A stretch of 39,069 bases of DNA from Frankiales bacterium (GCA_025464915.1 JAODNF010000479.1:1-39069); one strand, 5' to 3'. Shown: positions 1 through 39,069, numbered from the stretch's first letter. A program made the numbers and translations. Notes: generated by a model from the letters alone, not told the origin.

Positions 1-1
1 G

Positions 2-601
2 GCGCCGCTCGCCCGCCTGGTGGCGCTCCGCTCCGAGGCGCCGGGCCTGGCCCGTCGTGCGGCCGCCGTCGTCGCCGGGACCGAGGCGCGGGTGCACGAG
101 GAGGACGCGCTCGTGCTCGTGGCGCTGCCGGTCGGCGGTGACGTCGAGCAGCTGGTCGCCCGCCTCGGCGGTGACGTCGTCGCCGGTGTCGCCGACGTGG
201 TCGAGGGGGCCAGCGACTGGGTGGCCGCCGCCGCTCTCGCCGCGGGAAGTGCTTGTGCTGCAAGGGATCTCGGCCTGGCCATCGGGCGCCCCGAGGACCC
301 GGCCGTGGCCGGTGAGCTGGTCGTGACCGAGGCGCAGTCGGCCGTCGCCGACCTGGTGCGCGACCTCCCCGACGCCCCGCTGCGCCGGCTGCAGGACCAC
401 GACGCGCGCGCGGGCGGAGAGCTGGTCTCGAGCCTCACGGCGTGGTGCCGGGCCGGCTTCGACGTCCCGACGGCCGCAGCCGCGCTGCACGTGCACGCCA
501 ACACCCTGCGCTACCGGCTCAAGCGGGCCGCCGAGGTCAGCGGGCTCGACGTGACGCGACCGCGGCAGCTGCTGGCGCTGCAGCTGCTCCTCGAGGTATG
601 A
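2..601 (+). CDS. PucR-family transcriptional regulator, C-terminal part (5' end probably outside the window)
   Basis: The frame is open from the window edge. C-terminal HTH 'LHVHANTLRYRLKRAAEVSGLD' is typical of the PucR C-terminal HTH. Third-position GC is strong. Confidence 0.7.
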   Translation, partial: APLARLVALRSEAPGLARRAAAVVAGTEARVHEEDALVLVALPVGGDVEQLVARLGGDVVAGVADVVEGASDWVAAAALAAGSACAARDLGLAIGRPEDPAVAGELVVTEAQSAVADLVRDLPDAPLRRLQDHDARAGGELVSSLTAWCRAGFDVPTAAAALHVHANTLRYRLKRAAEVSGLDVTRPRQLLALQLLLEV

Positions 602-611
602 CACCCCCGAC

Positions 612-2381
612 GTGAAGGAGTCCTGGCTGCAGCTGCTGCTGCGCGACGCTTCAGCCGCGGAGCTCGAGGCGCACCGCGTCGCCCTGATCGCCGCCGGCCA
701 GCAGAACGTCGACGTCGAGGCACGCGAGGCGCTGCAGCTGCACGCGCTCCTGCGCGACCGCGCGAGCCGAGCCTCCGAGCTCGCAGCCCTCTCCGAGATG
801 GCCGGTCGCCTCACCTCGGTGCGCGACCTCGACGGTCTGCTCGCCGACGTCGCCCGGCAGGCCCGGCAGCTGCTCCGCAGCGACGTCAGCTACCTCGCCC
901 TGGTCGAGGGGGACTCGCTGCGGATCCGGTACTTCGACGGCACGCTGTCACCGACGTTCCGCGACATCAGGCTGTCGCTGACGGAGGGGCTCGCCGGCCG
1001 CATCTTCACCAGCGGCAAGGCGTCCTGGACGAACGACTACCTCAGCGACCCGTCGTTCCCGCACTCGGCGGCGGCTGACGAGCTCGCCGGCGACGAGCAG
1101 CTGAGGGCCATCCTCGGCGTACCCCTGCACGCCCGGGGGGAGACCATCGGCGCCCTGTTCACCTCCGACCGGCAGAGCCGGCCGTTCACCGACGGTGAGG
1201 TGCAGCTGCTCGCCGGCCTGGCGGGTCACGCGTCGGTCGCCATCGAGAACGCGCGGCTGTTCGACGCCGAGCGGAGCGCCGCCCAGGACCTGCGCGCCTC
1301 GGCGGCGGCGGTCGACCGCGCCATCGCGCTGCACGAGCGGCTCACCGAGGCTGCCGTGCGCGGTGGTGGCCCGGCGGCTGTGGTCTCCGCACTCAGCGAC
1401 GTGCTCGCCGTACCGGTGCAGCTTCTCGACGCCTCCGACCGGTCCCTCGCCGGGCCGGACCTCGGCGTCGAGTCCCCCTCCCTGCGGTTCGTCGACGCCG
1501 ATCGCGGCACGCTCGTGGAGGAGTCGTTCGTGCTCTGCCCGGTCGTGGCGGCGGAGGACTACCTGGGATGCCTGGTGGTCCGCGCGACCCGCACCGCCGC
1601 CGACGCCGAGGTGCGTCTGCTGGAGCGCGGCGCGCTGGGGATCGCCCTGTCGCTCGTGCAGGAACGGGCCCTCACCGACGCCGCCACCCGGTCCGCGGGC
1701 GAGCTGCTGGCGGCCCTCGTCGAGGGCGGCGAGTCCGACGTCCTCGAGCGGCGCGCCGCCTCGGTCCGCGTCGACCTCCGCATCCCGCACGTCGTCGCGC
1801 TGGTCGAGACCGACGACCCTGCCGCGCGCAGCGCCTGCGTCGATCTCGCCCGTCGCCACGGTGGCCTGGTCGTCGATCGCGCCGGCCGCACGCTCCTGCT
1901 GGTCAAGGACGGCGTGGACCTCTCCGGTCTCGCCGGTACGGCCACGATCGGCGTCTCCCCTGCCGTGACCGGTGCCGCGGCGATGCCGGGCGCCCTGGCA
2001 TCGGCGCGTCGGTGCCTGTCGGCGCTGCTGACCCTTGGCCGGCGCGGCGTGGTCGGTGGCGCCGCCGAGCTGGGCGTCTACCGGTTCCTGCTGGCTGCCG
2101 GCGGTCCCGACGAGGCCGCGGAGTTCGTCGAGCGCACCATCGGCCCGCTGCTGCTCCACGACGAGGCCCGCGGCACCGAGCTGGCCCGCACCCTCGAGGA
2201 GTACCTCGCCTCAGGACGACAGCACTCGGCCACGGCCGAGCGACTGCACATCCACCCGAACACCCTCTACCAGCGGCTCACCCGGATCGGCGCCGTCCTC
2301 GGGGAGGGCTGGCGTGAGCCGGACGCCGCCCTCGACCTGCACGTGGCCCTGCGGCTGCACCGCCTCGCCGCGACCCTGTAG
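612..2381 (+). CDS. GAF-domain / PucR C-terminal HTH transcriptional regulator (589 aa)
   Basis: GAF-like block 'VSYLALVEGDSLRIRYFDG...GLAGRIFTSGKASW...LGVPLHARGETIGALFTSDR...AIENARLF'. C-terminal 'AERLHIHPNTLYQRLTRIGAVLG' PucR-type HTH. GTG start 10 nt after the upstream stop. Confidence 0.8.
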   Translation: MKESWLQLLLRDASAAELEAHRVALIAAGQQNVDVEAREALQLHALLRDRASRASELAALSEMAGRLTSVRDLDGLLADVARQARQLLRSDVSYLALVEGDSLRIRYFDGTLSPTFRDIRLSLTEGLAGRIFTSGKASWTNDYLSDPSFPHSAAADELAGDEQLRAILGVPLHARGETIGALFTSDRQSRPFTDGEVQLLAGLAGHASVAIENARLFDAERSAAQDLRASAAAVDRAIALHERLTEAAVRGGGPAAVVSALSDVLAVPVQLLDASDRSLAGPDLGVESPSLRFVDADRGTLVEESFVLCPVVAAEDYLGCLVVRATRTAADAEVRLLERGALGIALSLVQERALTDAATRSAGELLAALVEGGESDVLERRAASVRVDLRIPHVVALVETDDPAARSACVDLARRHGGLVVDRAGRTLLLVKDGVDLSGLAGTATIGVSPAVTGAAAMPGALASARRCLSALLTLGRRGVVGGAAELGVYRFLLAAGGPDEAAEFVERTIGPLLLHDEARGTELARTLEEYLASGRQHSATAERLHIHPNTLYQRLTRIGAVLGEGWREPDAALDLHVALRLHRLAATL

Positions 2382-2401
2382 CCGGCAGTTCTGGGGCGGG
2401 G

Positions 2402-2824
2402 TCAGGAGCGCTGGCGGGCGCGCACGTCGTGGGAGGCCGTCCGCTGGGACGGAACCTGCGGCTTCAGCACCGACGCCACGACCTCGACGAAGGTCGCGAA
2501 GTCGAACGGCTTCGAGAGCACGGCAGAGGCGAGCGAGCGGTCAGGTGCTGACTCGAGCTCCGTCATCGGCTTGCCGGAGACGACGACGATGGGGACGTGC
2601 CGGGTGAAGGGGTCCTGGCCCAGGTGCTGCGCGACCTCCCACCCGGTCATGCCCGGCATCATGATGTCGAGCGTCACGACGTCGGGCCGGTGCGTGGCGG
2701 CGAGCGCGAGGGCCGTCGGGCCGTCCGCCGCCGTGATGACGCGATAGCCCTCCATCTGCAGCGTCACCTCGATGAGCAGGCGGATGGAGTCCTCGTCGTC
2801 GACCACGAGCGCGAGCGGTGTCAT
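2402..2824 (-). CDS. Stand-alone response-regulator receiver (CheY-like, no output domain, 140 aa)
   Basis: 'LALVVDDEDSIRLL...PDVVTLDIMMPGMTGWEV...VPIVVVSGKP...SKPFD' carries the acidic pocket, the phospho-acceptor Asp, and the Ser and Lys of REC domains. ATG at 2824 is preferred over GTG at 2878 because the 18 upstream codons lose the GC3 bias. Confidence 0.8.
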   Translation of the reverse strand: MTPLALVVDDEDSIRLLIEVTLQMEGYRVITAADGPTALALAATHRPDVVTLDIMMPGMTGWEVAQHLGQDPFTRHVPIVVVSGKPMTELESAPDRSLASAVLSKPFDFATFVEVVASVLKPQVPSQRTASHDVRARQRS

Positions 2825-2927
2825 GCCAAGGAGTGTCGGCGCGGCGAAGGTCGGACTACCTGACGAACGTGGCGTCACCCACCTGGTCGGAAGTGACCAT
2901 CCAGAGTCCGAAAAGGACCGCGATGCC

Positions 2928-3479
2928 CTACTCGCCGAGGGGGTCGCAGAGCTTGCAGGGCGTGAGACCGGGGGTCTTCGCCGTGACCGACCGGAGGTTG
3001 TCGCGCCCGTCGACGGCGACGCAGTCGGGGCGGTGGATCATCGTGCCGGTCTTGGTGGCGACCAGGTCGACGGCGGCGACGGCCGTGCCGCCGGCAGCGC
3101 GGCGGCTCTGCGGCTGGGCCTGCGCCTGCATCAGCTCCTCCATGCGGAGCAGGACCGCCTGCATCTCCTCGCGACCGGTGCGGTTCTCGCGGACGAGCAG
3201 GGTCATCCAGTACGCGAAGTAGACGAACCCGCCACCGATCACGAACGACAGGCCGAGCAGGCCGCCGGAGATCAGGTAGGGGATCTGCTCGAACAGCAGG
3301 ACGGTGTGCGAGGCGCCGTACCAGCCGAGCAGCACCAGGACGACGCCGAGCGGCAGCAGCGTGCCGCCGACGACGAGCATCCAGCGGTCGCTGAAGGAGA
3401 ACGTCGCGCGCGGCACCCGCAGCCCCTGGACGTTGGAGGCGAGCCGCTCCTGGCGCAGGTCGGCGTCGATCGTGGTCAT
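2928..3479 (-). CDS. Membrane protein (3 predicted TM helices) with a C-terminal His/Cys3 zinc-knuckle-like motif (183 aa)
   Basis: Hydrophobic segments 'WMLVVGGTLLPLGVVLVLLGWY', 'IPYLISGGLLGLSFVIGGGFVYFAYWMTLL'. C-terminal 'HRPDC-x22-PCKLCDP'. The ATG at 3479 overlaps the upstream stop (ATGA), with a GAGGAG SD 5 nt upstream. The longer GTG 3500 start has poor GC3. Confidence 0.75.
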   Translation of the reverse strand: MTTIDADLRQERLASNVQGLRVPRATFSFSDRWMLVVGGTLLPLGVVLVLLGWYGASHTVLLFEQIPYLISGGLLGLSFVIGGGFVYFAYWMTLLVRENRTGREEMQAVLLRMEELMQAQAQPQSRRAAGGTAVAAVDLVATKTGTMIHRPDCVAVDGRDNLRSVTAKTPGLTPCKLCDPLGE

Positions 3480-4819
3480 CGGTTCTCCTCGAGGGGGCAC
3501 ACGGGTGGGACGGCTTCGAGCACCTTGTCAGGAAGTCGCTTGAAGCCAAAGGCCATCAGGCCGACACCGACCAGCCCGAGGATCGGGAGGAACGGCGAGA
3601 GCCCGCCGTAGAGGGGCTTGGAGGACGCGGCGGCCGAGGTGCCGGGGTCGGCCACGATCGGCGGAGCGCCGGTCGTCCCGCCCGTCGTGGGAGGCACGCC
3701 GCCGGTCGTGGTCGGGTCGCCGGACAGGCCACCAGTGCCCCCGGACGTGGCGCCTGTGGTGGTGCTGCCCGCCGTCCCTCCGGTCGTGCCGATGCTCGTG
3801 GTGCCGCCGGTGGTGCCACCCGTCGTGCCCCCGACGTCGAAGCCCGGAACGCTGGTCGCCGTGACGTTGGCACCGCCGAGCGAGATGGTGAAGCTGTAGC
3901 CGGCCTGGGGCGCGAAGACCGCGACCAGGCTGCCGGAGGTGTAGGAGACGCCGGCGCCGACGGGCTTGCCCTGCGGCTGGCTCACCCGCAAGGTCAGGCC
4001 GGCGTTGGTCAGCGCGCTGTTGACCTGCGTCTGGAGGGCCGCGAGCGCGACCCCGCTGCCCTGGACCGTCACGCCCTGCTCGTCGATCGCGACCGGGACG
4101 CCGGCCACGGTCGCGCCGGTCACCACCGTCTTGCCCTTGACCGTCGCGACCTTGCCGTTCGTCGTCGCGGTCGCCTCGGAGGTGACCGAGCCGATGTGCA
4201 CGACGGTGGCGAGCGTGATGTCGGAGACGCTGCTCTTCGCTGTGGAGGCCGCCGCTGCGGGGCCGGTGAGGCTCGTCTTGCTGCTCGTCACTGCGGGGCC
4301 GAAGGTGCCGACCGGCGCGGAGACGCTGTCCACGTGAGCGTCGGCGGACGTGGCAGTCGCCTTGGCGGTCGCCGACATGGACGAGCCGGGCACGGAGGTG
4401 TTGGTGACGGTGTCGGGGGTCTGGCCGGTGCGGACCTGGGCCCGGACCGGCGTGTTCAGCGCCGTGGCGGACGGCGGGATCTGCCCGTTGCTCGCGGTGA
4501 TGAGCAGATCGCCGAGATCGGCGGCCAAGGCGCCGGGCCACGCGACGGAGGCCAGAGCGGATCCTGAGGGACCGTTCTGGAGGGACGAGGTCGCCTCCGG
4601 CAGCGCGCCCTCGCAGCCGTTAGCGGCAGCGGTCGTGACGTAGCAGAAGTTCGGCTCGCCGACGCGGACCTGCACGCCCTCCGCGAACCCGTTCAGGGCG
4701 TAGGACCCGAGGCCCGAGCCCGGGGTGCTGTCGACAGCACCGGCCTGCGCCATCGGCAGGATCGCGGCGCCGACGCAGCCGAGCCCCGCGACGACCAGTG
4801 CGGCTCCCGAGCGCCTCAT
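3476..4819 (-). CDS. Secreted, C-terminally membrane-anchored Thr/Gly/Ser-rich protein of unknown function (447 aa)
   Basis: Signal peptide 'MRRSGAALVVAGLGCVGAAILPMAQAGA'. (GGTT)n-like linker 'GGTTGGTTGGTTSIGTTGG...'. C-terminal TM 'LSPFLPILGLVGVGLMAFGF' followed by KR. Start overlaps the LivF-type stop (ATGA at 4816-4819). Confidence 0.75.
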   Translation of the reverse strand: MRRSGAALVVAGLGCVGAAILPMAQAGAVDSTPGSGLGSYALNGFAEGVQVRVGEPNFCYVTTAAANGCEGALPEATSSLQNGPSGSALASVAWPGALAADLGDLLITASNGQIPPSATALNTPVRAQVRTGQTPDTVTNTSVPGSSMSATAKATATSADAHVDSVSAPVGTFGPAVTSSKTSLTGPAAAASTAKSSVSDITLATVVHIGSVTSEATATTNGKVATVKGKTVVTGATVAGVPVAIDEQGVTVQGSGVALAALQTQVNSALTNAGLTLRVSQPQGKPVGAGVSYTSGSLVAVFAPQAGYSFTISLGGANVTATSVPGFDVGGTTGGTTGGTTSIGTTGGTAGSTTTGATSGGTGGLSGDPTTTGGVPPTTGGTTGAPPIVADPGTSAAASSKPLYGGLSPFLPILGLVGVGLMAFGFKRLPDKVLEAVPPVCPLEENR

Positions 4820-5526
4820 GCCGCGCCGCCCAGGTAGGCCTCGTTGACGAAGTCCGCGACGTCAGCGGGCTGGCCGACCATCGCGATGCGTCCGCCCGTC
4901 ATGACCGCGGCGTAGTCGGACACGGCCAGGGCGGTCCGGGCGAACTGCTCGACCAGGAGGATGCTGATGCCCTCCTGGGCCAGCTGCCCGACGAGCTCGT
5001 AGAGCTCGGACACGATCTTGGGCGCGAGCCCCATCGAGATCTCGTCGAGCAGCAGGATGCCAGGATCGGCGACGAGGGCACGGGACATCGCAAGCATCTG
5101 CTGCTCACCGCCGGACATCGTCCCTGCCAGCTGGTTGCGCCGCTCACCGAGGCGGGGGAAGCGCGCGTAGGACTTCTCCTGCACCTCGCTGGTGGAGAAC
5201 GGCGAGGAGTAGGTGAACATGCGGAGGTTCTCGTTGACCGTGAGGTTCGGGAAGATCCCCCGCCCCTCGGGGATGCGGCAGACGCCGGCCTTCGCGAGGT
5301 TCTCCGGAGCGACCCGGTTCACGTGCGAGCCGGCGACGTGGATGCAGCCCGCCGTCGGGCGGACGTAGCCGGACGCGACGAGCATCGTCGTGGTCTTGCC
5401 GGCTCCGTTCGGGCCGAGCAGCGCGTAGACGGTGCCGGCGGGGACGGACAGCGAGACGTCGTGCAGGACCTCGATCCGGCCGTAGCCGGCGCTGATCCCC
5501 TTGAGCTCGAGTGCGGGGGCGGCCAT
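4816..5526 (-). CDS. Branched-chain-amino-acid-type (HAAT family) ABC transporter ATP-binding protein, LivF-like (236 aa)
   Basis: Walker A 'GPNGAGKTT', 'IPEGRGIFPNLTVNENL', signature 'MSGGEQQMLAMSRAL', Walker B 'ILLLDEISMGLAP', 'LLVEQ'. The ATG at 5526 overlaps the upstream stop (ATGA). The 453-aa track ORF is an out-of-frame extension. Confidence 0.9.
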   Translation of the reverse strand: MAAPALELKGISAGYGRIEVLHDVSLSVPAGTVYALLGPNGAGKTTTMLVASGYVRPTAGCIHVAGSHVNRVAPENLAKAGVCRIPEGRGIFPNLTVNENLRMFTYSSPFSTSEVQEKSYARFPRLGERRNQLAGTMSGGEQQMLAMSRALVADPGILLLDEISMGLAPKIVSELYELVGQLAQEGISILLVEQFARTALAVSDYAAVMTGGRIAMVGQPADVADFVNEAYLGGAA

Positions 5527-6317
5527 CAGTCCTCGGCTCCCAGGTAGGCGGCTTGCACCGCGGGGTCGGCCTGCACGTCCTTCGGGAAGCCGACGCTGAT
5601 GATGCGCCCGAAGTCGAGCACGTGGATGCGGTCGCAGACGCGCATGACGAGATCGACGTCGTGCTCGACGACGAGCACGGCGATGCCCTCCTGCGCGAGG
5701 TCGATGAGAAGGTCGCCCAGCGCCTCGGACTCGGCCATGTCGAGGCCGGAGGCGGGCTCGTCGAGCAGCAGCACCCGGGGGTGCGTCGCGAGGCCGCGGC
5801 CGAGCTCGACGAGGCGGGCCAGGCCGGTCGGCAGCATGTCCACGCGCTCGTGCTGCACGTGCTGCAGCCCGACCCGCTCGACGATCTGGTCGGCGACGGC
5901 CCGCGGGTTGCTCTTGTCCTTCGACCAGCCGCGGCGGAACTCGGCAGCGGCCAGGATGTTGTCGCGCGCCGTCAGGGTCCCGAAGACCTCGAGCCGCTGG
6001 AAGGTGCGGGCGAGTCCCTTGCGGGCCCGCTTGTAGGGCGTCAGCCCGCTGACGTCCTCGTTGCCCAGGAACACCTTGCCGCTGGTCGGCGCCTCCAGGC
6101 CGGTGATGACGTTGAAGGTCGTCGTCTTGCCGGCGCCGTTGGGCCCGATGAGGCCGGTGACCTGACCCGCGAGGCACGCGATGGTCGCGGCGCTCACAGC
6201 CTGCACGCCACCGAAGCGGACCGAGACCTCGTCGACGTAGAGCGCGACCTCCGGATCCCGAGGGTCGTACTGGTGGTCGATGTGCGGGACGTAGGTCTCC
6301 AGATCAACCGTGGACAA
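5526..6317 (-). CDS. HAAT-family ABC transporter ATP-binding protein, LivG-like (263 aa)
   Basis: 'RFGGVQAV', Walker A 'GPNGAGKTT', 'LARTFQRLEVFGTLTARDNI', Walker B 'VLLLDEPASGLD', 'VVEHDVDLV'. TTG start at 6317 is preceded by a GAGGAGG SD (+ strand cctcctc 6324-6330). Confidence 0.9.
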   Translation of the reverse strand: MSTVDLETYVPHIDHQYDPRDPEVALYVDEVSVRFGGVQAVSAATIACLAGQVTGLIGPNGAGKTTTFNVITGLEAPTSGKVFLGNEDVSGLTPYKRARKGLARTFQRLEVFGTLTARDNILAAAEFRRGWSKDKSNPRAVADQIVERVGLQHVQHERVDMLPTGLARLVELGRGLATHPRVLLLDEPASGLDMAESEALGDLLIDLAQEGIAVLVVEHDVDLVMRVCDRIHVLDFGRIISVGFPKDVQADPAVQAAYLGAED

Positions 6318-8232
6318 GGGTGGCCTCCTCGTACGACGGGGCGGCGGGGGTCGACGACGAGCCGAACTGCTGGCGCAGCCTCAGCCCGAGCTTCGACACC
6401 TGGCCGCCGAGGCCGTCGGGGTCCCGGCCGATGCTGATGGCGGCGATGCCGGTGAGCAGGAAGGTCAGCTGCACCTTGTCCGGCAGCGTGACGCCGAAGT
6501 GGCCGAGGATCTGCGGCATCTCCGGGAAGAGCCCGATCGTGAAGGCGCCGAACAGCGCGCCGGTGATGGTGTTGATGCCGCCGATCCGCAGCGCCAGCAG
6601 CAGTGCGAGGGACCCCAGCACGTCGAACTGGGACGGCGTGATGATCTCCTGCTGAGCGCCGAACATCGCGCCGGCGACCCCCGCGATGCCGGCGGACGCG
6701 GTGAAGACCACGACCTTGGTGATGGTGGTGTTGACGCCGAGCGTCGCGCACGCGGCCGGGGAGTCGTTGAGGGCGGTGAGCTGGCGACCCCATCGCCCGC
6801 GGCGGACGGCGAGCACACCGATGGCAGCCACGACGAAGACCACGACGGTGAGAAAGAAGAAGGTCTTCTCGGAGGAGGTGTCGATGAGCGGCAGCTCAAA
6901 GCGCTTCAGCTGCAGCGACTGGCCGCTGCCCAGCTTGAAGTTGAAGAAGCCGACGTCCATGCCCTTGGCGAAGGCGAAGGTGGCGAGGGCGAGGTAGAGG
7001 CCCCGCAGGCGGGCGGTCACCAGCGCGACGAGCATCCCGGCAGCCGCAGCGAGCAGGCCGCCCCACACCAGGCCCAGTGGTGAGGTCCCGGAGTGCGCCA
7101 TCGCGAAGGCGCCGAGCCCGAAGAACGTGAGGACGCACAGCGACGTCTGCCCGCTGTAGCCCGTGAGCAGCACGAGGGACAGCAAGGACAGCGCGGAGAT
7201 GAACATGCCCCCGGCGATGAGCAGGTTGGCCGAGGACAGCGCCGACGCCAGGGCGATCGCGAGCACGATCATCACGCCGCCCCCGGCGAGCGACTGGCGG
7301 AGTCCGGGCACGGTCGGGGCGACCCGGCCCACCGTCGTCGCGGTGCGCAGCCGGGCGCTCGGGAGGAAGAGCAGCAGCACGCCGAGGAAGATCATCGGCA
7401 CCGCCTTCTCGAGCTGGCCGAACGTCGTGCTGAAGGGCAGATGGGGCGCGACGTAGACCGGGTAGTAGCTGACGAGCAGCCCGAGGAGCAGGCCGCCGAC
7501 CGCCGTGCGGGGCAGGCTCTTCAGCCGTCCGAACAGGGCCGCGGCGTAGCCGTTGATCACGAGCAGGGTGAGCTGCAGCGCGCTCATGCCGACCTTGGGT
7601 GCGACCAGGATGCCGGCCAGCGCCGCGAGGCCGGCGCCGATCGCCCAGGAGAGCTGCTGGATGCGGGCCGGCGAGGCACCCGACATCGCGCACAGGTCGG
7701 GGTCGTCGACGACCCCGCGCATCGCGATGCCGATCCGCGTCGTGGAGAACAGGAAGCGCAGCCCGATGGCGACGCCGACGGCGGCGAGCACGATGATGAT
7801 CTGGCCCCAGGTGACCACGACGCCACCGATGTCCACGGGCTTCCAGGAGGCCAGCAGCTCCGGCAGGACGCGGGTCTGGCCCTGGTCCCAGAAGTAGTTC
7901 GCGGCGCCGAGGAAGAACAGCAGCAGGCCGAGCGTGATCACGAGGGTGACGTCGACCGAGGCGCCGTGCAGCGGTCTCATGACGATGCGCTCGATGGTGG
8001 CCCCGAACAGGGGCGCGAGGACCAGCAGCACCACGGGCAGGGCCAGCAGGACGGGCCAGTGCCACTTCACCGTGAGCTGCCAGTAGCTGAAGGCACCGAG
8101 CATCCCGATCGCGCCGTGCGCGAAGTTGAAGATGCCGGAGGTGGTGTAGGTGACGACCAGGCCGGTCGCGGTCAGCGCGTAGACGCATCCGACGACGAGG
8201 CCGACAACGGTCAGCTGGAGCAGCTGGTCCAT
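6304..8232 (-). CDS. Fused LivH-like + LivM-like ABC permease (642 aa)
   Basis: N-terminal half 'GLVVTYTTSGIFNFAHGAIGMLGAF...IAMRGVVDDPDLCAMSGASPARIQQLSWAIGAGLAALAGIL' (LivH type). C-terminal half 'LTGYSGQTSLCVLTFFGLGAF...ALNDSPAACATLGVNTTITKVVVFTASAGIAGVAG' (LivM type). Hydrophobic throughout. Confidence 0.9.
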   Translation of the reverse strand: MDQLLQLTVVGLVVGCVYALTATGLVVTYTTSGIFNFAHGAIGMLGAFSYWQLTVKWHWPVLLALPVVLLVLAPLFGATIERIVMRPLHGASVDVTLVITLGLLLFFLGAANYFWDQGQTRVLPELLASWKPVDIGGVVVTWGQIIIVLAAVGVAIGLRFLFSTTRIGIAMRGVVDDPDLCAMSGASPARIQQLSWAIGAGLAALAGILVAPKVGMSALQLTLLVINGYAAALFGRLKSLPRTAVGGLLLGLLVSYYPVYVAPHLPFSTTFGQLEKAVPMIFLGVLLLFLPSARLRTATTVGRVAPTVPGLRQSLAGGGVMIVLAIALASALSSANLLIAGGMFISALSLLSLVLLTGYSGQTSLCVLTFFGLGAFAMAHSGTSPLGLVWGGLLAAAAGMLVALVTARLRGLYLALATFAFAKGMDVGFFNFKLGSGQSLQLKRFELPLIDTSSEKTFFFLTVVVFVVAAIGVLAVRRGRWGRQLTALNDSPAACATLGVNTTITKVVVFTASAGIAGVAGAMFGAQQEIITPSQFDVLGSLALLLALRIGGINTITGALFGAFTIGLFPEMPQILGHFGVTLPDKVQLTFLLTGIAAISIGRDPDGLGGQVSKLGLRLRQQFGSSSTPAAPSYEEATLVHG

Positions 8233-8235
8233 CCG

Positions 8236-9741
8236 TCAGCCCACGGGCGGAAAGTAGGAGGCGCCGGCGCAGTAGAAGCCCTTGGCGGGGGACGGCGAGA
8301 CGCGGACGAACTTGCCGCCCTGGACCTTGGTGAGGATCCAGCAGACCGCCGGCTTCTTCTGGGCCGGGTCGGCAGTGGCGAACATGCCGCCCGCGTCATA
8401 GCTCGTGTAGGTCTTGAGCGCGGTGAACAGCGAGGCACGGGTGGCCTTGGGTCCGGCCTTCTTCAGGGCATCGACGAAGAGCATCGCGGAGGTCCAGCCG
8501 TAGGCGGCGAAGATGTCCACGGGCTGGTTGCCGTCGGTCAGCTTCATCCACTTCTGGAACGCAGCGACCGTCGGGATGTTGGCCGCCTCGTCGGGGTTGA
8601 AGAACATCGCGAACTGCTGGTCGTTGTAGACCCCCTCGGCGTTGTTCCCGGACTGCGCGAGGAAGGCCTGCGCGTAGGCGGTGGCGCCGAAGATGATCGG
8701 CCAGGTGTAGCGCTGCTGCTTCACCGCGTTGACGAAGCGGGCGGTCGTCGCGCCGTCGGTGGTGTTGATGTAGATCAGCTTCACGCCGGCGCTGTTCATG
8801 CGGATGACGGCGGCGGTGAAGTCGGTGTCGGTGGCGCCGTAGGACTCGTCGTGGACGACCTTGCCCCCAGAGTGCTCGATCGCCTTCTTGGTGTTGGCCC
8901 ACACGTTCGGGCCGGTTCCGACGCCGGCGTAGATCGCGCCGATGTGCTGCCAGGCCGAGCCGTAGGTCTTCTTGTAGTAGTCCAGCGGACCGGTGCGCCA
9001 GCCGTTGCCGAGCGGTGCCGTGCTGTAGGTGCTCTTGAGGGCGGCGGTGTTCGGCCCGAGGGCATTGGACACGTTGGGCACGTTGAGGTGCTGGGCGAGC
9101 ACCTGCGCGCCGCAGTCGTCGTTGAGCGAGAAGTTGCCGACGAAGGCGAACACCTTGTCCACGCGCGCCTGGGTCGCCGACTTGTTGGCCGGACAGGTGA
9201 GCTGGCTGTCGCCGAAGTCGATGTTGATCTTGCGCCCGTAGACGCCGCCCTGGCTGTTGACCATGTTGAAGTAGGCGGCGGTGCCGACGAAGGCCCCCGC
9301 GAACAGTCCCGGGACAGGCCCGGACTTGTCCGCGACGTTGCCGACGGTGATGCTCGTCGCCGTCACGCCCTTGTCGGTCGCGCCGCCGTTGCCGCCGGCC
9401 GGCGCGGGAGCGCCGGTGGTGCTGCCGCTGCTCGTGCCGGCCCCGGCGCCCGAGGTCGTCCCGCTGCCCGAGCCCGTCGTTGTACCGCGTCCGGAGCCTG
9501 AGGTCGTCCCGCTGCCCGAGCCCGTCGTCGTACCGCTGCCCGTGGTCGCCACGCCCGTGGTGCCGCTGCCGCCCGTGGTGCCGGAGCCGGTCCCGCTGCC
9601 ACTGGAGCCGCCGCCGCCGCCTCGGCCGAGCTGCTGGTTGGCAGCCTCGGTGCGCAGGCTGCTGTCGACCCGGGCGCCGCAGGCAGTGAGCGTGAGCGCC
9701 AGTCCTGCAAGAGCAAGGAGGGCTGGGGACCTTCTGGGCAC
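8236..9741 (-). CDS. ABC substrate-binding lipoprotein, LivK-like type-I periplasmic binding fold, with a long Gly/Thr/Ser linker (501 aa)
   Basis: Lipobox 'LALTLTAC'. Body 'VGNVADKSGPVPGLFAGAF...VNSQGGVYGRKI...AIYAGVGTGP...GVKLIYINTTDG'. GTG 9741 is preferred over ATG 9810: the 23 upstream codons have poor GC3, and GGAAGGAA lies 6-7 nt before the GTG. The stop is 3 nt before the permease ATG. Confidence 0.85.
   Translation of the reverse strand: MPRRSPALLALAGLALTLTACGARVDSSLRTEAANQQLGRGGGGGSSGSGTGSGTTGGSGTTGVATTGSGTTTGSGSGTTSGSGRGTTTGSGSGTTSGAGAGTSSGSTTGAPAPAGGNGGATDKGVTATSITVGNVADKSGPVPGLFAGAFVGTAAYFNMVNSQGGVYGRKINIDFGDSQLTCPANKSATQARVDKVFAFVGNFSLNDDCGAQVLAQHLNVPNVSNALGPNTAALKSTYSTAPLGNGWRTGPLDYYKKTYGSAWQHIGAIYAGVGTGPNVWANTKKAIEHSGGKVVHDESYGATDTDFTAAVIRMNSAGVKLIYINTTDGATTARFVNAVKQQRYTWPIIFGATAYAQAFLAQSGNNAEGVYNDQQFAMFFNPDEAANIPTVAAFQKWMKLTDGNQPVDIFAAYGWTSAMLFVDALKKAGPKATRASLFTALKTYTSYDAGGMFATADPAQKKPAVCWILTKVQGGKFVRVSPSPAKGFYCAGASYFPPVG
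9452..9536. repeat. 37-nt direct repeat (1 mismatch) with 48-bp period inside the SBP linker-coding region
   Basis: gaggtcgtcccgctgcccgagcccgtcgt(t/c)gtaccgc occurs at 9452-9488 and 9500-9536. It encodes reiterated GSGSGTTSG linker units. Confidence 0.85.
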
Positions 9742-9806
9742 GTCGTGTTTCCTTCCCGTTCCCGCTGAGGATGCACTCTGCGGGGGCCGCTGTCTGCGGT
9801 TCGCGA

Positions 9807-10430
9807 TCATGGTTTGACGACCGGTGTGAGGGTGACCGTGCGAAGTGCGTCGGCGAGCAGGACGGCGAGGTCCAGCGCTCCGCCACTGGCCAGCCAGGTG
9901 TCGAGGCTGATCCGCACGGCGGACATGGTGAGCGCCCCGACCATGCGGGGGCGGGCGTCGTCGGGGGTGAGGTCAGCGAAGCGGTGCGCGACGGCCTCGG
10001 CAATGGCTATCTCGAACCGCACGTAGAGGGCGAGCGTCCACGCCGTGAGCGTCGGCGAGCTCTGCAGCAGGTGCACCTGCTGCAGCACCAGGTTGCGGAC
10101 CTCGGGCGTGAAGCCGCCCGCGAACCCGGTGAAGGTCTCGATGACCGCCTCGACCGCGCCGAGCTCGGCCGGCTGCACCTCGAGGTTGTCCAGGATGAGG
10201 GAGAGCCAGGGGATGCTGAACCCCTCGGCGACGGCCGTCTCCTTGGCGTCGAAGTAGCGGAAGAAGGTCGCCCGACCGATCTCGGCCGCGGCCGCGATCT
10301 CGTCGATCGTCGTCCCGTCCAGGCCCTTCAGGCGCGTCAGCCGCGCGGCCTCGTCAGCGATCCGCTGGTGCGTCGCTCGTCGTTTGCGCTCGCGCAGCCC
10401 GAGCTCCGGGGAAACCGTGATCTGCGACAC
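9807..10430 (-). CDS. TetR/AcrR-family transcriptional regulator (207 aa)
   Basis: N-terminal HTH 'RKRRATHQRIADEAARLTRLKGLDGTTIDEIAAAAEIGRATFFRYFDAKE'. GTG start at 10430. Confidence 0.9.
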   Translation of the reverse strand: MSQITVSPELGLRERKRRATHQRIADEAARLTRLKGLDGTTIDEIAAAAEIGRATFFRYFDAKETAVAEGFSIPWLSLILDNLEVQPAELGAVEAVIETFTGFAGGFTPEVRNLVLQQVHLLQSSPTLTAWTLALYVRFEIAIAEAVAHRFADLTPDDARPRMVGALTMSAVRISLDTWLASGGALDLAVLLADALRTVTLTPVVKP

Positions 10431-10436
10431 AGTCGC

Positions 10437-10466
10437 AAGTTAGACGAAGTCTCACGAGTTGCACAA
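10437..10466 (-). promoter_or_regulatory. Candidate promoter giving a leaderless TetR transcript
   Basis: Minus strand reads TTGTGC-18 nt-TAACTT-6 nt-GTG (start codon at 10430). The -10 fits TAnnnT and its spacing puts the TSS on the start codon. No SD is present. Confidence 0.35.
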
Positions 10467-10491
10467 GGGGCGCAGAAGGGGCACACCCGGT

Positions 10492-11589
10492 TCACGCCGG
10501 CCAGCGGTAGGCCGCGAGCGCGGTCAGCTGCTGGGGTCCGGCCTCCTCGACGGTCCAGAGCGAGGCACCGACCGCGCCGCCGCGCCGCGCGGCGTCGAGG
10601 AAGCGCAGGGTCTCGCGGGCGGACGGGGTGCCGCGCCGTCCGCCTTCGGTGCCCATGTCGTAGCCCTGACCCACCGGGGCCACGGGGAGGAACCTGCCCA
10701 GCGTCCGCAGCGACTGCTGGACGAGGGTGCCGGGCTCCTTGCACGACCAGTAGACCATCGGCGCGAAGACGTCGGCGTACGGCGTGAAGAGCGCGTAGGG
10801 GTAGGTCTTCCTGGCCCCGGAGGGCCGCGGGACCGTGGCGATCACCGGCCGCTCGCCGGCGTAGCGACGCACCAGGGAGAGGTAGAGCGTCAGCCGCCGG
10901 GTGGTGACGCGAGTGCCCTCGGCAGCGGTCTCCACGTCGGGGGAGAAGCCGTCGATGCCGCGAGCGAGGGCCTGCTGCGCACGCTTCGCGTCGGCGACGG
11001 GGTCGGACAGGAAAGGGAAGTCCCAGGCGATGACGCGGATCGCGTTGGCGTGCGCCAGCGGCACGAGCGCGCCGAGGAACTGGTCGCCGTAGTAGCCCTG
11101 CCGGGACCCGCCGGTGCGCACCCAGATGCTTCGCACGCCGGTGCGCCTCGCCTGGGCGACGAGGGCGGTGACACCGAGGGGCTGCGTCCCGAACGGCGTC
11201 GCCCAGAGCCCCTTGCCACGGACCGCGTCGAGGCCAGAAGCCTTGCGCAGCACGGGAAGTGCGGCCGGCAACGCGGCCTCGGCGACCGCCGGTGGCGTCA
11301 GCGGTCGTGGGCCGCCGCCTCCGGAGGACGGCTTCACCGGGCAACCGGTCAGCGGCGGAGAGGCAGGGACGGGTACGTCGACGGGTCTCGCCCTCGGGGT
11401 GGGCCTGGGCTTCACGGGGGTGGGCGCCCGGGTCGGCAGGACCGGCGCGGGCGCCTCCTGGCGCGCGACGACGACCGGCTCCTTCGAGGCAGCCGGCGTG
11501 GCGTCGCGGTGGGTCCCCGCGATGGCGGCCCCGGTCAGCAGGCTGCCGAGGGCGAGCAGCCCGACCGCGCGCTCAGCTCCCGTCACCAC
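10492..11589 (-). CDS. Exported/anchored protein, possible glycoside-hydrolase-like TIM barrel (GHL/DUF4015-like) (365 aa)
   Basis: N-terminal hydrophobic anchor 'AVGLLALGSLLTGAAIAG' and a Pro-rich linker. Then 'IWVRTGG...IRVIAWDFPF...GFSPDVETAAEG...FAPMVYWSC', which resembles GH-like barrels. The function call is weak. Confidence 0.5.
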   Translation of the reverse strand: MVTGAERAVGLLALGSLLTGAAIAGTHRDATPAASKEPVVVARQEAPAPVLPTRAPTPVKPRPTPRARPVDVPVPASPPLTGCPVKPSSGGGGPRPLTPPAVAEAALPAALPVLRKASGLDAVRGKGLWATPFGTQPLGVTALVAQARRTGVRSIWVRTGGSRQGYYGDQFLGALVPLAHANAIRVIAWDFPFLSDPVADAKRAQQALARGIDGFSPDVETAAEGTRVTTRRLTLYLSLVRRYAGERPVIATVPRPSGARKTYPYALFTPYADVFAPMVYWSCKEPGTLVQQSLRTLGRFLPVAPVGQGYDMGTEGGRRGTPSARETLRFLDAARRGGAVGASLWTVEEAGPQQLTALAAYRWPA

Positions 11590-11616
11590 CGGTCCAGGAT
11601 AGGTCGGGCGGGCGCG

Positions 11617-12234
11617 TCAGGAGACGAGCTTGAGCGCGTTCTCGACGTAGTGCTCCAGGATCTGCTCCTTGGTGCGGGGCGCCTCCGGCGTCCACCACTC
11701 CGGCAGCCGGACGCCCATCGCGCCGATCGCCTTCGCGTCGAGGTAGGGGTCGGTGCTGTGGAACACGCCCATCCGGACCCCGCGCTCGATGACGTCGACG
11801 CTGATCTGCTCGGACTGGCTGCGGATCCCGATGATGGAGGCGTACTGGTCGGGGGTGAGCGCGCGCAGCTCGCGGTTGGTCAGGCGTGCCATCGAGGGGT
11901 AGTCCAGGTGCACGCGGACGTGGGCGGTGACGGTCGCTCTGAGCTGGTCGACGGGGTCGGACCCGGCGTCCATGAGGGCATCGCGCAGCGACTCGAAGTG
12001 CGAGCGATGCCCGATCAGCGCGAGGTCGTAGAGCAGCTCCTGCTTGCTGGGCACGTGGAAGTAGATGGCGCTGGGCTGCTGGCCGAGGGCGGTCGCGATG
12101 TCGCGGATCGAGACGGCGTGGTAGCCCTCCTGGCCGAACAGCTCGAGCGCGACCTCGTAGAGCTTGCGCTTCGCGGCGGACAGGTCCAGGCCGGGCGGCA
12201 GCAGGCCCTCGGTCGCGAGAACCTCAGCAGTCAT
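11617..12234 (-). CDS. TetR/AcrR-family transcriptional regulator (205 aa)
   Basis: 'KRKLYEVALELFGQEGYHAVSIRDIATALGQQPSAIYFHVPSKQELL' HTH. Lies 27 nt upstream of the GH-like gene and divergent from the fused ABC gene. Confidence 0.9.
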   Translation of the reverse strand: MTAEVLATEGLLPPGLDLSAAKRKLYEVALELFGQEGYHAVSIRDIATALGQQPSAIYFHVPSKQELLYDLALIGHRSHFESLRDALMDAGSDPVDQLRATVTAHVRVHLDYPSMARLTNRELRALTPDQYASIIGIRSQSEQISVDVIERGVRMGVFHSTDPYLDAKAIGAMGVRLPEWWTPEAPRTKEQILEHYVENALKLVS

Positions 12235-12246
12235 GGTCAGCAGCCT

Positions 12247-12256
12247 AACGATCGTT
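12247..12256. promoter_or_regulatory. Perfect 10-bp palindrome AACGATCGTT, candidate TetR operator
   Basis: Located 13-22 nt upstream of the TetR ATG (12234) in the divergent intergenic region. The half-site AACGAT recurs at 12357-12362, just before the ABC gene SD. Confidence 0.3.
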
Positions 12257-12308
12257 CGGTCAGTGCGCTAGGCAGACCTTCAACAGATGTGCGGCAAATC
12301 TCGCACGA

Positions 12309-12341
12309 GTGTTGACAGCGGCGCAACACAGGGAGCAATCT
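12309..12341 (+). promoter_or_regulatory. Candidate promoter/operator for the fused ABC operon
   Basis: Perfect TTGACA at 12312-12317. 18-nt spacer to CAATCT at 12336-12341. Inverted repeat GTGTTG (12309-12314) / CAACAC (12324-12329) straddles the -35. SD AGGTGAGG at 12371-12378 precedes the ATG at 12385. Confidence 0.3.
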
Positions 12342-12384
12342 TCGCCTCCCCAGCAGAACGATTGATCAGTAGGTGAGGCTGCGC

Positions 12385-15300
12385 ATGGCGTACCGCCGGC
12401 TCGGAAGCCGTCCGGAGCTGCTGCTCCTGGCGGCGCTGGTCGTCGGCTGTTCCCTGCTGCGCCGGGGCCTGCCGCTCGGGATCGTCGGGATCGGCGTCGT
12501 CACCGGCAGCGTGCTGGGGCTGCATGCGCTCGGCGTCGTGCTGCTCTACTCCCGCACCCGCATCCTGAGCTTCGCCCAGTTCGGGCTCGGCGCCGCGGCG
12601 GCGACCTTCTTCTACGTCTGGGTCTACTACAACCAGTGGGCGGTCCTGGGGCAGGGGATCTGCGGCTGCCTGGCTCCCGGCGGCGTGTCCATGTCGCGGC
12701 TGCAGCACAACCCGGACCCGTTCCGCGACTACCTGCAGGCACACCACCCGTGGGTGCTCGTAGCCAACGCGCTGTTCAGCGCGCTGCTCGGGGTCCTGCT
12801 CGCCATCGATACCGGTCGCCGCGTCCACAACGGCCTCGCGAAGAGCTTCGCCCGCGCCCCCGCGATCGTGCCGACCATCGCCACCCTCGCCTTCGCCGTC
12901 GTGCTGTCCGGTGTCACGAGCATTCTGACGCTGCGGAGCAAGTCGCTCTTCGGGTGGCACGCGTTCCACTGGTTCCCTTATGGATCGCGGCCGGGAACCG
13001 GTGAGGACGGCAAGCCGGCGCTTCCTGAGGGCGTCTTCCAGGTGCCGCACCACGGGTCGTGGGAGTTCGCGCTCGGTGGCGGCGCGCGGTTCCACCTGTA
13101 CGACGTACTGGCTGTCACCTGCGCCCTGCTGGCGCTGCTGCTGGTGACCCTGCGGTTCCGGGTAGGCCGCCGGGGCCTGGTCAGTCGGGCGACCGCCGCG
13201 AACCCCGAGCGCGCCGCCACCCTCGGCATCGACGTCTTCCGGGAGACGCGTGCGCCGTGGATGATGGCCGGGGCGCTGAGCGGGGTCGCGGGCATGCTCG
13301 CTGTCGCCGTCGCGGACTCGGCCCCGTTCGTCGGCATCGACATGAGCTCCCTCACGTTCGTGCTCGCCGCAGTAGTGCTCGCCCGCCTCACCAGCCCGGC
13401 CTGGGCCCTCGTCGCCTCGATGCTGCTCGGCGTCCTGGACCAGGCGATGTTCTGGAACTTCAGCTCCCACACGCAGTTCCAGGGGCTGCTGGTGGTCGTC
13501 ATCGGCGCCGCTCTCGTGATCCAGCGCGGGCGCAAGAGCCGCGCCGAGCAGGCTTCCGAGTCGGTCTTCACGACCGCGCCCGAGCCGCCCGCGGTGCCGG
13601 CAGCCATCCGCCGGGCCACCGGCGTGCACGGCGTGCTGCGCGGCAGCTCGATCGTGGTCGGTCTGGTGTTCCTGTCCTACCCCGTCCTCACCACGCCTGG
13701 GCAGCTGAGCCTCGGCATCGGCGCGGTGGCCTACATGATCCTCGGGCTGTCCGTCCTGGTGCTGTCCGGTTGGGCCGGCCAGGTCAGCCTCGGTCAGCTC
13801 GCCCTGGCCGCCGTCGGCGGCTACGTCGTCACCCTCGCCGGGGCGAGCTGGCACGTGCCGATGCCGCTCGCGCTCCTGCTCGGTGCCGCGGCGTCAGCAG
13901 CCGTAGCACCTCTGGTCGGCCTCCCGGCGCTGCGGCTCCCCGGGCCCTTCGTCGCGATCATGACATTGGCGTTCGCGCTGGCGGTTCCTGCCGTGCTGCT
14001 CAACCCCGACCTGCTGGGCGACGCCTTGCCCGCGACCCTGCCGCGGCCGGTGCTGCTCGGCCTCGACTTGGGCAGCGACCGCTACTTCTACTGGTTCTCG
14101 CTGCTCGTCCTGCTCGCGGCGCTGGCCGTCGTCACCGTCCTGCGCCGGTCCAGGTTGCGACGCGTGCTGATCGCCGCGCGCGACAACCCGCAGGCCGCGG
14201 CTGCGTTCGGCCTGGACATCACCCGGGTGCGGCTCGAGGCGTTCGCTGTCTCGGGGCTGCTCGCCGGGCTGGGTGGCGGGCTGCTCGCCTATGCCAACAG
14301 CGGTGTCGAAGCCGACGCCTTCTCCAGCATCAGCAGCGTCGTCGTGTTCCTCATCGTCGTGATCGGCGGGCTCTCGGCCGTCTCCGGGCCGGTGCTGGGC
14401 GCCGCGCTCTTCGGGCTCGTGTCCCTCGCCGGGTCGGCGTGGATAGGCGCCGTCCTCGGCCTCGGCACCCTGATCGTGCTGCCGTTCCGCCCGAGCGGGC
14501 TCGCTGGCCTCGTCACGGCGCTGCGCGACGCGGTCATCCGCGTGATCATGCACCTGCAGGGGCACGACCTCGTCAAGATCGCCGGGTCGCGGGTCGCCAT
14601 CGCCGATCGCGGTGCGCAGGCTCCCGTGGTGCCGGTCCGCTACCGGCTCGTCGGCGACGGCTACGCACCCGTCGAGGGGACGCGGCTGCGCTCGGTCGAC
14701 GGCGTCGCCCCCGTCACGGACGCCGTCCCCGTCGAGCTCGTCCAGGACGTCGAGTCCGCGCTCACGGCCATCAGCTGCCACCGGCTCGACGTGGCCTACG
14801 GCGGGGCTGTCGCCGTCGCGGGCGTCTCGCTCTCGGTAGCGCCCGGCGAGGTCCTCGCGATCGTCGGCCTCAACGGCGCGGGCAAGACCTCTCTGCTCCG
14901 CGCGCTCGCGGGTCTCGAGCCGGCGGCGCACGGCACCGTCGAGCTCGATGGCGACGACGTCACCCTCATCGATCCCGCGGAGCGTGCCAAGCGCGGGATC
15001 GCCTTCGTACCAGGCGGTTCCGCGGTTCTTGCGACTCTCACGGTGCGCGAGAACCTGCTCGTCGCCGGCGGCGACGACGACCAGATCGCGCAGCTGGCCG
15101 CGCGCTTCCCTGTCATCGGCACCCGACTCGGCACCGCCGCCGGCAACCTCTCCGGTGGTGAGCAGCAGGTCCTGGCGCTCGCCCAGGCCATGGGACGCCG
15201 GCCGCGCGTCCTCCTCGTCGACGAGCTCTCCCTCGGGCTGTCCCCGGAGGCCCTCGCGGCAGTGCTCGACAGCGTGATGGAGCTCGCCCGCGGAGGCACG

Positions 15301-16299
15301 GCGGTCGTGCTCGTCGAGCAGTCGATCAGCACCGCCATGTCCCTGGCGGACAGCGCGGTGTTCCTCGAGAGCGGCCGGGTCCGCTACCAGGGTCCCGCCC
15401 AGGCGCTGCGCGACCACCCCGAGCTGTTCGCCAGTGTCGCGTTCGGCGCCGGCGGTGGCTCGATCGGAGGCGGCTCCGAGCTCGCCCGCGCCCGCCGGGC
15501 CCAGCGCCTCGAGCGCGAACCGGTGATCTCGCTGCAGAACGTCACCGCCGCCTACGGCGAGGTGCGCGTCGTTGACGACGTCACGTTCGACGTGGCGGCC
15601 GGCGAGGTCGTCGGGATCCTCGGTCCCAACGGTGCCGGCAAGACCAGCCTGTTCGACTGCCTGTCGGGCACCCTGTCGATGGCCGCGGGCAGCGTGACGC
15701 TCCTCGGCAGCGACATCACGGGACTCGCGCCGCACAAGCGCGCTGAGCTCGGGCTCATGCGGTCCTTCCAGAGCGTCCGGCTCTTCCCCTCTCTCAGCGT
15801 GCGCGACTGCATCGCCGTCGCCTTCGAGACCCGGCTGAAGGTGAAGAGCGCGGCCTTCGCGGGGCTCTGGCTCCCGCCGGCCCGAGCCGAGGAGCGGCGG
15901 GTGGAGGAGCGCGTCAACGACCTGCTCGAGCTGCTGCAGCTGGAGAAGGTCGCCGACGAGGCCGTGGGTGCGCTGTCCCTCGGCACCCGCCGGATGGTCG
16001 ACCTCGCCTGCCAGCTGGCGGCCCGACCCAAGGTGCTGCTCCTCGACGAGCCGGCGGCCGGGCTGGCCGCCGGGGAGACCGAGCTGCTCGGCCCGCTGGT
16101 CGGCCGGATCAGCAACGACCTGGACTGCGCCGTCCTCATCATCGAGCACAACGTGCAGGTCCTCGCCTCGGTCGCCGACCGGCTCGTCGCCATGCGCGAC
16201 GGCGCCGTCATCGCCGAGGGCGCCCCCTCGACCGTCCTGTCCGAACCCGCCGTGCGCGGTGCCTACTTCGGTGCCCGCGACCTGCAGACCACCTCATGA
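12385..16299 (+). CDS. Single-polypeptide HAAT-family ABC transporter: LivH-like permease + LivM-like permease + LivF-like ATPase + LivG-like ATPase (1304 aa)
   Basis: One uninterrupted frame. Permease 1: 'ATAANPERAATLGIDVFRETRAPWMMAGALSGVAGML'. Permease 2: 'LSGWAGQVSLGQLALAAVGGY...AARDNPQAAAAFGLDITRVRLEAFAVSGLLAGLGG'. ATPase 1 (from ~14770): 'GLNGAGKTS', 'LSGGEQQVLALAQAM', 'VLLVDELSLGLSP', 'VLVEQS'. ATPase 2 (from ~15526): 'GPNGAGKTS', 'MRSFQSVRLFPSLSVRDCI', 'VLLLDEPAAGLA', 'IIEHNVQV'. ATG 12385 is preferred over GTG 12373 because of the SD. Confidence 0.9.
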   Translation: MAYRRLGSRPELLLLAALVVGCSLLRRGLPLGIVGIGVVTGSVLGLHALGVVLLYSRTRILSFAQFGLGAAAATFFYVWVYYNQWAVLGQGICGCLAPGGVSMSRLQHNPDPFRDYLQAHHPWVLVANALFSALLGVLLAIDTGRRVHNGLAKSFARAPAIVPTIATLAFAVVLSGVTSILTLRSKSLFGWHAFHWFPYGSRPGTGEDGKPALPEGVFQVPHHGSWEFALGGGARFHLYDVLAVTCALLALLLVTLRFRVGRRGLVSRATAANPERAATLGIDVFRETRAPWMMAGALSGVAGMLAVAVADSAPFVGIDMSSLTFVLAAVVLARLTSPAWALVASMLLGVLDQAMFWNFSSHTQFQGLLVVVIGAALVIQRGRKSRAEQASESVFTTAPEPPAVPAAIRRATGVHGVLRGSSIVVGLVFLSYPVLTTPGQLSLGIGAVAYMILGLSVLVLSGWAGQVSLGQLALAAVGGYVVTLAGASWHVPMPLALLLGAAASAAVAPLVGLPALRLPGPFVAIMTLAFALAVPAVLLNPDLLGDALPATLPRPVLLGLDLGSDRYFYWFSLLVLLAALAVVTVLRRSRLRRVLIAARDNPQAAAAFGLDITRVRLEAFAVSGLLAGLGGGLLAYANSGVEADAFSSISSVVVFLIVVIGGLSAVSGPVLGAALFGLVSLAGSAWIGAVLGLGTLIVLPFRPSGLAGLVTALRDAVIRVIMHLQGHDLVKIAGSRVAIADRGAQAPVVPVRYRLVGDGYAPVEGTRLRSVDGVAPVTDAVPVELVQDVESALTAISCHRLDVAYGGAVAVAGVSLSVAPGEVLAIVGLNGAGKTSLLRALAGLEPAAHGTVELDGDDVTLIDPAERAKRGIAFVPGGSAVLATLTVRENLLVAGGDDDQIAQLAARFPVIGTRLGTAAGNLSGGEQQVLALAQAMGRRPRVLLVDELSLGLSPEALAAVLDSVMELARGGTAVVLVEQSISTAMSLADSAVFLESGRVRYQGPAQALRDHPELFASVAFGAGGGSIGGGSELARARRAQRLEREPVISLQNVTAAYGEVRVVDDVTFDVAAGEVVGILGPNGAGKTSLFDCLSGTLSMAAGSVTLLGSDITGLAPHKRAELGLMRSFQSVRLFPSLSVRDCIAVAFETRLKVKSAAFAGLWLPPARAEERRVEERVNDLLELLQLEKVADEAVGALSLGTRRMVDLACQLAARPKVLLLDEPAAGLAAGETELLGPLVGRISNDLDCAVLIIEHNVQVLASVADRLVAMRDGAVIAEGAPSTVLSEPAVRGAYFGARDLQTTS

Positions 16300-17351
16300 G
16301 CCCGTCCACGAGAGGAACCCCCAAGAAGATGGCTACCCCCACGCTGAGCCGTCAGCGGAGCAAGCCGGCGAGCATGTCGGCGGCCGGTTTCCAGGAGGCG
16401 TTCGAGCGGATCGTCGACAACGCGTCCCTGGTCATCAAGGGCAAGGAGTCGGCGATCCGGCTGGTGCTGACGGCGATGATCGCTGACGGGCACTGCCTGC
16501 TGGAGGACATGCCCGGCACCGGCAAGACCATGATGGCGCGGGCGCTGTCGACGTCGATCAACGCCGAGTCCAACCGCATCCAGTGCACGCCGGACCTGCT
16601 GCCGTCGGACGTGACCGGTGCGCCGGTGCTGGACACCCGGACGGGAACGTTCACGTTCCGGCAGGGGCCGGTGTTCAGCAACGTGCTGCTGGTCGACGAG
16701 ATCAACCGCGCAACGCCCAAGACGCAGTCCGCGCTGCTGGAGGCCATGCAGGAGCGCAACGTCACGATCGACGGGCACACCCACAAGCTGCCCGTCCCGT
16801 TCCTGATCCTCGCGACCCAGAACCCGGTGGAGCAGGCCGGGACGTTCCCGCTGCCGGAGGCGCAGCTCGACCGGTTCCTGATCAAGCTGTCCGTCGGCTA
16901 CCCGGACCGGGAGGCCGAGGGCGAGCTGCTGGACGCGAACCGCTCGACGGAGGCGATCACCCGGCTCGGCGGGGTGTCGAGCACCGAGGAGGTGATCGCC
17001 ATGCAGCGGTTCTGCCAGGACGTGGAGCTGCCGGAGCCGGTGAAGATGTACATCGTCGACGTCTGCCAGGCGACCCGCACCGACCCGTCGCTGCTGATGG
17101 GTGCGAGCTCACGTGCCTCGCTCGCGCTGGTCAAGGCCTCCCGCGTCCGGGCCGCGAGCCAGGGCCGGGACGTGGTGCTCCCCGACGACGTCCGGGCCCT
17201 GCTGTCCGCGGTCATCGAGCACCGCCTGATCCTGACCCCCGACGCGCAGCTGCGCGACGAGACCGTGAGCAACGTGCTGGAGCGCATCCTCACCCGCATC
17301 CCCGTGCCGCTCGGCGTCGGCGACTCCGGCTCGCTGCGCAAGGTCACCTGA
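16296..17351 (+). CDS. MoxR-family AAA+ ATPase (351 aa)
   Basis: 'VIKGKESAIRLVLTAMIADGHCLLEDMPGTGKTMMARAL', 'IQCTPDLLPSDVTG', Walker B 'LLVDEINRATPKTQSALLEAMQE', 'LATQNPVEQAGTFPLPEAQLDRF'. The ATG overlaps the ABC stop (ATGA 16296-16299). Confidence 0.92.
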   Translation: MSPSTRGTPKKMATPTLSRQRSKPASMSAAGFQEAFERIVDNASLVIKGKESAIRLVLTAMIADGHCLLEDMPGTGKTMMARALSTSINAESNRIQCTPDLLPSDVTGAPVLDTRTGTFTFRQGPVFSNVLLVDEINRATPKTQSALLEAMQERNVTIDGHTHKLPVPFLILATQNPVEQAGTFPLPEAQLDRFLIKLSVGYPDREAEGELLDANRSTEAITRLGGVSSTEEVIAMQRFCQDVELPEPVKMYIVDVCQATRTDPSLLMGASSRASLALVKASRVRAASQGRDVVLPDDVRALLSAVIEHRLILTPDAQLRDETVSNVLERILTRIPVPLGVGDSGSLRKVT

Positions 17352-17356
17352 GACCC

Positions 17357-18622
17357 GTGCTCCGCACCCGCTCCTCGCGCGCGACGTCCGATCCGGAGGT
17401 CGCGGGCGTCGCCGCGCTCATCGAGCGGGTCACCGGGCTGACCGCCGCCGGTGCGGTGGTGCTCGTCGCGAGCCTGCTCGGCTACCTCGTGGCCAAGTCG
17501 CTCGGAGGGCGCGCGCTGTTCCTGCTCGTCTACGCAGGCATCCTGATGGTCGTCGCGGCGGCAGTGACCTCCCGCCGCAAGCGCCGGCTGAGCGCCGAGC
17601 GGTCGGCGCTGCCGACCCGGATGCGCGTCGGTCAGGTCGCGGAGGTCGAGGTCACCGTGCGCGCCCCCGGCCGGCTGCGTGCGTTCGTGGTGCAGGAGCA
17701 CCTGTCCTCGCTGCTCGCCGACCAGGTGCGGGTGCCGGTGCCGTCGGTCGGTGGGGACCAGGAGTTCGTGCACACCTACGCCATCCGGCCGACCCTGCGC
17801 GGGGTCTACCAGCTCGGCCCGCTCGCCGCGGAGTGGACCGACCCGTTCGGGCTGGCCCGGCACCAGCAGCCGCTGACCGACCCGGTCGACGTGATCGTGC
17901 ACCCGACGACGGACGCGATCTTCGACCGACCCCTGACCCGGATGTGGGAGGACCCGCCCTTCCGGCCGCCCGTGAGCACGCCCTGGCCGCAGGGCTTCGA
18001 GTTCTACGGGATGCGCGACTACGTGCCCGGTGACGACCCGCGCCGGATCGTCTGGACCGCTGCGGCCCGCACCGGGAAGTACCTCGTCCGCGAGTCCGAG
18101 CAGGGCATCACCGACCGCATCACGCTGGTCCTCGACAACGAGCGCAAGGCGCACAGCCCCGGCTACCCGTCGGAGACCTTCGAGCTGGCGATCCGTGCCG
18201 TCGCCTCGCTCGGCGCCTACAACATCAAGCAGGGCTACTCGGTGCGGCTCAGCTGCAACGAGCAGGTGCTGGCCCGTGAGCTGCGGGGCAGCAAGGCGCG
18301 GATCGCGATGCTCGACGAGCTGGCCCGCCTCGAGCTGACAGACGTCCCTGTCCACAACGCGATCGAGCGGGTCATCACCGAGCGCCGGGGCGACACCCAC
18401 ATGTGCTTCGTCTCGACCCGCTTCGACAGCAAGACGGCCTCCCGGATCCGGATGCTCACCGACAAGGGGATGTCGCTCGTCGTGGCCCTCGTGCAGTGGG
18501 AGGACGCAGATCCCAACGCGGCCCGCCGGGCACGCGAGATCGGGGCGCAGGTCGTCACGATCAGCCCCGGCCAGCAGCTGGAGCACGCCTTCGCCCACGC
18601 ACTCGGACTGGCGGTGCGCTGA
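17357..18622 (+). CDS. DUF58 (vWA-like) domain protein, MoxR partner (421 aa)
   Basis: Two N-terminal TM helices, then 'WTDPFGLARHQQ', 'FEFYGMRDYVPGDDPRRIVWTAAARTGKYLVRESEQ', 'ITLVLDNE'. GTG start 5 nt after the MoxR stop. The upstream part of the track ORF is out-of-frame overlap. Confidence 0.88.
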   Translation: MLRTRSSRATSDPEVAGVAALIERVTGLTAAGAVVLVASLLGYLVAKSLGGRALFLLVYAGILMVVAAAVTSRRKRRLSAERSALPTRMRVGQVAEVEVTVRAPGRLRAFVVQEHLSSLLADQVRVPVPSVGGDQEFVHTYAIRPTLRGVYQLGPLAAEWTDPFGLARHQQPLTDPVDVIVHPTTDAIFDRPLTRMWEDPPFRPPVSTPWPQGFEFYGMRDYVPGDDPRRIVWTAAARTGKYLVRESEQGITDRITLVLDNERKAHSPGYPSETFELAIRAVASLGAYNIKQGYSVRLSCNEQVLARELRGSKARIAMLDELARLELTDVPVHNAIERVITERRGDTHMCFVSTRFDSKTASRIRMLTDKGMSLVVALVQWEDADPNAARRAREIGAQVVTISPGQQLEHAFAHALGLAVR

Positions 18623-21465
18623 TGACCTCTCTGCTGGACCGTCCCGACGCCGACCTCGAGCTCGACCTCGACACCCCCGAGACCACGGAGGTGCCGGAGG
18701 ACGCTCTCGCCCCCGCGGCGCTCGGCCTCGCGGTCGTCTCGGGCGCACTCGCCAGCGCCGCTGCCGCCTGGATGGTCGGTGGCGTCTTCCGCGGGAACGA
18801 GGCCCGCTTCATCGGCTTCCTCGGCGTGCTCGTCGGCGCCGGCCTGGTCTACGCCGGCACCCGGCTGCGCAGCGCCGTCGCGCAGTACCTCGTGCTCCCC
18901 GTCGCGCTGCTCCTGGGTGCGGTGCTGATGAGCTCCGCGTCCGGTGCGGGCACCTCCAGCCTGCCGGCGCTGGTGAAGGACGCGGTCACGTCCTCGCAGG
19001 TGCTGCAGCCGCCGATCGACTTCGCCCCCGGCTGGCGGCTCGTGCTGCTCGTCGTGCTGGCGCTGCTCTCCTCCTCGGCGTGCGCCCTGGCGCTCTCCCT
19101 CAACCGGCCGCGCCTCGCGGTCGCGGTGCCGACGCCCCTGACGGTCGTGGCGGCCCTCGTGCAGCCCGGCTCGTCGGCCGTGACGACCAGCGCCGTCAGC
19201 GTCGGCCTGGTGATGATGGCCCTCGCCACGTCGTACGCCGCCGATGGCGTCGGTGACACGTTCGACGCCGGCTTCGAGGTGCGACGGCTGGCCCGCAGCC
19301 TGGTCGCCGGGGTGCTGCTCGTGACGGCGCTGGTCCTCGCCAGCAAGGTGTCGTTCCTGTTCCCCGACAAGGAGCAGCACCACGTCATCCCGCCGCGCCG
19401 GCCGCCCGCGAGCCCGCCCGGACCCGACGTCCCGCTCTACTCGGTCAAGGGGACGCTGACGGGTCCCCTGCGCGCGGGCGTCATCGACGTCTACGACAAC
19501 AAGGAGCGGGCCTGGCTGCTGCCGCCCGTCGACAACCAGCGGCTCCAGCGGCTGGCCCTGCCCGCCGACGTCCCCGCCGCACCGGCCGCGTTCGGGACGG
19601 CCACCTCGGTCACGGTCACCGTCGAGCAGGCCAAGGGCCACGCCCTGCCGAGCGTCGCGGGCGTGCGCCGCGTCGAGGGCAGCGCGACCGTCGACCTCGA
19701 CCCCCGCACCCAGGGGCTCTCGCTCCCGCAGCGCCCTGTCTTCACCGGCCTGCGCTACACCCTCACCTCCAACCCCGCGCCGACCGGCAAGCAGCTCAGC
19801 GACGTCACCGGCGTCGTCCCACCGGCGCTGAAGGACTTCCTCACCGCGCCCGCAGTCCCGCCGGCCGTGCAGGCGCTGCTCGACAAGGCGCCCGAGGGCA
19901 AGTACGCCCGGTTGCAGGCGCTGCGGACGGCCTTGTACCGCTCGTTCATCGCCTCCGGTCAGGGCAAGCCGACCGACGTCTCCGCGGACCGCGTCGTGGA
20001 GCTGCTCGGCGGCGGCACCGGCAACCCCTACGAGCTGACGGCCTCCGAGGCGCTGCTCGCCCGCTGGGCCGGGATCCCGTCGCGCATCGGGTTCGGCTAC
20101 TACAACGGGCAGCCGAGGGACGACGGCTCGGTGGAGTTCCGGCCGGCGAACGCCGCGACCTACCTCGAGGTCTACTTCGCGCCGTACGGCTGGGTGCCCG
20201 TCATCGGGACGCCGCCGCGGGCACAGCAGAGCCTGTCCAACAACCAGCGCAACAACGACCCGAACATCACGGCCTCGCCGGAGCTCGGGATCAGCATCTA
20301 CCTGCCGGTGCGCCAGGCGAGCCGGCTGCCGCTCTACGAGTACGCCCGCTACTTCTTGGTCCGCACGCTCCCCTTCCTCGCCGGCGCGGGGCTGCTGCTG
20401 CTGCTCTACCCCCTGGTGCTCAAGCGGGTCCGCCGGCGACGTCGTCGGGCCTGGGCGCAGCTGCACGGACCAGCCGGCGCCGTCGCAGCGGCCTACTGCG
20501 GGCTGCGCGACCACATGATCGACCTCGCCCTTCCCGGCCGAGGCCTGACCCCGCTGGAGCTGGTGGAGCTCGTGGACGAGGACGAGGAGCACGCCGAGCT
20601 CGCCTGGCTCGCCAGTCGTGGCCTGTGGGGCGACCTGCGCGGTCGGCTGACCGAGGCCGACGGCGACGAGGCGACCCGGCTCGCCGCATCCGTCGCGGAA
20701 CGGCTGAGCAAGGCGCAGCCGGAGACGGCCCGGCTGCTCGCCGCCGTCTCCCGGGCCAGCCTTCGGATGCCCTACAGCACCGAGCTGCCGAACGCCTGGT
20801 GGCAGCCCCGGCTGCCCCGGCCGCGGCTGCGCCTGCGCCTCGCCCGGTTGCGTCCCGCGACCTCGGCTGTCCTGGTGCTCGCCGTGCTGCTCGTCGGCGG
20901 TTGCTCCTCAGGAGGAGCCAAGAAGGCCGAGCCCCAGGTGCCGTTCCCGACCCGGCTCGCGCCGACCGCGGTGGCCGGCCTGCAGGTGCACGAGGAGGAC
21001 AAGGCGGCCGCGGCCTACGTCAAGGGAGCCGCCGACAAGAACGTCATCCTGTCCGAGGGCAAGGTCGTCTCGTTCAACAAGAACGGGCTCGTGCAGGCAG
21101 CCCTGCAGGTCGCGCAGCTCAAGAAGGGCTACATCAGCAGCGACAAGGACGTCGTGTCGGCGATCACCCGCAGCATCGGCGACACCATCCGCCGGCTGGG
21201 CCCCCAGGGCGGACACGAGCTGTTCGCGCTCGACGACGGCAGCCAGCGGATCTATGTCTGGTTCCCCACCGTGAAGTCGATGGCCCTGCTCGTCGTCCGC
21301 GCCCAGATCAACGCCGGAGCCGCCGAGGCCCTCGCTCGTGCGCTCATCGGCTACGGCGACGGCGGCGACATCGACGACACCGCCCTGTCGGCCGCGTTCA
21401 CCGCCAGCGAGAGCACCACTCCCGGCACACCCAGCACCGCACCCTCCGTGGAGCCCACCCCATGA
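18622..21465 (+). CDS. Transglutaminase-like (TgpA-type) polytopic membrane protein with DUF4129-like region and an extra C-terminal lipoprotein-like module (947 aa)
   Basis: N-terminal TM bundle. TGase-core flanks 'ARWAGIPSRIGFGYY' and 'LEVYFAPYGWVPVIGTP'. TM 'LPFLAGAGLLLLLYPLVL' followed by RRRRRR. Then an internal signal-peptide/lipobox-like 'RLRLARLRPATSAVLVLAVLLVGGCSSG'. The ATG at 18622 overlaps the DUF58 stop (TGATG). Confidence 0.8.
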   Translation: MTSLLDRPDADLELDLDTPETTEVPEDALAPAALGLAVVSGALASAAAAWMVGGVFRGNEARFIGFLGVLVGAGLVYAGTRLRSAVAQYLVLPVALLLGAVLMSSASGAGTSSLPALVKDAVTSSQVLQPPIDFAPGWRLVLLVVLALLSSSACALALSLNRPRLAVAVPTPLTVVAALVQPGSSAVTTSAVSVGLVMMALATSYAADGVGDTFDAGFEVRRLARSLVAGVLLVTALVLASKVSFLFPDKEQHHVIPPRRPPASPPGPDVPLYSVKGTLTGPLRAGVIDVYDNKERAWLLPPVDNQRLQRLALPADVPAAPAAFGTATSVTVTVEQAKGHALPSVAGVRRVEGSATVDLDPRTQGLSLPQRPVFTGLRYTLTSNPAPTGKQLSDVTGVVPPALKDFLTAPAVPPAVQALLDKAPEGKYARLQALRTALYRSFIASGQGKPTDVSADRVVELLGGGTGNPYELTASEALLARWAGIPSRIGFGYYNGQPRDDGSVEFRPANAATYLEVYFAPYGWVPVIGTPPRAQQSLSNNQRNNDPNITASPELGISIYLPVRQASRLPLYEYARYFLVRTLPFLAGAGLLLLLYPLVLKRVRRRRRRAWAQLHGPAGAVAAAYCGLRDHMIDLALPGRGLTPLELVELVDEDEEHAELAWLASRGLWGDLRGRLTEADGDEATRLAASVAERLSKAQPETARLLAAVSRASLRMPYSTELPNAWWQPRLPRPRLRLRLARLRPATSAVLVLAVLLVGGCSSGGAKKAEPQVPFPTRLAPTAVAGLQVHEEDKAAAAYVKGAADKNVILSEGKVVSFNKNGLVQAALQVAQLKKGYISSDKDVVSAITRSIGDTIRRLGPQGGHELFALDDGSQRIYVWFPTVKSMALLVVRAQINAGAAEALARALIGYGDGGDIDDTALSAAFTASESTTPGTPSTAPSVEPTP

Positions 21466-22430
21466 AGCGCACCCTGCTCGTCCCGCTCGCCGTCGCCACC
21501 CTCGTCAGCGGCTGCGGACCCACGACGCACCTGGACCTGAGCCTGCGCAGCGTCCCGGTCACGATCCCGCGGCTCGTCACGCCGGCTGTGACCCTGGTGC
21601 CGCCGGCGACGGGGCCCGTCCCGGTGAGCCTGCCGCCGCTGCCCCCTTCCGTGGTCCAGCTGCCGCAACTCCCGCCGCCCTCGGCCCCGCCCGTGCAGGT
21701 GCCGCCTCCGAAGCCGCCGGCCTGCCCGACCGCCGGTCAGTTCGACGTACCCGCGAAGCCCGCGAGCCCGCTCGTGACGAAGCCACCGGCGCCGGGGCGC
21801 TACACGATGAACGCGTTCGGGACCTACGCCAAGGGCGGCACGGTGAAGCCCCTCAACGGCAGCGTCGACGTGCTCGTCACGGCGCTCCCGAGCTCGACCA
21901 GCGCGGTCGGCCAGCAGATCGACGCCTGGCAGGTGAAGCGCACCGACGCGACCAGCGTCTCGGTCGAGGTCTACCAGCTCGTGCACGTGTCCTCCTCACC
22001 GGCGGCGACCGCGGCCGGCATCTACCTCGTCGGGCTGGCGTGGAAGGACCCGGTGCGCGGTGACCTCACCTTCCAGGCTGCCGGCAACGGCGTCCTGATC
22101 GTGCCGGACCCCGTGGCGATCGCGACCAGTGCGGCGCAGTACGCCGGGGCGGCCACCGACCCGAACAGCCTCACCACGCTCGCGATCGTCCGCAACGTCA
22201 CCGGCCGCAAGCGGGTCGATGCCTGCGGCCGGCTCATCGACACCTACACCGTGGCGATGACGGGAACGCTGGTCTCACCGGGGATGCAGCGCCAGCTCTC
22301 GTGGACGCAGCAGATCGCCACGGCGTACGGCGGCTCCGACGTCGAGGACAGCTTCACCCTGTCGTCGCCGGTCGAAGGCTTCACGTGGACCCGGACGCTG
22401 CGCAACACCGCTCTGCCGAAGGAGGTCTGA
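21462..22430 (+). CDS. Lipoprotein with Pro-rich linker, unknown function (322 aa)
   Basis: 'MKRTLLVPLAVATLVSGC' signal plus lipobox. 'PPLPPSVVQLPQLPPPSAPPVQVPPPKPP' linker. ATGA overlap with the upstream stop at 21462-21465. Confidence 0.8.
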   Translation: MKRTLLVPLAVATLVSGCGPTTHLDLSLRSVPVTIPRLVTPAVTLVPPATGPVPVSLPPLPPSVVQLPQLPPPSAPPVQVPPPKPPACPTAGQFDVPAKPASPLVTKPPAPGRYTMNAFGTYAKGGTVKPLNGSVDVLVTALPSSTSAVGQQIDAWQVKRTDATSVSVEVYQLVHVSSSPAATAAGIYLVGLAWKDPVRGDLTFQAAGNGVLIVPDPVAIATSAAQYAGAATDPNSLTTLAIVRNVTGRKRVDACGRLIDTYTVAMTGTLVSPGMQRQLSWTQQIATAYGGSDVEDSFTLSSPVEGFTWTRTLRNTALPKEV

Positions 22431-24169
22431 TGAGCACCCTTCGCCGTCCCGGCCGCACCCCGGGCGCCGTCAACCTGGCCGTGGCGCTCGGACTGCTCGT
22501 GCTGCTGCTGCCACTTCTGCTGCACGCCGCCACCGCGTCACCGCCCACGGCCGCCGAGTTCTCGCCCAACGCCAAGCAGGTCATCAAGAAGGCGCCGCCC
22601 GGCCAGGCCGCGGCGGTGAGCGGGACCGGCGCGAGCCCGACGCCCACCCCGAGCCCAGGCGCCTCGGCTCAGCCGTCGGCCGCCCCGTCCAGCCCGACAC
22701 CCTCCGCCGCGCCGCAAGCGGTCGCCGAGAACCTGCTCAAGCAGTGCGTCGGTCCGCCGCCGCTGCGGCAGATCGAGGACCCGCAGTCGCCGCCGTGCAT
22801 CGCCTACTGGAAGGGCGACAACGGGGGTGCGACCTCGAAAGGCGTGACCCGCGAGAACGTCTACATCGCGGTGCCCACGCCGGAGAACGCGCAGGCGCAG
22901 TACACCGCGCTGTTCAACTTCTTCAACAAGCGCTTCCAGTTCTACGGCCGCAAGCTCGTCCCCGAGTTCTGCTCGTCGACGGGCGGCGGGTCCGGCTCGT
23001 CGGACCAGGCGAACCAGAACAAGGATGCCGCCGACGCGGCGGCCGGCTGCAACAAGATGCCGAAGCCGTTCGCCTCGACGTTCTACCGGCAGAACAACGG
23101 CGCCTACTACATGCCGGCAATGGCCTGCCGCTACAAGACGATCGTCGTCGGGTCCTACTCGCCCTACGACAGCCGCTTCCTGAACCGGTGCGCTCCCTAC
23201 CAGTTCCAGTACCCGATGGAGGTCGACGAGGAGTTCGCCAACATCGGCGAGTGGACGTGCAACCGGCTCGCCGGCCGGCTGGCGCAGTGGGCCGACGGCA
23301 ACGACGGCTCGGCGCCGCCGAAGCGGCTCAGCTCGCTCAAGCGCAAGTTCGGCATCCTGCTCGAGCCGTTCACCGACGACGACCCGGTGCTGACCCGGTC
23401 GGCGCTGCAGCCGATCGTCTCCCGGCTGCATGCGTGCGGTGCCGACGTGCCGACCCAGGACGCCATCATCAACCCGGTCACGGGCGAGTTCGACGCCGCC
23501 TCGGCGCAGAACGCGATGCTGCAGCTGAAGAACGACGGCGTCACGACCGTCATCTGCATGTGCAACTTCTTCAGCTTCGGCACCCTGCAGCGCGGTGCGG
23601 CGACGAACGCCTTCACTCCCGAGTGGATCAGCTCGACGTTCGGCCTCAACGACGTGAACAGCTCGTTCCTGCTCGGCGCCGGTCCCGCGGCCGAGCTGGC
23701 GAACACCTTCGGCGTCACGTTCCAGCCGCGGATGGTCAACCCGCTGCTGAACCCCTACAACGTGGCCCTGGCCGAGGGGGACCCCAGCCAGTCGCCGGAC
23801 ACGGCCACCACCGGGGAGGCCAAGCTCGAGGTCTACCGCGCCCTGCTGCTGCTCGCCTCCGGCATCCAGATGGCCGGCCCGGACCTCAACGTCACGACCT
23901 TCCGCGACGGCCTGCGCCGCACGAAGTTCCCGAACCCGCTGACTGAGACCCACGCCGGCTTCGTGGGCTTCACCTCCGACGGCTACTCGATGACCAAGGA
24001 CGGCGCCGAGTGGTGGTGGAGCAACAGCGCGCAGGGGCCGTTCTCCGACAGCAGCGGCCACCCCGGCACGGTCTGCTACCTCAGCGGCGGCCGCCGCTAC
24101 TCCCTCGGGACCTGGCCTCGCGGTGCTGCCCCGTTCTTCGCCGGGTCGTGCGACTCCGGTGCCTCGTGA
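22430..24169 (+). CDS. Exported Cys-rich protein, distantly type-I periplasmic-binding-protein-like (579 aa)
   Basis: N-terminal anchor/signal 'AVNLAVALGLLVLLLPLLL' and a Pro/Ser/Thr/Ala linker. Alternating beta-alpha-like blocks 'NVYIAVPTP...', 'KFGILLEPF...', 'GVTTVICMCNFF'. 12 Cys in the mature part. GGAGG SD, and the ATG overlaps the upstream stop (TGATG 22428-22432). The fold call is an inference. Confidence 0.6.
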   Translation: MSTLRRPGRTPGAVNLAVALGLLVLLLPLLLHAATASPPTAAEFSPNAKQVIKKAPPGQAAAVSGTGASPTPTPSPGASAQPSAAPSSPTPSAAPQAVAENLLKQCVGPPPLRQIEDPQSPPCIAYWKGDNGGATSKGVTRENVYIAVPTPENAQAQYTALFNFFNKRFQFYGRKLVPEFCSSTGGGSGSSDQANQNKDAADAAAGCNKMPKPFASTFYRQNNGAYYMPAMACRYKTIVVGSYSPYDSRFLNRCAPYQFQYPMEVDEEFANIGEWTCNRLAGRLAQWADGNDGSAPPKRLSSLKRKFGILLEPFTDDDPVLTRSALQPIVSRLHACGADVPTQDAIINPVTGEFDAASAQNAMLQLKNDGVTTVICMCNFFSFGTLQRGAATNAFTPEWISSTFGLNDVNSSFLLGAGPAAELANTFGVTFQPRMVNPLLNPYNVALAEGDPSQSPDTATTGEAKLEVYRALLLLASGIQMAGPDLNVTTFRDGLRRTKFPNPLTETHAGFVGFTSDGYSMTKDGAEWWWSNSAQGPFSDSSGHPGTVCYLSGGRRYSLGTWPRGAAPFFAGSCDSGAS

Positions 24170-24182
24170 ACAGGAGACTGCC

Positions 24183-25385
24183 GTGACCGACGTGCGTGAG
24201 CTGGGGTTCGACCCGGCCCGGCTGGCCCGGCTCGACAAGCAGCTCGCGCGGCACGTCGACGCCGGCCGGCTCGCGGGCTGGCAGCTCGCCGTCACCCGGC
24301 ACGACCAGGTCGTGCACGACACGGTCTACGGCTGGCGCGACCGCGAGGCGGGACTGCCGGTCGAGAGCGACACCGTGTGGCGGATCGCCTCGATGACCAA
24401 GCCGATCACCAGCGTGGCCGCCATGACGCTGTGGGAGGAGGGCGCCTTCGACCTGAACGACCCGATCAGCCGGTGGCTACCGGAGTTCGAGGACATGCGC
24501 GTCTACGTCAAGGGCGTCGACCGCACGATGGTCACGATCCCTGCGGTCGAGCCCATCCGGGTGTGGCACCTGCTGTCCCACACGTCGGGCCTCACCGCCG
24601 GCTTCATGCGCGTCGGTCACGTCGATGCTCTCTACCGCGAGGCCGGCTACGAGTTCGCCGCGCCTCCGCAGAACCAGACTGTCGGCGACTGCGTCACCGA
24701 CTGGGCGGGCCTGCCGCTCGTCTTCCAGCCGGGCACGGCGTGGGGGTACGGCGTCAGTCACGACGTCCTCGGCCGGCTTCTCGAGATCTGGACCGGGCAG
24801 ACCCTCGACGTGGCCTTCCGCAACCGGGTGCTGGACCCGCTGGGCATGACGGACACGGTCTTCACCTGCGACCCGGGGCGGCGCGAGCGGCTCGCCTCTC
24901 TCTACCTGCCGGACGACGCCGACCAGGCGGTCCGCTCGCCGATGAGCGACCTGCCGATCGAGCCGACGATCCTGTCCGGCGGTGGCGGCCTGCTCAGCAC
25001 GTGTGCCGACTACGTGCGCTTCACGCGGATGCTCGCCGGCTCCGGCGAGCTCGACGGCACCCGGTTGCTCTCGCGCCGCACCGTCGACCTGATGCGCTCC
25101 AACCACCTGCCCGGCGACCTCGCTCAGCTGTCGTCCGGCGGCTTCGCCGAGACCACGCTCGACGGCATCGGCTTCGGCCTCGGGTTCGCCGTCGTGGTCG
25201 ACCCGCTGAAGGCGCACAGCGTCGCGAGCGTCGGCGAGTACAACTGGGGCGGCATCTTCAGCACCTGCTTCTGGGTCGACCCGGTCGAGGACCTGACGGC
25301 GGTCTTCATGACGCAGCTGATGCCGTCGAGCACCTTCCCGATCCGCGCGCAGCTCCGCCAGCTCGTCTACAGCGCCCTCGCCTGA
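24183..25385 (+). CDS. Serine hydrolase, beta-lactamase/transpeptidase-like fold (400 aa)
   Basis: SxxK motif 'IASMTKPITSVAAM', 'LLSHTSGL', 'WGYGVSHDVLGRLLE', 'YNWGGIFSTCFWVDP'. CAGGAG SD 6 nt before the GTG at 24183. Starts 13 nt after the upstream stop. Confidence 0.85.
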   Translation: MTDVRELGFDPARLARLDKQLARHVDAGRLAGWQLAVTRHDQVVHDTVYGWRDREAGLPVESDTVWRIASMTKPITSVAAMTLWEEGAFDLNDPISRWLPEFEDMRVYVKGVDRTMVTIPAVEPIRVWHLLSHTSGLTAGFMRVGHVDALYREAGYEFAAPPQNQTVGDCVTDWAGLPLVFQPGTAWGYGVSHDVLGRLLEIWTGQTLDVAFRNRVLDPLGMTDTVFTCDPGRRERLASLYLPDDADQAVRSPMSDLPIEPTILSGGGGLLSTCADYVRFTRMLAGSGELDGTRLLSRRTVDLMRSNHLPGDLAQLSSGGFAETTLDGIGFGLGFAVVVDPLKAHSVASVGEYNWGGIFSTCFWVDPVEDLTAVFMTQLMPSSTFPIRAQLRQLVYSALA

Positions 25386-25521
25386 CACGGGCACCGCCAC
25401 CACCGGGCTAGTTCGTTCGGGTCATCTTTCGATCTGCCTCGCGATGTCCATGGTCCGGGTGGGGCGCTTGTGGTGATCTTTGAGCGCTCGAGTCCCAGAC
25501 GCCCGATGAGGGGTGATCGCG

Positions 25522-27141
25522 GTGCGGATCCCAGGTCGTCGCCCCTGGCGGATCGTCGTGCTTTCCGCGGTCGCGATCGCATCAGGGCCGACGTTCGCGT
25601 CGGCCAGGCCCGCGCCGCCACCGACGCTGGCGCCGGTCATCGTGCAGGCGGGCAGTGCCGCGGCAGCACGCGCCGCGGTCCAGTCGGTCATCGCGCTGGC
25701 CGGCGGCACCGGGACGATCCCGTACGACCTGCCCCTGGTGAACGGCGTCCTCGCCAACCTCACCACCCCCGAGATCAGCCGTCTCACGTCGTACGTCGTG
25801 ACCCCGGACGCCGCCGTTCTTCCCGCCGGGAAGGTGGTCCCGGCGGCAGCGCCGCGACAGCTCGACAACGTCTTCCCGCAGGTCACCGGAGCGACCAGGA
25901 TCGTTGCCGGGGGCAACAGCGGCCAGGGCGTCGGCGTCGCCGTGCTGGACACCGGTGTCGCGCCGCTCGCGGACTTCGCAGGTCGGCTGCGCACGGGTGT
26001 CGACCTGTCGGGGGAGGGCAACGCCCAGCTCGACAGCTACGGCCACGGCACCTTCGTCGCCGGGCTGGTCGCCGGCAACGGGGCGTCCAGCAACGGGACG
26101 TACGTCGGTGAGGCACCGGCAGCGACGGTCGTACCCGTGAAGGTCGCGGGCAAGTCGGGCAGCACGACGCTCTCGACGGTCATCCGCGGCCTGCAGTGGG
26201 TCAAGGACAACACGACCGACGGCATCCGCGTCGTCAACATGTCCCTCGGCGCGATCCCGACGACGTCCACCGCCCTCAACCCGCTCGACCAGGCCGTCGA
26301 GGTCATGTGGCGGTCCGGCTTCGTGGTCGTCACATCGGCCGGCAACAACGGCCCGAACAAGGGCACCATCACCTCGCCCGGTGACGACCCGCTGGTCATC
26401 ACCGTCGGTGCGCTCGACGACAAGGACACGGTCGCGACGGCGGACGACGCGGTGCCGTCTTTCAGCAGCCAGGGACCGACGCCGTGGGACGGCTGGTGGA
26501 AGCCCGACCTGCTGGCACCCGGGAAGTCGGTCGTCAGCGTCACGTCGACGACGTCGGTCGTGTGGAACGCCAACAAGACCGCCCGCGTCGGCACGAAGAG
26601 CTTCGTCGGGTCGGGCACGTCCTTCGCGGCCGCCATCACCAGCGGTGCGGCAGCGATGCTGCTGCACGAGAACCCGCTCGCGACGCCGGACAACGTCAAG
26701 GCCGCGCTGCTCACGACCACCAACGCCGGACCGAGCCCGCCGCAGTCGCCGTTCGTCCAGGGACACGGCGTCCTCGATGTCGGACGCGCCGTCGACGAAC
26801 CGCTGATCAGCCTCGCACAAAGCGTGAGCGCGATCGTCCCGCCGGCCGCTCTCGGGCTCCCGGTCTCGTTGGTGACGCGCCAGGCAGTCTCGACATGGGC
26901 GACGGTCAGTGCGGCCGACCAGCCGTTCTACGCGGGGCTCTACCCGTTCCCGTACTCCGGTCCCGCGACCACCGCCACCGACGGCGGCTCCCCTCTGTTC
27001 CAGTCGTCGGCGTGGAACAGCAGCGCGTGGAACTCGTCGGCGTGGAACAGCAGCGCGTGGAACTCGTCCGCCTGGAACTCGAGCGCCTGGAACAGCAGTG
27101 CCTGGAACTCGAGCGCCTGGAACTCGAGCGCCTGGAACTGA
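25522..27141 (+). CDS. Secreted S8 (subtilisin-family) serine peptidase with a C-terminal (SSAWN)x9 tail (539 aa)
   Basis: Triad motifs 'VAVLDTGV' (Asp), 'YGHGTFVAGLVAG' (His), 'GSGTSFAAAITSGAAAML' (Ser). Signal 'RIVVLSAVAIASGPTFASA'. GTG 25522 is preferred (GAGGGG SD 8-9 nt upstream); GTG 25513 is the alternative. Confidence 0.9.
   Translation: MRIPGRRPWRIVVLSAVAIASGPTFASARPAPPPTLAPVIVQAGSAAAARAAVQSVIALAGGTGTIPYDLPLVNGVLANLTTPEISRLTSYVVTPDAAVLPAGKVVPAAAPRQLDNVFPQVTGATRIVAGGNSGQGVGVAVLDTGVAPLADFAGRLRTGVDLSGEGNAQLDSYGHGTFVAGLVAGNGASSNGTYVGEAPAATVVPVKVAGKSGSTTLSTVIRGLQWVKDNTTDGIRVVNMSLGAIPTTSTALNPLDQAVEVMWRSGFVVVTSAGNNGPNKGTITSPGDDPLVITVGALDDKDTVATADDAVPSFSSQGPTPWDGWWKPDLLAPGKSVVSVTSTTSVVWNANKTARVGTKSFVGSGTSFAAAITSGAAAMLLHENPLATPDNVKAALLTTTNAGPSPPQSPFVQGHGVLDVGRAVDEPLISLAQSVSAIVPPAALGLPVSLVTRQAVSTWATVSAADQPFYAGLYPFPYSGPATTATDGGSPLFQSSAWNSSAWNSSAWNSSAWNSSAWNSSAWNSSAWNSSAWNSSAWN
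27004..27138 (+). repeat. Nine tandem 15-bp units encoding SSAWN, running to the stop codon of the S8 peptidase
   Basis: Units 1-4 alternate tcgtcggcgtggaac / agcagcgcgtggaac (Ala = GCG). Units 5-9 use GCC for Ala (tcgtccgcctggaac, tcgagcgcctggaac, agcagtgcctggaac, tcgagcgcctggaac x2). The peptide is invariant while codons vary. Confidence 0.98.
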
Positions 27142-27144
27142 CCC

Positions 27145-29826
27145 ATGTCCCTCCCGACCCGCGCCCGTGCCGTCATCTACGCGGTGGTGGCGTTCGCCCT
27201 GGCCCTCGTGCTGGGCATCCGGGCGGGCTTCGCCGATCAGGGTCTCGGTGGCCTCGGGACCCTCGCCCTGATCAGTGGCGTGATAGCGGCCGCCTGGGCG
27301 CGCCCGCTCATCGTCTACCGGGGTCACGCCTCGGAGGCGGTGCATGCCGACGAGGGCCTGCTGCTCGTCGCACTGATGCTGCTGCCGCCGCAGGGTGTGC
27401 TCGTCGTCGTGGCGGTCGCGGGAGTCGCCGGTCAGGTCGTGCACCAGCGGCCGTTGGTGAAGGCAGCCTTCAACTGGGCTCAGGTCATGGTCGCCGCCTC
27501 CCTCGCCGTGCTCGTGGCTGAGGCGCTTCCCGGGCCACCGCTGGTCGTGGCGCTCGCGGGGGTCGCGACGTTCTTCTGCCTGAGCGCGCTGCTGATCGCC
27601 GCGATCATCGCCGTCACCTCGGCCACGTCGTTGCGGGCGGCCCTGCTCGACGGGGCGGAGCTGCGGCTGCTCGTGCTCGCTGTCGGCTGCGTCCTCACCG
27701 CGCCGGTGGGACTGGCGGCGATCGGGAGCGCCCGGGCCGTCGGGCTGCTGCCGCCGCTGTACGTGGGGATGCGCTGGGTGCTCGCCGGTCGCTTCGATGC
27801 CCGGCACGACCGCGACCGGCTGACAGGGCTGTTCGACGCGACGCTGGCCGTGCACCGGCCGCTGGCCCAGGCCGACGTCGGCGCCGAGCTGACCCGCGTC
27901 GCCGGGGAGCTGCTGCGCTGCCCCCAGGTGCGGCTGTCCGCCGAGGAGCCGGCTGAGGGCGAGACGAGCAGCCGCATCGACGTCGAGGGGAGCCCGGTCT
28001 GGTTGTCGGTGGCGGGGCGGCAGCACTCCGAACCGATGGATGCCGCCGACCAGCGGCTGCTGGACGCGCTCGCGGCCGTCGGGCAGTCGGCGCTGTCGCA
28101 CGCCGAGATGTACGCACGGGCACAGCGCCAGCGCGACGAGCTGACCGCCATCATGGGCGGCCTCGCCGAGGGGGTGGTCGCCTTCGACGCGTCGGGGCAG
28201 CCGGTCTACGTCAACCCTGCCGGCGCGGCCCTGCTCGTCACCGACGCGGCCCTCCGGTCGGGTGAGGTGCGGACTGCCCGGGACTCGCTCGTCGCCACGG
28301 CTCGCAGGTGCTTGCGCACCAGGGCCGCCGTGAGCGACGAGGCAGCCGTCTTCCTCCGCTTCGACGGCCTGACGTTCCCCGCGAGCTACACCTGTGCCCC
28401 AGTCCTCGACGATGACGGCGTGGCCGTGGGTGCCGTGCTGGTCTTCCGCGACGTCAGCGAGCGCATCGCCGCGGAGCGGGCGCTCACCCACAACGCCTTT
28501 CACGACCAGCTGACCGGTCTGCCGAACCGGCGGCTGTTCCTCGACCGGCTCGACCAGGCTCTGCTGCGGGGTGCGCAGAGCGGGACGACGGCAGCCGTGC
28601 TGCTGGCCGACATCGACCGCTTCAAGGTCTTCAACGACAACCTCGGTCAGCAGGCGGGCGATGAGCTCATCCAGGAGATCGCGCGGCGCATCGCCCTGGT
28701 CACCGGTCCCTCCGACACCATCGCGCGGTTCGGTGGTGACGAGTTCACCGTGCTCGTCGAGGCGGACACCGACGCGGCCAGGCTGCTCGCGACCCGCATC
28801 GTCGACCAGCTCTCGGTCCCGGTGCGACTGTCAGAGGGACGCCAGGTCGTCGCCTCGGTGAGCATCGGGATCGCCACCACCGTCGCCGGCACGACCGCCG
28901 ACGACGTCCTGCACGACGCCGACGTCGCGATGTCGCAGGCGAAGGCCGCCGGGGTCGGGGGAGTGCACGCCTACGACGCCGGCGCGATGCTGTCGCGCTC
29001 GGCCCACCGCTTCGACCTCGAGGCCGACCTGCGGACGGCGCTCGCGCAGGACGCTCTGGAGGTCTACTACCAGCCCAAGGTCGACCTCGCGACCGGCGAG
29101 ATGCACGACGTCGAGGCGCTCATCCGGTGGCCCGACCCCCAGCTGGGTCTGCGGATGCCCGGCGAGTTCATCCCGGTGGCCGAGGAGTCTGGGCTGATCC
29201 TGCCGCTCGGGAGGTTCGTCCTGACCCAGGCGTCGAGGCAGGCCCACCTCTGGGCCGAGGGCGGCGTCCGCGTCAGCGTCGCAGTGAACCTCTCGCCCCG
29301 GCAGTTCCAGGACGCCGGCCTGACCGAGCAGATCGAGACGGCCCTGCGGCTCAGCGCGCTGCCACCGGAGCGGCTGTGCCTGGAGATCACCGAGAGCCTC
29401 GCCATGCAAGACCTCGAGCTGACCGTGCGGACCTTGCACGAGCTGAAGGCCCTTGGGGTGGAGCTGGCCATCGACGACTTCGGCACGGGGCACTCATCGC
29501 TCAACTACCTCAAGCGCTTCCCGGTCGACGAGGTGAAGATCGACCGCTCGTTCGTCACCAACCTCGAGCACAGCAAGGTCGACCGCGCGATCGTCTCGGC
29601 CGTCGTGGGACTCGCCGAAGCGCTTGGCATCCGGACCGTCGTCGAGGGGATCGAGGACATCGCCCAGCTCGACTGGGTGCGCGAGCTCGGCTGCAGCCTG
29701 GCGCAGGGCTACCACGTGTCCCGGCCGAAGCCGGCGGACGAGGTCACCCCGCTCCTGTCAGCCGCCGGCCGGATCCCCGCGCCTCGGACGACCATCGACC
29801 TGACGCAGGACAGGGCCTACCGCTAG
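27145..29826 (+). CDS. Membrane-anchored sensor with PAS-like, GGDEF and EAL domains (c-di-GMP cyclase/phosphodiesterase, 893 aa)
   Basis: About 6 N-terminal TM helices. 'DQLTGLPNRRLF', 'DIDRFKVFNDNLGQQAGDE', 'RFGGDEFTVLV'. EAL side: 'EALIRWP', 'EITES', 'DDFGTGHSSLNYLKRFPVDEVKIDRSF', 'EGIE', 'QGY'. The ATG is 3 nt after the peptidase stop. Confidence 0.92.
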   Translation: MSLPTRARAVIYAVVAFALALVLGIRAGFADQGLGGLGTLALISGVIAAAWARPLIVYRGHASEAVHADEGLLLVALMLLPPQGVLVVVAVAGVAGQVVHQRPLVKAAFNWAQVMVAASLAVLVAEALPGPPLVVALAGVATFFCLSALLIAAIIAVTSATSLRAALLDGAELRLLVLAVGCVLTAPVGLAAIGSARAVGLLPPLYVGMRWVLAGRFDARHDRDRLTGLFDATLAVHRPLAQADVGAELTRVAGELLRCPQVRLSAEEPAEGETSSRIDVEGSPVWLSVAGRQHSEPMDAADQRLLDALAAVGQSALSHAEMYARAQRQRDELTAIMGGLAEGVVAFDASGQPVYVNPAGAALLVTDAALRSGEVRTARDSLVATARRCLRTRAAVSDEAAVFLRFDGLTFPASYTCAPVLDDDGVAVGAVLVFRDVSERIAAERALTHNAFHDQLTGLPNRRLFLDRLDQALLRGAQSGTTAAVLLADIDRFKVFNDNLGQQAGDELIQEIARRIALVTGPSDTIARFGGDEFTVLVEADTDAARLLATRIVDQLSVPVRLSEGRQVVASVSIGIATTVAGTTADDVLHDADVAMSQAKAAGVGGVHAYDAGAMLSRSAHRFDLEADLRTALAQDALEVYYQPKVDLATGEMHDVEALIRWPDPQLGLRMPGEFIPVAEESGLILPLGRFVLTQASRQAHLWAEGGVRVSVAVNLSPRQFQDAGLTEQIETALRLSALPPERLCLEITESLAMQDLELTVRTLHELKALGVELAIDDFGTGHSSLNYLKRFPVDEVKIDRSFVTNLEHSKVDRAIVSAVVGLAEALGIRTVVEGIEDIAQLDWVRELGCSLAQGYHVSRPKPADEVTPLLSAAGRIPAPRTTIDLTQDRAYR

Positions 29827-29914
29827 TCCGGTGTGGAAGACCCCCTGTGGCGGGGCTCACATTGTGGGGAAGAGGCACACAGGAGGCACAGCGCCGTTGC
29901 CGAAGCCCTCACGC

Positions 29915-31453
29915 ATGGTGCGACTCTCTTCCCGTCGGGTTTGCTCGACAGCCCTGCTCGCGGTGCTCGCCGGCTGCGGGACGACCGTCCCGGCCGCTCA
30001 GCAGGGCGGCTACGGCAGCGGGGGCGGCAGCTCGCTCGTCGACGGCTCCTCGACCACGGGAGCGAGCGCCGGCGGCACGACGTCGGGCCTTGACGGCAGC
30101 TCGACCGCTGGCAGCACCGCCGGGTCCGTCAGCGCCGGCGGGACCGGCTCGTCGGGCACCTCCGGCACCGGTGGGGCGACGGGTGCGGGCACGAGTGGCA
30201 CCGGCGGCCTCGACGGCTCGACGTCCGGGGTGGCCGGTACGACCTCCAGTGGCGGAGGACCGGCCAACTCGGCCCCGCTGAAGGTCGGCGTCTTCTACCT
30301 CAACGGCGGCAACCAGGTCATCAGCTCGGCGTTTCCCGGCAGCTCGGTCAGCTTCGGTGACGGCAAGCGGGAGGCGACGGCGATCATCGACGACATCAAC
30401 AAGCGCCACCTGGCCGGCGCGCACAAGCTGGTGCCCGTGTGGATCGCCATCGAGGCTACCGACAACGACGCGAGCCGGCAGCAGAAGTGTCTGGGCGCGG
30501 TGCAGGACAACCACCCCGTCGCGCTGATGGCCATCTTCAACCTCACCGAGGGCCTGGCGAAGTGCGTCCAGCAGTCGAGCACGCTGATGATCGACGTGGC
30601 CCTGGGCGCCGGTGACGAGCACCTCTACTCGCAGGCCAAGAACCTCGCGTTCAGCCCGAGCCAGATGACGCGCGACGCGGAGCAGAAGCTGGTGCTGACC
30701 CTGGCCCACCAGCAGGGCGAGCTGCCCGCCGGCAAGACCGTCGGGCTCATCGACCAGTCCGACGACCCGATGTACCCGCGGGTCATGCGCACCACCGTCA
30801 TCCCGCTGCTGAAGTCCTGGGGAGTCCCCTACATCGAGCAGTCGCTGTCGAGCGGCTCCGACACCAGCGGCATGTACAACGCCGTCCTGAAGTTCAAGAC
30901 GTCCAAGGTCGACACGGTCGTGTTCAGCCTCGGCAGCGGCGGCATTCCCGAGGTGCTGTTCATGCAGTCGGCCGACCAGCAGCAGTTCCGCCCCGCCTAC
31001 CTGATGGGCGACTCGACGGACACCAACTTCGTCGGCTCTCAGGCGCCGGCCGCGCAGATCAAGCGGATCTCCGGTGCGGGCACCTACCCGCTCGCCAACG
31101 TCCAGGCCGACCAGTACCCCTCGTCCGCCAACGAGAGGAAGCGCCTGGCCGTCCTCAACAAGGCCATCGGCGGCTACAACAGCCGCTACAGCAGCCTCAC
31201 CGGCACGCTCTACTGCGAGATCCTCTACTCCTTCGCCTTCGTCGCCGACCGGACGGCGGGCGTCATCACCTCCTCCGCGTGGTCACAGACGTTCCACGCG
31301 CTCGGCAGCGCGTACCAGCCGGTGACGACCTTCAGCACCCGATTCCGGCCGGGTCGGCCCGACGGTGCGAGCGGCTACCGCGCGCTCGGCTACGGCGCCG
31401 CGTGCAACTGCATCACCTACACGTCGCCGGTCCGCGCGGTCCCCGCGTCATGA
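29915..31453 (+). CDS. Lipoprotein with Gly/Ser/Thr linker and type-I periplasmic-binding-protein-like body (about 512 aa)
   Basis: 'STALLAVLAGCG' lipobox. 'LKVGVFYLNGG', 'GKTVGLIDQSDD', 'KVDTVVFSLGSGG' are beta-strand/loop blocks typical of LivK-like folds. The start is uncertain: ATG 29915, or in-frame TTG 29897 lying 10 nt after AGGAGG. Confidence 0.65.
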   Translation: MVRLSSRRVCSTALLAVLAGCGTTVPAAQQGGYGSGGGSSLVDGSSTTGASAGGTTSGLDGSSTAGSTAGSVSAGGTGSSGTSGTGGATGAGTSGTGGLDGSTSGVAGTTSSGGGPANSAPLKVGVFYLNGGNQVISSAFPGSSVSFGDGKREATAIIDDINKRHLAGAHKLVPVWIAIEATDNDASRQQKCLGAVQDNHPVALMAIFNLTEGLAKCVQQSSTLMIDVALGAGDEHLYSQAKNLAFSPSQMTRDAEQKLVLTLAHQQGELPAGKTVGLIDQSDDPMYPRVMRTTVIPLLKSWGVPYIEQSLSSGSDTSGMYNAVLKFKTSKVDTVVFSLGSGGIPEVLFMQSADQQQFRPAYLMGDSTDTNFVGSQAPAAQIKRISGAGTYPLANVQADQYPSSANERKRLAVLNKAIGGYNSRYSSLTGTLYCEILYSFAFVADRTAGVITSSAWSQTFHALGSAYQPVTTFSTRFRPGRPDGASGYRALGYGAACNCITYTSPVRAVPAS

Positions 31454-32442
31454 GGCGCCGGTTCCTCGCCGCCGCGGCCCTGCTCGTCGCGGCACTGCCG
31501 CACACCGCGAGCGCCGCGGACCACGGCAGCTACACGAAGCACTCGTTCACGAACGCCAAGGGGACGCTCTCCTACACGCTCTACGTCCCGCCCACCGGCG
31601 CTACCCGCCCGAGGAACCTCGTCGTCGTCCTGCCTGGGGCGGGCGAGACGTCCGACGGCGCGATGATGCGCTCGAACTTCAACAAGGTCGCCGAGAAGCT
31701 CCGCTTCGTCGTCGCCTACCCGGAGCAGAGCGTCGCCTACAGCTCCGGGCAGGAGTGGGACTGGGCCGCGGCCAGCAAGGAAGGCCGCACGAACCGCGAG
31801 GCGTCGATCATCGCCGGCCTCACGCGCTACGTGACCAGCACGGTCAGGCTCGACCCGAAGCACGTCTACGTCATGGGCATCTCCGCCGGCGCAGGCATGG
31901 CCAGCGCGATGGCCGTGGCTTTCCCGGACGTCTACTCCGGTCTCGGCATCGAGGCCGGCTGCCCGTTCGACAACGCGGGCTGCGCCGGCGGTTCGGTCAC
32001 CGCTGACCAGTCGGCCGCCGCTGTCGTGAGGGCGATGGGCAGGTACCACCACCGGATGCCCGTCTTCAACGAGTACGGCAGCGCCGATCCGATCGCCGTG
32101 GGGGTCAGCAGCAACCTCGTCGTGCCCTCCTGGCTGACCGTCGACGACCTCCTCGACAACGGCAAGGACGACGGCACTGTCAACCGCGCCGCCGCGGAGA
32201 ACCGGTTGGTCACGCCCGCTGCCCCCAACAAGCCCTACCGCGACCAGGTCTGGCGCGACGCGCGGGGCTGCGCCCTCGGGCGCAACTGGGTCGTCTACGG
32301 CGAGCAGCACGCCTGGTCCGGCGGCACCCCGACCGACTCGAGCGATGTGAGCGCCGACCCGCTGGCCCCCGACGCCTCGACGGCCATGTACCGGTTCTGG
32401 ACCAGCCCCCGGACGCTGAACGGCAGCACCCGCTGCGCCTGA
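31450..32442 (+). CDS. Secreted esterase, PHB-depolymerase family (330 aa)
   Basis: Signal 'RRRFLAAAALLVAALPHTASA'. 'LVVVLPGAGETSDG', 'FVVAYPEQS', nucleophile elbow 'VYVMGISAGAGMA', 'FPDVYSGLGIEAG'. ATGA overlap with the upstream stop (31450-31453). Confidence 0.8.
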   Translation: MRRRFLAAAALLVAALPHTASAADHGSYTKHSFTNAKGTLSYTLYVPPTGATRPRNLVVVLPGAGETSDGAMMRSNFNKVAEKLRFVVAYPEQSVAYSSGQEWDWAAASKEGRTNREASIIAGLTRYVTSTVRLDPKHVYVMGISAGAGMASAMAVAFPDVYSGLGIEAGCPFDNAGCAGGSVTADQSAAAVVRAMGRYHHRMPVFNEYGSADPIAVGVSSNLVVPSWLTVDDLLDNGKDDGTVNRAAAENRLVTPAAPNKPYRDQVWRDARGCALGRNWVVYGEQHAWSGGTPTDSSDVSADPLAPDASTAMYRFWTSPRTLNGSTRCA

Positions 32443-32458
32443 GTGGCACGATGAGCAG

Positions 32459-32782
32459 GTGGCGACCGAGGCGGTGCTGACGGCGGTCGTGTCCCGCGCC
32501 GTGCAGACCGCGGAGCTCGTCGACGACGAGTGCCTGTTCGACCGCGACGACCTCGCCGCAGTGCTGCGCTACTGCGACACCGCCTGGAACAGCGACGCGG
32601 TCCTGGCGGCCGTCGACACCGTGCTGCAGCAGTGCGTCCAGGACCTGGACGCGGCGGGCGCGAGAGCCGCCGGGGTCCTGCGGGCCCGCATCGTCCGGGC
32701 CACCGCACGACGCCAGCTGCCGGTCGAGAACATCCAGGGCGACATCGGCGCCGGCCGCGGCGCGCCCCCCGACGTCCCCTGA
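32459..32782 (+). CDS. Small acidic hypothetical protein (107 aa)
   Basis: Near-uniform G/C at third codon positions across the whole ORF. GTG start 16 nt after the esterase stop. No recognisable motif. Confidence 0.6.
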   Translation: MATEAVLTAVVSRAVQTAELVDDECLFDRDDLAAVLRYCDTAWNSDAVLAAVDTVLQQCVQDLDAAGARAAGVLRARIVRATARRQLPVENIQGDIGAGRGAPPDVP

Positions 32783-32817
32783 CCGGCCCGAACCGCCCTT
32801 CCCGGCAGGTGCCCGTC

Positions 32818-32879
32818 CGCGATCTTCCGAGCCTCGGCCTCGCTCACGGCGTGCCCGGCACCAGACGCGGAAGATCGCG
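32818..32879. repeat. Perfect 12-bp inverted repeat CGCGATCTTCCG / CGGAAGATCGCG with a 38-nt spacer, in a 253-bp non-coding gap
   Basis: Arms at 32818-32829 and 32868-32879. Sits between the convergent genes ending at 32782 (+) and 33036 (-). May act as a stem-loop or bidirectional terminator. Confidence 0.6.
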
Positions 32880-33035
32880 ACGAGACCCGCGCCGGAGCAG
32901 AACGGGGCTCGCACGCGATCGCGTTGCTTGCCGAACCTGCTCGGCCGACGTGGTTCCAGGCCAGACGCCGGACGAAAACCAGTGCGAACTGCTTCCGAAG
33001 ATCGGGCCGACGCATGAGCAGGTGACGGGTCGTGG

Positions 33036-33617
33036 TCAGGCGTCGCGCCGGAGCTCCTGGCCGAGGAGGTCGACGACCCAGGTGACGGCCTCGCCGGCCT
33101 GCTTCGGGCTCATGCCCCAGGTGCCGACGAACCGCTCGTACGCCGCCTGCGTGGAGAGCACGTCCAGCACAGCGGCCGACCGGCGGGCCAGCGCCTCGTC
33201 GGACGTCTCGGCGGAGACCGCACGCAGGACGGCCTCGCGACGTCGGCGGTCGGCCTGCTGCGCGGCCGGGCCGCCGCTCGCGGGCGGGCGCACCCTGAAG
33301 CGGGGCAGCGCGCGGAAGAAGCGACGTGCCAGCAGCGCCACGTCGTCCAGCGTCATGTCGTCGTAGGAGATGCCGGCCGCAGCGATGAGCCGTCGCATGG
33401 CAGCGTCGTGCAGGTCCTCGGAGGTGGCGAAGTGCCGGTAGACGGTGCGCTCACCGACGGCCGCCCGCTCGGCAACCGCCCGGTAGGTCAGCCCGTGCCA
33501 GTCCCAGTCGTCCTGCTCGCGCGCGATCTCCACCGCCGCGTCCAGGATCCGCTCCCGCGTCTGCTCCTGCTGGCGGCGACGGGCGGGGCTGTCGTACCGC
33601 CTTGACGCTGTCGTCAT
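33036..33617 (-). CDS. TetR/AcrR-family transcriptional regulator (193 aa)
   Basis: 'TRERILDAAVEIAREQDDWDWHGLTYRAVAERAAVGERTVYRHFATSEDL' HTH. Divergent from the DUF35/thiolase-like operon. Confidence 0.88.
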   Translation of the reverse strand: MTTASRRYDSPARRRQQEQTRERILDAAVEIAREQDDWDWHGLTYRAVAERAAVGERTVYRHFATSEDLHDAAMRRLIAAAGISYDDMTLDDVALLARRFFRALPRFRVRPPASGGPAAQQADRRRREAVLRAVSAETSDEALARRSAAVLDVLSTQAAYERFVGTWGMSPKQAGEAVTWVVDLLGQELRRDA

Positions 33618-33676
33618 AGTGGTGACAGGCTACTGCCGCGAATTGCTCAGAGTCGAGCAGCGAGTCGAGGAGCCGT

Positions 33677-34627
33677 ATGACTGCACCAAGCGCGGGCACC
33701 GTCGAGATGACGATCCGGTTCCCGTACAAGCGATCCCTCGGGCCGGTGATCGGCGCCTTCATGACCGGCCTGGCCGGTCAGCAGATCCTCGGGATCCGCA
33801 ACGGGTCGGAAGTGATGTGCCCGCCGCTCGAGTGGGATCCGAAGACCGGCAAGGAGCTCGACCACGGCGCCCTGGTCGAGGTCGGCCCCGCGGGCACCGT
33901 GGTGTCATGGACCTGGGTGCCGAAGCCGTCGGCGCAGCACCCCCTCGACAAGCCGTTCGCCCTCGCCCTCATCAGGCTGGACGGGGCGGACACCGCGCTC
34001 ACGCACGCCGTCGACGCCGGCTCGATCGACGCCATGTCGACTGGCATGCGCGTCGCCCCGCGCTGGAAGGCAGAGCGCCAGGGCCACATCACCGACATCG
34101 AGGCCTTCGTGCCCGGTGAGGACCCGCAGGGGCTCGACGACTCTCGGCCCGAGGAACCCGTCACGATGATGCCGTACAACGCCGAGATCCCCTACACGCT
34201 GCCCATCGCGGTCAACACAGCACGGAACGCCGTGGCCCTCAAGGAGAAGCGGCTCATCGGCCTGCGCTGCCCCGTCTGCAGCCGCACCTACGCCGGCGAG
34301 CGCGGGTTCTGCCCGATCGACACGACGGCGCTGACCGCGGAGCACGAGGTCCAGCTGCCGCAGACCGGGACGCTGACGAACTACACCATCATCACGCCGG
34401 TCCAGTACCCGGGACAGACGGAGACCGAGCCGTTCGCCCGCTGCATGATCCTGGTCGACGACAGCGACCTGGTGATCGGCTACCAGCCCGTCATCGACCT
34501 CCCTGTCGAGCAGGTGCGGGTGGGTGTGCGCGTGAAGCTCGTCTGGGGCGACGGTGACATCGAGGGCTGGCAGCCCACCGGCGAACCGGACGTCGACGAC
34601 CCCGACCTCGTGAACAGGATCTACTGA
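33677..34627 (+). CDS. Tandem DUF35 OB-fold / Zn-ribbon protein (316 aa)
   Basis: Module 1: 'GIRNGSEVMCPPLEWDPKTG...GTVVSWTWV...FALALIRLDGADT' (degenerate ribbon). Module 2: 'GLRCPVCSRTYAGERGFCP...GTLTNYTIIT...CMILVDD...VRVKLVW'. GAGGAG SD 4 nt before the ATG. Confidence 0.8.
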   Translation: MTAPSAGTVEMTIRFPYKRSLGPVIGAFMTGLAGQQILGIRNGSEVMCPPLEWDPKTGKELDHGALVEVGPAGTVVSWTWVPKPSAQHPLDKPFALALIRLDGADTALTHAVDAGSIDAMSTGMRVAPRWKAERQGHITDIEAFVPGEDPQGLDDSRPEEPVTMMPYNAEIPYTLPIAVNTARNAVALKEKRLIGLRCPVCSRTYAGERGFCPIDTTALTAEHEVQLPQTGTLTNYTIITPVQYPGQTETEPFARCMILVDDSDLVIGYQPVIDLPVEQVRVGVRVKLVWGDGDIEGWQPTGEPDVDDPDLVNRIY

Positions 34628-34628
34628 C

Positions 34629-35693
34629 ATGGCGAGCGACGACATCGCGATCATCGGTTGGGCCGTCTCCCCGATGGAGCGGCGGACCGCCAAGTCCGAG
34701 CAGCAGATGCTGTTCGAGGTGGTGACCGATGCGGTCGACCACGCGGGTATCACCCGCGCCGACGTCGACTTCACGGTCGCTGGCAGCTGCGACTACGTGG
34801 CTGGTCAGGCTTTCTCGTTCGTGCAGAACATCGACGCCGTGGGTGCCTGGCCGCCGAAGCGCGACAGCCACGTCGAGATGGACGGTGCGTGGGCGCTCTA
34901 CGAGACGTGGGTCCGGCTGCTGTCGGGCGACATCGACATCGCGCTGGCGACCGGCTCCGGTCGCAGCAGCACCGCCGACCCGGCGCTGATCTACCCGATG
35001 GAGATGGACCCGTTCTACCTCGCCCCTCTCGGCGCGGACGCGATGAGCTTCTCGGCGCTCCAGGCGCGGGCGCTCCTCGACGCAGGCAAGGTCACGGAGC
35101 GCCAGATGGCCGAGATCGCCTTGCGCAGCAGGGCATCCGCCACGAGCAACCCGCACGCGCAGGTGTCCGGCGCGTTCGACGTCGACGCCGCTCTGCAGAC
35201 CGACTACGTGCGGGCGCCGCTGCGCAAGCACGACCTCCCGCCGATCACCGACGGCGCCGCGTGCGTCGTCATCGCGCGCGCCGACAAGGCCCGCGAGATC
35301 TGCGAGAACCCGGTCTGGATCAAGGGCTTCGCGCACTACAGCGAGCTGCACAACCCCGGCATGCGTGACCTGCTCACGTCGCCCTCCACGACGCTCGCGG
35401 CCAAGGCCGCCGGCATCGAGGAGGCCCCGGTCGACTTCGCCGAGGTGCAGGCCGCCTTCAGCCACGAGGAGGTGATCCTGCGCGAGGCCCTGGGTCTCGG
35501 GCAGGACACGCCGGTCAACCGCTCCGGCGGTCCCCTCGCCGCGAACCCCGTCATGGCGACCGGCCTGGTCCGGATCGCCGAGACCGCCCGTCAGATCCGC
35601 GAGGGGCAGGGCCGCCGCGGCGTCGCCCACTCGACCTCCGGTCCGTGCCTGCAGCAGAACCTGGTCTGCGTCCTCGAGGGAGATGCGCGATGA
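34629..35693 (+). CDS. Thiolase-fold protein (SCP-x / lipid-transfer-protein type, 354 aa)
   Basis: 'IAIIGWAVSPMERR', 'VNRSGGPLAANPVMATGLVRIAE', 'GVAHSTSGPCLQQNLVCVLE'. The ATG is 1 nt after the DUF35 stop. Confidence 0.8.
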   Translation: MASDDIAIIGWAVSPMERRTAKSEQQMLFEVVTDAVDHAGITRADVDFTVAGSCDYVAGQAFSFVQNIDAVGAWPPKRDSHVEMDGAWALYETWVRLLSGDIDIALATGSGRSSTADPALIYPMEMDPFYLAPLGADAMSFSALQARALLDAGKVTERQMAEIALRSRASATSNPHAQVSGAFDVDAALQTDYVRAPLRKHDLPPITDGAACVVIARADKAREICENPVWIKGFAHYSELHNPGMRDLLTSPSTTLAAKAAGIEEAPVDFAEVQAAFSHEEVILREALGLGQDTPVNRSGGPLAANPVMATGLVRIAETARQIREGQGRRGVAHSTSGPCLQQNLVCVLEGDAR

Positions 35694-36859
35694 GCCACCA
35701 GCCCTGCGCCGTCGTGGGCGTCGGTCAGACCCACCACAAGACCCGCCGCTGGGACGTGTCCCTCGGCGGCCTGGTGCGCGAGGCCGCGACCCGCGCCCTC
35801 GAGGACGCCCAGATGGACTGGTCGGACATCGACGCCGTCGTCCTCGGCAAGGCACCCGACCTGTTCGAGGGCGTCATGAAGCCCGAGCTCTACCTGACCG
35901 ACGCCCTGGGTGCGCACGGCAAGCCGATGTTCCGCGTCCACACCGCGGGCTCCGTCGGCGCGACCACCGGCATCGTCGCGGCGCACCACGTCGAGACCGG
36001 CCGGCACAAGCGCGTCCTCGCGGTCGCCTACCAGAAGCAGTCCGAGGGCAACGCGCAGTTCGCGCTCGGCTCCGGCCGCGGCGGCTCCCTCGGCGCGGGC
36101 GGTGCGTTCGCGCCCTACATGCGCTCCTACATCGCCCGCAGCGGCTCGCCCCTGGACATCGGCCCGATGGTCGCGGTGAAGGACCGGCTCAACGCGCTGA
36201 AGAACCCGTACGCCCACCTGAAGCTCACCGACATCTCCCTGGAGAAGGTCAAGGAGTCGCCGATGATGTGGGAGCCGGTGCGGTACCTCGAGTCCTGCCC
36301 GTCGTCCGACGGCGCGTGCGCGGTCGTGCTCACCGATGAGGAGGGCGGCAAGGCCGCCGCGGCAGCCGGCCGCGCTCCGGCGTGGATCCTCGGCACCGCG
36401 GTCCGGTCCGAGCCGTCGACGTTCCCCGGTCGCGACCCGGTGACGCCGCAGGGCGCCTTCGACTGCGCCGACGACCTGTACCGGCAGGCCGGCATCACGA
36501 ACCCGCGCGAGCAGCTCGACTGCGCCGAGCTCTACGTGCCGTTCAGCTGGTACGAGCCGATGTGGCTCGAGGCGCACCGGATCGCCGAGAAGGGCCGGGG
36601 CTGGAAGATGGTCGAGAGCGGCGAGACCGCCCTCGACGGGGACTTCCCGGTCAACATGTCCGGCGGCGTGCTCTCCTCGAACCCGATCGGTGCCTCCGGC
36701 CTGCTGCGTCTGGCCGAGGCCGCGCTCCAGGTCCGCGGCATGGCCGGCGAGCACCAGGTGGACGGTGCGAAGGTCGCCCTCGGACAGGCCTACGGCGCGG
36801 CAGCGCAGTACTTCTCGATGTGGGTCGTCGCGAGCAGCCTGGACCCCTTCGGCCGCTGA
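35690..36859 (+). CDS. Thiolase-fold protein (SCP-x / lipid-transfer-protein type, 389 aa)
   Basis: 'CAVVGVGQTHHKTRR', 'VLAVAYQKQSEGN', 'CPSSDGACAVVL', 'VNMSGGVLSSNPIGASGLLRLAE'. ATGA overlap with the upstream stop (35690-35693). Confidence 0.8.
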   Translation: MSHQPCAVVGVGQTHHKTRRWDVSLGGLVREAATRALEDAQMDWSDIDAVVLGKAPDLFEGVMKPELYLTDALGAHGKPMFRVHTAGSVGATTGIVAAHHVETGRHKRVLAVAYQKQSEGNAQFALGSGRGGSLGAGGAFAPYMRSYIARSGSPLDIGPMVAVKDRLNALKNPYAHLKLTDISLEKVKESPMMWEPVRYLESCPSSDGACAVVLTDEEGGKAAAAAGRAPAWILGTAVRSEPSTFPGRDPVTPQGAFDCADDLYRQAGITNPREQLDCAELYVPFSWYEPMWLEAHRIAEKGRGWKMVESGETALDGDFPVNMSGGVLSSNPIGASGLLRLAEAALQVRGMAGEHQVDGAKVALGQAYGAAAQYFSMWVVASSLDPFGR

Positions 36860-36887
36860 GGGGCGGCGGGCGGCCGCGCGACGTAGC

Positions 36888-37706
36888 GTGGCCGCCGTGG
36901 AGGAGACCTGGCTCGACGTCGGAGGTGCCGCGCTCGCAGCGCGGTCGTGGCCCGGCCCCGGGCGTCCGGTGCTGGCGGTGCACGGCCTGTCGTCGAACGC
37001 TCGGCTCTGGGACGAGACGGCCGCAGCGCTGGCCCGGCGGGGCCACCCCGTGGTGGCCGTCGACCTGCGCGGCCACGGCCGTTCCCACCAGGTCCCTGAC
37101 ACCGCGGTAGACCCGACCGTTCAAGCGGCCCAGGACCTCGCTGCCGTCTGCGCTGCTCTCGGCTGGGAGGCGCCCGTCGTCGCCGGCCAGTCCTGGGGCG
37201 GCAACGTCGTGCTCCAGCTCGCCGCCGACCGCCCTGAGCTCGTCCACGGACTGGTCCTCGTCGACGGTGGCTGGCTCGTCCTCGCGGACCGCTGGGCGAC
37301 TCTCGACGAGGCCTGGGAGGTGCTCGCCCCGCCGCAGTTCGACGGCCTGCGCGCCGACGACCTGCGGGCCCGGCTGAGGGAGGTCCACCCGTCGTGGTCC
37401 GAGGCGGCGCTCGCCGCGACGGCGAACAACCTCCAGGTCAGGGACGACGGCACCATCGCGCCCTGGCTCGACCGCGACCGGCACCGCACCATCGTCGGCA
37501 GCCTGCTCGCGCAGCGGCCCCGCGACCTGTACCCGCGGGTGACCTGCCCGGCGGTCCTCCTGGTCGCCGGGGCCGCCAACCCCGCCGCCGACGAGGCTGC
37601 CGCGGCGATGCCGAACGCCAGGGTCGTCCCGTTCGTCGGTGGCGACCACGACCTGCACGCCCAGCACCCGGACCGCGTCGCCGCGCTGGTCCACGACCTC
37701 GCATGA
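36888..37706 (+). CDS. Alpha/beta-fold hydrolase (about 272 aa)
   Basis: 'VLAVHGLSSNARLWD', 'VAVDLRGHGRS', nucleophile elbow 'VVAGQSWGGNVV', C-terminal 'GGDHDLHAQHP'. Start is GTG 36888 or GTG 36897. Confidence 0.8.
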   Translation: MAAVEETWLDVGGAALAARSWPGPGRPVLAVHGLSSNARLWDETAAALARRGHPVVAVDLRGHGRSHQVPDTAVDPTVQAAQDLAAVCAALGWEAPVVAGQSWGGNVVLQLAADRPELVHGLVLVDGGWLVLADRWATLDEAWEVLAPPQFDGLRADDLRARLREVHPSWSEAALAATANNLQVRDDGTIAPWLDRDRHRTIVGSLLAQRPRDLYPRVTCPAVLLVAGAANPAADEAAAAMPNARVVPFVGGDHDLHAQHPDRVAALVHDLA

Positions 37707-38941
37707 CCGGCCGACTAGTGGTCATGGGCTCCGGCGAGACGGCGCCGACGATGGTGGAGGTCCACCGCACGACGCTGGCCGCTGCCGGCGCCGGGACGTC
37801 GCTGCTCCTCGACACCCCCTACGGCTTCCAGGAGAACGCGGACGACATCACGCGCAAGGCGGTCGCCTACTTCGGCAGCAGCGTCGGCCGGAGCCTCACT
37901 CCGGTGGCCTGGCGGCAGCGGCTCGCCGGCGGTGACCTCGACCGCGCCCTCACGGCCGTGCGCGGTGCACGGTCGGTCTTCGCCGGCCCCGGCAGCCCGA
38001 CGTACGCGCTCCAGGTCTGGGAGGGCAGCGGTTTCGACGACGCCGTGCACGCGACGGCGCACGGCGGAGGGACGGTGACGTTCGCCTCGGCCGCTGCCCT
38101 GACCCTTGGCGTCGTCAGCGTGCCCGTCTACGAGATCTACAAGTGCGGACACGCGCCGGCCTGGGTGCCTGGGCTGAACCTGCTCGAGCGGCTGACCGGC
38201 CTGCGGGCGGCGGTCGTCCCGCACTACGACAACTCCGAGGGCGGCAGTCACTCGACCGCCTTCTGCTACCTGGGTGAGCGACGGCTGGCGTTGCTCGAGC
38301 AGTCGCTGCCGGAGGGCGCGCACGTCATCGGCGTGGACGAGCACACCGCTCTGGTTCTCGACCTGGCGACCCGCACCGCGACGGTTCTTGGGAACGGCGC
38401 CGTGACCGTGCGGCACGACGGAGCCTCGCGAGTGCTGGCGGCGGGTACGCAGGTGCCGTTCGAGGAGCTCGCGGCCCGGGAGGGAAGCACCCGCGCACAT
38501 GTCGATCTCGCGAGAAGTCCCGAGCCGGCGCCGGCCACCTCCTCGCTGAGGCAGGACGCGGACGACGCCCGGGCCGCGTTCGACCTGGCCCTCGCCGCCT
38601 CTGACGCGGACGCTGCTGCGGAGGCGGTCCTACGGCTCGAGCAGGCCATCACGGAGTGGAACGCCGACTCGCTGCAGTCCTCCGACGGCGACCACGCCCG
38701 GCGCACCCTCCGGGGCATGATGGTGGAGCTGGCGCTGGCCGCGCGGGAGGGCCTGGCCGATCCGGCTGAACGGATCGCCCCGTTGGTCGAAGCGCTGCTG
38801 TCCGTGCGCGTGAAAGCCCGGCAGGACAAGGACTTCGCGACCTCGGACCGCGTCCGCGACCAGCTGGCCGAGGCGGGCGTCGAGGTCCGGGACGCTGCCG
38901 AGGGCGTTCAGTGGGTGCTGGCCCCGCGAACACGCGGGTGA
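37703..38941 (+). CDS. Two-domain protein: N-terminal S51/cyanophycinase-like (class-I glutamine-amidotransferase-like) fold + C-terminal CysRS/MshC-type helical/anticodon-arm-like domain (412 aa)
   Basis: N-terminal 'LVVMGSGETAP...VFAGPGSPTYAL...TFASAAALTLG...VPHYDNSEGG'. C-terminal 'KARQDKDFATSDRVRDQLAEAGVEVRDAAEGVQWVL' matches the conserved extreme C-terminus of cysteinyl-tRNA synthetases. ATGA overlap with the hydrolase stop. Confidence 0.6.
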   Translation: MTGRLVVMGSGETAPTMVEVHRTTLAAAGAGTSLLLDTPYGFQENADDITRKAVAYFGSSVGRSLTPVAWRQRLAGGDLDRALTAVRGARSVFAGPGSPTYALQVWEGSGFDDAVHATAHGGGTVTFASAAALTLGVVSVPVYEIYKCGHAPAWVPGLNLLERLTGLRAAVVPHYDNSEGGSHSTAFCYLGERRLALLEQSLPEGAHVIGVDEHTALVLDLATRTATVLGNGAVTVRHDGASRVLAAGTQVPFEELAAREGSTRAHVDLARSPEPAPATSSLRQDADDARAAFDLALAASDADAAAEAVLRLEQAITEWNADSLQSSDGDHARRTLRGMMVELALAAREGLADPAERIAPLVEALLSVRVKARQDKDFATSDRVRDQLAEAGVEVRDAAEGVQWVLAPRTRG

Positions 38942-38948
38942 CCAGACA

Positions 38949-38978
38949 GGTCAGGGGCCGGATCCCCGGCCCCTGACC
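38949..38978. terminator. GC-rich perfect hairpin between convergent genes (bidirectional terminator candidate)
   Basis: GGTCAGGGGCCGG (38949-38961), loop atcc, CCGGCCCCTGACC (38966-38978). Lies 8 nt after the CDS stop and 10 nt after the tRNA 3' end. No strong U-tract, as is common in high-GC actinobacteria. Confidence 0.7.
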
Positions 38979-38987
38979 GTTCTGCGG

Positions 38988-39064
38988 TGGGGTGAGTGAC
39001 GGGGCTCGAACCCGCGACAACCGGGATCACAACCCGGTGCTCTACCAGCTGAGCTACACCCACC
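38988..39064 (-). tRNA. tRNA-His (anticodon GTG), with genome-encoded G-1 and 3' CCA
   Basis: Reverse complement folds by hand into a cloverleaf: G(-1), GTGGGTG, TA, GCTC-AGCTGGTA-GAGC, A, CCGGG-TTGTGAT-CCCGG, TTGTC, GCGGG-TTCGAGC-CCCGT, CACTCAC, C, CCA. The extra 5' G pairing with C73 is the His identity feature. Confidence 0.93.
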
Positions 39065-39069
39065 AAGAA

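Follow-up and report, generated by a model that had tools for sequence, protein, structure and literature searches.

Seven genes at positions 12385-25385 of the window (the whole stretch of DNA analysed, 39,069 nucleotides from a Frankiales bacterium; GCA_025464915.1, JAODNF010000479.1) behave as one conserved unit, as supported by their arrangement in related genomes. They may, together with a divergent TetR gene, specify a single conserved machine for uptake, whose MoxR-driven, non-catalytic scaffold spans the membrane and would dock or remodel tethered substrate-binding proteins (SBPs) at the Liv-type importer; we put the probability of this reading at roughly 0.5. The linkage to an importer offers a first concrete clue to the role of the widespread MoxR helper module. 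No published description of an ABC-MoxR-DUF58-TgpA-lipoprotein-SBP architecture was found in the literature, in line with the preliminary description of this DNA, which knew of no description of it. The features of the locus are the following:

11617-12234, minus strand, divergent TetR-family regulator (TetR_N and TetR_C_24; Pfam match)
12241-12265, no strand, operator-like box 1, palindrome AACGATCGTT, beside the tetR start (direct repeat and palindrome)
12351-12375, no strand, operator-like box 2, a 72% copy of box 1 (repeat search)
12385-16299, plus strand, single-chain Liv/HAAT-type ABC transporter, 1304 aa (Pfam, NCBIfam)
16296-17351, plus strand, cytoplasmic MoxR-type AAA+ ATPase (Pfam, motifs)
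17357-18622, plus strand, DUF58 (vWA-like) protein, N-terminal membrane hairpin and cytoplasmic domain (Pfam DUF58, 1.1e-8)
18622-21465, plus strand, TgpA-like polytopic membrane protein (Transglut_core, TgpA_N; topology from homologues)
19891-20202, plus strand, transglutaminase-like core, residues 424-527, triad lost (alignment to 6G49)
21462-22430, plus strand, lipoprotein with lipobox LVSGC, Pro-rich stalk and all-beta domain (sequence, AF2 model)
22430-24169, plus strand, membrane-tethered SBP, 579 aa, LivJ/type I periplasmic-binding fold (AF2, Foldseek)
22538-22606, plus strand, SBP juxtamembrane motif, residues 37-59, SPPTAAEFSPNAKQVIKKAPPGQ (homologue alignment)
24183-25385, plus strand, beta-lactamase-fold serine hydrolase, family VIII esterase-like (PF00144)
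25403-25420, plus strand, terminator-like hairpin 18 nt past the last stop codon (consensus match only)

The seven plus-strand genes are packed back to back, and the six junctions of the preliminary description were all recovered: an ATGA overlap between the ABC and MoxR genes (16296-16299), a 5-nt gap (17352-17356) before the GTG start of the DUF58 gene at 17357, TGATG between the DUF58 and TgpA-like genes (18620-18624), ATGA between the TgpA-like and lipoprotein genes (21462-21465), TGATG between the lipoprotein and SBP genes (22428-22432), and a 13-nt gap with GGAG ahead of the GTG start of the hydrolase gene at 24183. Such close spacing does not set the operon apart in this genome; the three genes after it are likewise separated by only 3-4 nt. 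The evidence for a unit is the arrangement conserved in other genomes, not the overlaps. The divergent tetR gene and the operator candidates that had been suggested upstream were also recovered. The core pattern of the boxes has two matches in the window, compared to 0.12 expected, and both are in the tetR-ABC intergenic region, where box 2 lies directly upstream of the Shine-Dalgarno sequence and start of the ABC gene. TetR homologues adjoin the system in loci L003, L012 and L016 as well. Scanning for terminator-like sites gave four in the region covered, where 3.0 are expected. An S8 subtilase gene (25513-27141), kept in locus L006, is located just downstream of the operon, and a PAS-GGDEF-EAL gene also lies downstream. 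When known anti-phage defence was considered, no specific PADLOC system model matched, and the matches obtained were to generic P-loop models only.

A gene-neighbourhood survey, as proposed in the preliminary description, was performed for the ABC-MoxR junction. The MoxR gene was found directly downstream of the ABC ATPase domains in every one of the 35 related loci that had sufficient sequence, which belong to metagenome-assembled genomes (MAGs) bearing the labels Actinomycetota and Dormibacterota, and the start of the gene often overlaps the ATPase codons. The junction is thus kept far past close relatives, despite changes in gene order. Genes for the SBP-like, ABC, MoxR, DUF58 and TgpA-like proteins are co-located in loci of 28 MAGs labelled Frankiales, Mycobacteriales, Acidimicrobiales, Nitriliruptoria or Dormibacterota; every example is an uncultured MAG, and all belong to related soil lineages. 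The order of the ABC, MoxR, DUF58, TgpA-like and lipoprotein genes is constant across related loci, and the SBP gene can be found downstream, upstream, divergent or in tandem arrays. The linkage persists through at least three SBP gene rearrangements, through splitting and fusion of the transporter and through gain or loss of an MFS domain, even where SBP identity has fallen to ~31% and the labels differ at phylum level. When loci were sampled starting from the permease, the module was recovered again at 34-40% identity (L078 and L079). Four more distant fused Liv transporters, of 33-37% identity, also come with a large SBP, but the MoxR, DUF58 and TgpA-like genes are absent from them.

The first gene encodes the transporter, in which LivH-like and LivM-like permease halves (about 19 hydrophobic segments in residues 1-691) are followed by LivF/UrtE-like and LivG-like ATPase domains. 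Pfam matches comprise two BPD_transp_2 domains (PF02653 at 2.7e-46, two matched stretches), two ABC_tran domains (PF00005) and BCA_ABC_TP_C, and NCBIfam matches are UrtE, LivG and LivF. The Walker A, signature and Walker B motifs read GLNGAGKTS/LSGGEQQ/LLVDE in one ATPase domain and GPNGAGKTS/LSLGTRR/LLLDE in the other, and by their sequences the LivHM permease and both ATPase domains look intact and importer-typical. LivJ/K-LivHMGF and UrtABCDE, which we take to be members of the HAAT family (TCDB 3.A.1.4), likewise have two BPD_transp_2 domains, LivF/UrtE-like and LivG-like ATPases and a receptor of the type I binding fold. In contrast to these systems, the operon combines all four transporter domains in one 1304-aa chain and places four additional genes between those of the transporter and its receptor. 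The window also contains a conventional Liv system, which is without the single chain, the special receptor and the embedded genes. In most relatives, LivHM forms one protein and an MFS-NBD-NBD fusion a second; the full fusion highlighted in the preliminary description is therefore not a defining trait.

The sixth gene product had been described as a binding-protein-like exoprotein. Export was borne out, but the word 'like' can be dropped, as the protein is a genuine SBP of the type I fold, anchored by one hydrophobic membrane helix (residues 13-31). The AF2 model (pLDDT 84) matched best to the LivJ/K-like SBPs 4mpt, 4kv7, 4n0q and 3td9 in Foldseek (E ~1e-10), and the list also includes mGluR, GABA-B and ANP receptors. 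The SBP of the window has no Pfam match, while some homologues do match PF13458, and an N-terminal SBP motif common to the operon SBP and the window's own Peripla_BP_6 protein was found with hhalign. The SBP belongs to a new divergent subfamily of this fold, and it is likely the cognate receptor of the operon's transporter. Unlike LivJ/K receptors, it has about 200 additional aa, a membrane helix as tether, a juxtamembrane motif and eight conserved cysteines, and it escapes detection by Pfam.

The family consensus of the juxtamembrane motif is PPPxxAEFAPQAxEQIxxAPxxQ, with invariant positions P38, A42, F44, P46, I52 and P56. The motif was found in about 110 paralogues and orthologues and, with a strict pattern, in 126 of 146 family representatives, and it is nearly invariant among paralogues that are only ~30% identical overall. 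Its first part, PPPxxAEFAPQAxEQI, is the hallmark of the SBP family linked to the module, and this family comprises at least 1,117 clusters at 50% identity. The motif is absent from the SBPs of the four module-free fused Liv transporters and from the ordinary lipoprotein SBP of the window's second Liv system. This match between motif and module, based on four outgroup loci and one control in the window, could be explained by shared ancestry. Where SBP genes stand in tandem, up to 11 in a row, the motif is kept, as would fit a single-copy partner to which all of them bind. Within the fetched sequence, many SBP paralogues are distant from any module.

The MoxR protein matches AAA_3 (2.9e-62, 208.8 bits) and AAA_lid_2 (68.7 bits), and its Walker A (GTGKT) and Walker B (VDEINR) motifs are intact. 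In the DUF58 protein, hydrophobic segments cover residues 18-71, and the signature FEFYGMRxYxxGDDxRRIxW is present in 31 homologues. The adjacency of both genes, with the DUF58 start 5 nt downstream, is kept in related loci. In Bat/aerotolerance-type MoxR operons, MoxR-DUF58 is followed by genes for classical vWA (BatA/BatB) and TPR proteins; Pfam gave neither a vWA nor a TPR match for any gene of the operon in the window, and this type was rejected. A strict three-gene association of MoxR, vWA and YebA/TgpA genes has been described as widespread and mobile (PMC3495828), and co-transcription has been shown for PA2875-PA2874-tgpA of P. aeruginosa (PMC3507681). The trio in the window consists of the same three families in the same order, including a polytopic transglutaminase-like protein with its domain between late membrane helices. 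Here, however, the gene of an ABC importer always comes before the trio and that of a dedicated lipoprotein after it. The PFNA cluster of bifidobacteria (pkb2-fn3-MoxR-DUF58-tgm; PMC8430577) also joins an actinobacterial MoxR-DUF58-transglutaminase-like core to the gene of a secreted or surface protein, whereas the partners here are an ABC importer, an SBP and a lipoprotein. We rejected a PFNA assignment, with no Ser/Thr kinase or FN3 domain found in the operon or flanking genes.

The TgpA-like protein matches Transglut_core with 40.4 bits (cutoff 23) and TgpA_N with 28.4 bits, just below the cutoff of 30. Using the positive-inside rule over 24 homologues, we predicted about seven membrane helices, an outside loop with the transglutaminase-like domain, two further helices (8 and 9) that enclose a conserved cytoplasmic domain (residues 601-739), and a C-terminal domain that is variable and lies outside. 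Lys and Arg together average 8.3 over the 20 residues that follow helix 8, and the 601-739 domain is therefore predicted to be inside. In related proteins, the transglutaminase-like loop was placed in the cytoplasm by a prediction of Zhang and Aravind (PMC3495828); if this holds here, the loop would be unable to reach the SBP motif. Alignment to the solved TgpA domain 6G49 shows Pro, Ala and Ile in place of the catalytic Cys, His and Asp, respectively. The triad is likewise lost in 26 of 26 homologues compared and the outside loop has no invariant Cys or His, while residues around the lost triad remain strongly conserved. Judged by these replacements, the protein cannot be a transglutaminase or cysteine protease; it is a member of the fold family, not an enzyme. 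This differs from P. aeruginosa TgpA, which keeps the triad and has transglutaminase activity in vitro (PMC3507681); the version here also has an extra ninth helix and the outside C-terminal domain. Inactive transglutaminase-like domains have been proposed as peptide binders (PMC3495828).

The lipoprotein gene is directly 3′ of the TgpA-like gene in all 22 loci with sequence there, and homologues stand alone in L017 and L040. The protein has no Pfam or NCBIfam match, and its AF2 model (pLDDT 87) yielded just weak, YmcC/LolA-like fold matches. This all-beta lipoprotein is a new family.

In the proposed uptake machine, the genes would be co-transcribed, with TetR gating expression of the operon. 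The dedicated LivJ-fold SBP would hand its substrate to the Liv/HAAT-type importer while being kept at the cell surface by its uncleaved N-terminal membrane helix and a flexible stalk. MoxR, DUF58, the dead TgpA-like protein and the lipoprotein would form a membrane-spanning complex with MoxR and the DUF58 domain on its cytoplasmic side. The conserved cytoplasmic domain of the TgpA-like protein may couple these to the non-catalytic transglutaminase-like domain outside, which together with the lipoprotein would bind the SBP juxtamembrane peptide. ATP hydrolysis by MoxR might then be spent on assembly, positioning or exchange of SBPs at the transporter. The preliminary description had suggested one envelope machine and named, as one example, a transporter-linked exoprotein complex assembled with the help of chaperones, which comes near to this best explanation. 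The processing of a peptide or cell-wall ligand by the transglutaminase-like protein, which it also offered, falls with the triad lost in every homologue compared.

In the bindosome of Sulfolobus, surface expression of SBPs needs a dedicated ATPase-containing assembly system, Bas, and the binding proteins have a special N-terminal signal (PMC3047682). By functional analogy only, the MoxR-DUF58-TgpA-like-lipoprotein module may be a bacterial counterpart, in which the dead domain grips the SBP peptide for AAA+-powered loading, holding or swapping at a single Liv-type importer. We offer this as a tentative idea with the odds against it, and the same caution applies to its corollary that up to dozens of SBP paralogues per genome share one importer. 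Bas resembles type IV pili and works on class III signal peptides, and its components are unrelated; moreover, the signature described here follows the membrane helix instead of preceding it. If the analogy is true, the MoxR-DUF58-TgpA operon, widespread and unexplained, would gain its first defined class of clients.

The module could instead be a chaperone that assists assembly or quality control of the unusually large transporter (a fused LivHM-NBD2, or LivHM plus MFS-NBD2) and not of SBPs, in which case the SBP motif might contact the permease. The invariable position of MoxR just after the ATPase domains, often with overlapping codons, would agree with this, as would the view of MoxR-family ATPases as maturation or remodelling chaperones (PMC12067865) and the odd transporter architectures of the clade, including the MFS domain fused to ATPase domains. 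However, the four equally large fused Liv transporters manage without the module, and both its outside half (loop, C-terminal domain and lipoprotein) and the clade-specific SBP motif would be left unexplained, so that we consider this explanation unlikely. It is still less probable that importer and generic MoxR triad are independent systems sharing a promoter, with their linkage a frozen accident of one lineage. The generic triad is indeed mobile and found widely (PMC3495828), genes of this genome are normally packed tightly and all examples come from related soil lineages. Yet the linkage outlasts the SBP rearrangements, transporter changes and sequence divergence given above, and the dead triad, the dedicated lipoprotein and the SBP motif are features specific to the module of this clade.

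A membrane-proximal, ATP-dependent degradation or turnover system that removes or recycles SBPs or transporter subunits, as modelled for the generic MoxR-vWA-YebA/TgpA operon (PMC3495828), appears very improbable. The supposed peptidase domain is without its Cys, His and Asp in every member, and the neighbouring S8 subtilase gene, which might seem to favour turnover, is kept only in the closest relatives and lies past the terminator-like site. We give least weight to a sensor or mechanotransducer in which SBPs sense a ligand and the ABC and MoxR ATPases relay conformational signals. For such a role speak the use of the type I binding fold by the receptors found with Foldseek, the PAS-GGDEF-EAL gene downstream and the precedent of FtsEX for ABC-driven control of outside proteins (PMC12067865). 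In contrast, the importer-typical permease and ATPase domains look intact, the genes after the operon vary by locus, with no GGDEF-EAL gene found there in the relatives examined, and SBP-hydrolase gene pairs, duplicated together in L002, point to catabolic import.

The last gene product matches PF00144 (8.8e-67, 226 bits) and has the motifs SMTK (SxxK) and WGG. In its beta-lactamase fold and SxxK motif, it alone in the operon resembles family VIII carboxylesterases and AcmB. The best NCBIfam model was AcmB methyl acetate hydrolase (4e-49), with 167 bits far under the cutoff of 550, so the protein is not an AcmB equivalent. Three exported proteins had been claimed for this operon; the lipoprotein and the SBP are exported, but the N-terminus of the hydrolase contains no hydrophobic segment and no signal peptide, and the sequence suggests that it is probably cytoplasmic. 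An exported beta-lactamase or penicillin-binding protein was rejected on the same lack of a secretion signal, and named beta-lactamase models all scored far below their cutoffs. The hydrolase is an accessory, confined to the close clade and missing from most of the wider clade, which limits any statement on the substrate to close relatives. In these, the importer probably takes up a small ester or amide, which the hydrolase would then cleave in the cytoplasm.

Seven ORFs lie between 12385 and 25385 on the forward strand of the window, whose G+C content is about 72%; their G+C bias by codon position is that expected of genuine genes in this genome. Their products, the junctions between them and the divergent regulator gene are as follows.

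11617-12234, -, TetR gene, divergent from the operon
+, ABC protein, 1304 aa; Pfam: two BPD_transp_2 permease domains and two ABC_tran domains
16296-16299, +, ABC/MoxR junction, ATGA overlap
+, MoxR; Pfam AAA_3 and AAA_lid_2; no hydrophobic segment
+, MoxR/DUF58 junction, 5-nt gap, then GTG start at 17357
+, DUF58 protein; Pfam DUF58; N-terminal hairpin, then a basic stretch
18620-18624, +, DUF58/TgpA-like junction, TGATG
+, TgpA-like (transglutaminase-like) protein; Pfam Transglut_core and TgpA_N (TgpA_N near cutoff)
21462-21465, +, TgpA-like/lipoprotein junction, ATGA overlap
+, lipoprotein, 322 aa; no Pfam match
22428-22432, +, lipoprotein/SBP junction, TGATG
+, substrate-binding protein (SBP), 579 aa; no Pfam match
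+, SBP/hydrolase junction, 13-nt gap with GGAG ahead of GTG at 24183
+, hydrolase, last operon gene; Pfam Beta-lactamase

Checking the sequence of 12385-25385 showed that all six junctions had been given exactly in the preliminary description, and we infer that the genes are co-transcribed. The overlaps alone prove little, because genes are routinely packed this closely in the genome; the three genes downstream of the operon are likewise spaced by only 3-4 nt. In the 150-nt region between tetR and the ABC gene, a 25-nt box containing the palindrome AACGATCGTT is present twice, and its core pattern does not occur again in the window (0.12 matches expected), and a terminator-like hairpin is found 3' of the last gene. 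A sigma-70 promoter scan, which is uninformative at the genome's 72% G+C, returned no sites. When the whole window was searched against Rfam, no riboswitch or leader was detected upstream of the operon, and the sole match was a distant tRNA gene (38991-39063, -).

To map the linkage, the window's proteins were compared by tblastn with all related loci fetched from other genomes (L numbers below). A scan with a profile of the SBP family, using one genome per species in GTDB, gave 72 loci, all from metagenome-assembled genomes (MAGs) labelled as Frankiales, Mycobacteriales, Acidimicrobiales, Nitriliruptoria, Dormibacterota, Chloroflexota and a few others. Nearly every SBP homologue is metagenomic. 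Loci from 28 MAGs have the ABC, MoxR, DUF58 and TgpA-like genes adjoining the SBP gene. For six further MAGs, the ABC permease was seen and MoxR was not seen within the fetched sequence; the L030 locus ends 155 nt past the ABC gene. Where a clade locus contained the end of the ABC gene plus at least 1.5 kb downstream, MoxR came next in the same orientation, separated by a short gap (35/35 loci, from MAGs labelled Actinomycetota and Dormibacterota). The ABC-MoxR junction noted in the preliminary description is therefore conserved beyond this genome. According to gene calls in five relatives the spacing is equally tight, mostly -4 to +42 nt, and the order ABC, MoxR, DUF58, TgpA-like is constant in all loci mapped. 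The SBP gene varies in position. It is downstream in L001 and L002, which agree with the window in this, upstream in the same orientation in L003, L016 and numerous other loci, and divergent in L027, L028, L068 and L078.

Sampling from the permease side recovered the full module (MoxR, DUF58, TgpA-like and lipoprotein genes) at 34-40% identity in L078 and L079. The same identity range is approached by the fused Liv transporters of L076, L077, L080 and L081 (33-37%), which have a large SBP upstream and no MoxR, DUF58 or TgpA-like gene, so that the module marks a large subclade and not every fused Liv system. In two of these loci (L076, 13705-14709; L081, 7429-8397) the ABC stop codon is overlapped by the gene of a Pro/Ala-rich protein (322-334 aa) with a hydrophobic helix at its C-terminus; the protein may be a different accessory protein. 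A 3.8-kb sequence, L015 (JAOAPP010000814.1), is 100% identical to window 19300-23113 and was deposited as 'Bryobacterales bacterium' (Acidobacteriota); the other close relatives are all labelled Frankiales or Mycobacteriales, and L015 is probably mis-binned.

The ABC protein matches the NCBIfam model UrtE, yet the cutoff is reached only by summing its two ATPase domains, and for this reason we do not call it a urea transporter. In most of the distant members the transporter is encoded as two proteins, LivHM (733-790 aa) and one in which MFS_1 (~12 helices) is fused ahead of two Liv-type ATPase domains; the MFS part is missing in the window's clade, L003 and L016. Such fusion genes were seen at L033, 13866-16918, L078, 12199-15024, and L079, 5389-8502, and in about 24 loci of a wider comparison. 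We know of no described MFS-ABC ATPase fusion, and its presence in most relatives represents a new transporter architecture.

A second, conventional Liv-type system lies next to the operon (5526-9810, -). It is not accompanied by a MoxR module and served as a control within the same genome.

5526-6317, -, ATPase, LivG-like
6304-8232, -, permease, fused LivHM
8236-9810, -, SBP, lipoprotein, Peripla_BP_6
9807-10430, -, second TetR gene

Between both TetR genes, a 365-aa protein is encoded (10492-11589, -) which has a hydrophobic N-terminus, a Pro-rich stretch and no family match.

Comparison of the transglutaminase-like domain with 6G49, the solved structure of the TgpA domain, showed Pro in place of the catalytic Cys, Ala in place of the His and Ile in place of the Asp. 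These replacements are common to all homologues compared (26/26), the adjoining residues stay highly conserved and the loop contains no invariant Cys or His. Judged from its sequence, the domain is catalytically dead. Processing of a cell-wall or peptide ligand by this protein was rejected on account of the lost triad. About seven helices of the protein are followed by a 336-residue loop with the dead domain; helix 8 then leads to a domain of 139 residues, and helix 9 to a tail of 189 residues. Over 24 homologues, Lys+Arg averaged 8.3 in the 20 residues after helix 8 and 4.8 in the 20 before helix 9, and by the positive-inside rule domain 601-739 is predicted to be cytoplasmic, with the dead domain and the tail outside. 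Published topologies differ: the transglutaminase domain of P. aeruginosa TgpA has been annotated as periplasmic (PMC3507681), and the loop of the family was predicted by Zhang and Aravind to be cytoplasmic (PMC3495828). Invariant residues are abundant in domain 601-739, with zero in the C-terminal tail. Helix 9 (residues 740-758; window 20839-20895) ends in LLVGGC-SSGG, resembling an internal lipoprotein signal peptide; the C-terminal domain, on the outside, may derive from a separate lipoprotein gene that was later fused.

For the lipoprotein, the predicted model (pLDDT 87) is all-beta and weakly resembles YmcC/LolA-like lipoproteins. With an iterated HMM, built from domain envelopes only as a guard against out-of-frame read-through ORFs overlapping the TgpA-like gene, a homologue was detected directly after the TgpA-like gene in 22/22 loci with sequence there. 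One of the family members recognised by HMM, a 370-aa protein of L075, looks unrelated by BLASTP; a 600-aa protein between lipoprotein and SBP in that locus was considered and is not an SBP homologue. In L017 (17854-18924) and L040 (11678-12736), lipoprotein homologues also lie close to SBP genes, and the flanks fetched there contain no TgpA-like gene; these homologues may represent additional copies or pieces of a rearranged module. In relaxed Pfam scans, the cytoplasmic and C-terminal domains of the TgpA-like protein, the lipoprotein and the SBP gave nothing usable and no DUF4129, and NCBIfam holds no model for the DUF58 protein, the lipoprotein or the SBP.

The 579-aa protein had been described as a binding-protein-like exoprotein. 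Its placement on the exported side stands, and it can now be called a true LivJ-type SBP. An AlphaFold2 model from 34 homologues (pLDDT 84; >90 across the globular part) gave LivJ/LivK-type binding proteins as best PDB matches in a fold comparison, followed by related receptor domains; the family profile found no match among PDB sequences, so that fold comparison alone succeeded. Moreover, some homologues match Peripla_BP_6, and profile comparison revealed an N-terminal GGNGGAT..GVT...YGRK signature common to this SBP and the window's conventional Liv SBP. The exact sequence of the window's SBP is not on record. Its only hydrophobic helix is N-terminal and, since proline follows directly in most paralogues, cleavage by signal peptidase is unlikely.

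The N-terminal region follows a single plan in all of the ~110 SBP copies from the fetched loci: a basic tail, one helix and a run of prolines come first, followed by the motif AEFAPQAxEQIxxAPxxQxSxFG (AAEFSPNAKQVIKKAPPGQ in the window), a linker of low complexity and RVRRCVGDPPRQxEDPQSPPC, where the fold starts. Across an alignment with members down to 39% identity, the positions of the motif do not vary. In a profile search of 1.84 billion representatives (E 1e-30 or better) the family comprised no fewer than 1,117 clusters (50% identity), and the strict motif pattern was present in 126 of the top 146 representatives, the remainder being mostly variants or N-terminally truncated. The motif is absent from the SBPs of the four module-less transporters and from the window's conventional lipoprotein SBP. 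Some MAGs carry tandem arrays, of up to 11 copies in 21 kb, in which the motif is kept throughout and the bodies have diverged (L063, 11 copies in 21.6 kb; L064, 8; L052, 7; also L042, L061 and L072). The fetched loci contained at least 44 copies in the MAG CAZCSK ('uncultured Actinomycetes') and at least 15 in CAZLKN.

The most economical reading is that the operon encodes a single uptake machine. An importer with a tethered SBP is ordinary in principle, and the embedded module lies between their genes. The dead domain, together with the lipoprotein, would bind the juxtamembrane peptide of the SBP; this proposal follows from the conservation of the dead domain, its predicted position outside and the fact that the peptide is the only other clade-specific extracellular feature. 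MoxR and DUF58 would act via the conserved cytoplasmic domain of the TgpA-like protein in the assembly, holding or exchange of SBPs at the transporter. The protein contacts and the use of ATP in this scheme are inferred. Inactive transglutaminase-like domains have been suggested as peptide binders (PMC3495828), and the Sulfolobus bindosome illustrates that SBP display can require its own ATPase machine (PMC3047682).

The strongest rival is that the module serves as a chaperone for the transporter itself. Retention of the module despite the dead enzyme argues for a scaffolding or mechanical role over catalysis, at least in this clade, and the lost triad weakens the alternative of a degradation system. 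Accidental co-transcription of independent systems and a function as sensor rather than importer are further rivals to a single uptake machine. A role in defence was rejected because the matches given by PADLOC were merely generic P-loop ones.

The three-gene operon MoxR-DUF58-TgpA occurs widely among bacteria and archaea, and in P. aeruginosa its tgpA gene is essential (PMC3507681); the role of this operon is still guesswork (PMC3495828). Zhang and Aravind (PMC3495828), and also Milani et al. (PMC3507681), described the triad to which the embedded module corresponds; in this version the enzyme is switched off and a lipoprotein is added. The preliminary description knew of no account of this architecture; likewise, we found no paper linking the triad to an ABC importer in an incomplete coverage of the literature, in which ABC combined with MoxR/DUF58/transglutaminase gave PFNA, mycobacterial moxR1 and unrelated work. 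An apparent match to DUF58 concerned DUF5819. The parts belong to known kinds, and the novelty lies in their invariant combination, in the dead enzyme, in the families of the lipoprotein and of the motif-bearing SBP, and in the MFS-ATPase fusion. Here the triad is tied firmly to one particular transporter and to one particular surface-protein family with a recognisable peptide tag, and the question of what it acts on becomes testable via binding and reconstitution. The operon thus offers a handle on a widespread, unexplained operon, known here from uncultured hosts alone. The SBP family, which is large, unannotated and present in dozens of copies in some soil MAGs, also bears on nutrient scavenging by uncultured Actinomycetota and Dormibacterota.

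The beta-lactamase-fold hydrolase, initially thought to be exported, has no hydrophobic N-terminus and contains SMTK and WGG motifs; we read it as a putative cytoplasmic, family VIII-type enzyme. Its best NCBIfam match is the esterase AcmB, far under the cutoff. It is confined to the close clade, in which SBP-hydrolase pairs have been co-duplicated, and the substrate in the window's clade is possibly an ester or amide. Immediately after the operon comes an S8 subtilase gene (25513-27141, +), which is kept at the same position in L006 (14234-15853, 82% identity); in those more distant relatives that were examined, no counterpart was seen behind the operon. The subtilase gene is followed by a PAS-GGDEF-EAL gene (27145-29826) and by a gene for a 540-aa protein (29831-31453, +) with no Pfam or NCBIfam match, the layout of which, with a lipobox (LAGCG) and a long Gly/Ser/Thr linker, resembles that of a lipoprotein binding protein.
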